Shown here: positions 1 to 32,594 of the stretch, one piece after another
How the letters are laid out: each line of letters opens with the position of its first letter
How positions within the stretch are numbered: the first letter of the stretch is position 1
NCBI GenBank assembly: GCA_026389055.1
Contig: JAPLIO010000165.1
Location: 1 to 32,594, forward strand
DNA: 32,594 nucleotides
Origin: Candidatus Melainabacteria bacterium
GTDB lineage: Bacteria; Cyanobacteriota; Vampirovibrionia; Vampirovibrionales; JAJTHC01
Direction: 5' to 3'
Translations under genes and position numbers: made by a program
The notes under the pieces: model-generated
What the model was told of the DNA's origin: nothing
Databases searched by the model: none
Seen by the model: only the letters and a program-made list of their open reading frames with translations

Positions 1-46
1 TAGAAGCGATAATAGCGATATGGTCTATTTGGGTAAAAAATTTCAT
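1..46 (-). CDS. 5' fragment of a probable VOC/glyoxalase-family protein (YaeR-like), runs off the window edge
   Basis: Reverse strand from ATG at 46 reads MKFFTQIDHIAIIAS, matching the xHIAIIxSD N-terminal motif of VOC proteins. GAGGA SD-like motif upstream. Only 15 codons visible. Confidence 0.55.
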   Translation of the reverse strand, partial: MKFFTQIDHIAIIAS

Positions 47-225
47 CGGCTCTATTTCCTCAACTATTGCTTGTAAGGGTTACTGGTTTAGTATAACAAA
101 ATCACAATAAAAATGGCGGTTTTCTATGCTTCCTATTGATAGCAATCTTGGCTTGACGTAAGATAGTAGCAACGAATCTTAACCTTCCCTTTTGTAAGAC
201 TGATTTAATATGGAGACCCTTCCCT

Positions 226-798
226 ATGTCCAATTTTTCAGACCCTCAAGCCGTTTTAAAAGACGCTGAAGACCGTATGAATAAAGCCATTGCTTCAACC
301 CAGCATGAGTTAGGCACCCTAAGAACGGGGCGTGCCAACCCAAGTATGTTAGACCGTGTTTCTGTCGATTATTACGGCACGCCAACCCCTGTTCGGCAAA
401 TGGCGAATTGTTCCATTTCTGAAGGGGCAACTATTGTCATTCAACCTTACGATAAATCTACGTTGAGTGCCATTGAACGAGCCATTGCAAAATCTGATTT
501 AGGGTTGACCCCTAACAATGATGGTTCCATTATTCGCCTTAGCATTCCTGCACTTTCAACAGACCGCCGTAAAGAAATTTGCAAATTAGCCGCCAAATTA
601 GGCGAAGAAGGCAAAGTGGCTATTCGTAACGTGCGTAGAGATGCCATGGACGAATTGAATAAACTAAAAAAAGATGCCAACTTGCCTGAAGATGAGTTGA
701 AATCTCTGCAAGAAGTCATTCAAAAGAAAACTGATGCCCATATTAAAGAATTGGAAAAAGTGGTAAAAGAAAAAGAAGAGGAAATCTTACAGGTTTAA
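226..798 (+). CDS. frr: Ribosome recycling factor
   Basis: LRTGRANPSMLD, YYGTPTP, LGLTPNNDG and IRNVRRDA motifs; 190 aa. Confidence 0.98.
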   Translation: MSNFSDPQAVLKDAEDRMNKAIASTQHELGTLRTGRANPSMLDRVSVDYYGTPTPVRQMANCSISEGATIVIQPYDKSTLSAIERAIAKSDLGLTPNNDGSIIRLSIPALSTDRRKEICKLAAKLGEEGKVAIRNVRRDAMDELNKLKKDANLPEDELKSLQEVIQKKTDAHIKELEKVVKEKEEEILQV

Positions 799-799
799 T

Positions 800-1756
800 A
801 TGATGAGCCACCCTGCTGCTTCTGAACCCACCGTACCACACAGTGTAACGCCTTCTTCGTTACCCGCACCCAAAAGCCCTATGGCTCGGGTTAGAACGGG
901 CGTTATTGTTGCGTTGGTGTTTTTATCTGCATTGGCTTTAGGGGGCTGGGTTTGGGCGTTAATGACGTTGGTTGCAATGGCTCAATGCTTTGAAGAACTG
1001 CGTAAAATGTTGCTGGTTCGGGAACAAACGGCTTCACGCATTGCCTTTTATTCGGCGATTGTTCCGCTTGTTATTCTCGCTCAACTAGGCAAGGTGGATT
1101 GGTTCTGGCCCGTACTGATGATGGGTTTTACGCTCAGTTGTTTTCAATGGCTATTTAAAAGCCCTAAACGTACCATTGCAGATTTAGGGGCAACCCTACT
1201 TGCCATGATTTATACAGGGTTTTTACCCCTTCACGCTATTTTAATTCGTAATTTTGATTTACACGCATTGGTTCATCACCCATTTTGGCAACAAACAGGC
1301 GTTCAGCTTTTGTTTCTAATTATTGGCGTGATTGCCTGTTCAGATATTGGTGCCTATTATGTGGGAAAAGCCTTTGGTAAGCATCTGCTTTCACCTGAAC
1401 TAAGCCCTAAAAAAACCCAAGAAGGGGCTTTTGGTGGCTTAATTGCAGGGCTTATTTTTGGGCTAGGCGTTGCCATGGCGATTAACTTTCCCCTACACCA
1501 TGCCTTTATTCTTAGTACGCTGTTGGTTATTTGCGGAGCGTTGGGTGATTTAGTGGAATCAAAACTAAAGCGAGAAGCGGGCGTGAAAGATTCTGGTGGC
1601 TTACTAGCAGGACATGGTGGATTGCTAGACAGATTAGATAGTTACTTGTTTTCTGTAGCTGTGGCGTATTATTATATTCATTGGATTGTACGGGAAGATG
1701 GTATTGCCAAAGAATGGGCATCCCTGCTATCCCAATTACTTTCGGGGCATTGGTGA
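800..1756 (+). CDS. cdsA: Phosphatidate cytidylyltransferase
   Basis: Polytopic membrane protein with SDIGAYYVGKAFG, LSPKKTQEG and KREAGVKDSGGLLAGHGGLLDRLDS signatures; directly after frr. Confidence 0.96.
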   Translation: MMSHPAASEPTVPHSVTPSSLPAPKSPMARVRTGVIVALVFLSALALGGWVWALMTLVAMAQCFEELRKMLLVREQTASRIAFYSAIVPLVILAQLGKVDWFWPVLMMGFTLSCFQWLFKSPKRTIADLGATLLAMIYTGFLPLHAILIRNFDLHALVHHPFWQQTGVQLLFLIIGVIACSDIGAYYVGKAFGKHLLSPELSPKKTQEGAFGGLIAGLIFGLGVAMAINFPLHHAFILSTLLVICGALGDLVESKLKREAGVKDSGGLLAGHGGLLDRLDSYLFSVAVAYYYIHWIVREDGIAKEWASLLSQLLSGHW

Positions 1757-1759
1757 ACA

Positions 1760-2578
1760 ATGCACGCCTCTCTACCTTCTTCTACTGAACCTTGGCAGGA
1801 TGAATTTCCGTCTGAATTTGAGATGGAATTATTGTCAGAAGAGCGGTTGGCGGAAATAAACCAATTGCTGGAAAGTCTTCATGCCTGCCCAACGAACCAT
1901 CCGCAGTTATACCATATGGCGTTAACGCATAGTTCTTACACGTATGAAAACAAGCTTTCGCCGTTGTGCAATTTTGAACGGCTGGAGTTTTTGGGCGATG
2001 CGGTACTGAAGTTGACTGTTTCTCAGCTACTTTACGACCGATTCCCCAATTACAGAGAAGGCGAATTAACGAAAATCCGCTCTGTTATTGTAAGCGATGC
2101 CGTACTAGCCAAAGTAGCAGACCGCTTGGGGTTGGGGCACTTCATTGTGTTTGGCATTAGTGAAGCCCGCAGTGGCGGAGCGAAAAAGCAATCAAGCTTG
2201 GCGTGTGCGTTGGAATCGTTATTGGGGGCGTTTTATTTGGATGGGCAGTTTGATACGTGTCAACGCTTGTTGGGCGATGTGTTGGATGAAGAAATTACGG
2301 CGATTGATTTAAATAAGACGAAAGATAATTTTAAGGCGGTTTTGCAGGAACATACGCAGGCTGAAGAATTGGGGCTGCCAGATTATAAAACGTTGGAAGA
2401 AAAAGGCCCTCCGCATAACAAAACGTTTGTGATTGAGTGTTGGGTCAATGAGGAAGTGGTTGGCGTGGGGCGGGGTAAAAGTAAGAAGCAAGCCCAGCAG
2501 GATTCAGCTAAAATGGCACTAATTACCCTAAACGTACTCCCTGCCGAAGAAGACGCTTCGTCGGCTAGTACCGTTTAA
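1760..2578 (+). CDS. rnc: Ribonuclease III
   Basis: ERLEFLGDAVL signature, EGELTKIRS, C-terminal dsRBD (FKAVLQE...GRGKSKKQAQQDSA). Confidence 0.97.
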   Translation: MHASLPSSTEPWQDEFPSEFEMELLSEERLAEINQLLESLHACPTNHPQLYHMALTHSSYTYENKLSPLCNFERLEFLGDAVLKLTVSQLLYDRFPNYREGELTKIRSVIVSDAVLAKVADRLGLGHFIVFGISEARSGGAKKQSSLACALESLLGAFYLDGQFDTCQRLLGDVLDEEITAIDLNKTKDNFKAVLQEHTQAEELGLPDYKTLEEKGPPHNKTFVIECWVNEEVVGVGRGKSKKQAQQDSAKMALITLNVLPAEEDASSASTV

Positions 2579-2649
2579 AAGGTTTTCTGCTTCCAAATCA
2601 AAATACGAAGCAAGCATTATTTATTAGCTTTACTGAAATTTTTAACTTC

Positions 2650-2866
2650 AAACCCTATGCAGTTGGAAATAGGCTGGTGCGAGCGTAGCGAAGCAGGGCA
2701 ATTAGGGAGCCTCTAGCTTCCGCCCAAGCCTATTTTGAACGTGCAAGCAAACCAATCAACCCTTGAGAGGGGTTTATTAAGGGGGCGTGGAGCCCCCTTA
2801 ATTTTGCGGGGGGTGTGGGGGGTGCCCAAATGGTACCCCCATGAAGCCCCAGACCGAAGCGATAAC
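2650..2866. repeat. Dispersed ~220-bp GC-rich structured repeat, copy 1
   Basis: Near-identical to 7151-7369, including an ~60-bp identical block AACCAATCAACCCTTGAGAGGGG...GGAGCCCCCTTAATTTTGCGGGGG; several hairpins. Confidence 0.9.
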
Positions 2867-2875
2867 TTTAAGATT

Positions 2876-3607
2876 CTAACTAGCTTCCGATGGCACTTCG
2901 GCGGGCTTACCTTCGGGCCATAACCGATACCCACCGCCATAAATGGTTTCAATATAAGTATGTGCTAACTTCAGTTTTTCAAACTTCGCCCGTAAATGCC
3001 TTACATGCACCCGAATAGTCTCCACATCATCATCTGGCTCATAACCCCAAACTTCTTTCAGCAACGTGGCTAAAGAAATGGTCTTCCCATAGTTTTGAAT
3101 CAAACAGTGGACAATCTCAAATTCCGTGGGGGTTAGCTTAATTAACTGCCCTTGCACGGTAATTTCTAAATTATCTGGCATTAAAGTAAAATGCCCAACC
3201 GTGCGAATTTCGCCCTTTTGAAGCGATTCTGGCAAGGCATTCGCCCGCCGTAACAATGCCCGCACCCGAACCAATAATTCAGGTAATTCAAACGGTTTGG
3301 TTAGGTAGTCATCCGCACCCACATCAAAGCCTTTAACCTTGTCTTGCACTTGCCCTAAGGCCGTTAGCATGAGTACGGGCGTATTAGCAATAACAGCATC
3401 TTTCCGAATGCGTTGGCATACGGTGTAGCCATCTACTTCGGGCATCATCAAATCCAGCAACACCAAATTAGGGCGTTCCTGTTGAACTAACGCTAAGCCA
3501 GTAACGCCATCCAAGGCGGTTTTTACGGTATGCCCTTGAATTTCCAAGTTCAGTTTTATCAGTTCTACAATGGAAGGGTTATCATCAATTACAACAATTT
3601 TAGCCAT
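2876..3607 (-). CDS. rpaA: OmpR-family response regulator, RpaA-like
   Basis: Receiver domain (VIDD, LLDLMMP, MLTA, GADDYLTKPF) plus wHTH KEVWGYEPDDDVETIRVHVRHLR, nearly identical to the cyanobacterial RpaA recognition region as I recall it. Confidence 0.8.
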   Translation of the reverse strand: MAKIVVIDDNPSIVELIKLNLEIQGHTVKTALDGVTGLALVQQERPNLVLLDLMMPEVDGYTVCQRIRKDAVIANTPVLMLTALGQVQDKVKGFDVGADDYLTKPFELPELLVRVRALLRRANALPESLQKGEIRTVGHFTLMPDNLEITVQGQLIKLTPTEFEIVHCLIQNYGKTISLATLLKEVWGYEPDDDVETIRVHVRHLRAKFEKLKLAHTYIETIYGGGYRLWPEGKPAEVPSEAS

Positions 3608-3631
3608 GAGAATGGGGTTTTCCTTCTAATT

Positions 3632-4861
3632 TTAGGGTTTTAAAAGCGAGGGTAATTTATGCTCGGTTTGCCAATTGGGATTTTCAGTTTTATAATCGGC
3701 TACAGCTCTATCTAATTCCAGCTTAAAGGCTTGAAGTGCTTCGGCTTCGGGTACTTTTTGAATGCGGTCTTCCCCACGGAAGATGTAGTACTGCCCAATG
3801 CCACCCGCTATGCCAATATCGGCTTGTTCGGCTTCACCAGGCCCGTTGACGAAACAACCCATAACCGCTACTTTAAGCGGTACATCCAGCTTGGCAATGA
3901 GGGCTTCTACTTGGCTGGTTAGCCCGTGCAAATCCACTTCGCATCTGCCACAAGCGGGGCAACTAATTAAATCGGCACCCGTTTTCCGTAAGCCAACGGC
4001 TTTCAAAATTTCATGCCCAGCTAACACTTCTTCGATAGAATCTGCTGTGAGTGAAATGCGGATGGTATCGCCAATGCCTTCGCTAAGCAACATACCTAAA
4101 GCGAACGCACTTTTAACTAAGCCTCGTTTTAGGGTACCAGCTTCGGTTACACCTAAGTGAAGCGGGTATCCACATCGGCTAGCTACTTCACGGTAGGCGG
4201 CGACGGCTTCCATGGGGTCGCTACCTTTGACGGAAATGGCAAATTGCGTGAAGTCTTCTTGCTCTAAAATTTGAGCGTTCAGCAACGCACTTTCAACTAA
4301 TTGACGCACCATTTGCTTGGGGTACTTCAGTTTAATTGGTTTTTCTATAGAACCCCCATTCACGCCAATACGAATGGGCAAATTGCGTTCTTTGCATTTA
4401 TGAACAACCGCTTTCACAAATTCTTTAGATGATAAATTACCGGGGTTAATCCGAATGGCGTGGGCACCGTTATCAGCAGCTTGTAGGGCTAAACGATAAT
4501 CAAAGTGAATATCTGCCACTACGGGAATGGGGCTTTTGGGCACGATAATTTTCAAGGCTTCGGCGGCTTCTTTATCAGGTACGGCTAGCCGAATAATTTC
4601 ACAGCCTGCATCTGCCAAGCGTTGAATTTGGTAGATGGATTCCTTCACATCTCTGGTATCGTTCACCAACATGGATTGCACGGAAATGGGGGCATTGCCA
4701 CCAATGGCAACAGAACCCACTAAAATTTGGCTACTCTTCCTACGAATAACGGCTTGCGGAAACCGAGGGAAATCGCACGCTAAGGGGGCGTAAATATCGT
4801 CTACAAAACTAGCCTCTTGTGGCAAATTATCTATATTAGGTACCACGGTGGTCATCATCAT
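3632..4861 (-). CDS. ispG: 4-hydroxy-3-methylbut-2-en-1-yl diphosphate synthase (GcpE)
   Basis: PISVQSM, VADIHFDY, IRINPGN, PLHLGVTEAG, GIGDTIRISL, CPACGR...GCFVNGPGE Fe-S motifs. Start is one of three tandem ATGs at 4853-4861. Confidence 0.97.
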   Translation of the reverse strand: MMMTTVVPNIDNLPQEASFVDDIYAPLACDFPRFPQAVIRRKSSQILVGSVAIGGNAPISVQSMLVNDTRDVKESIYQIQRLADAGCEIIRLAVPDKEAAEALKIIVPKSPIPVVADIHFDYRLALQAADNGAHAIRINPGNLSSKEFVKAVVHKCKERNLPIRIGVNGGSIEKPIKLKYPKQMVRQLVESALLNAQILEQEDFTQFAISVKGSDPMEAVAAYREVASRCGYPLHLGVTEAGTLKRGLVKSAFALGMLLSEGIGDTIRISLTADSIEEVLAGHEILKAVGLRKTGADLISCPACGRCEVDLHGLTSQVEALIAKLDVPLKVAVMGCFVNGPGEAEQADIGIAGGIGQYYIFRGEDRIQKVPEAEALQAFKLELDRAVADYKTENPNWQTEHKLPSLLKP

Positions 4862-4992
4862 CAACGGAAGGAATCCTCTACAAAGACAAATAAATTAATA
4901 TAGTTGTATTGTACGACTAGGATTCACCATTGTCGATAGATTACGCCATTTTACTAGTAATATATAACGTTTTATTAATATCTTATGGCGAT

Positions 4993-6960
4993 TTATAAAA
5001 TTTCGGGTTGGCGTTCCAGCGGTAATTCAGAAACCAGCACCACGGTTTTAATCCGATGCCCCTCTAATTCCTGAACGGTGATGGTCATCCCCTCAAAAAA
5101 GATGCTATCGTTAGGTTCGGGTTCACGCCCTAGTTGCCCAAACACAAAGCCCGCAATGGTTTTAAAGTCATCTTCAGGAATGTGTAAATTCAGTTCGGCA
5201 TTCAGGTCTTCAATTAAATACCGCCCCGGTACAATCCAGTGTGTTGGCGAAAGGGAAACTAATTCATCTTCATCGCCTTGTTCGTCGGCATCTTCCCATA
5301 GTTCGCCTACTAGCTCTTCCATTAAATCTGCCACAGTTACTAAGCCTGCAAAGCCACCGTGTTCATCTATCACGGCTGCCATTTGAAATTTAGACCGTTT
5401 TAAATCTTCCAGCAACGCAGTTAGCGTTTTATTTTCGGGGTAAATAGGGATATCTTTTAGCAACCCTGCTAAATTGGGTTTTAACCGCATGGCAGTGTCT
5501 TCATCTGCTAAGCATTTCAGCACTTCTCGTTCATGAATAACCCCTTCCAATTGGTCGATGGTTTCCTTGTAAACGGGCAACTTAGAATGCCGATGTTCCG
5601 TAAATAATTTGGCTACTTCTAGCACGGGCGTATCAAAATCCACCATTACCACATCTGTTCGGGGAATCATCACATCGGAAACTACTCGTTCCGAAAACGC
5701 CATCACGTTGGAAAGCATGACACCTTCTTGGGGGGCTATTACTTGCTGAATTTGCCCTTCTTCCACCAATTTATCGAACGATTCTCGCCAAGTGGCTTCG
5801 CTTTCATCCGCTTCTACTTCAACTACCACATCACGCACCCGAGGATGGGTCGATTGAATGCGTTCCTTGAGGTGGTCAATAATATCATCCATCTGCCGAA
5901 TAGGAATATCGGGGTCTACCTGCACTTTTAGTTGCACAAACAGCCCACTAATGCCTTGGTCAATCGTTTTTAAATCCATAATAGAGGCCACGCCGTGGGT
6001 TTTTGAAACCACATCGCTTAAGCTTTTTTCCGTTTTACTAGAAGCAGAAACCCCTGTTAAAAACGACCGATTATAGCTAAACAGATTAACTGCCAGCACC
6101 ATCAGCAAAATACCAATCACAACCGAAGCAATGGCATCAGGAATTTGAGCTTGTGTTGGGGTTAGCCACTTTGCGTGAACGCCCCATTCACCAATTAACA
6201 AAGCGAACAAGGCAATTAATGCCCCTGTAAAAGCTATTAAATCTTCAAAAAACACAAAGCGGGTGGTGGGGCTGGTTACAAACTTTACTCGTTTAAGGGC
6301 TTTGGGGAACATTGCCCAGACGGAAACTTTTTCTCCGTTGCCTGCTTCTTGCAGTACGGCGTTGGAAGCGGCGGTTAATGCCCCAATTTCAAAGAAAACG
6401 CTCAGCACCAAAATAACAATAGCCCAAGTAATATCGCCCAATTCTTTGCTTGGGTGAACAAGGCGTTCTACCCCCATGTAAACCGAAACCAAGGCACTGA
6501 CAAATAAAATAAAGCTGGCTAATAATGCCCAAAAATTGGCTTCTAATCCGTACCCAAAATGGTGCGAACGGTCTGGGGGGCGTTTACCTTGAATAATACC
6601 AAATAGCAGGGTAAAGCTGTTGAAGGTATCGGCAGCGGAATGCAATCCTTCGCTAAACAAGGCAGCAGAACGGGTAATAGTGGAAGCTACCACTATTTTA
6701 CAAGCTGCAATTAGCCCATTAAATAACATGGCATATAGCACGGCATTCAAGGCGTGCTTGTAGTGTAAATCTTTGGTTTTATCAATGCCCGCTGTGGTCT
6801 CTTGAAAAGTAATACCATCGGTTGAACTGACGGTGGTTTTGGTCTTCGGGGAGGCAATGGCTGAACTGGTAGCGGGTTCAGTTAGTACGGAAGCCCCTGC
6901 TTTTAGGGGGTCAGAAGGCGGAGGTGAAGAAGTAAGCGGGGCAGAAGAGCTACTGTCCAT
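4993..6960 (-). CDS. Cation diffusion facilitator fused to a CBS pair and CorC/HlyC domain
   Basis: N-half: SEGLHSAAD (TM2 HxxxD), PPDRSHHFGYG, FFEDLIA and a dimerisation domain. C-half: VMIPRTD, HSKLPVY, VIDEHGGFAGLVTVADLMEELVGE, TIAGFVF..LGREP. ATG at 6960 preferred over the TTG at 7035. Confidence 0.88.
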   Translation of the reverse strand: MDSSSSAPLTSSPPPSDPLKAGASVLTEPATSSAIASPKTKTTVSSTDGITFQETTAGIDKTKDLHYKHALNAVLYAMLFNGLIAACKIVVASTITRSAALFSEGLHSAADTFNSFTLLFGIIQGKRPPDRSHHFGYGLEANFWALLASFILFVSALVSVYMGVERLVHPSKELGDITWAIVILVLSVFFEIGALTAASNAVLQEAGNGEKVSVWAMFPKALKRVKFVTSPTTRFVFFEDLIAFTGALIALFALLIGEWGVHAKWLTPTQAQIPDAIASVVIGILLMVLAVNLFSYNRSFLTGVSASSKTEKSLSDVVSKTHGVASIMDLKTIDQGISGLFVQLKVQVDPDIPIRQMDDIIDHLKERIQSTHPRVRDVVVEVEADESEATWRESFDKLVEEGQIQQVIAPQEGVMLSNVMAFSERVVSDVMIPRTDVVMVDFDTPVLEVAKLFTEHRHSKLPVYKETIDQLEGVIHEREVLKCLADEDTAMRLKPNLAGLLKDIPIYPENKTLTALLEDLKRSKFQMAAVIDEHGGFAGLVTVADLMEELVGELWEDADEQGDEDELVSLSPTHWIVPGRYLIEDLNAELNLHIPEDDFKTIAGFVFGQLGREPEPNDSIFFEGMTITVQELEGHRIKTVVLVSELPLERQPEIL

Positions 6961-7150
6961 AGGGTCTTTTCGGTACCTGTTAAAATTGAAGGCTCGGTAG
7001 AGCAGTTGGGTAATGATTGTTTTATTATAAGTCAAATCAATATAAAAAGGTAGCTATTAAGAAATATCTAACATATTTAAAGGAAGCCTTGCAATTTGAC
7101 AAGAAATTGAACGTTCAATTTTTTTAGATTTTATTGGAATTGTTAGTTTA

Positions 7151-7369
7151 AAACCACATCTAGTTGGGAACAGGCTGGTGCGAGCGTAGCGAAGCAGACC
7201 AATTAGGAAACCCTCTGGTTTTCGGTCAAGCCTGTTTTCAACGTGCGTGGGAACCAATCAACCCTTGAGAGGGGTTTATTAAGGGGGCGTGGAGCCCCCT
7301 TAATTTTGCGGGGGTATGGGGGGTGGCCAAATGGCACCCCCCACGAAGCCCTAGCTCGAAGCGATTAAC
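7151..7369. repeat. Dispersed ~220-bp GC-rich structured repeat, copy 2
   Basis: Same orientation as and high identity to 2650-2866; lies between the divergent CDF-CBS and rsmA genes. Confidence 0.9.
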
Positions 7370-7502
7370 CTGTCTGTATTCATTAAACAAAAAACGTTAG
7401 GTGTTAAGCATATCTGCAGGAAACCTTGCAATTTAGACAGGCTTGTGGGTTGATAGAACTATCATTATTTATGTTCATACTGTGATGGAGTCTCTAATCT
7501 CA

Positions 7503-8642
7503 ATGAAAAATACCACTAAACCCTATATGCCCAAAAGCTACACGCCTCGTAAAAAAACAGAAGGCTTCAATGGTGGGTCTGTGCCCAATGGCTTCGGTGC
7601 AGGCAAAAAGGCTTCAAATGGCGGAAAAAATAATGCGTTGGCGACGCCTTCCGTTTCACAAAACCCCTTGCTTAACGAAGCAAAAAAAATGCTGGCTAGA
7701 AAACGCTTTGGGCAAAACTTCCTTATTAGCCAATCCGTCATTGATGGCATTGTTCGGTGTTTAGATTTAAACCCCGCTACGGATAACGTCCTTGAAATTG
7801 GCCCAGGTTTAGGGTTTTTAACACAAAGCTTACGTCCAAACGTGAAGCATTTAACTTGTGTTGAATTAGATAAACGCATGGTGGATTATTTAGCTCGGAA
7901 ATTTCAATTGCTCCCTTCGAAAACATCTGAAGGCATTGATGAGCTAGACGTTGAATTCGATGCTGATGAAACAGACACCATGGCAGCGGATGAACCTGAA
8001 GAAACCCCTGCTTATATTAAAGGCGGTAACTTGTTGGAACCCATCCATGTGGAAGGCTTTAGCCTTATTCAGCAAGATATTTTGGCGTATCCGTTAGAAG
8101 CTATTCCCTACGATAAATTTAAAGTGGTGGGTAACATTCCTTATAACATTACTAGTGGCGTACTATTTAAGTTTGCGGGTGAATTAGAAGAAACCATCGT
8201 GCCAATGCGTCAAAAAGTGCAACAGCTAACCTTTATGGTGCAACGTGAAGTGGGTGAACGGATGGTTGCCCCAGCAGGGGGTAAGGCTTACAGTCCGCTT
8301 TCTATTGCCTTACAATATTGGTTTGAAGTACAGCAGGAATTTTTAGTACCCCCTGAAGCGTTTCAACCTCGTCCTAAAGTAACTTCGGTGGTTGTTAGCC
8401 TTATTCCTCGGGCAGAACCCTTGTGCCAAGTGGATGATTTAACGTTTATGAAGAAATTAGTTCGGGCGTCTTTCCAACAACGCCGTAAAACGTTGAAAAA
8501 TTCTTTATTGCATGATACTGGCATTCAGCCTCAAGCGTTGGAACAAGCATTACAAGAAACGGGTATTTCCCCAATGGCACGCCCTGAAACGTTGACCATT
8601 CAACAGTTCGGAGCATTAAGTAATGCCCTTACCCGCCAATAA
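7503..8642 (+). CDS. rsmA: 16S rRNA (adenine1518/1519-N6)-dimethyltransferase with N-terminal extension and acidic insertion
   Basis: KRFGQNFL, VLEIGPGLG, VELD, VVGNIPYNIT, MVQREV, FQPRPKVTS, FQQRRKTL, RPETL. Start at ATG 7503 (GGAG upstream) is estimated. Confidence 0.95.
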   Translation: MKNTTKPYMPKSYTPRKKTEGFNGGSVPNGFGAGKKASNGGKNNALATPSVSQNPLLNEAKKMLARKRFGQNFLISQSVIDGIVRCLDLNPATDNVLEIGPGLGFLTQSLRPNVKHLTCVELDKRMVDYLARKFQLLPSKTSEGIDELDVEFDADETDTMAADEPEETPAYIKGGNLLEPIHVEGFSLIQQDILAYPLEAIPYDKFKVVGNIPYNITSGVLFKFAGELEETIVPMRQKVQQLTFMVQREVGERMVAPAGGKAYSPLSIALQYWFEVQQEFLVPPEAFQPRPKVTSVVVSLIPRAEPLCQVDDLTFMKKLVRASFQQRRKTLKNSLLHDTGIQPQALEQALQETGISPMARPETLTIQQFGALSNALTRQ

Positions 8643-9609
8643 GACGGTTACGGTTGCTAGCCCTGCAAAACTGAATTTATCACTTCGCTTGTTGGCTCCG
8701 CGTCCGCAAGATGGCTTTACGGAACTGCACAGCATTGTCGCGTTGATAGATTGGCAAGACACGCTTTCTTTCACACGGTCAGAAGCGGTTTTATCTACGG
8801 GAGAAAATTCGCATGAAGTGGCGTTTACTTGTTCTGTTCCCTCGTTAACAGCTAACCCTGAAGATAATTTAGTGGTTAAAGCTGTTCGTCTGTTTTATCA
8901 GCAAGTGCCCTTTTCTGTTTTGCCTTCATCTTGTCGTCCAACGCAATGGGTAGTAGCATTGCAAAAAAATATCCCTTCCCAAGCGGGTTTAGGGGGCGGT
9001 AGTAGCAATGCGGCTTCAACGCTCCGTTTTTTAAGGGATTGGCATCAGGCTAAAGATGCCGTTACCTGTTACACATTGCCTGCACTACAGCAGCTGGGTA
9101 GCCAGTTAGGGTCAGATATTCCTCTGTTTTTAGCTGCAGAAACGCCCGCTGTGGTTTGTATGACGGGACGAGGCGAACGGGTAACCACCTTACCCCCGTT
9201 GGCATTGAATAGTTTGGCTGGTATTGTTTGTGTGGTTGTTAAACCAAAGGCTATTTCTGTTTCTACTCCCTTGGCATTTCAAGCACTACATAGGCAACAG
9301 GCGTATAGCCAAGTTTCTGAAATGGCTCAACTGGCTTGGTTGGAAGGGTTAATGGCTGGGGTTCCCTTACAGAAATTGACCCCTTATTTAGTGAATGAAT
9401 TTGAACCGTTGGTTTGGCACTTGGAACCAGCTTTACAACCCTTAACAGAAAAATTAAAAAGCTTAGGAGCCTTTCACGCCCTATTATGTGGTAGTGGGTC
9501 TGCTGTAGTGGGCTTGTTTGAAATAGGCAAAGAACCCCACCATGAGGTGCTTAACGCCTTGTTCCCTAAGGCGGATTTTGATTGGATGAGCGTTCCATTC
9601 TTAAGCTAG
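8623..9609 (+). CDS. ispE: 4-diphosphocytidyl-2-C-methyl-D-erythritol kinase
   Basis: PAKLNLSL, NLVVKA, KNIPSQAGLGGGSSNAA, LGSDIP, GRGE, GSGS; the rsmA-ispE pairing is common. Confidence 0.93.
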   Translation: MPLPANKTVTVASPAKLNLSLRLLAPRPQDGFTELHSIVALIDWQDTLSFTRSEAVLSTGENSHEVAFTCSVPSLTANPEDNLVVKAVRLFYQQVPFSVLPSSCRPTQWVVALQKNIPSQAGLGGGSSNAASTLRFLRDWHQAKDAVTCYTLPALQQLGSQLGSDIPLFLAAETPAVVCMTGRGERVTTLPPLALNSLAGIVCVVVKPKAISVSTPLAFQALHRQQAYSQVSEMAQLAWLEGLMAGVPLQKLTPYLVNEFEPLVWHLEPALQPLTEKLKSLGAFHALLCGSGSAVVGLFEIGKEPHHEVLNALFPKADFDWMSVPFLS

Positions 9610-9874
9610 ACGTTGTAATTAAGCGATGTTTTTCAATAATCATATTAAAGAAAACAATCGAATTGGCCGACTGTTTTATTAATGCTTAGCATCGTTTACC
9701 TTTGAGTTGGGTTTTATGCTAATAGCCAGTATTCTTTAAAGCTCTGGGGGAAGCCATTTCCCTACATAGGCAAAATTTCAACACTTTCTTTCTTCTCAAT
9801 CTCTCTCTCTTTTATTTATTTGACTTCTCTTTTTTTAAATACGAACAAAACGACATAGGGGACTTTAATTTCCA

Positions 9875-11269
9875 ATGATGATGATGATGATGACTTCTTC
9901 TTCTAAACACCCACAGTCTCAAGGGGCTTCGTTCCAGTTATTAGGCTCTGCTGCAACATCTGAAAAAACGGTTCTTTCAGGTAAAACGACTCAAAACGCT
10001 GCGAATCCAGTCGTTAAAGGTGGCAGATTGTTAGATGGCTTTACCCCTGAGGCAGCGGGTGTGGTAACGGGTAAACCTGCTCAACAGGCGTTTGATTTTA
10101 TTACTTCCAATGATGGGGCAACGGCTAGTAGCAAAACCACCAAAGCCCAATCGTTTTCAGCTGGGTTTGAACGCTTAAGCGTGAAGCAATTGCCTCGTAA
10201 AAAGCCTGAATTTACGGTAGGTGCTGGGTCTAAAGATATGTTAATTGCCACTTGGCTAACCAACTGGATTACCACGGGCTTAGCCAAAGGTACGTTGACG
10301 GAAAACCATTTATTGCCTTTAAAACAGGAAATTGCTGTTTATTTGGGCGTTAGTATTGGTACCGTTCAAAATGCTATTCGCTATGTGGAAGATGACGGCT
10401 TAGTGGAAAGCAAACAACGCATTGGTACGTTGATTCGTGGTACTTCTAACACGGAAACGGGCGAAACCACGCAAGATGAAAGCCGTGTTCGTAAACAAAC
10501 GTCTAAACGAGATACGGCGGTTGTGGCGTTACAACAACACTTTGTCAAAGCGAATTTCCAAGTAGGGCAAGCCTTGCCTGCTTCTCGGGAATTGGCGAAG
10601 GTGATTGGGTCTGCCCCGAATACAACTCGCTTGGCGTTGGAATTGTTGACGGCTCAAGGGTTGCTTTCTAGCAATAATGCCCGAGGTAAAAAAGCCAATT
10701 GGATTTTACAGGCACTCCCCGCATTGGATGAAAACCAGTTGGGTTCACAAATGGTGGTGCAGACGGATACGCTGATTGACCAATTAGAGCGGGATTTGAA
10801 GCAGTTAATTGCTGATGATTACGAAGTGAACATGAAGTTGCCTTCCCACTTGGAATTGGCGGAATCGCTCAAAGTTTCTATTAAAACCGTGCATGATGCG
10901 ATGCAACGCTTGGTTATTCAAGGCTATGTGCATTCTAAACGGGGGCGGTATGGTACGTTTGTTAGCCGTATTCCTAGCAACTTAATTAATGTTTCTGCTA
11001 TTGAACAGTTGTTTGTGCCTGCGGAAGAACATACGGCTCCTGAATCGGCATTTTACCACTATCAACAGGCGGAAGAGCAGTTGCGGGCGTTGTTGAAAAC
11101 GCAGTATAGCGTTGGGCAACAGTTGCAAGCCATGCCAGAATTGGCTGCCCAGTTGGGTGTTTCCAATAATTCGGTTCGCAGGGCGTTACAAACGTTGTCG
11201 GAAGAAGGCTTGGTTTCTTTCAAGCGAGGCAGATTCGGTGGGACTATTGTGGAAAAAATTCCGCAATAA
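9875..11269 (+). CDS. Protein with four tandem GntR-type winged-helix DNA-binding domains
   Basis: Four LP-x-x-x-ELA-x-x-(L/I)GVS-x-x-TV-x-x-A...L...G-like repeats (LPLKQEIAVYLGVSIGTVQNA; LPASRELAKVIGSAPNTTRLA; LPSHLELAESLKVSIKTVHDA; LQAMPELAAQLGVSNNSVRRA). No effector domain visible. Confidence 0.85.
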   Translation: MMMMMMTSSSKHPQSQGASFQLLGSAATSEKTVLSGKTTQNAANPVVKGGRLLDGFTPEAAGVVTGKPAQQAFDFITSNDGATASSKTTKAQSFSAGFERLSVKQLPRKKPEFTVGAGSKDMLIATWLTNWITTGLAKGTLTENHLLPLKQEIAVYLGVSIGTVQNAIRYVEDDGLVESKQRIGTLIRGTSNTETGETTQDESRVRKQTSKRDTAVVALQQHFVKANFQVGQALPASRELAKVIGSAPNTTRLALELLTAQGLLSSNNARGKKANWILQALPALDENQLGSQMVVQTDTLIDQLERDLKQLIADDYEVNMKLPSHLELAESLKVSIKTVHDAMQRLVIQGYVHSKRGRYGTFVSRIPSNLINVSAIEQLFVPAEEHTAPESAFYHYQQAEEQLRALLKTQYSVGQQLQAMPELAAQLGVSNNSVRRALQTLSEEGLVSFKRGRFGGTIVEKIPQ

Positions 11270-11294
11270 ACCGTCAACATCTACTTTTAATTTT

Positions 11295-11338
11295 CACCCC
11301 CCGAAGAGTCATTTCGAGATGTCTTCGGGGGGTGTTTT
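11295..11338 (+). terminator. Intrinsic terminator-like hairpin between convergent genes
   Basis: CACCCCCCGAAGA...TCTTCGGGGGGTG perfect 13-bp stem followed by TTTT. Confidence 0.75.
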
Positions 11339-11341
11339 AGT

Positions 11342-12379
11342 TTAAACTAATGCCAGTTGAAGTGGTCGACTAGTGGTTTCTTGTTGCTCAAAATAAGCGG
11401 TTAAATCTTGCATAATTTTACTAGCCAAAACGTAAGCTAATTGAACTGGCACGGCATTGCCCACCATTTTATATCCATCCACTACTTGCTGATACTTAAA
11501 CAAAAAGTCATCGGGGAACGTTTGAATTCTCGCACATTCCCGAACGGATAATCGCCTGTAGAGATGTTCTTTCCCTCGAGCAAAAATCCGCACGTTTTGT
11601 TCAATAAACGTCATTTTAGGGGCTTGCGGATGAATGGGTGCGTGCCGACCACCTGCTTGAATGGTAAAAGAAGGCTCATCCCATGCCCTTACTCGATTTC
11701 TTGACATGTAAATCGTTGAAAATCCACCCGTCATATATTCATGATTGCCAATGAAACACGCTTCATTGGCATTATTAGGGACTTTTGCAGGTATTGCTGT
11801 TTTCTGTAAATCTGCAATGGCATCAGTTAAGGTTAATTTCTTTTTAAATGGTTTCGGAAACTCAAATTTCAGCCCTAAATCTTCCCTATAGCCGATAAAA
11901 AATACTCGTTTTCTATCTTGAGGCACACCGTAATCTACCGCATTAAGTAGTTCAAAACTGAGTGTATAACCAGCTTCTTTCAATAAGGTTTGGATGTTTT
12001 CTAGGGCTTCACTATGGCGTGAAGCCAGCATGCCAGCCACATTTTCGGCTAAAAAGAAGAGTGGTTTTTTTGCTTTTAACAGGCGGATAAATTCGTAAAA
12101 TAGTTGACCTCTCGGGTCTTCAATCCCTCTTAAAGCCCCCGCTTCGCTCCAACTTTGGCACGGAGGCCCACCAATGATACCAATACAGTCAGGAACGGCT
12201 TCCGCAGGCACATTCCGAATACTTCTTGTGTCTAATGGTGTGTGTGGGAAGTTATGACGGAAAGTAGCTTCAATGCTTTTATCGTATTCATTGGCCCAAA
12301 TAACATTAAAACCCGCTTGTTCAAAGCCTTTATCTAGCCCGCCCGCTCCTGAAAACAACCCGATGATATTTTTATTCAT
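11342..12379 (-). CDS. C5-cytosine DNA methyltransferase, M.HaeIII/M.NgoPII-like (predicted GGCC)
   Basis: FSGAGG, GGPPCQSWS, ENV, QDRKRVF, GNAVP motifs; TRD HEY..G.FSTIYMSRNRVR.W.EP resembles M.HaeIII. ATG 12379 overlaps the endonuclease stop. Confidence 0.93.
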   Translation of the reverse strand: MNKNIIGLFSGAGGLDKGFEQAGFNVIWANEYDKSIEATFRHNFPHTPLDTRSIRNVPAEAVPDCIGIIGGPPCQSWSEAGALRGIEDPRGQLFYEFIRLLKAKKPLFFLAENVAGMLASRHSEALENIQTLLKEAGYTLSFELLNAVDYGVPQDRKRVFFIGYREDLGLKFEFPKPFKKKLTLTDAIADLQKTAIPAKVPNNANEACFIGNHEYMTGGFSTIYMSRNRVRAWDEPSFTIQAGGRHAPIHPQAPKMTFIEQNVRIFARGKEHLYRRLSVRECARIQTFPDDFLFKYQQVVDGYKMVGNAVPVQLAYVLASKIMQDLTAYFEQQETTSRPLQLALV

Positions 12380-13235
12380 GGCTATAATACTCCATAAAAA
12401 CGGCTTCCAGTAATTGAGCAGGATTATTGGGGTTTTTAATTTTAACAACTCGAATAGAGAAGCCTTTATCTTGCGTTTCTAGTATTTTTAATGCTTGTTT
12501 AGAAGCCTCATCGAAGCTATCCCATTTTTCTTTCTGCATCAAACAAAAGAGTTTAAACCCTTCTTTTTTAGGATGGCTGGGGAGTGTTTCGTATACCTTG
12601 TTGGGGTGAGCAATATGCCACATACCCCGAATACGCAAATCTGTAATACCTAAGGGGTCTACCTTGTGTACTTTTCCTAATTCTTTGGTTTTAGCGTCAA
12701 AATCAATATCAGGTATGGTTTGGATGCCTACAGAAATAGCCGTTTTTATCTTTTCATAGATTTCTTTATCAGCGGTGTAGCAATTTCCGTATACGAACCA
12801 AAGTGTCTTTAAATCAGCACCTTCTACAGTGCCTACAGTGTAAATAATATCTTTCACATCCCAAGTTTCACAAGTGCGGCAAGCTTTGCTTATCATGGGG
12901 CTATCAGCATACAGTTTTGATTTTGGATAGGAACTATTGAGGGCTAAAGCACTATTTTTAGATTCTATTTTCTTAACTTCAATCGCATCACCACCGTGTA
13001 GCATCATATCAGGTGGGTTATTGGCGTTACCTAAATAGGAAAAAATGGCGGTGTAACGTTCTGTTTTGGTGTTGACATCTTCAGCTTGCAATGTACCAGC
13101 AAACGCATCTTTAATGTAGGTTTCTAAAGCCGTTCCCATGTGGTTTGCTCTATTTTTACCCAATGCTTGTTTTTGAGTTTGTCGTTGCGTGCTAGTAATA
13201 ATGTTTTGAATGGCGATTAGAAGAGTTGAAACCAT
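12372..13235 (-). CDS. Type II restriction endonuclease, NgoPII family
   Basis: NRANHMGTALETYIKDAF, YLGNANNPPD..GGDAIEVKKIES (PD-ExK), ALNSSYPK, VDPLGITDLRIRGMW; coupled to the MTase. Confidence 0.88.
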   Translation of the reverse strand: MVSTLLIAIQNIITSTQRQTQKQALGKNRANHMGTALETYIKDAFAGTLQAEDVNTKTERYTAIFSYLGNANNPPDMMLHGGDAIEVKKIESKNSALALNSSYPKSKLYADSPMISKACRTCETWDVKDIIYTVGTVEGADLKTLWFVYGNCYTADKEIYEKIKTAISVGIQTIPDIDFDAKTKELGKVHKVDPLGITDLRIRGMWHIAHPNKVYETLPSHPKKEGFKLFCLMQKEKWDSFDEASKQALKILETQDKGFSIRVVKIKNPNNPAQLLEAVFMEYYSHE

Positions 13236-13295
13236 GATAGTGTACCTTTAAAGAAATTTACTATTGTCTGATAGTTATTATCTCATAATCAACGG

Positions 13296-15275
13296 TTATT
13301 TGGTATCTCTTAAATGAGATATTGAACCGTCTTTTTCAGATTGCTTTAACCAGAGCGATTCCACATTGTGGAACGCACCGCCAAGGGGCGTAATATCCAA
13401 GTTCTGCAATTCGGATCGTATGGCAATCAAGCTTTTGTCCGAATACAAATAAATCATCGGCAACTGGTCTGAAACCGCCCGCTGATACCCATCGTAATAA
13501 ACCCGACGCTTCTCTCTATCAAAAAACTTCACGCCCTCATCAAAAGCGGTATCCACCGTCTTTTCCCAAGGCAAGCGGTCGTCAGGCGAAGGTAACGCCA
13601 CTTCAGGGCGAAAATTCATAAAGTGCAACGCTGCCGTAGAACGCCACACATTCACCGCCCCGTTGGGTTCCAGCCCCCCACCAGAAAGCCCCAAAATAAT
13701 GGCTTCCCACTGCCCATTATGCAATTTATCTACCAACGTATTGAATTCCATTGGTTTAAATTGCACGGCAATGCCTAGCTTTTCTAAATCTTGCTTTAGT
13801 TGCACGCCCGTGGCTTCTCTGGCAGCATTACCTGCATTGGTTAGTAGCGTAAAAGTAACAGGCACGCCGTTAGCATCCAGTAGCTTTTGTTGGGCGTTCC
13901 AGCTGAAACCAGCGGTTTTTAGCAGGGCTTTGGCCTTTTCAATATCCTGAGGATGTCCCTTGGCGAGGGTTTTATTCAGATAGACGGAATTCAAGCTTTC
14001 CGCCGTAAACAGCGGTTGCCCAATCCCCCGAAGCACGTTGCTTACAAGCCCTTGCCTATCAACAGCCCAATCCACCGCTTGCCGAAACGCTAGCGTATTA
14101 AACCAAGCGGATTTGGTAGGGTCTACCCACGGTTTGGGGTTGGGCGGAGCCGTTTTTCGTTTGGACAAATTAAACACCACAAAGGTGGGTGAATCATTCG
14201 CCCCTAAATCATACAGGGAAAATGGCAATTGCCTATTATACCGCAAACGGTTCAGCTGGGGCGGATGAAACTCTAACGCATGCACTTGCCCTTGTTCAAA
14301 TTGCAACAGCAAATTGTTTTCATCTTTGGCAAACGTAACCACTTCTTTTTCAACGTAGGGTAGGCGTTTATGGGCAGTATTCACCATAAAATAATGGGGG
14401 TTACGTTTGTATTGTACTCGTTGCCCCGGTTCGTAGTGTTCCAACTGCCAAGCCCCGCACGCAGGGAAGTGTTCAGGGTGTTGTTCCGCTTCTTGGGTAG
14501 ACCACAACTGGCTGAAGGCTTTTTTGCCTCTTTGTTTTAACAACGGTTCAAAATAATGAGCAGGGGCAATGGCTTGCCCTAAATTGGTTAAAAACGGAGC
14601 AAACGGCGTGGGCGTGGTAAATTTCAGCGTATAGTCATCTATCTGTTGAACCGTCGGGAATTGCCCATTGATGGTTACAACGTCTCTCAAACTGGGGTTT
14701 CCCAACCCTTCTTTAATGATGGTATTCCAAGTAAATAGCACGTCTTGGGCGGTTAGGGGGGTATTATCGCTCCAGTTTAAGCCTTTACGAAGGGTTACGG
14801 TAATGGTTTTTTGGTCAGAGGAAATGACAAACTTTTTGGCGACAGAAGGAATGCTTTCACCCGTGTAGGGGTCGGTGGAAATGAGGCTACAGGTTAGTTT
14901 TCCGCCGACCATGCCTGAAGTAGCGTCTCTCGATTCCCACGGATTAAACGTTTTAGGGCCTGTACCTAAGCTGGCTTCTAGCAAGGTACCCCCAAATTGC
15001 CCAACAGGGTAGGGGGAAACAATCACTTCATCGCCATTGGGGAGTAGGGCTTCCGTATAGTGGTGTTGGAGGGGTTTTTGCGGTGTTTGGACGGATATAA
15101 CGGCTTTGCCGAGTCTGTTTTTTTCAGAATCTGCCAGTTTTTGTTGGGTTAATTGGTCAGGCGTAGGTGGTTTGCAACTGGAAAGAAAGCCTAATAATCC
15201 ACCTAAAACAACTAACCCGATGATGACAGGTGAAAGAAAAACAGATTTTTTGGTGGGCGTATTGGATGGGTTCAT
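13296..15275 (-). CDS. ABC transporter substrate-binding lipoprotein, family 5 (peptide/nickel)
   Basis: Hydrophobic signal plus FLSSC lipobox; PKTFNP, LRKGLNWSD..PLTAQDVLFT, FRQAVDWAVDR. Confidence 0.92.
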   Translation of the reverse strand: MNPSNTPTKKSVFLSPVIIGLVVLGGLLGFLSSCKPPTPDQLTQQKLADSEKNRLGKAVISVQTPQKPLQHHYTEALLPNGDEVIVSPYPVGQFGGTLLEASLGTGPKTFNPWESRDATSGMVGGKLTCSLISTDPYTGESIPSVAKKFVISSDQKTITVTLRKGLNWSDNTPLTAQDVLFTWNTIIKEGLGNPSLRDVVTINGQFPTVQQIDDYTLKFTTPTPFAPFLTNLGQAIAPAHYFEPLLKQRGKKAFSQLWSTQEAEQHPEHFPACGAWQLEHYEPGQRVQYKRNPHYFMVNTAHKRLPYVEKEVVTFAKDENNLLLQFEQGQVHALEFHPPQLNRLRYNRQLPFSLYDLGANDSPTFVVFNLSKRKTAPPNPKPWVDPTKSAWFNTLAFRQAVDWAVDRQGLVSNVLRGIGQPLFTAESLNSVYLNKTLAKGHPQDIEKAKALLKTAGFSWNAQQKLLDANGVPVTFTLLTNAGNAAREATGVQLKQDLEKLGIAVQFKPMEFNTLVDKLHNGQWEAIILGLSGGGLEPNGAVNVWRSTAALHFMNFRPEVALPSPDDRLPWEKTVDTAFDEGVKFFDREKRRVYYDGYQRAVSDQLPMIYLYSDKSLIAIRSELQNLDITPLGGAFHNVESLWLKQSEKDGSISHLRDTK

Positions 15276-15321
15276 TCGGTTTGTGAAGCTTTCATCAGAA
15301 GGAAATACCCACTATTTTATG

Positions 15322-15390
15322 GTTAATTTTCAACTAAAGTTAGTTGGTTTTAACCTGAAAAGTAGTTAATTTTAACCTAAAAAATAGTTG
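15322..15390. repeat. Three degenerate tandem 21-22-bp direct repeats upstream of the binding-protein gene
   Basis: GTTAATTTTCAACTAAAGTTA / GTTGGTTTTAACCTGAAAAGTA / GTTAATTTTAACCTAAAAAATA / GTTGG. Confidence 0.6.
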
Positions 15391-15405
15391 GGCAAGTTAA
15401 TGCTT

Positions 15406-16098
15406 CTATTTTAACACGTTGGCCGCCGTTAGACTGATAAACGTGGGGGCATATTTTTCCATAAAGGTTCTACCAATGCCGTGCAACTGTTCTAAGGCTG
15501 GGTAATCGGTCGGTTGATGCACCGCCAAGCTTCGCAATACGGCGTTGGAACAAACACGATAAGCCTTGATGTTTTCTTTTTGAGCAAGATGAAACCGTGC
15601 TTCCCGAAGCGTTTCGTAAAACTGCCATTGGGCTTCCGTTAAGTCTTCTTCGCTAGGCACGGCAAGGGATTCAGCAGTTAGGCTTTTCGTTTTTTTAACA
15701 GGTTTCGTTTCGGGCGATGGTGCTTTTGGGGAACGGATTAAAAACGCAGGCGGTGGTGGTAGAGGTGTTTTTTCTTCGGCTAGGGCTGGTATTGGTTTTT
15801 TTGCAGAAGGTTGTTCGGAAAGCGTTTTTTGCCAGTGCTTTAACGTTTTTAAGCCTAACAGTGTTAAGCTAATGGGGGCTTGCGGATAAGGTTGTTCCAC
15901 CCACTGATTACGAAGTAACGAGGGCATCGTTTCTGCCGAAAGAGGGGCATTGGCAATGCTTGAAAAAGCAGTTTCAATTTCTTGAACCGTCGGTTCCCCG
16001 AGCCATTCCAACAGCAGTTGAAGCACCATCATTTGCTGGAACTGGGTGTGTAGCAAGGTTAATTTTTCAATGGTATTGGGTAATAAAGTCGTGTTCAT
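15406..16098 (-). CDS. Stand-alone HRDC-domain protein
   Basis: C-terminal YETLREARFHLAQKENIKAYRVCSNAVLRSLA...P...LEQLHGIG....EKY is HRDC-like; Pro/Lys-rich linker; no helicase core. Confidence 0.8.
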   Translation of the reverse strand: MNTTLLPNTIEKLTLLHTQFQQMMVLQLLLEWLGEPTVQEIETAFSSIANAPLSAETMPSLLRNQWVEQPYPQAPISLTLLGLKTLKHWQKTLSEQPSAKKPIPALAEEKTPLPPPPAFLIRSPKAPSPETKPVKKTKSLTAESLAVPSEEDLTEAQWQFYETLREARFHLAQKENIKAYRVCSNAVLRSLAVHQPTDYPALEQLHGIGRTFMEKYAPTFISLTAANVLK

Positions 16099-16114
16099 AC
16101 AGAAAGGCTATGGG

Positions 16115-18030
16115 TTAAGGGGCTAGTAATTCAGCTTTAAACGCCGTGGGCGAAGGCATGGCTATTGGAAGAGGTTCTTTAAATTGGGCATTGTATAGGT
16201 TAGCATAAGCCCCACCATCGGCTAGTAGTTGGGCGTGCGTGCCTTGTTCTACAATTTGCCCGTGTGCCATTACTACAATCATATCCGCATTCATCACGGT
16301 GGAAAGCCTGTGGGCAATAACCACCACGGTACGATTTTGCATCAGCGAATCAATCGCCTGTTGAACCACGGCTTCTGATTGGTTATCTAACGCACTGGTG
16401 GCTTCATCTAACACCACCAACGGGGTGTTTTTTAAAAACGCCCGAGCAATCGCAATCCGTTGTTTTTGCCCACCTGAAAGCAATACGCCTCGTTCACCAA
16501 CAGGGGTTTCAAGTCCTTGGGGTAGGCTGTTGACAAAATCTCGTAAATAAGCGGCATCAATTGCCTGCCAAAGTTCGGTTTCCGTGGCTTTGGGGTTGGC
16601 TAATAAAATGTTTTCCCGAATAGAGCCTACAAACATGAAGTTATCTTGAAAAACAGCACATGAAAGGCTGGCTAACGATTCTTTGGTCAATGTTTGAATG
16701 GGGTGGGCATCAAACCGAATTTCGCCTTCAACCACATCATAAAGACGCAACAATAAATGGGCTAACGTGGTTTTACCACTACCTGAAGACCCTACTAAGG
16801 CAATGGTTTTGCCTGTAGGAATCAATAAATCGATATGGTTTAGCACCATCGGTAAGTCTTCACGGTATTGGAAGCTAACATTTTGGAGTGTAATGCCTGT
16901 TTCAATGGCGTGCAACGTCGCCCCTTCGGTGGGGAATTGCAGGGTGGGCACTCTATCCATCAGTTCATAAACCCGTAATAGCCCCAGATAAGAAAGCTGC
17001 AGTTGCGTGCTCATATTTCCCAAGCTTTTAATGGGGGTATACAGTAGCACCAATGAAGTAATAAACGAGGCAAATCCGCCTGCGGTCATTTCTCCGCTTT
17101 GCAGTAAGCCTGTGCCAAACCACAACACCAAGCTAATACCCAAGCCCGAAATGCTGTGCATAATAGGGGTGATGGCTCCCTGAACCGTGGCTAAACGCAA
17201 CGCAATATGCCGAAGCCCTTTAATAGATTCTTCAAACGCTGCTAGTTTGGCATTAAACAAGTGAAACACCGCAATCACTCTGTTTCCCTGTAGGGCTTCT
17301 GTGTAATGCGAACTGAGCAACGACATATTTTGCAACGTGGTTTCACTCACTTTTTTCAGATATTTCCGAGCAAACGCCAAGGGAATGAAAATGGTACTAA
17401 GCACCAATAAGGCAACCGTTGCCAGCTTCCAAGAAATACTTAATAGCGTTAAGGAAAGCCCAATAACGGAAAATGTTCGTACCAGTGAAGACTTCAACAT
17501 ATCCGTAACGCCATTAATGGCTAAATCTACATCGCCCCCAAAGCGGGCTAAAATATCGCCCGTATTGGAACGGTCAAAATAGGCGGGTTCAAAGCTGAGC
17601 AGTTTGGCGTAGAGGTCTTTTTTAACTTGAGTATTCAAACTAACGTTTAGGTGGCAATATAGTTGAAAGCCCCTTGGGTGCACATAAAAATAACAATCCC
17701 CAGCGGAATCATCCAAGCGTTTTTCAGAATATCCACACCCGCTGGCAGAAACGAAATAACCACGCTGGTAAAGGGCTTTGTCCATAGCGGAAAGCCTTCA
17801 AACACTTGGGAAATGCTTTTATGTTCTAGTACTAAATCTAAATAAATTTTAATACCCAACGGCATCAGGGCATCAAAAATACCCACCAGCGAAGCCGCCG
17901 TCATGGAAATGATAAACATCCAGAAAATCGTTTTAAAATAAGGCCACAACCGCATATACGCCCGAATACTCTGGAAGGCGGGTTCTTTTTCGGGTTTAGC
18001 GGGCAGGGAAGCATTAGTAGGGAATGACAA
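16115..18030 (-). pseudogene. MsbA-like ABC exporter (TMD+NBD) split by a frameshift near 17650; real lesion or sequence error
   Basis: ORF 17647-18030 gives TM1-TM2 ending QGAFNYIAT*. The other frame continues LNVSLNTQVKKDLY..YFD..TGDI and has Walker A GSSGSGKT, LSGGQKQRIAIARA and LDEATSALD. Confidence 0.8.
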
Positions 18031-18094
18031 ACGATTAGTCTTTCTGAAACCTTGTAATATATATTGATAGCATAAGATAAAGTTACCGTTGACT

Positions 18095-18244
18095 CAAGAG
18101 CTTACTGAAAAAGCCTTCATTAGGCGTGCTAGCGTTGTTACTTGCGGTACTCCCTTGGTTATGTAGTTTTGGCTACACGCCCGTCAGTCCGTTCCGCGTG
18201 CCTAGCTATCTCATCCTACTGAAATCTTTTTCCGCAACCTCCTA
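18095..18244. mobile_element. RPE-1-like palindromic element (MITE-like), copy A; overlaps murG 3' end
   Basis: Imperfect 30-bp terminal inverted repeats (about 22/30) and a core GCGGTACTC...GTAG/CTAC hairpin...CGTTCCGC shared with the copies at 23628, 27486 and 28665. Confidence 0.75.
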
Positions 18245-19427
18245 AGCAATTCATTATTTTTGTGATAATTGTTTGCGTGGCTTCGGGTTTAGCTAACCGA
18301 AGGGCATGGTTTTTCATGGTGGTTAATGCTTCAGGTCGTTCGATTAACCGCTTTACTTGGCGAACCAAATTTTCCGCCGAACAAGCGGCATCTAGCAATA
18401 AAATACTCGCTCCCTCTGCTTCGCTTAGCCGAGCATTCGCTTCTTGATGATTAGCCGCTGCGTAAGGGTAAGGCACCAAAATAGAAGGCGTTCCACTTAA
18501 ATACAATTCCGAAAGGGTTAAACTGCCTGCACGGCAAACGGAAAAATCTGCTACTGCCCACAGGGCATCCATCCCATTAAAAAAGGGTTGGCAATGGTAA
18601 GCCGAAGCTATTTTTTCAGCTGTTTCAGCCTCCCACCCCGTGGTAGAGTGTGCTTGATAAAGCGATTGCGTTTCTTCCCATAATTTATCGCCACATTGAT
18701 GAATTACTTGCAAATTACAGTCTGCTATCAACTGCGGTAAAGCTTGAACCACGGCTTTGTTGAGCGTTCTAGCCCCTTGAGACCCGCCCACAATAACCAG
18801 TGTTAGCTTTTCAGCAGACCAGCCTGCTAAGCCTAATTGGTGAAAGGCTTCCGTTTTTGAAAGCGAAGTAAAATTGCCTCGCAACGGGTTGCCCGTAAAG
18901 GTATAGCGGTCTTCTGGAATGCCTAGCCCTTTGGCTCTGTTGGGGAATGCACCCGTTACCCCAGCAGCCCACCGAGCCATCAATTTATTGACTAGCCCAG
19001 GTACGACATCGGGTTCATGAATAAAATAGGGAATATGGAGTTGTTGGGCTGCCGCCAAAACAGGGGCTGCTACATAACCGCCCGTGCCAATAACTGCCGT
19101 GGCATTAAAGGCTTTTAGTTTTTGTTTGGCTTGTTTAATGGCTTGATTGAGTGCCCACAACCAGCCCAGCAACTTGAACGGATTCTTCCCCCTTGGCATA
19201 CCCCGAAACGGCACGGCTTCAAAGGGTAAGCCCGCTTCTGGCACTTTTTTAGATTCCAAACTATCCGCATTGCCAATATACAATAACGCTTCAACGTTGG
19301 GGTGATGTTTTAACGCATCTGCCAGTGCCAGTGCGGGGTAAAGGTGTCCGCCCGTGCCACCGCCTGTTAGCACAATTCGATGCGTTGAAGTAGCTTGTGA
19401 TGTTGTTTTAGGGGTTAGCGTTTCCAT
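18216..19427 (-). CDS. murG: MurG N-acetylglucosaminyltransferase
   Basis: TGGGTGGHLYPA, GTGGYVA, HEPD..PGLVN, TGNPLR, GGSQGA, CRAGSLT.SEL, HQEANA. Confidence 0.97.
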   Translation of the reverse strand: METLTPKTTSQATSTHRIVLTGGGTGGHLYPALALADALKHHPNVEALLYIGNADSLESKKVPEAGLPFEAVPFRGMPRGKNPFKLLGWLWALNQAIKQAKQKLKAFNATAVIGTGGYVAAPVLAAAQQLHIPYFIHEPDVVPGLVNKLMARWAAGVTGAFPNRAKGLGIPEDRYTFTGNPLRGNFTSLSKTEAFHQLGLAGWSAEKLTLVIVGGSQGARTLNKAVVQALPQLIADCNLQVIHQCGDKLWEETQSLYQAHSTTGWEAETAEKIASAYHCQPFFNGMDALWAVADFSVCRAGSLTLSELYLSGTPSILVPYPYAAANHQEANARLSEAEGASILLLDAACSAENLVRQVKRLIERPEALTTMKNHALRLAKPEATQTIITKIMNCLGGCGKRFQ

Positions 19428-19435
19428 TGCAGAAG

Positions 19436-20662
19436 CTAGATTCCTTTAGCGTTTTCTTGAGCCGTTAGCAGGGCTTGTTGTTCTTTGGCGGTTTGTTGGG
19501 AAATATTCATTAAAATGCCAATCATGCCCAGCGTAACCAACACGGAAGTACCCCCGTAACTAACCAATGGTAACGTAACCCCTGTTACAGGAAATAGCCC
19601 TGTAGCCACACAAATGTTAATAACTGCTTGAATAATAATGACCCAAGTTAGCCCAAAGGCTAGCAACTGACCAAACGCATTTTGGCATTGCATGGCGATA
19701 TAGAAGCCTCTAACCGCTAACCATGCGTATAGCCCTAACACTAAGCACGCCCCTACAAAGCCCATTTCTTCAGCCACAACGGCTAAGATGAAATCCGTAT
19801 GTTCAAAGGGTAAGAAATAAAGCTTTTGAATGGAATTACCAAACCCCCTGCCAAAAAATCCGCCCGAAGCAATCGCATAATAAGATTGAATGATGTTATA
19901 GCCCACGTCTTGCGGGTCTTTCCAAGGGTCTAACCAGCCTACAACCCGCTTGAGTTGATAGGGGGTATTTTGAATTTGAATCCACACAAAAATAAAGCCT
20001 AATGGTAAACCAATAGTGAAGCAGGGTAAGGCTAGCCCGCCAATAAATAACATACTTAACCAAGTAGAACCCAGCAATAGGGAAATACTCAAGTTGGGTT
20101 GTTTGAAAATTAAGCCAATCATCACCAAAACCACCAGTGAAAATTTGCCTACCAAGCCCCATTTATTTTTCAGTTGGCTTAACGCCGTTGCCATCAGCAT
20201 AACAACAGCGGGTTTGGCTAATTCAGAAGGCTGAAACTGGAAAGGCCCTAAGGGCAACCAGCGTTCACTACCATTGGTGGTTACGCCTTGGGCTAGGGTT
20301 AAAAATAACAAGCCTGAAACAATTAAGCCAAACGTCCAAGCGATGCTTTTAAGCCGTTGATACGGAAATTGAGCCATCCACCCCATCATACCGATGCCTA
20401 TAACCACAAACACCAACTGCTTTAACACTTGGCTAAAGGCATTACCACTAATCCCCAGCGAATAATTCGCACTGGCACTAAATAGGGCTAACAACCCGAA
20501 CACAATAATGCTATAAGTAACCCATAGTAGCTGAGAATCCGTCCCTTGCTTTAGTAAAAAACCCCCACTAAAGTACTGCAACAGCTTGATAACCAACGGC
20601 ATTGTACCGACTCGTTTTTTGAACGCTTTTTTAAGCCGCTTATTTTTTGCCGTGTAAGCCAT
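19436..20662 (-). CDS. ftsW: SEDS peptidoglycan glycosyltransferase FtsW
   Basis: NGSERW, FQPSELAK, GGFFGRGFG.S.QK..LP..HTDFI, EEMGFVG, PVTGVTLPLVSYGGTS; between murD and murG. ATG 20662 overlaps the murD stop (TAATG). Confidence 0.93.
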   Translation of the reverse strand: MAYTAKNKRLKKAFKKRVGTMPLVIKLLQYFSGGFLLKQGTDSQLLWVTYSIIVFGLLALFSASANYSLGISGNAFSQVLKQLVFVVIGIGMMGWMAQFPYQRLKSIAWTFGLIVSGLLFLTLAQGVTTNGSERWLPLGPFQFQPSELAKPAVVMLMATALSQLKNKWGLVGKFSLVVLVMIGLIFKQPNLSISLLLGSTWLSMLFIGGLALPCFTIGLPLGFIFVWIQIQNTPYQLKRVVGWLDPWKDPQDVGYNIIQSYYAIASGGFFGRGFGNSIQKLYFLPFEHTDFILAVVAEEMGFVGACLVLGLYAWLAVRGFYIAMQCQNAFGQLLAFGLTWVIIIQAVINICVATGLFPVTGVTLPLVSYGGTSVLVTLGMIGILMNISQQTAKEQQALLTAQENAKGI

Positions 20663-22149
20663 TAAAGAACGACCTCCGTGGGTTGGGATGATAAGGGGGT
20701 AATAGGGGCCGTTTGCCATGCCAGCACTTGCTGTTTAAAGGCGTTGCCTCTGGCTTCAAAATGCTTGAATTGGTCAAAACTAGCCGTGGCCGGGGAAAGC
20801 AACACGACTGACTCTTTAGCGGATGTTTCTAACTGGGTTAACGCCAAAGCAACGGCTTCGGGCTGGGTGGCAACACGGTGAATAGTGCCTTCAAACCCAA
20901 TGGCTGTTAAGGCTTCTTGAAAGCAAGTTTGGTCTGCCCCATTTAAAATAACGATTTGGCAGTGGCGTTTAACGGCAGATGCCCATGCTTCTAACGGCGT
21001 TCCCTTGGCTTTTCCGCCTGCAATTAAAATGACGGATTGGGCAGGGAAGCCTTCCAGTGCTTTCATGCACGCTTCAGGGTTGGTGGCTTTGGAATCATTA
21101 TAAATTTGCCAATCTGGGTGGCTGGGCAAGAAAACCCGTTCACACCGATGTGCCACGGCGGTGAATGTTTCAATGCCTGCTTGAAGTGCCGTAGCCGAAA
21201 CGCCCTGCAAATGGGCAATACCCACGGCAACCAATAAATTTTCTAAATTATGAGACCCCTTTAGCTGAAACCCCTCTACCGTGCAAAGAGGCTTCACTTG
21301 TGGGGCTTCCCGAAGCCAAACAGTGTTGCCTTCAATCCACAAGGCAGAGGTTGTTGATGCTAGCAATGGGTTTTCAGGGGTTAAGCTATAAGCCAAAACC
21401 GAAGCGGTTGTTTCCGCAATCCAACCTTTAGCAGTAGGGTCATCAGCGTTTAAAACCACCCACGGTGGGGCTAGTTTTCCCACAAACAAGGTTTTCTTAG
21501 CCTGCTCATAGGCTAGTAGCCCGCCATGCCAATCGAGATGATCAGGCGTGAAGTTGGTGAACCCCGAAGTGGCTAAGTGTGCCAAGGTATCGCTGTATTC
21601 TAGCTGGTAGGAGCTGAGCTCCATTACGGCATAGGTTGTGGGTTGTGGGTTTTCTTGTGTTAAGGCGTTTAAAACTACCGTGGCTACAGGCAACCCAATA
21701 TTCCCACAGGCAACTGAAGAAAGTCCGCCTTGTTGCAGTAGCCACTGGGTTAAGGCGGTAACGGTGGTTTTTCCATTTGTGCCAGTAATGCCCAAGCTGA
21801 TGAGTTTTTCCGAAACAATTTGTTCTAACGCCCATGAAACTTCCGAACAGACCCTAACGGTGGGCTTTTGGGCTTTTAATTGTTGAATAATAGGGGCTTT
21901 AATGGGAATACCTGGGCTAACGACGACGGTTTGGGCGTGCGTTAAGCACTGTTGCGAATGCCCACCTGTTTCCAATGTAACAGTCGGTAGTTGAGCGAAG
22001 GCATCTAGTAGTGCGGGGGCTATTTTTTCTGGTAGGTTAAATTCGCTGACCAAAATAGCGGTATAACCCAGATGGTTAGCTAGTTGTGCCACTGCCAAGC
22101 CTGAGGTGGAAGCCCCTAGAATGGTTAAGTTTTTTGAAGAGGTTGGCAT
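20662..22149 (-). CDS. murD: UDP-N-acetylmuramoyl-L-alanine--D-glutamate ligase
   Basis: VVSPGIP, GITGTNGKTT, CGNIG, ELSSYQL, DHLDWH, NDSKATN, LLSPATASFDQF..FEARG. Confidence 0.96.
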   Translation of the reverse strand: MPTSSKNLTILGASTSGLAVAQLANHLGYTAILVSEFNLPEKIAPALLDAFAQLPTVTLETGGHSQQCLTHAQTVVVSPGIPIKAPIIQQLKAQKPTVRVCSEVSWALEQIVSEKLISLGITGTNGKTTVTALTQWLLQQGGLSSVACGNIGLPVATVVLNALTQENPQPTTYAVMELSSYQLEYSDTLAHLATSGFTNFTPDHLDWHGGLLAYEQAKKTLFVGKLAPPWVVLNADDPTAKGWIAETTASVLAYSLTPENPLLASTTSALWIEGNTVWLREAPQVKPLCTVEGFQLKGSHNLENLLVAVGIAHLQGVSATALQAGIETFTAVAHRCERVFLPSHPDWQIYNDSKATNPEACMKALEGFPAQSVILIAGGKAKGTPLEAWASAVKRHCQIVILNGADQTCFQEALTAIGFEGTIHRVATQPEAVALALTQLETSAKESVVLLSPATASFDQFKHFEARGNAFKQQVLAWQTAPITPLSSQPTEVVL

Positions 22150-22353
22150 ACCAATCAGCAAGTATTTCTAGCAGGCAACAGGAGGAAAAAATGGTCATAG
22201 TGCCCTTTTATTGTAGCCTAACAAGGGTATCAAGACAAGGGAGTGCCTTATTTTTTTAGGATAGTAATTTTAGTGCTTTATGGTATCATTTTTTGGTAGA
22301 GGGTCTAGCCTAAGCGTTTCGTTCAATATTTTGGATCATAAGGAGTAGTTTTA

Positions 22354-22650
22354 ATGAAAATGATTGCAGATTTATGTGTGGTTCCTTTAGGGGTAGGTGT
22401 TTCTGTTAGTATTTATATTGCAGAATGTGAGCGGGTGTTGTTAGCCAGTGGGTTAAATCATCAATTACATGCTTATGGTACGAACATTGAGGGCGATTGG
22501 GATGCGGTAATGGCGGCGATTAAGGCTTGCCATGAGGCGGTGCATGCGATGGGGGCACCGAGAATTACCACGACGTTGAAAATGGGGACTCGGGTAGACA
22601 GAGACCAATCGATGGCAGAGAAGGTTTCCAGCGTTCAGGAAAAAATGTAG
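22354..22650 (+). CDS. MTH1187/YkoF family thiamine-binding protein
   Basis: ADLCVVPLG...SVS.YIA, HAYGTNIEGDWD.V, HAMGAPRI...K.GTR.D; AAGGAG SD. Confidence 0.9.
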   Translation: MKMIADLCVVPLGVGVSVSIYIAECERVLLASGLNHQLHAYGTNIEGDWDAVMAAIKACHEAVHAMGAPRITTTLKMGTRVDRDQSMAEKVSSVQEKM

Positions 22651-22749
22651 TTAGTTTCTTGGCGTTGTTTTATAGCATTTGGATGCCCTTGGTGTTTTTT
22701 TGCCGACCCAAGCCCATAGGGCTTTACTTTGGGGGGCTCGCGATCCCCC

Positions 22750-23601
22750 CTAATCCACCTTCACCACGGCGTACGGGGCGGGTTTACTGCAGATGCCCAC
22801 AATGGCATCATGCACGGCTAGGCACCCATTACTACCCACAATATCTATCTTCCGCTGGCTAATATCTAAGGGCTTACCAAACCAATCGGTTACACGCCCA
22901 CCCGCCTCGGTAATCAACAAAACCGCTGCCGCAATATCCCAAGGCGAAAGCCGAAGCTCCCAAAAGCCATCCAGCCTCCCCATCGCTGTATAAGCCAAAT
23001 CCAACGCAGCTGAACCTAACCTGCGGACACCATGGCACTGCTCCATAAACCGCAAGAAATACCCCATATTATCGTGCGAAGTCGTCTTGCTATCGTTGGG
23101 GAACCCTGTAGCTAATAACGATTGCCCTAAACTTTTAATGCTACTAACCCGCAACGCTACCCCATTGAGGTTCGCCCCTTCGCCCTGAATGGCGGTAAAT
23201 AATTCGTTGGTAATGGGGTTATAAACCACGGCTACCACGGGTTGACCGTCTACCATATAGGCAATGCTAACGGCACATTGCGGAAAGGCGTGGGCGAAGT
23301 TGGTGGTGCCATCAATGGGGTCTATCACCCAAGTGTGGCTTAAATCAATGGCGTGGGTTTCTTGAAAACTTTCTTCGGTTAAGAATAAATCTTCGGGGAA
23401 GGCTTCTTGTAGATGGTCTAAAATCAGAAAATCGCAGGCTTTATCGTAGGCGGTTACTAAATCTCGTTGGGTGGCTTTGGTTTCTACGGCACAGGCTTTA
23501 GAAGGGCAAACGAAGCGTTCGTGGAATTGAAGCCCTGCTAATTTGGCAACGGTAACGGCTACTTGCAACCGATGTTGCAGGGTTTGTTTAGAAAGGCTCA
23601 T
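22750..23601 (-). CDS. suhB: Inositol monophosphatase family protein (SuhB-like)
   Basis: DLVT..D, TEES, WVIDPIDGTTNFAH, RRLGSAALDLAY.A.GR.DGFWE, PWDIAA. AGAGGA SD favours ATG 23601. Confidence 0.9.
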   Translation of the reverse strand: MSLSKQTLQHRLQVAVTVAKLAGLQFHERFVCPSKACAVETKATQRDLVTAYDKACDFLILDHLQEAFPEDLFLTEESFQETHAIDLSHTWVIDPIDGTTNFAHAFPQCAVSIAYMVDGQPVVAVVYNPITNELFTAIQGEGANLNGVALRVSSIKSLGQSLLATGFPNDSKTTSHDNMGYFLRFMEQCHGVRRLGSAALDLAYTAMGRLDGFWELRLSPWDIAAAVLLITEAGGRVTDWFGKPLDISQRKIDIVGSNGCLAVHDAIVGICSKPAPYAVVKVD

Positions 23602-23627
23602 TATCATCAATCCTCTACCTTAAAAAA

Positions 23628-23773
23628 TAGACCTCTTGCATGACTCGATATCTGGGGCATCTTTTTTGTCATTTACGGTACTCCCTCAGGTTAAGTAGTT
23701 AGGCTACATGCCCATCGGTGCGTTCCGCATTCCTCAAATCTGCACCCACCTATCAAGTCATGCAAGAGATTTA
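23628..23773. mobile_element. RPE-1-like palindromic element, copy B (146 bp)
   Basis: TAGACCTCTTGCATGACTCGATA ... TATCAAGTCATGCAAGAGATTTA terminal inverted repeats; homologous to the reverse complement of 27486-27631. Confidence 0.88.
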
Positions 23774-23787
23774 TTGTAACACGGCAT

Positions 23788-23825
23788 AAAAAAAACCTGT
23801 AATTGAAAAAACCTTCAACTACAGG
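23788..23825 (-). terminator. Intrinsic terminator on the minus strand
   Basis: Minus strand CCTGTAGTTGAA-GGTTTT-TTCAATTACAGG followed by 8 T. Confidence 0.75.
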
Positions 23826-24039
23826 GGGGACATAGGCTATAGGGTGTGTGTTTCAAGGGAAAATTAAACAATTTCTCTCTTTTTAGGTTGAGGGGTAATG
23901 GGGTAGTTGTCCCTCAACAGGTTAATAAAAACAATCTATCTACCTAAATTGCGTTTGTAACTGAATTGTTACAACGCTAAATGAAAACAACCCCCTCTGG
24001 CTTCTATTTGAAAACCAAAGGAGGTTAATCTATATGAAC

Positions 24040-24110
24040 TGTCATTCCGAGCGAAGTCGAGGAATCTCCTTGCCGTCTAGGGAGATGTTTCGACTACGCT
24101 CAACATGACA
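24040..24110. repeat. TGTCA/CGTC-type palindromic REP-like element
   Basis: TGTCATTCCGAGCGAAGTCGAGGAATCTCC ... GGAGATGTTTCGACTACGCTCAACATGACA, a long imperfect inverted repeat of the widespread GTCAT..GAGCGAAG..GAATCT type. Confidence 0.8.
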
Positions 24111-24125
24111 ATATCATTTAAGTTT

Positions 24126-24665
24126 TTAGTAGAACATTAAATCGCCACCACGCTCAAACGCACGCATTTCTTTCCAAGGCGTATGGTCTGGTGTTACGGG
24201 GCGTTTTGTTGGTACAAAGCTTGCCATTGGTTTTAATTTGCCAATATGCCGAGGCATTACAATACTGCTAGCCGTTGTGTTGTAAACCTGCCGTGTGTGG
24301 AAAGTAGTTGCTCTGCTATTATGGCTAGGGGTTGGTGCCATACCATTACCATGGTCAGCTGCCCACTGGCTATCATGTCCTTTGGTGTATAAATCCGGCG
24401 TTTCTTCCATGTAAGTGGTTTTGGCTTCATCTACCATTTGACGAAATGGCTTACCTGAAGTGGTTTTTGATGGAGTGCTGGCTTCTTCACCTTCCATTGC
24501 GGTAGGTGCTTCGGCTTCCCATGGGGCTTGGCTCATTAAGGTATAGGCTGGTTGGGTTTCTTCAGCTTGGGCAACCATGGTGCCAACGTTTACGGAACAG
24601 ATTAGTGCTAAAACAAGTGCAGAGAGGAAATGAGATTTTTTCACGAAATAAGGTGTCCTTTTCAT
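24126..24665 (-). CDS. Hypothetical exported protein
   Basis: Basic N-terminus, hydrophobic stretch and AQA signal-peptidase site; low-complexity mature part. Confidence 0.65.
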   Translation of the reverse strand: MKRTPYFVKKSHFLSALVLALICSVNVGTMVAQAEETQPAYTLMSQAPWEAEAPTAMEGEEASTPSKTTSGKPFRQMVDEAKTTYMEETPDLYTKGHDSQWAADHGNGMAPTPSHNSRATTFHTRQVYNTTASSIVMPRHIGKLKPMASFVPTKRPVTPDHTPWKEMRAFERGGDLMFY

Positions 24666-24765
24666 CCATTCAGTAACGAAGATTCAGTCAATTAGTCAGA
24701 CCATTTGATAGTCTAACTGTCGATAGGTATCCTTCGTTTCTTTAATGAAAGATGAAAAAGTTTCG

Positions 24766-25935
24766 TTAAACGGCAGAAACTGTTACAGTTTGTAACAAAC
24801 ACTGATGAATCGTTTGCAAAGCCCGTGGGTGCATAGCAAGGGTAACATGGTCTATCGCCCAATCATCTAACAAATGGTTAAACACCATGCCATTAGGCAG
24901 TTGAGGCTTTAAAAATGCTTTGCGAAACGGCACTAAAAAATCCCATGTGGTAACAATACTATGGTAAACAACCCCAGCCCCTTGTTTTACTAAGTTACCA
25001 TTCCACCGAATCAGTTCATCAAACACTTTGGGAATGGGTTTCCCAACATTTCTGGGAATCCAGCCATTTTTGAGGATTTCAACGCCATCGGCACCCAAGA
25101 AACCTGAACCTAAGGCAATCAGCGTTTTAATGGGCGGATTCTTGCCTGCATTTTGTAGCGTGTTAATTAAATGTTGCGTAACAATACCACCCAAAGAATG
25201 CCCGATAACGTGGACTTGAGGCACATTATGCCGTTGCATAATATCTGCTAGTTGGGTATAAACCGCCTCGGCGGATTCTGCTACTTCAGATAAACCTTGA
25301 TTAGGCAGGGTTGCCACATAAACGGGATAGCCTAGCTGAGAAAAATAATCCACCATGGCTCTAAAAAAGACGGGCGGTGTATTTAAACCCGGTACAATTA
25401 AGATAGGTAGCATGGGTTCTTTTTGCCCATCGGTAGCCTGAATGATAGCAGGAACCGATGAGGCTAGGTTCGTTTCTTCAGCAACGGGATGTTCTGCTGA
25501 TTTTGCCCCTTTATCTTCTCGTTCAAAATAGGTTTCTTCTACGGCTTTGGCAATGGTCGGCACGCTTTTGGCAACAAAAGCCCCTCTGCGGTTGAGGGCG
25601 TAATAATCTTGTCTGTTCTGTGGGGAAAGCGTGAACATGCGTAACAGAGCCACCCCATAGGCAATGCACAACGCCCACCATTGGGGAATCCGTCGGCGTT
25701 TGTTGGGGGGTACCCAATCGCTATTCATGTAATCTGTAAAATTATTGGCTTCTTGTTTGATGAGTTTGCGATGAATGGGCGAAAGTTTCATAATTGCCAT
25801 AGCAAACATACTGCCTGCGGTGGAATACATCCAGTTTTTAGGCTGGGCAGGTAGTTTTTTCCATGTTAGGCAAGTTAATCGCCAAATCGTGCTGAAAGAC
25901 GATGTAAAAAATGAAAAAATAGTCGATAGACTCAA
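24766..25935 (-). CDS. Alpha/beta hydrolase (lipase/esterase-like) with N-terminal extension
   Basis: PILIVPGL oxyanion segment, VHVIGHSLGG nucleophile elbow, D(FLVP) and (D)H candidates for the triad. Start uncertain. Confidence 0.8.
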   Translation of the reverse strand: MSLSTIFSFFTSSFSTIWRLTCLTWKKLPAQPKNWMYSTAGSMFAMAIMKLSPIHRKLIKQEANNFTDYMNSDWVPPNKRRRIPQWWALCIAYGVALLRMFTLSPQNRQDYYALNRRGAFVAKSVPTIAKAVEETYFEREDKGAKSAEHPVAEETNLASSVPAIIQATDGQKEPMLPILIVPGLNTPPVFFRAMVDYFSQLGYPVYVATLPNQGLSEVAESAEAVYTQLADIMQRHNVPQVHVIGHSLGGIVTQHLINTLQNAGKNPPIKTLIALGSGFLGADGVEILKNGWIPRNVGKPIPKVFDELIRWNGNLVKQGAGVVYHSIVTTWDFLVPFRKAFLKPQLPNGMVFNHLLDDWAIDHVTLAMHPRALQTIHQCLLQTVTVSAV

Positions 25936-26083
25936 GATATCACCAAGGCTTTGGCCACATTATGGTAACGAAAGTGCCACACTGTACTATAACACGGTTT
26001 GGGGAAAATTTATCAAATTTCAATAAAAATTTACGTTTATCTGCGGATTTCATATCAACCCAAAGATTGAATAGCGTATTGAA

Positions 26084-26151
26084 TGTAGGGGCGTGATTTA
26101 TCACGTCCGCCCCTCAATCCCCAAACGGATGCGATAAATCGCACCCCTACA
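26084..26151. repeat. GTAG-type REP doublet (REPIN-like), copy 1
   Basis: TGTAGGGGCGTGATTTATCACGTCC-spacer-GGATGCGATAAATCGCACCCCTACA: two inverted GTAG-tagged hairpins; 64/68 identical to the reverse complement of 31689-31756. Confidence 0.9.
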
Positions 26152-26193
26152 ATTTTAGACTCAATAATATTTTGAATGGATTTTACAACCCCA

Positions 26194-27102
26194 TTACTGC
26201 TTTTTAACAATGCTCATGGCACTAGAAATTAGGCTACTAATGTTGCTTAAATCCGCTGGTACAATCAGTGTGGTGCCTTCTTTGGCTAAGTTTGAAAATG
26301 CGGCAACGTATTGTTCGGCTACCTTCAATTCCACTGCTTTCGCCCCACCATCGGTTGCGATTGCTTTCGCCACGGTGCTAATCGCTTCGGCTGTAGCGGT
26401 TGCCACTACTCGGATTGATTCCGCATCACCCATCGCTTTGTTAATAACGGCTTGCTTTTTCCCTTCAGATTCGGCAATGGCAGCTTGCCGCTCCCCGTTG
26501 GCTCGGTTAATTTGTTGTTGCAAATCGCCTTCTGATTGAGCGATTTTTGCCCGTTTTTCTCGTTCGGCGGTTAATTGCAATTGCATGGTTTTCAGCACGA
26601 TATCGGGCGGTGTAATATCTTTTACTTCATAGCGAATTAGCTTGACGCCCCACTCTTCAGACGCTTCATCTAGCACGCTAACTACGGCAAAATTGATGGT
26701 TTGACGTTCTTCTAATAGGCGGTCTAGTTCTCGTTTGCCCACTTCTGAACGGAGTGTAGTTTTGGCTAATTGCTCAATGGCGAACCGAAAATCAGAGGTT
26801 CCGTAGGAAGCCAGCTTGGGGTCGGTAATTTTGTAGTAAAGAATCCCGTCAATGTGGACTTGGGTGTTGTCTTTGGTGATGCACACTTGGGGTTGCACGT
26901 CCATGGGTATTTCTTTTAGGCTATGCACGTAGGCAATTTTATCGACGAAGGGAATGACGAAGTGCAGCCCTGCGTGCAGGGTTTTTTGGTACATCCCGAA
27001 GCGTTCAATCACGTAGACGGTTTGTTGTGGCACAATTTTCACAATGCTACTTAGCACCCATACTGCCACCCCTGTGGGTATAACCCAAGAAAAATCAGCC
27101 AT
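26194..27102 (-). CDS. SPFH/band 7 stomatin-like protein (QmcA/SLP-2 type)
   Basis: IVPQQ..YVIERFG.Y..TL.AGLHF.IPFVDKIAY, ITKDN, LRSEVGK..LD, WGVKL.RYEVKDI, AEREKRA. AAGGAG SD before ATG 27102. Confidence 0.93.
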   Translation of the reverse strand: MADFSWVIPTGVAVWVLSSIVKIVPQQTVYVIERFGMYQKTLHAGLHFVIPFVDKIAYVHSLKEIPMDVQPQVCITKDNTQVHIDGILYYKITDPKLASYGTSDFRFAIEQLAKTTLRSEVGKRELDRLLEERQTINFAVVSVLDEASEEWGVKLIRYEVKDITPPDIVLKTMQLQLTAEREKRAKIAQSEGDLQQQINRANGERQAAIAESEGKKQAVINKAMGDAESIRVVATATAEAISTVAKAIATDGGAKAVELKVAEQYVAAFSNLAKEGTTLIVPADLSNISSLISSAMSIVKKQ

Positions 27103-27214
27103 TACAAACAAGCTCCTTATTTTTAAAAACGATAATTTAACAGATATAATTTATTGCCATGATACCATATTTTATAAAATTATGGAAAGATCTTCTAATT
27201 GTTCGCATTTTATA

Positions 27215-27243
27215 TTGACAAAGCTCGCTTTAATCGCTATACT
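27215..27243 (+). promoter_or_regulatory. Near-consensus sigma70 promoter; predicted leaderless transcript of the toxin gene
   Basis: TTGACA (27215-27220), 17-bp spacer, TATACT (27238-27243); ATG begins 7 nt later at 27250 with no SD. Confidence 0.8.
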
Positions 27244-27249
27244 ATCAAT

Positions 27250-27674
27250 ATGATTAAAGTATTATTTACAAACACCGCTATTAAACAACTAACCAAAATA
27301 CCGCCACTCATTGCCAAAAAAGCGTTGGCTTGGGCAGCAGAGGTAGAGAACAAGGGGCTACTGGCTTCAAGGCTTATTAAAGGAAAGCATGACGAACCCT
27401 TGAAAGGCAAACGCCAAGGACAACGCTCCGTAAGACTAAATAAACAATGGCGATTGATTTATAGCGAAATAACGCTTGAAATAATTAGACCTGTTACATG
27501 GCTCGATAGGTGGGTGCAGATTCTAGGAATGAGGAACGGAGAACCGCAGGTGTACACTTTAGTACATGAGGATTCGAGTACCGCAAATGACAACGAAGAT
27601 GCCCCAGATATCGAGTCATGTAACAGGTCTAGTGAAATACAGGAGATTATCCCCATGATTATAGAACCCGCTAA
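27250..27674 (+). pseudogene. HigB/RelE-like toxin interrupted by an in-frame RPE-like insertion and a 1-nt frameshift at its 3' end
   Basis: HDEPLKGKRQGQRSVRLNKQWRLIY is nearly identical to the paralogue at 30760-31026. The expected end PHDYRTR* lies in the -1 frame after the C4 run at 27651-27654. Confidence 0.75.
27486..27631. mobile_element. RPE-1-like palindromic element, copy C, inserted in frame in the toxin gene
   Basis: TAGACCTGTTACATGGCTCGATA ... TATCGAGTCATGTAACAGGTCTA (22/23 inverted repeat), TA at both ends, net 144 bp. Translates to RPVTWL...VYTLVHEDSST...CNRS. Confidence 0.92.
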
Positions 27675-28014
27675 ATTAGATAGCCTCATGGAACAATACC
27701 CTGAAGGCGTACCCGCTGAAGCATTATTTGAGGCGATTGGTTATCAACACCAAGAAGCTTCTTTGGGTAGTATGATGAGGGAATGGCGACAATGTGAGGG
27801 CTGGACTTTAACTGAAACGGCTCAAAAGCTGGGTATTTCGAAGCAATTTTTATCGGAATATGAACGAGGTCATAAATTACCCTCTATCAAAAAAGTAATT
27901 GAAATAGCCACAACCTTTGAAGTAGACCCTGCTTCTTGGCTGAAATTTCGGCTACAAGATGAATTACGCATGAATGGGTATGATGGCACGTTGGATATTT
28001 TTAAAATCGCCTAA
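27655..28014 (+). CDS. HigA-like XRE-family HTH antitoxin
   Basis: SLGSMMREWR...TLTETAQKLGISKQFLSEYERG.KLPS. Its ATG lies inside the toxin CAT-G codon, as in the paralogous pair. Confidence 0.85.
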   Translation: MIIEPAKLDSLMEQYPEGVPAEALFEAIGYQHQEASLGSMMREWRQCEGWTLTETAQKLGISKQFLSEYERGHKLPSIKKVIEIATTFEVDPASWLKFRLQDELRMNGYDGTLDIFKIA

Positions 28015-28021
28015 AAACCCC

Positions 28022-28050
28022 TTGCACACACGCCGTGTTTCACTTACTGT
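28022..28050 (+). promoter_or_regulatory. Candidate rplS promoter
   Basis: TTGCAC-N17-TACTGT, about 180 nt upstream of rplS. Confidence 0.45.
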
Positions 28051-28234
28051 ATTAAAGAGACATTAGGGTTGCTTTGCCTTCTTTTATTAGAAGCACTGCA
28101 CTATTAACCCACCAGCCAGTCGGTTAATAGACCACTATTATTATTTTGACCGTGCGCTACTGGAACTGCCCTGCCCTGTATCACGCTCCGCTTTTACTTT
28201 GTAAAAGTGTCAATTCAGAAAAGAGATACCCCTC

Positions 28235-28654
28235 ATGATGAGTCATCATCCGTTAATTGAAGAAATTAACCAAGAATTCCTAAAAACAGACCGCCCCAGC
28301 ATTTTCCCTGGCGATTCTGTGCGTGTAAACGTATTGATTCGTGAAGGCAGCAAAGAGCGGGTTCAAGCCTTTGAAGGCGTGGTTTTGGCTAAACGTGGCG
28401 GTGGTATTAACACCACGTTTGTTGTGCGGAAAGTATTCCAAGGCGTTAGCGTAGAACGCTCGTTCTTCTTGCATTCACCTAAAGTGGAAAGCATCAAAAT
28501 TATTCGCCGTGGTAAAGTGCGTCGTGCAAAACTTTACTTCTTGCGTGAACGGATTGGTAAATCTGCCCGTATTCGTGAAAAAACCACGGGTTACGCAACC
28601 ATCAATAAATTTGGCAACATTTTGTTGGCGAACCCTACTACGCCTAAAAAGTAG
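28235..28654 (+). CDS. rplS: 50S ribosomal protein L19
   Basis: PGDSVRV...EG.KERVQAFEGVV, TFVVRK...GVSVER.F..HSP, RRGKVRRAKLYFLR. Confidence 0.98.
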   Translation: MMSHHPLIEEINQEFLKTDRPSIFPGDSVRVNVLIREGSKERVQAFEGVVLAKRGGGINTTFVVRKVFQGVSVERSFFLHSPKVESIKIIRRGKVRRAKLYFLRERIGKSARIREKTTGYATINKFGNILLANPTTPKK

Positions 28655-28664
28655 ACTTCTTTTT

Positions 28665-28810
28665 AAGAAAGCTCTGCAAAAGTCTCCATAAGGCGTGCTA
28701 ACTTCGTTATTGTGGTACTCATTTCGGTTATTTACTATTTGTAAACGCCCTTATTGCGTTCCTCATGCCTCGTTATCCCATCCTTCTGAAACCTTTTGCA
28801 AAACTTTCTA
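28665..28810. mobile_element. RPE-1-like palindromic element, copy D (146 bp), between rplS and rbgA
   Basis: AGAAAGCTCTGCAAAAG ... CTTTTGCAAAACTTTCT inverted ends; interior aligns with copy A (AGGCGTGCTA...GGTACTC...GGTTAT...ACGCCC...CGTTCC...TGCCT...TATC.CATCCT). Confidence 0.8.
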
Positions 28811-28890
28811 AACCCATTAAAAGTGCGGGTGGATTATTCAATCTCTTCCCGCACTTTTTTTCACTCCCGAAAAAGGGGCTTTTCTTTACA

Positions 28891-29793
28891 ATGATGATGA
28901 TGACACAACAATTGAGCGAAACCAAAACCCACGCCTCGCATAGCGTACAGTGGTACCCAGGGCATATCGCCAAGTGGGACAAACAACTGCTCGAAGCCCT
29001 CAAAAAAGTCGATGTAGTCATTGAGGTGCTAGACGCCCGCCTACCGCTGCTTAGCAGACATCCCGAACTCAATTTACGCCTAGACCGCAAACCCATTATT
29101 ACCGTCCTCAACAAATCCGAATTAGCAGACCCTGAAGCCACAGAAGCGTGGCAACAGTGGTTCAAACGCTTTGGCTGCGGACCTACCGTGCTGTTTGACG
29201 CCCACCACGGAGCGAAATATCGCAATAAATTGATTCAAGCTATTGCCAGTGCAGGAGCGGAAGCCGTGGAAAAATGGCAAGCTAAGGGGCTAAAAGCCCG
29301 CCCCGTGCGAGTGATGGTTGTCGGCATGCCCAACGTGGGTAAATCTAGCATTATTAACTGTTTGGTCGGGCTGAAAAAGGTCAAAACGGGGCATAAAGCT
29401 GGCGTAACCCGCACCTCCCAATGGATTCGGATTCATCCGCAAGTCGATTTACTCGATAGCCCGGGCATCATCCCCCCCAAGCTGGAAAGCGATGAACAGG
29501 GGCATTGGCTGGCACTGGTTAGCTCCATTGGCGAAGCGGCGTTTGATGAAGAACGCGTCGGTTTATTCATTTTGCAAGCACTCCAACAACGGTATCAAGC
29601 CTTGCTACAAGCCCATTTCGGCTTCACGACTGAAAGCCTCAACACCCCATGGACGCTGGAACAAATTGGCGTGCAAAAATGCCTGCTAAAACACGGCGGT
29701 GTGCCAGATGCTAAACGGGCAGCCCAAGTGCTTTTGCGGGATGTTCGGCAAGGCAAAATAGGACGGCTCACCTTTGAAGCACCCCCTGCCTAA
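28891..29793 (+). CDS. rbgA: Ribosome biogenesis GTPase YlqF/RbgA
   Basis: VQWYPGH, EVLDARLP, LNKSEL, GMPNVGKSSIIN, AGVTR, LLDSPGI. Start placed at the ATG run 28891-28902 because the upstream ORF extension derives from the repeat. Confidence 0.95.
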   Translation: MMMMTQQLSETKTHASHSVQWYPGHIAKWDKQLLEALKKVDVVIEVLDARLPLLSRHPELNLRLDRKPIITVLNKSELADPEATEAWQQWFKRFGCGPTVLFDAHHGAKYRNKLIQAIASAGAEAVEKWQAKGLKARPVRVMVVGMPNVGKSSIINCLVGLKKVKTGHKAGVTRTSQWIRIHPQVDLLDSPGIIPPKLESDEQGHWLALVSSIGEAAFDEERVGLFILQALQQRYQALLQAHFGFTTESLNTPWTLEQIGVQKCLLKHGGVPDAKRAAQVLLRDVRQGKIGRLTFEAPPA

Positions 29794-30433
29794 CCACCCC
29801 CTGTTTGAATTCGACGAAGCCCACTGCCCACAAGGCTTGTGCCTGTTTGGGGTAGATGAAGTGGGGCGGGGTAGCCTAATGGGACCCGTAACGGCAGGGG
29901 CTTTTTCGTGGAAGTGCCTTGAACAAGCCACACCTGAAGACCTACATCTGCTGGGCTTTTTGAACGATTCTAAAAAACTTTCGCCCGCCAAACGAGCCGC
30001 CTTAGTGCCTGTTTTGCACCGTTTGGGGTGGTGGGGTATTGGCGAAGCGAGTATCGAAGAAATTGCGGCGTTAAACATTCAGCAGGCTTCTTTTTTGGCG
30101 GGTTGGCGAGCTATACAAGCACTGGAAACCCAACAGGGGCGGGCTATTTCGCCTAGCACTCATTTTTTGTTGATGGATGGTCGGTTGAAATTGCCGCAGT
30201 ACCCCCTAAACGCCCAATTGGCGGTGGTTGGGGGCGATGCTCAATCTGCGGTGGTGGCGGGGGCTTCTATTTTAGCGAAAGAATACAGGGATGCTTGGGT
30301 AAAGCAGGTGGCACAGGGCTTTTCGGGGTATGGGTGGGAACGCAATATGGGTTATGCCACGGCGGCACATCGGCTAGCCATTCAGCAATTGGGCGTTACC
30401 CCCCTCCACCGCCCCAGCTATAAACTGGGGTAA
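29774..30433 (+). CDS. rnhB: Ribonuclease HII
   Basis: GVDEVGRG.L.GPV, LNDSKKLS, DG, GD..S..VAGASILAK..RD, GY.T..H, HRPSY. Confidence 0.96.
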   Translation: MKHPLPNHPLFEFDEAHCPQGLCLFGVDEVGRGSLMGPVTAGAFSWKCLEQATPEDLHLLGFLNDSKKLSPAKRAALVPVLHRLGWWGIGEASIEEIAALNIQQASFLAGWRAIQALETQQGRAISPSTHFLLMDGRLKLPQYPLNAQLAVVGGDAQSAVVAGASILAKEYRDAWVKQVAQGFSGYGWERNMGYATAAHRLAIQQLGVTPLHRPSYKLG

Positions 30434-30446
30434 ATCCCGTTTCTAA

Positions 30447-30770
30447 TTAAACCCATTGTAGCGGAATGCCTGCTTTTTTCAGCTGTTCGTTCACTACCGC
30501 TTGCACCCAAACTTCCGCAATGCCCCCCAAGGTTAACGCTATTTGATGTGCCAATTTTAAAGTAGGCAACCGCCTGCCTGCTTCATAATCGCAAATGCGT
30601 TGTTTTACTGTACCCAATTGTTGGGCAATTGCTTCTTGGGTTAGGTTGTGTTCCGTGCGATACGCTTCCAACAACGCCCCAAACGTTAGTGCTGGCAAGC
30701 CTAGTTGTTGAAATAATTGCTGGCTACCCGTTGAAGCAGTCGATGGAGTTAAGGCATTTTTAGTAGGCAT
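30447..30770 (-). CDS. HigA-like XRE-family HTH antitoxin
   Basis: LTFGALLEAYR...LTQEAIAQQLG..KQRICDYEAGRRLPT; overlaps the toxin stop. Confidence 0.85.
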   Translation of the reverse strand: MPTKNALTPSTASTGSQQLFQQLGLPALTFGALLEAYRTEHNLTQEAIAQQLGTVKQRICDYEAGRRLPTLKLAHQIALTLGGIAEVWVQAVVNEQLKKAGIPLQWV

Positions 30771-31026
30771 GAGGGGTTAATTCCTCCAATTCTATGAGGG
30801 TTTTGCTGTGTTCACAATAAATAAGACGCCATTGTTGATTGAGCCGAACGCTTCGTTGCCCGAGGCGTTTGCCTTTCAGCGGTTCATCGTGAAAACTAGG
30901 GCGTTTTCGGGTTTCGGCAAGCCCCAATAATTCCACTGCTGTAGCCCATTCTTGAAATTTGGTAACAACCTGCTTGGGTGCTTTGGTAATATCTTTTTTA
31001 AATTGCTTGGTTGTTAAAAAATCCAA
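30760..31026 (-). CDS. HigB/RelE-superfamily toxin (intact)
   Basis: 88 aa, FHDEPLKGKR.GQRSVRLN.QWRLIY...PHAY; AGGAGG SD before TTG; toxin precedes the HTH gene. Confidence 0.87.
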   Translation of the reverse strand: MDFLTTKQFKKDITKAPKQVVTKFQEWATAVELLGLAETRKRPSFHDEPLKGKRLGQRSVRLNQQWRLIYCEHSKTLIELEELTPHAY

Positions 31027-31047
31027 AATACGCCTCCTAATACTTAC

Positions 31048-31076
31048 AGTTTAACCATTTTATGGTTACTTGTCAA
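31048..31076 (-). promoter_or_regulatory. sigma70 promoter with overlapping palindromic operator for the TA operon
   Basis: Minus strand TTGACA-N17-TAAACT; perfect inverted repeat TAACCAT-N3-ATGGTTA (31052-31068) spans the spacer and edge of the -10 box. Confidence 0.8.
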
Positions 31077-31205
31077 CCCTAATAAACAAGAATAGGCTCT
31101 TCATCGTAAAGTTGTTCAGCTACTTTTTTCGCCTTTTGTAAAAGTTGTCAGCTTTTTAAGCTTATGATAGTATGTATAAATTAGTACCTTAATAAGGAAT
31201 AGATA

Positions 31206-31631
31206 ATGACAACATTAGATTTTTCGGAATTTTCAGATTCTGCCAAATTATATTATGGGCAATTGTGTAATTCAAAAAAGAAAAACTTCCTTCCTGCAGT
31301 GCTATTATGGTTTTTTACTGGTGGTTTGGGGTTACATCTCATTTACATTAATAATTACAACCTGACTTCTTGCTGGGTTATATTTACAGTGATTTGCGTT
31401 TTTTTCCCACCTCTTTTTATTCTATGGGGGATCTTATTGTTCCTTCAAGTCTTTTTCTTATTTAGCTGGATTGAAGATAGAAATATAGCTATAAGTAAAG
31501 AATGTTATCAAGATACCGTTGTTATGTTTTCAATTCAACCTAGCCCAAACCTACTGAATGTGAAACCTGATGACCCACAACCTGAAGGCTTTTACAGCAC
31601 TTTAAACATACCATGGGATAGCCCTCTATAG
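31206..31631 (+). CDS. TM2-domain membrane protein
   Basis: KKKNFLPAVLLWFFTGGLGLH..Y matches the TM2 pattern; AAGGA SD; AT-rich relative to neighbours. Confidence 0.7.
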   Translation: MTTLDFSEFSDSAKLYYGQLCNSKKKNFLPAVLLWFFTGGLGLHLIYINNYNLTSCWVIFTVICVFFPPLFILWGILLFLQVFFLFSWIEDRNIAISKECYQDTVVMFSIQPSPNLLNVKPDDPQPEGFYSTLNIPWDSPL

Positions 31632-31688
31632 TATGTTTTAGCCTTTTGGACGGTAATCCACCAGAAGCTTCTACCACGCCATTATTTT

Positions 31689-31756
31689 TGTAGGGGTGCG
31701 ATTTATCGCATCCGTTTCAGGATTGTGGGGCAGACGTGATAAATCACGCCCCTACA
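31689..31756. repeat. GTAG-type REP doublet, copy 2 (inverted relative to copy 1)
   Basis: TGTAGGGGTGCGATTTATCGCATCC...GACGTGATAAATCACGCCCCTACA. Confidence 0.9.
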
Positions 31757-31919
31757 GGTTCAAAAATTTTTTAAACTACTATAAATAGCTTCCCACCAGT
31801 AGGAACGACCATCGCATTTGCCCTGCAGCTGCCGATGCGTTCCGTCCACCAGCGGGGCAAAAAGAACATCCCGCCGTCAATGCCCGTAGTGGCATAGGCG
31901 GGTGGCTTTTTGGGGGGAT

Positions 31920-32005
31920 TTTAGGGGGTACCCCCCTGAATTTGTGGGGGGTGTCGGGGGGCTGTCAAACGACAGTCCCCTGACGAACCAACCAGCTAAA
32001 GCAAG
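31920..32005. repeat. Divergent partial relative of the 2650/7151 repeat
   Basis: Same order of elements: GGGGG-loop-CCCCC hairpin, TTTGYGGGGGGTGT, G-run/CAAA-loop/C-run hairpin, AYGAA...AAGC. Confidence 0.55.
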
Positions 32006-32043
32006 AAACGACAATCGATTATAGAACACGACATTTATTAACC

Positions 32044-32457
32044 CTACCCATTATCTCTTAATTGCCGAAGGGCGTCCCACGGTGCGTGTATTTTTAGCCA
32101 GCGGGCTAGGTCTTCGGGTACTCTCATCCGCACGGTAGGGTCTTTTTTCGGTCTGCCTGCACGAGGTCTGCACCCCCCACGCTTGGTATGAAATTCGCTG
32201 TAATGGCAGTTATTTTTCAAATTGGCTTGTATGCCCACTGCCAACAGTTGCTTGTAATGCTCAAGGGCATCTTCGGCGGTTCGCCCAATGCCTATTTTCC
32301 TAAAACGGTAATGAGTATAAATAAAACTAAGCGACCGCTCATCCCACCACGGTTTTAAATCGCCCACTTGTTTAAGTGTTTTCTCAAGAAAAATTTTCAC
32401 AGTGTCGGAAACATCATCCCAATTGAAAAGGGTTAGGTCAGGAAATCGTCTAAACAT
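32044..32457 (-). CDS. Hypothetical protein, possibly HicB-like domain plus RGG-R--AGRP / ribbon-helix DNA-binding tail
   Basis: GIGRTAEDALEHYKQLL resembles the HicB G-x-T-x-EEA motif; C-terminal RGGCRPRAGRPKKDPTVRMRVPEDLARWLK. Start 32457 (AAGGA upstream) or 32520. Confidence 0.5.
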   Translation of the reverse strand: MFRRFPDLTLFNWDDVSDTVKIFLEKTLKQVGDLKPWWDERSLSFIYTHYRFRKIGIGRTAEDALEHYKQLLAVGIQANLKNNCHYSEFHTKRGGCRPRAGRPKKDPTVRMRVPEDLARWLKIHAPWDALRQLRDNG

Positions 32458-32594
32458 AGTTGGTAAAAATCCTTTCGTTAGGTAGTGGATTGGGGGGTTG
32501 ATAGTTGTCCCAGTAATCATCTATATGCAGAATAAAAGGTTCGGGTCAAATAAACATGAATATGAGCCCAATAATCTAATTTCTTTGTCGATGC

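Follow-up and report, generated by a model that had tools for sequence, protein, structure and literature searches.

A lineage-specific melainabacterial protein with four tandem GntR-type winged-helix domains and no effector domain

Bacterial transcription factors almost always pair identical heads on symmetric sites and sense a ligand. GntR regulators usually combine one winged helix-turn-helix (wHTH) with an effector domain (FCD, UTRA, MocR aminotransferase or YtrA helices) and act as dimers, which bind (pseudo)palindromic operators. What, then, does a GntR-type protein do that carries four heads and no effector domain? The question is raised by a gene in the window, that is, the whole stretch of DNA that we analysed (32,594 nucleotides from a Candidatus Melainabacteria bacterium, a freshwater, Vampirovibrio-like organism). 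This gene encodes a basic protein (pI 9.3; Table 1), in which an initial annotation had recognized four GntR-like wHTH units; it proposed either a single-chain reader of a long or asymmetric DNA site or a DNA-bridging, nucleoid-type protein.

We cut the four-head protein into five pieces and scanned each separately with Pfam. PF00392 (GntR; curated cut-off, 27 bits) matched in four stretches, as had been expected (whole-protein E-value, 3.1e-43), and every head scanned alone scored above the cut-off. In a six-frame search of the whole genome, the matches fell at 10274-10435, 10514-10687, 10775-10963 and 11060-11233, all inside the four intervals originally assigned to the wHTH units, and the four-head gene was the sole PF00392-bearing gene found in this 2.2-Mb genome. 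MarR models matched weakly within the heads, PF00392 far more strongly. The reported absence of an effector domain also held: the Pfam scan matched HTH-type models alone, with no effector or oligomerisation domain. Besides the heads, the chain consists of the tail, a lead-in and short linkers, which leaves no stretch unassigned.

No characterised family with this architecture emerged, in agreement with the initial annotation. Among the NCBIfam matches listed (25 of 71), no model reached its cut-off, and full-length regulator models fell far under theirs (e.g., PdxR, 114.6 versus 320). All 38 PDB sequence matches were single-domain. A literature search on tandem, multiple or repeated GntR domains, or on GntR proteins in Melainabacteria or Vampirovibrio, returned nothing on such proteins; the GntR passage of PMC3218068 concerns single GntR regulators. 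PADLOC gave no full-length defence-protein match: models of Csa3, CasR and CARF matched single heads by their HTH portions, at no more than 50 bits, and we rejected a role as a defence-system component, these matches being at the HTH level only.

Table 1. Features of the four-head gene, its product and its flanking DNA
Feature	Position	Strand	Remarks
Promoter-like block: ATTAAAGAAAACAA (9644-9657), gap, TGTTTTATTAATGCTTAGCA (9672-9691)	9644..9691	+	Conserved versus same-genus locus L017
Shine-Dalgarno-like GGGGA	9858..9862	+	12 nt before ATG; sequence reading
Four-head GntR-type protein, CDS	9875..11269	+	464 aa; start (ATG)6
Disordered S/A/T/G-rich N-terminal tail, aa 1-95	9875..10159	+	pLDDT <50; no Pfam match
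Conserved lead-in, aa 96-119, family pattern LxRIxxxxLPxxxPDF...KD	10160..10231	+	Two alignments; core-model pLDDT 87-93
Winged-helix head 1, aa 120-190, recognition helix GVS(I/V)GTVQNAIRY	10232..10444	+	PF00392, 36.4 bits
Winged-helix head 2, aa 211-280, recognition helix SAPNTTRLAL	10505..10714	+	PF00392, 32.0 bits
Winged-helix head 3, aa 300-366, recognition helix VSIKTVHDAM, wing KRGRYGT	10772..10972	+	PF00392, 46.4 bits
Winged-helix head 4, aa 395-462, recognition helix VSNNSVRRAL, wing KRGRFGGT	11057..11260	+	PF00392, 50.5 bits
G+C-rich hairpin then T-run, likely terminator	11295..11343		Between the convergent four-head and C5-methylase genes

Along the chain, the disordered tail is followed by the 24-residue lead-in and the four tandem winged-helix domains. 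An N-terminal piece (aa 1-115) matched no Pfam family at E ≤ 1. The tail varies between lineages and is missing or short in many homologues; in the window protein it carries a VVKGGRLL-type motif, and a KGG-like motif is found in 23 of the 32 homologues whose tail is at least 35 aa long. The N-terminus had been described as about 110 residues of low complexity: an unstructured, variable part is indeed present, but it spans only about 95 residues, and the stretch that follows is a conserved, confidently modelled lead-in. A conserved basic stretch, RKQTSKRD, lies just before head 2. The family-median net charge of heads 2-4 is +4, and their wings are also basic; head 1 is neutral overall. Of the three linkers, two are acidic.

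Structure prediction, named at the outset as a check, bore out the four units: AlphaFold2 modelled four helix-helix-helix-hairpin units with pLDDT above 90 (about 90 for head 2). The core model as a whole had a pLDDT of 87.6 and a pTM of 0.64, with pLDDT below 55 in two of the three linkers. Such linkers are compatible with heads able to re-position, and the pTM of the model could reflect a partly compact body instead of beads on a string. In VIA-align comparisons, heads 1, 3 and 4 superposed on solved GntR DNA-binding domains, including DNA complexes such as 4u0y and 9jpj, with Z 11-12 and rmsd 1.6-2.1 Å over 68-78 residues: head 1 matched the DNA-binding domains of YvoA and Lin1836 (Z 11.4-11.6), head 3 matched 4r1h and 6on4 (Z 12.0), and head 4 reached Z 11.6-11.9. 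Head 2 was the weakest fold match, with Z 7.9-8.6 to other winged-helix proteins (TubR, SarA) and Z 11.0 but an rmsd of 8.5 Å to one GntR chain. For the whole chain, Foldseek ranked first the C-terminal fragment of SelB with its four winged helices (1lva; E 1.9e-6), ahead of TFIIIC tauB, UFL1 and Pol III subunits; the tandem arrays of SelB, UFL1 and Pol III are RNA or protein binders. The low TM-scores of the tandem-array matches (0.11-0.25) indicate that they reflect repeated domains and not a common arrangement.

We scored head-specific conservation in an alignment of 76 homologues, and found that the helix-3 positions are near-fixed, yet differ from head to head. The conserved residues, with their counts out of 76, were G (71), T (76), Q (76) and N (64) in head 1; N (67), T (72) and R (67) in head 2; K (64), T (73), H (55) and D (67) in head 3; and N (65), T (66) and R (68) in head 4. 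Thus T163 and Q165 of head 1 are invariant (76/76), as are G357 in head 3 and G452 in head 4, and R435 of head 4 is present in 68 of the 76. Because each head keeps its own near-invariant recognition helix family-wide, these data suggest a single-chain reader of a long composite target. The residues that read DNA in other GntR proteins present a different picture. According to a passage of PMC4333415, NagR contacts DNA through Arg38 in helix 2, Arg48 where helix 3 begins and Gly69 in the wing, and the equivalent arginines are Arg35 and Arg45 in FadR and Arg41 in AraR. The equivalent of NagR Arg48 is absent from all four heads, where the position is occupied by V/I (head 1), P (head 2), I (head 3) or S/T (head 4); no head therefore has the guanine-reading helix-3 Arg of NagR, FadR and AraR. 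The Arg38 equivalent is kept in head 2 alone (62/76), and the wing Gly is found in 76/76 homologues in heads 3 and 4 and in 48/76 in head 2, with Arg instead in head 1. The GntR hallmark set of helix-2 Arg, helix-3 Arg and wing Gly is not carried by the four-head protein.

The initial suggestion of a lineage-specific protein fits its phyletic profile: we sampled twelve taxonomic families of its class and found it, as a single-copy gene, in six of them, and not in the other six or in the rest of the phylum. By sampled family, it was present in 17/18 genomes of f1, 25/25 of f40, 3/5 of f41, 2/2 of f42, 188/189 of f2 and 1/2 of f48, with one match per genome in nearly all genomes that have it. 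Records in these families are titled Vampirovibrio, Vampirovibrionales, Melainabacteria or Gastranaerophilales; the hosts are predatory (Vampirovibrio-like) and gut (Gastranaerophilales) non-photosynthetic relatives of cyanobacteria. Identity drops with taxonomic distance, from 89% in the same genus to 50-59% in the same order and 29-46% in f2, and a tree built from the individual units recovers heads 1, 2 and 3 as separate groups, each spanning all lineages (support 99, 88 and 93). Inheritance of the four-head protein tracks taxonomy, in part of the class.

In the window, genes for an RrnaAD protein (rRNA dimethylase) and a GHMP kinase lie 265 nt upstream of the four-head gene, and a convergent NgoPII-type restriction-modification pair adjoins it downstream. 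Compared with L017, the upstream DNA has otherwise diverged around the promoter-like blocks; the block TAGGGGACTTTAATTT at the Shine-Dalgarno-like site is also conserved there, and a TGTTTTAWTA core occurs upstream of orthologues in other families as well. The terminator hairpin folds at -28.6 kcal/mol (z -5.57), and none of 200 shuffles folded as well. Among 13 loci compared, no neighbour was common to loci beyond the genus: the window's neighbours recur at the same-genus locus only, and the other 11 loci have unrelated ones. Across 93 loci, the only recurrent neighbour was restricted to one sub-lineage. We rejected the two largest apparent neighbour clusters among the 93 loci, which were antisense frames over the four-head gene itself, and likewise a TrmB-type regulator as a conserved neighbour, which was present at only 2 of the 13 loci. 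The four-head gene stands alone: the promoter-like block and the strong terminator are its own, it is monocistronic, and it has no conserved neighbours in its own order. Three short metatranscriptome contigs, from runs found with the window's own sequence and carrying no strand, start or level, fall on the gene (9859-10273 and 10894-11114, 100% identity), and the neighbouring genes compared had none; the three contigs give a weak hint of its expression.

We surveyed upstream palindromes at 26 loci, chosen by eye out of 83 non-redundant upstream regions. Exact TGTTTTAATATAAACA, a palindrome of the form TTGTTT-N6-AAACAA, was present upstream of the orthologue at 12 of the 26; six others had it with one mismatch, four with two and three with three, and one had none. 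With at most one mismatch, the 16-mer occurred in 1, 1, 1, 4 and 2 copies in five genomes, always including the site before the four-head gene; the window genome had no such copy. A looser palindrome gave 29, 42, 16, 12 and 27 matches in the five genomes, versus 20, 34, 7, 4 and 19 for the control. The same frame, formed by TTGTTTT[TA]AT[GA][CT]AAACA with a TA[AG]CA box about 21 nt ahead of it, is found at many other loci, where it precedes small ORFs or stretches without any ORF of at least 70 aa, and in the window genome it lies 8 nt before the tmRNA gene. We rejected a private autoregulatory operator, since the looser palindrome is only slightly enriched and the frame is common at other loci and the tmRNA gene; this recurrence suggests instead a lineage-typical promoter. 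A DNA target site of the four-head protein was sought, and none was found.

The stop codon of the four-head gene is followed after 0-40 nt by a same-strand ORF (about 235-270 aa) at 23 of the 93 loci; these 23 all bear titles of the Gastranaerophilales type. All 23 ORFs contain the motif EAILHExGHAKDxDxxSSxQEE, which includes HExxH. Relatives of this HExxH protein were found in f40 (13/15), f42 (1/2), f1 (2/16) and f2 (1/32), and not in f43 (0/30), f44 (0/30), f45 (0/9), f3 (0/12), f46 (0/2) or f47 (0/1); all four families with such relatives have the four-head protein too. The f40 genes for the two proteins share a contig but lie at a great distance from each other. A protein search of the window's genome, which is 94.9% complete, found no homologue, and a profile built from the 23 sequences and searched against every open frame of at least 70 aa found none either. 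The HExxH protein matched no Pfam or NCBIfam family, and its peptidase activity is predicted from the motif.

How does this design compare with known systems? The closest in sequence are the YtrA-type minimal GntR regulators (4r1h, 3neu, 6sbs, 3by6), which share PF00392 with all four heads; YtrA-like small proteins are the best PDB sequence matches to the four-head profile. GntR regulators, however, have one head per chain, whereas the four-head protein has four and lacks an effector or dimerisation module. SarS of Staphylococcus (1p4x), which we take to be a single-chain pseudo-dimer, offers a bacterial precedent for covalent duplication of a winged-helix DNA-binding unit, but it is SarA/MarR-type with two units, in contrast to four GntR-type units here, and its alignment with heads 2-3 is weak (Z 7.2 and rmsd 7.1 Å over 157 residues). 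The C-terminal WH1-WH4 array of SelB (1lva, 2uwm, 2ply) likewise joins four winged helices in tandem within a single chain. In SelB, however, the array is coupled to a GTPase in the same protein and its target is an RNA hairpin, whereas Pfam detected no GTPase domain in the four-head protein, and the two show no sequence relationship (TM 0.13-0.21). The SelB combination of an EF-Tu-like GTPase, four winged helices and SECIS RNA is not found here. The downstream HExxH gene recalls protease-controlled repressor pairs, namely ImmR/ImmA, DdrO/IrrE and BlaI/BlaR1, in that 23 related loci have a gene with an invariant HExxH directly after the four-head gene. The resemblance is limited: the partner lies outside known peptidase families and was not found in the window genome, no known-family metallopeptidase gene adjoins the four-head gene in the window, and cleavage is putative.

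Our preferred, if tentative, reading is an effector-independent nucleic-acid-binding protein, most likely a DNA-binding one, whose four linked, non-equivalent heads would address a long asymmetric target and which would serve as a lineage-specific regulator. Four covalently linked heads that are not equivalent would replace the usual single head plus sensor/dimerisation domain; a single chain would read a long composite site that is not palindromic and that would, like the protein, be conserved in the lineage; and the protein would act as a lineage-specific housekeeping or global regulator, not as a metabolite-responsive repressor of a neighbouring operon. For the four-head protein we infer DNA binding, simultaneous use of the four heads and action as a monomer. 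A bolder version, which we regard as unlikely, makes it a polydactyl reader: a monomeric master regulator of a conserved regulon in these non-photosynthetic bacteria, whose four heads would each bind a sub-site of their own via polar, non-arginine residues; the sub-sites would make up an asymmetric site, at least about 40 bp long and fixed class-wide. Against DNA reading stand the absent helix-3 Arg, the uncharged head 1, the search that found no target and the RNA- or protein-binding nature of the whole-chain Foldseek matches, led by SelB. Apart from the target search, the same points would suit a scaffold or adaptor, in which four winged helices serve as RNA- or protein-interaction modules and not as a DNA-sequence reader, on the models of the SelB C-terminus (mRNA hairpin), Rpc82/Rpc34 and the tandem winged-helix subunits of SMC complexes. 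Very strong class-wide surface conservation would fit a fixed macromolecular partner, and the KGG-like tail motif resembles a partner-binding motif. We nonetheless find such a role doubtful: the heads are GntR-type by sequence, a family known for DNA-binding regulators, heads 2-4 and their wings are basic, the tandem-array TM-scores speak for repeated domains only, and no partner gene is conserved alongside in its own order.

The second option of the initial annotation, a nucleoid-type architectural protein whose low-specificity heads would bridge or wrap distant DNA, draws on the several heads on linkers, the basic charge and the lack of an effector domain. It would also fit the apparent lineage-typical strong promoter ahead of the gene in many relatives, of a type also present before the window's tmRNA gene, and the single-copy, near-universal occurrence in the lineages that have the protein. 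The recognition helix, however, is different and almost frozen in each head, which argues for specific readout over generic binding. Six sampled families of the same class manage without the protein, and an HU-type protein is present in the genome (PF00216, 113 bits), on which ground we rejected the four-head protein as an HU replacement; we judge a nucleoid-type role rather improbable. The HExxH gene points to a further scheme, combinable with DNA binding, in which a small metallopeptidase would cleave the four-head protein as a protease-gated repressor. Its adjacency and motif at the 23 loci and its confinement to four-head-bearing families speak for this scheme, but the window has a convergent methylase gene in that place and searches of the genome yielded no homologue, the f40 genes are widely separated, most sampled f2 genomes are without the partner, and the peptidase call for a protein that matches no family depends on its motif; we consider it quite improbable. 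Finally, an ordinary GntR repressor acting locally on the RrnaAD/GHMP-kinase pair or the restriction-modification pair is suggested by the position of these genes, but is disfavoured as highly improbable: they recur only at the same-genus locus, with unrelated neighbours at the 11 others, there is no effector domain for metabolite sensing, and a terminator separates the gene from the convergent restriction-modification genes.

If the four-head protein reads DNA, four different covalent heads without a sensor would represent another route to long asymmetric DNA recognition, for which the nearest parallel is found in eukaryotic zinc-finger arrays, and the modular heads might serve as parts for designed DNA binders. 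If it is a scaffold instead, GntR-type domains would have been re-used for another purpose. To our knowledge, almost no regulators have been studied experimentally in Vampirovibrio-like predators or gut Gastranaerophilales, and since the family is near-universal in its lineages, its targets could reveal a core regulatory circuit.

GntR heads are already known; their combination here is without a characterised counterpart, though multi-head arrays occur elsewhere. The four-head family is lineage-specific, as first suggested, but multi-head GntR arrays are not, for five-head forms exist in Streptomyces and Nocardia (P0217, P0229, P0242, P0245 and P0235), with five PF00392 stretches each. Like the four-head protein, they consist of tandem PF00392 units with no effector domain (391-473 aa; P0235, 620 aa); unlike it, they have five units with short linkers, and their repeats are much more alike one another. 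Their units group together, apart from heads 1-4 (support 83, quick tree), and by this sequence comparison the five-head arrays arose independently of the four-head family. Should polydactyl reading prove true, this actinomycete re-invention would make covalent winged-helix arrays an overlooked general bacterial design. In their source, the five-head arrays are named only as 'GntR family transcriptional regulator'.

The ORF at 9875-11269 (+) encodes a 464-aa product, which the initial annotation had described as four GntR-like winged-helix units with no effector domain. We found that PF00392 (GntR) matches the whole protein in four stretches (E 3.1e-43). When the protein was split into five pieces, each scanned separately, heads 1-4 (the four units, in the C-terminal pieces) scored 36.4, 32.0, 46.4 and 50.5 bits, each alone above the PF00392 cut-off of 27 bits; aa 1-115 matched no family at E<=1. 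A six-frame search of the window's genome (2.21-Mb assembly, 94.9% complete) confined PF00392 to this gene, at coordinates that fit those first proposed. Among the 25 listed of 71 matched, no NCBIfam regulator model reached its own cut-off. Together, the piece scores, the genome search and the NCBIfam result confirm four heads without an effector domain.

Coordinates of features in and around the four-head gene
Feature	Window position	Strand or place	Detail
PF00392 match	10274-10435	+	six-frame genome search
PF00392 match	10514-10687	+	six-frame genome search
PF00392 match	10775-10963	+	six-frame genome search
PF00392 match	11060-11233	+	six-frame genome search
Hairpin then T-run	11295-11334	between convergent genes	-28.6 kcal/mol, z -5.6
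Conserved upstream blocks	9644-9657, 9672-9691	also around ribosome-binding site	comparison with same-genus locus

The suggestion that the protein might be lineage-specific was borne out by its distribution. Of 7,999 candidates scored in a word-indexed search, 812 proteins passed E<=0.001; the top 120 are 397-567 aa long, share 47-100% identity with the query across 78-100% of its length, come from Vampirovibrionales, Melainabacteria or Cyanobacteria MAGs and, where named at source, are called only 'GntR family transcriptional regulator'. Across a sample of 400 genomes from the window's class (E<=1e-10), divided into anonymous families, the four-head protein occurred in 17/18 genomes of the window's own family (f1), 188/189 of f2, 25/25 of f40, 3/5 of f41, 2/2 of f42 and 1/2 of f48, with one match per genome in nearly all positive genomes. 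It occurred in none of f43 (0/104), f44 (0/30), f3 (0/12), f45 (0/9), f46 (0/3) or f47 (0/1). With the family profile (13 genomes of each family), f43 gave single-head matches alone, within ORFs of 206-613 aa, and f44 gave no match whatever; the remaining phylum gave just weak single-head matches (E 2e-8 to 1e-3). In the species-representative genome collection, a relative is encoded in 402 of the 419 candidate stretches. Titles among the 80 kept of these 402 include Vampirovibrio sp., Vampirovibrio chlorellavorus, Vampirovibrionales, Candidatus Melainabacteria and Candidatus Gastranaerophilales, the closest being Vampirovibrio sp. isolate DET50b (89% identity); one 1.7-kb contig is titled Candidatus Caenarcanum, and the odd titles (Gammaproteobacteria, five; Eubacteriales, Clostridia and Coleofasciculaceae, one each) look mis-binned.

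A profile search run exhaustively over 1.84 billion cluster representatives gave 95 matches at E<=1e-30, the family proper with fragments included, and below these, proteins with three to five matched stretches. Pfam placed five PF00392 stretches in P0217, P0229, P0242 and P0245 (Streptomyces, 391-473 aa) and P0235 (Nocardia, 620 aa), and four in one unnamed 428-aa protein. The five-head proteins have no effector domain and appear uncharacterised. In a quick tree of 111 single units (69 columns, SH-aLRT support only, many forks unresolved), all 29 of 29 Streptomyces units formed one group (support 83), as did the four units of the 428-aa protein (support 92). Heads 1, 2 and 3 each formed a separate group (99, 88 and 93); head 4 gave no such resolved group. 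That units group by array and not with heads 1-4 argues that the Streptomyces/Nocardia and 428-aa arrays arose independently of the window's family. The metagenomic protein P0210 (470 aa) has the family's lead-in motif, and its units group with heads 1 and 3; it is thus probably a divergent six-unit member.

Conservation within the family begins at about aa 96 with LxRIxxxxLPxxxPDF...KD. The signatures are LGVSVGTVQNAIRYVED-G-VESKQRIGT in head 1, LPSARE-AK-IGSAPNTTRLALE in head 2, KLPSH-ELA--LKVSIKTVHDAM with the wing SKRGRYGT in head 3, and VSSNTIRKALQ-L with the wing RGRYGGTFV in head 4; RKQTSKRD and IF-PA are conserved linker patches. A C-terminal tail of at least 15 aa is present in 65/75 aligned homologues; the window protein and family f1 are without this tail (FxWxSxNP...YR). 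Because the TAA stop immediately precedes a likely terminator, its absence from the window looks like a lineage difference, not truncation. The N-terminal tail is variable (median 27 aa, range 0-110), and a KGG-like motif (VVKGGRLL in the window) occurs in 23/32 homologues with a tail of at least 35 aa versus 0/43 with shorter tails. The gene opens with (ATG)6 at 9875-9892, a length-variable trinucleotide repeat: the same-genus locus has (ATG)4, and one DNA run shows an extra ATG in about half of summed depth.

The full-length AlphaFold2 model (46-sequence alignment, pTM 0.48) comprised four helix-helix-helix-hairpin units with pLDDT >90 and a tail, aa 1-95, with pLDDT <50. In a core model of aa 96-464 (76 sequences, pLDDT 87.6, pTM 0.64), the lead-in (aa 96-119) was modelled confidently, the head 1-2 and head 3-4 linkers had low confidence, and the head 2-3 linker mostly intermediate confidence (69-92). 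Compared with about 48,000 chains by VIA-align, heads 1, 3 and 4 superposed on GntR DNA-binding domains (Z 11-12, rmsd 1.6-2.1 A); head 2 was a poorer fold match (TubR, Z 7.9; SarA, Z 8.6), and the two-domain protein SarS aligned to heads 2-3 (Z 7.2). Foldseek with the whole chain ranked tandem winged-helix arrays at the top (SelB C-terminus, TFIIIC tauB, UFL1, Pol III subunits), at TM-scores of only 0.11-0.25; the likeness is therefore one of repetition, not arrangement. Every one of the 38 PDB chains matched in a profile search matched a single head. Heads 3 and 4 are the nearest pair by profile-profile comparison of the four units (42%; other pairs 23-35%), and by this comparison the heads diverged long ago.

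We conclude that a well-known domain is arranged here in an unusual architecture that is both real and conserved. Databases annotate the protein merely as a GntR regulator, and no characterisation of such a protein was found in the literature searched. Our tentative preference is for a protein that reads a long asymmetric DNA target as a single chain, independently of any effector, and has a lineage-wide regulatory role. Speaking for DNA competence are the heads' fold and family, which are those of DNA-binding domains, a pI of 9.3, and the net positive charge of heads 2-4 (family median +4); two of the three linkers are acidic. As given in the article on NagR (PMC4333415), this protein makes base-specific contacts through Arg38, Arg48 and wing Gly69, with equivalents at Arg35/Arg45 in FadR and Arg41 in AraR. 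We mapped these positions through a HMMER alignment of head 4 with YvoA/NagR and the family alignment. Counting against DNA competence, heads 1, 2, 3 and 4 have V/I, P, I and S/T in place of Arg48; Arg is kept at the Arg38 position in head 2 only (62/76); and the wing Gly, present in 76/76 sequences in heads 3 and 4 and 48/76 in head 2, is Arg in head 1. Four residues past Arg48, the NagR Arg52 position is Q in 76/76 sequences in head 1, R in 67 in head 2, H in 55 in head 3 and R in 68 in head 4, with T, N or K fixed at positions beside it. DNA readout by the heads, if any, would thus use non-canonical, head-specific side chains. We consider it unlikely that the protein is an RNA or protein scaffold; an architectural DNA bridger seems to us somewhat less likely still. 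That the protein is a local repressor is highly improbable; the gene does have neighbours on both sides, and these are common to the same-genus locus only.

We clustered all ORFs of at least 90 aa at 93 loci (at least one pair being the same place twice). The sole true recurrent neighbour was an ORF of about 235-270 aa on the same strand, starting 0-40 nt after the stop codon, at 23/93 loci, all with Gastranaerophilales-type titles (e.g. L107:4191-4895, L096:4177-4896). Its product, restricted to Melainabacteria, has no match in Pfam or NCBIfam, and EAILHExGHAKDxDxxSSxQEE, containing HExxH, is invariant in 23/23. Among 150 sampled genomes of the class, relatives occurred in f40 (13/15, the two genes lying far apart), f42 (1/2), f1 (2/16) and f2 (1/32), but not in f41 (0/1), and in none of the six families without the four-head protein. 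Neither a single protein nor a profile of the 23 sequences found it in the window's genome. These findings are a lead that a protease may control the regulator in some family members, though apparently not in the window. Protease-gated control is compatible with the DNA-binding reading and supported so far in relatives only; we judge it improbable.

The four-head gene is preceded, on its own strand, by genes for an rRNA adenine dimethylase (PF00398) and a GHMP kinase. The dimethylase ORF (7443-8642, +; 399 aa as listed, TTG start) matches Pfam from aa 85, over 312 residues for a 263-position model; its G/N/K-rich N-terminal 84 aa could be either a tail specific to the lineage or the result of an over-extended ORF. 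Downstream, a type II restriction-modification pair at 11342-13235 (-) runs convergently to the four-head gene: the methylase is of the C5 cytosine type (PF00145, 306.6 bits) and the endonuclease of the NgoPII type (PF09521, 365.6 bits). Outside the genus, none of the other loci compared has this pair. A gene for a family-5 solute-binding protein comes next. A TrmB-family regulator gene adjoins the four-head gene, in differing orientations, at two distantly related loci (L020:4644-5513, L025:7225-8079) and at none of the other 11 compared.

Many orthologues are preceded by TAGCAACAAAA-N10-(C/T)TGTTTTAATATAAACAAGA, with the palindromic core TTGTTT-N6-AAACAA. As a 16-mer with at most one mismatch, it had 1, 1, 1, 4 and 2 copies in five genomes, the four-head upstream site always included; this pattern led us to suspect autoregulation and hence to further tests. 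At the same tolerance the 16-mer had zero copies in the window's genome, and family f1, the window included, retains the left part TGTTTTAWTA alone. A looser palindrome was hardly enriched over a reversed control. Recurrent sites read TTGTTTTTATGCAAACA(C), each with a TA[AG]CA box about 21 nt upstream, and precede unrelated small ORFs or regions without an ORF of at least 70 aa; one such frame in the window's genome stands 8 nt ahead of the tmRNA gene (RF00023, 128.9 bits). We therefore rejected a private operator. From the control, the recurrence and the tmRNA site, the element is best read as a predicted lineage-typical promoter resembling an extended -10, which suggests that the four-head gene and housekeeping RNAs share a promoter type.

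The frame, TA[AG]CA, about 21 nt, then TTGTTTT[TA]AT[GA][CT]AAACA, recurs at many Vampirovibrionales-type loci (e.g. L112-L130) and in the window's own genome at G000:C94:954-970 (-) and on C24 and C173. The small ORFs that follow it are G/S/N-rich and without Pfam match; stretches without an ORF of at least 70 aa may be small RNAs, and that at L125 ends in a hairpin and T-run. The 5' leaders of L033, L037, L041, L042, L112, L113 and L115 carry several GGGACA, GGACAC or AGGGCA copies between the element and the start codon, one overlapping the ribosome-binding site. Multi-GGA leaders are targets bound by CsrA-type proteins, which this pattern recalls; it does not occur in this form in the window.

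The window stretch was found in lake-water and freshwater metagenomes (20 rows, 13 studies). In two metatranscriptome runs, contigs were 100% identical to 9859-10142, 10123-10273 and 10894-11114, and none fell on 4.5 kb of neighbouring genes compared alongside. Because the runs were selected with the same stretch and the contigs carry neither strand nor level, they give a weak hint that the four-head gene is transcribed.

Follow-up and report, generated by a model that had tools for sequence, protein, structure and literature searches.

RPEs are the textbook example of selfish DNA whose insertions keep the reading frame of essential genes. IS5-family elements have MITE relatives in eukaryotes (PIF/Harbinger-Tourist), and target duplications take the form ANT in the ISL2 group and TNA in the IS1031 group. 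Vampirovibrio is an algal predator, and its lineage is the non-photosynthetic sister group of the cyanobacteria. The RPE of interest here, RPE-1 (Ogata et al., 2000, 2002, as cited in PMC2229807 and PMC10969869), is listed with a terminal inverted repeat of 12 bp (PMC2229807, Table 1). In the accessible portion of PMC2229807, RPEs are called Rickettsia specific and their target duplication is given as unknown, and the accessible portions of PMC2229807 and PMC10969869 name no RPE-mobilizing enzyme. The curated model for the RPE1 domain is NCBIfam TIGR01045.

Four related palindromic copies lie within 11 kb of the window (the whole 32,594-nucleotide stretch of Candidatus Melainabacteria DNA that was analyzed). 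We consider it likely that they represent high-copy miniature inverted-repeat elements of the RPE-1 family, living in a freshwater bacterium of the Vampirovibrio lineage, with one subfamily (type 2) moved by an IS5-family enzyme. All four were found where the initial annotation had placed them and could be aligned end to end; their limits were refined from target duplications and empty sites. Copy A (18098..18241, minus strand) is 144 bp long; its core is of the variant kind and its termini are type 2 (GAGCTTACTGAAAAAG ... CTTTTTCCGCAACCTC). Copy B (23629..23772, minus strand) is likewise 144 bp long and has a variant core; its termini are canonical RPE-1 ones, of which the right end is mutated. 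Copy C (27487..27630) lies on the plus strand, opposite in orientation to the other three; it is also 144 bp and combines an RPE-1-type core with canonical RPE-1 termini (AGACCTGTTACA ... TGTAACAGGTCT). Copy D (28667..28808, minus strand) is 142 bp; it too has a variant core, and its termini are type 3 (GAAAGCTCTGCAAAAG ... CTTTTGCAAAACTTTC). The length of 146 bp reported earlier includes one flanking base on either side of the 144-bp element. Copies B and C end in AGACC...GGTCT and go with a 3-bp ANT target duplication, whereas A and D have other termini. The flanks are TCAA/CTAA at copy A, an imperfect 4-bp duplication; AAT (23626–23628) and ATT (23773–23775) at copy B; ATT (27484–27486) and AGT (27631–27633) at copy C; and TAA on both sides of copy D (28664–28666 and 28809–28811). 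A whole-length alignment of the four copies had 48 invariant columns and a mean column identity of 69%, and the compensatory changes previously pointed out in the arms and central hairpin are visible in alignments of the copies.

The link to RPE-1, which the initial annotation had proposed, was borne out by a shared 22-mer, by Rickettsia copies scored with TIGR01045, and by a DNA profile. The 22-mer, taken from copy C, matched at least 116 stretches in public genomes; among the matches listed, 97 were labeled Rickettsia, Tisiphia, Rickettsiaceae, or Rickettsiales and one Vampirovibrio. Two Rickettsia copies that contain it scored 80.6 and 74.1 bits on TIGR01045 (cutoff 30) and are therefore bona fide RPE1. 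A Rickettsiales-derived DNA profile, built from 25 non-Vampirovibrio copies that all lack the search 22-mer, produced 74 matches in the genome (best E = 7.9e-16, positions 2–149 of 150) and matched copy C at E = 1.1e-10 and copy B at E = 0.009 (positions 3–150 of 150); copies A and D are tied to RPE-1 only indirectly, via the genome's own family profile. On the covariance model R1, copy C scored 123.9 bits. The protein-level check proposed earlier turned out differently: the window copies fail TIGR01045, which the Rickettsia controls pass. Translated copy C gave no match at E ≤ 10, and the whole genome gave none over the cutoff, with the best hit (17 bits, E = 0.015) falling within the family copy at C150:4863-5002. 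Copy C had no blastn match among PLSDB plasmids, and a word-indexed protein search with its peptide, a query too short to be informative, returned eight short unnamed proteins, none from Rickettsia. At the DNA level, the 22-mer matches and the profile support assignment of the four window copies to the RPE-1 family.

Iterated nhmmer searches detected 148 non-overlapping loci in the 2.2-Mb genome, so the resemblance among the four copies is not due to chance. At 105 of these loci, at least 125 of the 144 model positions are covered, and 32 loci touch contig ends in what is a fragmented assembly (254 contigs). Across the genome the density is approximately one copy per 15 kb, which the four copies in 11 kb exceed only modestly. 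Three kinds of termini occur in the family, type 1 (canonical RPE-1), type 2, and type 3. Of the 40 type-1 elements defined by their termini in this genome, 19 are exactly 144 bp. The genome is congeneric with a MAG labeled Vampirovibrio sp. (G001, three contigs), which also carries the family; this supports the cyanobacteria-related host suggested at the outset and contradicts a restriction of RPE-1 to Rickettsia. Convergence, or contamination of the assembly by rickettsial contigs, has nothing in its favor beyond the fragmentation of the assembly, and its probability is negligible. Profile matches extend end to end with E values down to 8e-16, the copies sit between genes syntenic with the congener at 75%–93% identity, and the same family is present in the three-contig congener; the profile matches and the synteny already contradict such an origin.

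Copies A and D have clean empty syntenic sites in the congener, the flank at D differing by one T in a T-run, and copy C lies within an 824-bp segment that is missing there. In the reverse case, L142 and C130 form a clean filled/empty pair in which the empty site keeps one 3-bp repeat. An exact 3-bp flanking repeat was present at 30 of 44 type-1 copies in the genome (shuffle mean 9.2, maximum 17) and at 77 of 178 copies from other taxa (shuffle mean 21.6, maximum 32); for type-2 copies, an exact 4-bp repeat was found at 15 of 42 (shuffle mean 1.0, maximum 4). Empty sites of the kind that the initial annotation proposed to look for were found in the congener, but with a duplication of 3 bp (ANT) or 4 bp instead of TA. 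A TA duplication of the IS630 type was considered for the canonical ends and rejected: the variable flanking base is itself directly repeated, and the L142/C130 pair fits 3 bp. Because the duplication is 3 bp and not TA, the 44 DDE_3 matches in the congener are not an obvious partner. The copies show terminal inverted repeats, target duplication, presence/absence polymorphism, and no transposase gene, for which 140–144 bp leaves no room; all of these are MITE traits. Empty sites, target duplications, and the three kinds of termini support the earlier proposal that the family is mobile but non-autonomous and comprises two or more subfamilies. The family was also described as old; it is not only that, and has been active recently.

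It is very unlikely that the canonical-end copies, B and C among them, are immobile relics of one old invasion and that the differences from the congener are deletions. Such a history would account for the divergence of 5%–20% between type-1 copies and copy C, for the 19 unrelated bases that replace 146 bp at the syntenic site of copy B in place of a clean empty site, and for the lack of a partner enzyme found for the canonical ends. It is at odds with the clean reciprocal L142/C130 pair, where precisely one 3-bp repeat remains, and with an in-frame insertion in clpB that is missing from a 95%-identical ortholog. One RNA-library contig that omits exactly 147 nt at copy C points weakly in the same direction, and insertion is more likely than exact loss, at many sites, of the element together with one repeat.

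Among the 105 near-complete copies, 77 are open over their whole length and 14 lie within frames of at least 150 amino acids, whose hosts include a ClpB-like AAA+ protein, MutS, and an RNA methyltransferase (Methyltrans_RNA). The 95%-identical ClpB ortholog of the congener is without residues 749–794. In the window, copy A supplies the final codons and stop of a murG-like ORF (18216–19427, minus strand; Glyco_tran_28), and copy C, which is open in frame, joins a HigB-like ORF to an HTH antitoxin-like ORF in a single frame (27199–28014). Element plus duplication amounts to 147 or 144 nt and most copies have an open frame; therefore, insertions within genes are tolerated as in-frame peptides. 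The behavior known for RPEs recurs outside Rickettsia in clpB and mutS. With exact ends and the 3-bp ANT duplication now given, a 144-bp element and its duplication make 147 nt, which explains in-frame insertion by itself.

The whole-length pairing of the copies could instead suggest that they encode a family of structured non-coding RNAs, or belong to such genes, with pairing maintained for RNA function. Compared with 200 shuffles each, the folds of copies B, C, and D were stable (z = −5.7, −7.9, and −4.1, with 0 of 200 shuffles as good in each case), although that of copy A was marginal (z = −1.7, 13 of 200 as good). In a 50-pair structure, 84.4% of paired cells were complementary compared with 69.8% in shuffles and 34%–41% when the structure was slid, and 41 of the 50 pairs had changes on both sides; the structure was taken from the same alignment, which biases these statistics toward it. 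RNAalifold predicted just eight pairs on the MAFFT alignment. A 3:1 excess of G:T over A:C cells was an artifact of choosing pairs with G:U allowed and disappeared under strand-symmetric selection, where the counts were 133 versus 118 and 238 versus 248. Covariation of the hairpin without strand bias indicates symmetry of DNA, not RNA. Strong covarying pairing, the stable folds, and the overlap of RNA-library contigs with the region are what an RNA family would have to offer, and we regard it as highly improbable. Neither strand is favored, Rfam 15 gave no match at the gathering score in the window and none at E ≤ 10 for 27380–27740 (copy C), and the copies occur in both orientations and within ORFs, with target duplications and empty sites. 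The RNA-library contigs do not show transcription either: the sequencing runs were available as contigs, which span copy A (X5, X10, and X11) and are interrupted within copies B, C, and D, as happens at repeats, so gaps and RNA-library depth are uninformative on expression.

The initial annotation saw no mobilizing enzyme in the window; elsewhere in the genome, contig C19 carries a candidate for the type-2 subfamily. At C19:1180-2346, type-2 termini flank a 311-aa ORF that scores 233.5 bits on NF033581 (cutoff 140) and 75.8 bits on PF01609. This resident IS is 1158 bp long and belongs to the IS5 family (IS5_4 type). It shares approximately 17–18 bp of terminal repeat with the type-2 copies, both make a 4-bp duplication, and the termini of copy A are related to its terminal repeats. 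The congener has 59 PF01609 matches and approximately 45 copies of the IS; the four of these that were examined measure 1157–1159 bp, all with exact 4-bp duplications. Shared ends and duplication length make the C19 IS5 DDE transposase the most likely enzyme to mobilize the type-2 subfamily in trans. The termini of copy D resemble those of an approximately 840-bp IS5_3-type IS of the congener (L155), which is suggestive for type 3. A transposase gene between the same ends, as the initial annotation proposed to seek, was found for type 2 and not for the canonical ends. Seven candidate intervals of 260–6000 bp in the genome yielded a transposase only at the type-2 site on C19; among 46 + 47 canonical termini in the congener, the largest pair spacing was 491 bp, with no autonomous element; and 11 intervals from other taxa held none. 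In one Tisiphia and one Holosporales genome, the IS5_3-type ISs carry other ends and TA/CTAG-type flanks. Five other RPE-1-rich genomes, including a Rickettsia symbiont and Legionella, had no IS5_4-type transposase (NF033581) over the cutoff, so IS5 cannot be the general mobilizer of RPE-1; NF033579 likewise gave no match over its cutoff in other RPE-rich genomes.

REP/RAYT and IS200/IS605-type elements are not known to make target duplications. This bears on the reading that a non-DDE mechanism, such as an HUH/Y1 transposase (REP/RAYT or IS200/IS605 style) or hairpin-templated copying, moves or copies the elements in the form of single-stranded hairpins, with the resemblance of some ends to IS5 repeats secondary. 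Several features lend themselves to it: the hairpin and its compensatory changes take in the whole element and not just its ends, the core is conserved and asymmetric and resembles a protein-recognized hairpin tip, optional mini-hairpin modules occupy fixed internal positions, and neither an autonomous partner for the canonical ends nor a common IS5 transposase among RPE-1-rich genomes was found. We nevertheless consider such a route unlikely given the consistent 3- and 4-bp target duplications, the identity of type-2 ends and duplication length with those of the IS5 element, and the yield of PF01797, one partial match each in the genome (27.4 bits) and the congener (21.2 bits), at positions 56–121. 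Each element is a near-perfect hairpin palindrome of 140–144 bp, with terminal inverted repeats of approximately 12–18 bp, arms free to change in sequence provided that their two halves remain complementary, and a core of approximately 52 bp that is asymmetric and conserved across phyla. In the transposition model that we favor, insertion is by cut-or-copy transposition, with a 3-bp duplication (consensus A-N-T) at canonical RPE-1 ends; type-2 elements, with a 4-bp duplication and ends equal to those of the 1158-bp IS, would be moved in trans by its transposase.

Multi-copy matches elsewhere included at least 106 in Holosporales, at least 27 in Legionella resiliens, and at least 12 in Amoebophilaceae, and a Rickettsia symbiont genome carries at least 135 copies. 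Within the host phylum the family is rare: 2 of 151 sampled genomes had matches, one being the genome studied here and the other having a single match. In a FastTree phylogeny of 53 copies, type-1 copies of the Vampirovibrio-related genus form one clade; the tree covers only approximately 150 columns and carries no support test, so no donor was drawn from it. The family probably reached the genus horizontally. RPE-1 spans phyla, following lifestyle (association with eukaryotic cells) and not lineage. More tentatively, and with less than even confidence, the RPE-1 core, together with its paired arms, may act as a portable passenger module. It would pass horizontally between bacteria that live with eukaryotic cells or prey on them (Rickettsiales, Holosporales, Legionellales, Amoebophilaceae, and Vampirovibrio relatives) and would stay mobile by exchanging its terminal repeats for those of whichever IS is active in the new host. 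The core itself would then promote transposition or tolerance as a cis-acting DNA hairpin, and this would account for its conservation across phyla despite changing ends and arms. Such a module would also explain RPE movement and the lack of any one transposase tied to these elements. In this genus, an active IS5-family element and the RPE-1 cores that lie between its ends, with the same 4-bp duplication, make up the first concrete and testable candidate for an enzyme-substrate pair of an RPE-type element. Searches of the open literature turned up no report of cross-phylum RPE-1, the ANT duplication, the IS5 pairing, or in-frame insertion outside Rickettsia.

Among known systems, cyanobacterial MITEs such as Nezha, reportedly described by Zhou et al. 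in 2008, resemble the copies in coming from the same broad phylum. REP/BIME sequences with RAYT and IS200/IS605 elements are, in the accessible part of PMC3733652, likewise short, palindromic, abundant, and sometimes within genes. The present copies differ in having terminal inverted repeats and target duplications, in being four to five times longer, and in lacking a Y1 transposase nearby. The IS5 family and its MITE derivatives resemble the type-2 copies, whose ends and 4-bp duplication equal those of the resident IS, and the 3-bp duplications of types 1 and 3 are within the range given for Harbinger/IS5 relatives in the accessible part of PMC12730594. However, the interior of the copies is RPE-1 core and arms, not a deletion derivative of the IS, and this interior is common to elements with other ends. 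RPE-1 itself agrees in length (144 bp), termini (AGACCTCTTGCA...TGCAAGAGGTCT), a core including the common 22-mer, whole-length hairpin, high copy number, open frames, and in-frame insertion in housekeeping genes. The family described here differs from it in having a host of the Cyanobacteriota/Melainabacteria group instead of Rickettsia, arms between core and termini that are unrelated in sequence, translations that fail TIGR01045, and subfamilies that combine a variant core with foreign IS5-type termini.

The four palindromic elements of the initial annotation were all found where it had placed them, with copy A at 18098–18241, B at 23629–23772, C at 27487–27630, and D at 28667–28808; copy C is in reverse orientation relative to the other three. 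They can be aligned end to end, with 48 invariant columns and a mean column identity of 69%. Folding was assessed against dinucleotide shuffles and none of 200 was as good for B (z −5.7), C (z −7.9), or D (z −4.1); folding of copy A was marginal (z −1.7, equaled by 13 of 200 shuffles). An iterated nhmmer search seeded with the four copies identified 148 non-overlapping loci in the source genome, G000 (2,210,858 bases in 254 contigs, 44.4% G+C, 94.9% complete; the window is contig C74), and 105 of these are near full (125 or more of the 144 model positions). In all, 32 loci touch contig ends, which fits a repeat on which short-read assemblies break. The multi-copy palindromic family is real, far beyond chance, and the earlier reading of it was essentially right. 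Two other repeats occur in the window. A separate palindromic repeat of ~100 bp, with termini around TGTAGGGGCG, lies at 26052–26151 and 31688–31763 and gave 54 BLAST rows in G000; the copy at 26052–26151 is an insertion found only in G000 when compared with G001, the nearest genome. A G-run-rich repeat of ~250 bp at 31792–32030 gave 162 BLAST rows on ~60 contigs of G000 and also adjoins a family copy in G001 (L133, 746–992).

At least two subfamilies had been proposed, and three kinds of ends and two kinds of core were seen. Canonical RPE-1 ends (type-1) occur on copies C and B, with an RPE-1-type core in C and a variant core in B; A and D also have the variant core, with IS5-like type-2 ends in A (the left one degenerate) and a third kind, type-3, in D. 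In a rough motif count over the 148 loci, canonical ends accompanied the RPE-1-type core at 40 loci and the variant core at 9, type-2 ends accompanied the variant core at 43 and the RPE-1-type core at 2, and 8 were assigned by type-3 ends only, with the core unsplit; the remainder held 6 ambiguous loci and 15 with no recognizable end. These mixed combinations show that ends and cores recombine. One family copy sits in the center of another in G001 (L144, C1:1411642–1412985, at 534–817), and copy-into-copy insertion of this kind could bring such swaps about. Type-1 copies that are longer, at 171–240 bp, contain up to three optional modules (34, 35, and 27 nt), each consisting of one or two mini-hairpins and each at a fixed place inside the element (in G000, C63:345, C41:23221, C10:2726, C224:6355, C137:23837, C96:725, C97:16586, and C65:3449).

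Covarying arms, with structure conserved over sequence, were borne out in a structural alignment of 53 copies (18 of this genus, and 35 of other taxa that had been clustered below 85% identity), in which compensatory changes in the hairpin arms are plain. RNAalifold returned 8 pairs only. A whole-length hairpin of 50 pairs, derived from the alignment on which it was later tested and from related sequences, so that independence is overstated, had 84.4% of cells paired, compared with 69.8% in shuffles, none of which (of 500) was as high, and with 33.8–41.4% when the partners were slid. Changes on both sides were present at 41 of the 50 pairs, in 379 cells compared with 138.7 in shuffles. G:T at first seemed to exceed A:C (309 vs. 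104), but the excess disappeared under symmetric pair choice (133 vs. 118; 238 vs. 248), which favored neither strand, and the copies had no match in Rfam. The absence of a strand preference and of an Rfam match shows that the conserved feature is the inverted-repeat symmetry of the DNA rather than an RNA of one strand. Across phyla, the 12-bp ends and an asymmetric core of ~52 bp are conserved, and the intervening arms are constrained only to pair.

The proposal of a non-autonomous mobile family was upheld by empty sites, a reciprocal case, and target duplications. When 16000–31000 of the window was aligned with G001, a congener assembled in 3 contigs, the sites syntenic to A and D were cleanly empty, the site syntenic to B held 19 unrelated bases in place of 146 bp, and copy C was within an 824-bp segment (27188–28012) missing from the syntenic site. 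In the reverse case, the G000 site that corresponds to G001 copy L142, on contig C130, is cleanly empty and keeps one copy of a 3-bp repeat. A further copy, in MutS (L149 in G001, C18 in G000), is common to both genomes. The canonical element is A-GACC...GGTC-T, 144 bp long, with a direct 3-bp repeat outside it (consensus A-N-T) that was exact for 30 of 44 G000 copies (shuffle mean 9.2, maximum 17) and for 77 of 178 copies from other taxa (shuffle mean 21.6, maximum 32). Type-2 elements are 140 bp, with termini GAGGTTACGGAAAAAG... and an abutting 4-bp repeat that was exact in 15 of 42 copies (shuffle mean 1.0, maximum 4); copy D has TAA on either side. IS630 elements duplicate a TA target, and such a duplication is ruled out for canonical ends by the directly repeated variable base and the L142/C130 empty site. 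Element plus duplication comes to 147 nt for canonical and 144 nt for type-2 copies, each divisible by three. In a related population, one contig of an RNA-library run joins 27485 to 27633, an exact 147-nt skip at copy C, with weak support (shorter side of 22 letters, likeness threshold of 90).

A nuclease or transposase gene flanked by the family ends, as had been suggested, was found for type-2 ends and not for canonical ends. An IS5-family element of 1167 bp in G000 (L152, C19:1180–2346) has type-2 termini at both ends, and its 311-aa open reading frame (ORF) matched NF033581, an IS5-family model of NCBIfam, at 233.5 bits (cut-off 140), Pfam DDE_Tnp_1 at 75.8 bits, and DUF772 at 63.8 bits. 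It was assembled once in G000 and has ~45 full matches in G001, where most of the 59 DDE_Tnp_1 matches are 336-aa open frames of the same element. The four G001 copies examined (L127, L159, L161, and L164) are 1157–1159 bp long, start GAAGTTACGGAA(A/T)AAGGG, and all have an exact 4-bp duplication. A MITE and its autonomous partner classically have identical ends and an identical duplication length, and type-2 copies and the IS5 element share both. No autonomous element with canonical ends was found in G001, where canonical termini numbered 46 + 47 (1 + 0 for a control pattern) and the widest pair was 491 bp apart; 11 intervals between canonical termini in other taxa contained ordinary genes and no partner enzyme. 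In Tisiphia and Holosporales, the ends of IS5_3-type elements are different and their flanks are of the TA/CTAG type, and an IS5_4-type transposase scored over the cut-off in none of five RPE-1-rich genomes. The IS5 transposase is thus a good candidate mobilizer, though solely of the type-2 subfamily within this genus. The ends of an IS5_3-type element of ~840 bp in G001 (L155) resemble the third class seen in copy D. G001 is very rich in insertion sequences, with 44 DDE_3 (IS630-type) transposase matches in two size classes besides IS5, and one of its IS5 copies adjoins the region syntenic to the window.

Among the 105 near-full copies, one or more frames are open from end to end in 77, and 14 copies are embedded in stop-to-stop frames of 150 aa or longer. 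A domain scan of six of these 14 showed an insertion within the AAA_2 domain of a ClpB-like AAA+ protein (C191, L181), giving 225 residues for a 166-position profile; one between domains III/IV and V of MutS (C18, L182); and one that cuts an RNA methyltransferase domain in two (C217, L185). The others are amine-oxidase-like (C145, L184), mannosidase-like (C234, L183), and one without a family. In the ClpB ortholog of G001, which shares 95% identity, residues 749–794 are missing. In the window, the 824-bp segment that G001 lacks holds copy C in frame between two ORFs, a HigB-like toxin (22.3 bits, short of the 27-bit Pfam cut-off) and an HTH_3 antitoxin-like ORF, with a single open frame at 27199–28014, and copy A contributes the final codons and stop of a murG-like ORF.

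The RPE-1 family is rare around these two genomes. BLAST with copy C matched 5 of 41 relatives, G000 included, with many matches in G000 and G001 and one to three partial ones in three further genomes. The covariance model of the family, R1, matched 2 of 151 genomes in an even sample of the phylum (20 candidates scored per genome): G000 and a 6.1-Mb genome with a single GC-rich copy (L176, G070:C118, 1501–1628; 42.6 bits). Lake and freshwater metagenomes from 12 studies contain near-identical DNA. At position 20645, contigs of lake runs X5 and X10 have a 27-nt insertion behind, in the overlap of an FtsW-like and a Mur-ligase ORF.

The resemblance to Rickettsia RPE-1 that had been proposed stood at the DNA level and failed at the curated protein model. 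One genome per species was searched with a 22-mer of copy C in which a single purine position was left degenerate, and the 22-mer occurred in at least 116 stretches. By record title, the matches listed comprised 97 in Rickettsia, Tisiphia, Rickettsiaceae, or Rickettsiales; nine in one Holosporales MAG; two each in one Pseudomonadota MAG and a MAG labeled uncultured Yersinia; and one each in Legionella resiliens and in Alphaproteobacteria, Coxiellaceae, Legionellales, Amoebophilaceae, and "Vampirovibrio sp." MAGs, the last a lineage that NCBI places in the Cyanobacteriota/Melainabacteria group. The Yersinia-labeled MAG has full RPE-1-like copies (L056 and L088), and its label looks unlikely for such an element. 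Two translated Rickettsia copies scored 80.6 and 74.1 bits on the RPE1 protein model TIGR01045, covering all 48 positions, which indicates that the elements bearing the 22-mer are genuine RPE-1. Against circularity, a DNA profile was built from 25 full copies at these loci that themselves lack the 22-mer, with the Vampirovibrio locus excluded. This Rickettsiales-side profile gave 74 matches in G000 at E ≤ 10 (best 7.9e-16, positions 2–149 of 150), including copy C (1.1e-10) and copy B (0.009, positions 3–150), and no direct match to A or D. TIGR01045 gave nothing over its 30-bit cut-off in G000; the sole match was weak (17 bits, E 0.015), inside the family copy at C150:4863–5002, and the copy C open frame had no NCBIfam or Pfam match at E ≤ 10. 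B and C thus belong to the RPE-1 family, at the DNA level only, and A and D are divergent relatives tied to them via intermediates within G000.

R1 counts in other RPE-1-rich genomes, which are lower bounds with at most 150 candidates scored, were at least 135 in a Rickettsia symbiont, 106 in a 1.0-Mb Holosporales MAG, 66 in a Tisiphia genome, 27 in L. resiliens, and 12 in an Amoebophilaceae MAG. Such a patchy distribution over phyla, in bacteria living with eukaryotic cells, points to probable horizontal transfer of the family. RPEs number 526 in R. bellii (PMC1458961) and 728 in R. felis (PMC1166351). PMC2229807 calls them Rickettsia specific, with a 12-bp terminal repeat and the target duplication entered as "?", and a 2024 review describes them in Rickettsia only (PMC10969869). 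No paper found in the open literature assigns these elements to Legionellales, Holosporales, Amoebophilaceae, or the Vampirovibrio lineage, gives a target duplication for them, or connects them with IS5.

These elements are a known kind in an unexpected phylum. Their ends and duplications are newly defined, their termini-swapped variants point to a testable transposase, and in-frame invasion of genes, a hallmark of RPEs, here recurs outside Rickettsia. Compared with Rickettsia RPE-1 copies, copy C is equal in length, 12-bp ends, and core, whereas its arms are unrelated.

Follow-up and report, generated by a model that had tools for sequence, protein, structure and literature searches.

An RPE-like palindromic MITE family in a Vampirovibrio-like genus, and a copy inserted in a toxin gene that is most likely inactive

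The DNA analysed here (the window) is a stretch of 32,594 nucleotides from a genome of the Vampirovibrio-like Cyanobacteriota. Its assembly (G000) comprises 2.21 Mb in 254 contigs, has 44% G+C and is 94.9% complete. The only other species in the same genus, here called the sister species, is represented by genome G001. Vampirovibrio are non-photosynthetic Cyanobacteriota, described as predators of microalgae (PMC4451040).

The features of interest are listed in Table 1. They form a toxin-antitoxin (TA) cassette in which the toxin gene comes first and overlaps the start of an XRE-HTH antitoxin gene, a feature of HigBA-type operons. A promoter-like site ends 6 nt before the toxin ATG. The toxin gene is interrupted by a palindromic element, and an intact paralogous cassette is found elsewhere in the window.

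Table 1. Positions of the toxin-antitoxin cassettes, the inserted element and associated features in the window.
Feature	Position	Strand	Basis or remark
Sigma-70-like promoter, putative (TTGACA, 17 nt, TATACT)	27215..27243	+	consensus match alone, 11/12
5' part of RelE-superfamily (HigB/YafQ-like) toxin, residues 1-78 and start of codon 79	27250..27485	+	Pfam, paralogue, homologue alignment
Open frame of 254 aa: C-terminally truncated toxin, MITE peptide, antitoxin	27250..28014	+	ORF translation
Palindromic MITE copy, 146 bp	27486..27631	.	TA at both ends; toxin-frame reading RPVTWLDRWVQILGMRNGEPQVYTLVHEDSSTANDNEDAPDIESCNRS
Left terminal inverted repeat	27486..27514	.	private variant CCTGTTACATG
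Right terminal inverted repeat	27603..27631	.	matching compensatory variant CATGTAACAGG
3' toxin remnant, (S)EIQEIIP	27632..27654	+	1 base missing from Thr codon of (I/V)TPH(D/E)Y, about 27649-27651
AGGAG, probable ribosome-binding site	27641..27645	+	9 nt before antitoxin ATG
Native toxin end HDYRTR*, out of frame (-1)	27654..27674	+	overlaps antitoxin start; matches paralogue C-termini
XRE-type HTH antitoxin, 119 aa, intact	27655..28014	+	Pfam HTH_3, E = 1.5e-12
Antitoxin of intact paralogue	30447..30770	-	ATG overlaps toxin end
Intact paralogous toxin, 88 aa, ends ELTPHAY*	30760..31026 (30763-31026 without stop)	-	Pfam YafQ_toxin, 31.5 bits (cut-off 30)
Second family copy, intergenic, diverged (78% identity)	23628..23768	-	arm pattern and blastn

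The cassette is accessory. In the sister species the SPFH side (26193-27188) adjoins the rplS side (28012-28666) directly, and everything between them (about 27189-28011) is missing from this syntenic position. Copies of the antitoxin that resemble orthologues are present in G001 and on contig C251, and a tblastn search of plasmids with the antitoxin gave 5 weak hits only, in unrelated taxa and uninformative as to taxonomy.

The toxin had been described as HigB-like from the sequence alone, and its reading as a toxin of the RelE/HigB/YafQ type with a palindromic insertion that preserves the frame is supported. The window toxin scores 22.3 bits against Pfam HigB-like_toxin, which is under the 27-bit cut-off, and is 50% identical to the intact paralogue. 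An AF2 model of the paralogue, built from a 12-sequence alignment, has a pLDDT of 91.9, and consists of a strand at residues 2-5, three helices, and strands at 47-49, 57-61, 66-72 and 77-85. Foldseek matched this model best to YafQ (4mmj, TM 0.80), and also to YoeB and HigB (4mct, TM 0.69); there were 46 PDB chains at E <= 1e-3, and all but one of those listed are RelE-family toxins. A profile search of the PDB gave 6f8s, a 'Putative Killer protein', as the best match (E = 6.8e-6); next come HigB, YoeB and YafQ, with E of about 0.01-0.02. The cassette resembles HigBA/GraTA and DinJ-YafQ in the RelE fold (of the intact paralogue), and HigBA also in having the toxin first and an overlapping XRE-HTH antitoxin after it. 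It differs from these systems in that the window toxin falls below the HigB cut-off, has no in-frame C-terminal His or Tyr, is interrupted by an insert of 48 residues and forms one frame with the antitoxin.

The coordinates and TA-bounded ends that the sequence-only reading gave for the element were confirmed. Its arms are 29 nt each, 90% complementary, and separated by 88 nt. The predicted RNA fold of the element has an energy of -71.1 kcal/mol, compared to -34.4 +/- 4.1 for 200 dinucleotide shuffles (z = -9.03), none of which is as stable (0/200). The repeat is more than a chance palindrome, since its arm pattern is matched 3 times in the window with 0 expected and the host genome has 46 matches. 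There is no ORF with a family match inside it and no transposase gene, and Rfam recognises no family in the window, so that neither a structured RNA of known type nor an intron is indicated. With TA at both ends, the element adds a net 144 bp. Read in the toxin frame from the ATG, it is free of stops, and the peptide so encoded contains YTLVHEDSST, both as previously described. Excision of 144 nt gives ...RLIYSEITLEIISEIQEIIP, the same restored sequence as proposed before, which can be compared with the end of the intact paralogue, ...RLIYCEHSKTLIELEELTPHAY*. Excision of all 146 nt was also considered; this puts HDY in frame, but produces an immediate stop (ATG TGA) and a poorer alignment with the homologues, and was rejected.

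Among the toxins compared, the insert is peculiar to this copy. There are nine loci of the toxin family in the host genome, and the other eight all lack it. Each of these eight has (I/V/L)TPH(D/E/A)Y at its C-terminus, in some cases followed by a short tail, and in all of them the antitoxin ATG overlaps the last toxin codons, by 8-17 nt. Homologues aligned from six genomes give the same picture: none of them carries the segment (0/11), and H.Y is found at the end of every one (11/11). In the sister species the homologue consists of the 3' remnant of a toxin, adjacent to an antitoxin of 117 aa; the remnant ends in ...EEVTPHDYRTR* (QQWRLIYTETLEIIAIEEVTPHDYRTR*) and has no insert.

The toxin gene carries a second lesion, which the sequence-only reading had overlooked: the frame does not end after ...EIIP but continues through the antitoxin ATG at 27655 and into the antitoxin. 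Comparison of the DNA with the paralogues shows that one base is missing 17-19 nt past the element. Where the paralogue on contig C63 reads ...ATTATT GAAATACAGGAGATTACTCCCCATGATTAC, the window reads ...ATAATT, the element, GT and GAAATACAGGAGATTA-TCCCCATGATTAT. At the deletion itself, compared with C63 and seven others, the window has GAGATTA-TCCCCATG in place of GAGATTACTCCCCATG (in C63, GAGATTACTCCCCATGATTAC). Because this base is missing from the Thr codon, PHDYRTR* is out of frame, the toxin stop is lost, and the frame reads through into the antitoxin. The whole ORF runs from 27199 to 28014 (271 aa, or 254 aa from the ATG at 27250), with its stop at 28012-28014. YafQ and HigB need their C-terminal His and Tyr for activity, and several deposited structures have these residues mutated, with H87Q, Y91A and delta-H92 named in their titles.

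The element is inserted after residue 78 of the paralogue numbering, two residues into the last β-strand and not in a loop. The product of the disrupted gene (135 aa) was modelled, with a mean pLDDT of 77. Residues 1-83 keep the RelE fold, with a pLDDT of 88-95 over residues 1-80. The first residues of the insert are predicted to replace the last strand and are followed by a helix at 84-93, after which the pLDDT drops to 43-53 and the native SEIQEIIP segment is unplaced. Comparing predictions with and without the insert, the core fold is therefore retained (residues 1-83), but the last strand is split and the native C-terminal segment does not find its place.

An active toxin might still be produced if the tRNA-Pro slipped back by one base on C CCC (27651-27654), giving ...IIPHDYRTR*, with the insert tolerated as an extruded hairpin. 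The four C's do permit re-pairing one base back, the HDYRTR* frame is intact, and RPE-type inserts are tolerated in other proteins. However, there is no canonical slippery heptamer and no stimulatory structure downstream, the hairpin being upstream; the HDYRTR* codons would be conserved anyway because they overlap the antitoxin start; and the insert splits the last core strand, in a model that leaves the native C-terminal segment unplaced. We regard this as very unlikely.

The genome is a repeat-rich metagenome bin, so that the insertion or the frameshift could in principle be an artefact of assembly: the assembly consists of many contigs, a good number of which end in the repeat family of the element, and in no case does a single contig from the four runs used for checking extend across the whole element. 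The last is expected for a multi-copy element. The locus is present in runs of 13 studies, mostly labelled as lake or freshwater metagenomes, and support was sought in assembled contigs, not raw reads, of four of the runs. Run X5 has contigs covering 27100-27526 and 27591-27926 with 0 differences each, and run X10 has contigs covering 27100-27523 (2 SNPs) and 27591-28100 (3 SNPs). Each junction is thus bridged by about 40 nt, with 0-3 differences, in two independent studies other than the possible source. The independent contigs read identically over 27640-27660, with no indel, and no joint that skips the element was seen in the contigs of the four runs, although contigs drop rare variants. 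An artefact is scarcely credible. Contigs from an RNA run (X18) cover 27855-28100 only.

The element belongs to a family that is dispersed through the genome. With the element as query there are 46 matches in the host genome (E <= 0.001), and a permissive blastn search gave 105 HSPs, many of them at contig ends. At least 37 HSPs cover >=130 of the 146 nt and can be regarded as near-full copies, of which the 32 lying away from contig ends were taken for analysis. Most of these 32 have the ends TAGACC...GGTCTA (TAGACCTCTTGCATG...CATGCAAGAGGTCTA), exactly or with few substitutions, while a few have diverged or extrapolated ends. Pairs of terminal inverted repeats (TIRs) number 40 in the host genome, and 18 of them enclose exactly 146 bp; other length classes are 173, about 180 and 207-242 bp. 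Within the window there are about 11 repeat loci in all. The sister species has 21 matches scored to the family, and among 39 further relatives there are only short partial matches, in 3 genomes. Terminal inverted repeats, small size, many dispersed copies and presence/absence polymorphism between relatives are all found, as is characteristic of MITEs.

A consensus reading of the family in frame F1 gives RPLAWLDRWVQILGMRNGEFEVYTEVHKNSSTANDNEDAPDIESCKRS. This frame is open in 11 of the 32 copies, and the rest have TGA where the open ones have TGG; in the reverse frame R2, 21 of the 32 copies are open. A subfamily with CCGC at positions 59-62 makes up 7 of 22 aligned copies. The subfamily of the toxin copy is open in two of the six frames (F1 and R2), so that a random insertion would have about a 1-in-3 chance of a stop-free reading, and the absence of stops in the toxin frame is by itself nothing unusual. 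The net length being divisible by three, F1-open copies can survive within genes as 48-residue insertions.

Three F1 copies in the host genome have long flanking ORFs, and all three belong to the CCGC subfamily. They lie in the toxin gene (96 codons before the insert and 127 after), in ClpB (749 before and 127 after), and in a 342-aa ORF whose C-terminus is supplied by the element. The host ClpB gene has exactly 144 nt more than that of the sister species, with flanking protein sequence 98% and 90% identical. The addition corresponds to 146 - 2 nt, and the empty site in the sister species has no TA at the junction. The insert is in the second AAA domain (Pfam AAA_2), at a point where Thermus ClpB has 3 residues and the host protein has 62. 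The reverse situation is found for RibBA: here it is the sister species that has an in-frame copy, of a longer class and read in the same frame of the element, just upstream of the GTP cyclohydrolase II motif, and the host protein that is empty (86% identical overall, with a 53-residue gap at the insert). These reciprocal filled and empty sites imply recent mobility, and tolerance of the insert in housekeeping proteins. The view that the element behaves like an RPE, by inserting in frame into proteins, is thus borne out at the level of the family.

The arms show an unusual pattern of change. In the 29-nt stems of 20 copies, two-sided changes are compensatory in 13 cases and non-compensatory in 2, and a further 50 changes are one-sided; on a rough estimate fewer than one compensatory pair would be expected under independent mutation, although some of the 13 are shared by descent and the figure is not a count of independent events. 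Either selection acts on the hairpin, as DNA or as RNA, or the arms have been mutually corrected by template switching within it, a process known to give rise to quasipalindrome mutations. Compared with its subfamily, the toxin copy has changes at four positions only (8, 11, 136 and 139), which form two compensatory pairs (8 with 139 and 11 with 136), leaving the stem perfect. This arm variant occurs nowhere else in G000 or G001. Having no private substitutions that are unpaired, the toxin copy looks young.

How the family is mobilised can be suggested from its ends. TA is found at both ends of most copies, and also belongs to the palindrome itself. The IS630 family of insertion sequences duplicates TA, and matches to IS630-type transposases (Pfam DDE_3) number 44 in the sister species and 2 in the fragmented host assembly. 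The TA ends and inverted repeats suggest that an IS630-type transposase mobilises the family. The element is similar to the MITEs of IS630/Tc1-mariner in its terminal inverted repeats, TA ends, small size and absence of transposase coding. It is different in that no autonomous IS with its own terminal repeats was found in G000 or in what was scanned of G001, the IS630-type copies examined having other ends; nor is there a TIR pair of IS size in G000, a fragmented assembly. A neighbouring family of 146-bp MITEs, with the same 29 + 88 + 29 layout, does share its ends with one IS630-type IS.

On the basis of these observations we propose, with a probability of about 77%, that the element is a non-autonomous palindromic MITE which has proliferated in a freshwater Vampirovibrio-like genus, and that its insertion, together with the loss of 1 nt, has affected an accessory TA toxin, leaving the toxin most likely inactive and the antitoxin intact. 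A copy has landed in the toxin gene of a toxin-first RelE-fold/XRE-HTH cassette, in the middle of the last β-strand; an IS630-type transposase would have brought it there by TA-targeted transposition. The same gene is also short of one base within the Thr codon of the C-terminal (I/V)TPH(D/E)Y motif, and which of the two changes came first is a matter of inference. This loss places the His and Tyr out of frame, removes the stop and lets translation run on into the antitoxin frame, and the antitoxin would be translated independently from its own ribosome-binding site and ATG. With the last strand split and PHDY lost, an inactive toxin is the most likely result. The sequence-only reading had left the outcome as either new protein sequence created from a repeat or inactivation of a toxin; the 1-nt deletion, the lost PHDY and the split strand favour the second, and the first is less favoured.

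It is nevertheless worth considering whether the 254-aa frame is a functional new protein, in which a dead toxin domain is tethered to the antitoxin through the MITE peptide, acting for example as an autoregulator or decoy in a single chain. No stop interrupts the frame between 27250 and 28011, the N-terminal toxin core (residues 1-80) is confidently modelled, and there is a strong promoter-like site upstream. ClpB tolerates the same peptide. Other populations show two SNPs within the ORF (27336 and 27909), both of them third-position changes that are synonymous by codon reading, although two are too few to show selection. Against this, in 42 homologous matches from 41 genomes an open frame longer than 125 aa is found only in the window copy (271 aa), and the antitoxin has a ribosome-binding site and ATG of its own. 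Furthermore, if the copy is young, as it looks, its open frame needs no selection. A functional fusion is therefore unlikely. It may be added as a counterpoint to decay that a fully open fused frame would not be needed in a long-dead gene, but again the copy looks young. The event at the toxin locus is most likely an ordinary one, namely a TA toxin decaying by MITE insertion and frameshift while its antitoxin persists.

Palindromic repeats inserted in frame in proteins are mostly known from Rickettsia. RPEs are described as about 150 bp long, with nearly half of those in R. conorii reportedly lying in frame inside ORFs and with solvent-exposed peptides (PMC10969869, PMC3767692). RPE-1 to RPE-3 are like the present family in being palindromes of about 150 bp, in tens of copies, with one frame encoding a conserved hydrophilic peptide, and RPEs are also alike in having in-frame copies inside unrelated housekeeping genes that are not destroyed (here ClpB and RibBA). 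The host differs, being a Vampirovibrio-like member of the Cyanobacteriota and not of the Rickettsiales. Also different is the proportion found in genes, with 3/32 full copies in long ORFs here compared to the nearly half reported for RPEs (PMC10969869), and the position of the toxin copy, which interrupts a core strand and lies in a gene with a frameshift besides. A second comparison can be made with QMITE1 and QMITE2 of Coxiella burnetii, which are likewise MITE families that number about 50 copies, encode peptides, and overlap annotated ORFs or lengthen them (PMC5896051). However, QMITE1 is there given as 300-400 bp, with variable direct repeats of 2-3 nt and located mostly at gene C-termini (PMC5896051), whereas the present element is 146 bp, bounded by TA, and internal in ClpB and RibBA. 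Among the papers listed by a literature search of main texts, none deals with Vampirovibrio or Melainabacteria together with MITEs or palindromic repeats, which does not disprove that such papers exist.

The resemblance to RPEs raises the question of whether the element and Rickettsia RPE-1 are truly related, through shared ancestry or horizontal transfer. The element has a similar size, palindromy and in-frame behaviour, and the RPE-1 peptide, which we take to be YTLVRED(A/S)ST, resembles the inserted YTLVHEDSST; this motif for RPE-1 was not found in the literature searched. When 1.84 billion representative proteins were searched with a profile of ten F1 peptides, 19 hits had E <= 1e-3. Six were inspected (P0001, P0005, P0006, P0009, P0014 and P0018), consisting of short ORFs, a fragment of an FAD-oxidoreductase and the 342-aa ORF, and all six carry the same repeat. 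Another two (P0007 and P0019) are giant proteins that match only in short repeated stretches. A scan of one genome per species, over 185,579 species, with two peptide patterns found 19 loci, all of them in one MAG, Vampirovibrio sp. isolate DET50b, which is that of the sister species. The peptide has no hits in 72,556 plasmids (E <= 1) or in the PDB (E <= 10) and matches no Pfam family, and the ESM Atlas (recognition 1630) returned unnamed short clusters only. The 10-residue motif alone is below the thresholds of the peptide searches, so that these do not strictly close the question, but kinship with RPE-1 is highly improbable. The family is best described as RPE-like MITEs, new to a Vampirovibrio-like lineage, similar by behaviour and without detected relationship in sequence.

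The behaviour of the family is of more note than the event in the toxin gene, since it is RPE-like behaviour in a free-living, predatory relative of the cyanobacteria. It provides a second natural system in which to study what allows a protein to accept 48 extra residues, and what keeps the hairpin conserved. The filled and empty sites in ClpB and RibBA date the insertions, between sister species, as recent. A bolder proposal would be that the family is active now in this predatory, non-photosynthetic cyanobacterial lineage, adding segments of 48-57 residues to essential proteins (ClpB and RibBA) with the hairpin kept by compensatory changes, that this is an independent re-invention of the RPE strategy, and that the TA locus has become an expressed, functional single-chain protein; taken as a whole we consider it improbable. 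Finally, the FAD-oxidoreductase fragment among the hits of the peptide profile has, like the 342-aa ORF, a C-terminus derived from the element.

The element occurs in frame within other coding sequences. In ClpB of the window's own genome (G000), the in-frame copy amounts to 48 residues, exactly 144 nt, and lies in the second AAA domain, at a position occupied in Thermus ClpB by a link of 3 residues; comparison with the same-genus ClpB orthologue shows that the site is empty there. In RibBA of the sister species (G001), a copy of the longer class directly precedes the GTP cyclohydrolase II motif, and the RibBA of G000 (contig C207) is without it.

Copies are also found at the C-terminus of proteins. 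One such copy ends a 342-aa ORF of G000 that matched no known family, and in P0006, a truncated FAD/NAD-binding oxidoreductase from the public protein set, the C-terminus is likewise supplied by the element. The protein profile search also matched positions 1-16 of the element-peptide profile in 33 separate stretches of P0007, a giant protein of 4625 aa, and these may be an unrelated short repeat.

Across 20 genome-wide copies, the arms carry 50 one-sided changes and, among the two-sided changes, 13 that are compensatory and 2 that are not. The compensatory type is frequent. The sole private changes of the toxin copy are two compensatory pairs, neither of which occurs a second time in G000 or G001.

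In the sister species, the entire toxin-antitoxin cassette (window about 27189-28011) is missing at the syntenic position, the spacer between SPFH and rplS. The closest homologue of the cassette in G001 (C1 about 35.7-36.1 kb) has kept the antitoxin, and of the toxin only the last ~35 codons; it is therefore a second toxin decay, independent of that in the window.

A different MITE of G001 has the same layout as the toxin-gene element. Its arms differ from those of the latter and are similar to the ends of an IS630-type element. Transposases of the IS630 type have 44 matches in G001 and 2 in G000.

Features discussed in the text (C, contigs; L, extracted loci)
Feature	Location	Remarks
Toxin-gene copy, arms	window 27486-27514, 27603-27631	
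ClpB copy	G000 C191:603-748 (L011)	minus, in frame
342-aa ORF copy	G000 C205:3797-3942 (L014)	
RibBA copy	L061:1501-1659 (G001 C1 about 38.45-38.61 kb)	in frame
Different MITE	L076:902-1047 (G001 C2)	146 bp; 29 + 88 + 29
Further repeat	window 2591-2873	
Further repeat	window 7097-7408	
Further repeat	window 15319-15391	
Further repeat	window 18098-18241	
Further repeat	window 24039-24128	
Further repeat	window 26049-26152	
Further repeat	window 28663-28812	
Further repeat	window 31680-32037	
Further repeat	window 32498-32582	
KsgA (RrnaAD) ORF	window 7443-8642	399 aa
Restriction-modification pair	window 11342-13235	minus; type II

The 32.6-kb window holds nine more multi-copy repeat segments, each with 9 to 92 genomic matches. 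They are mostly intergenic, and two touch ORF ends: one overlaps the 3' end of MurG (18216-18241) and another reaches the start of a GTPase ORF at 28765. The Pfam match of KsgA spans 312 residues over 258 profile positions, and thus contains ~50 extra residues, which are a copy of no repeat detected in the window repeat survey. In the restriction-modification pair, a C-5 cytosine methylase adjoins an NgoPII-type restriction endonuclease.
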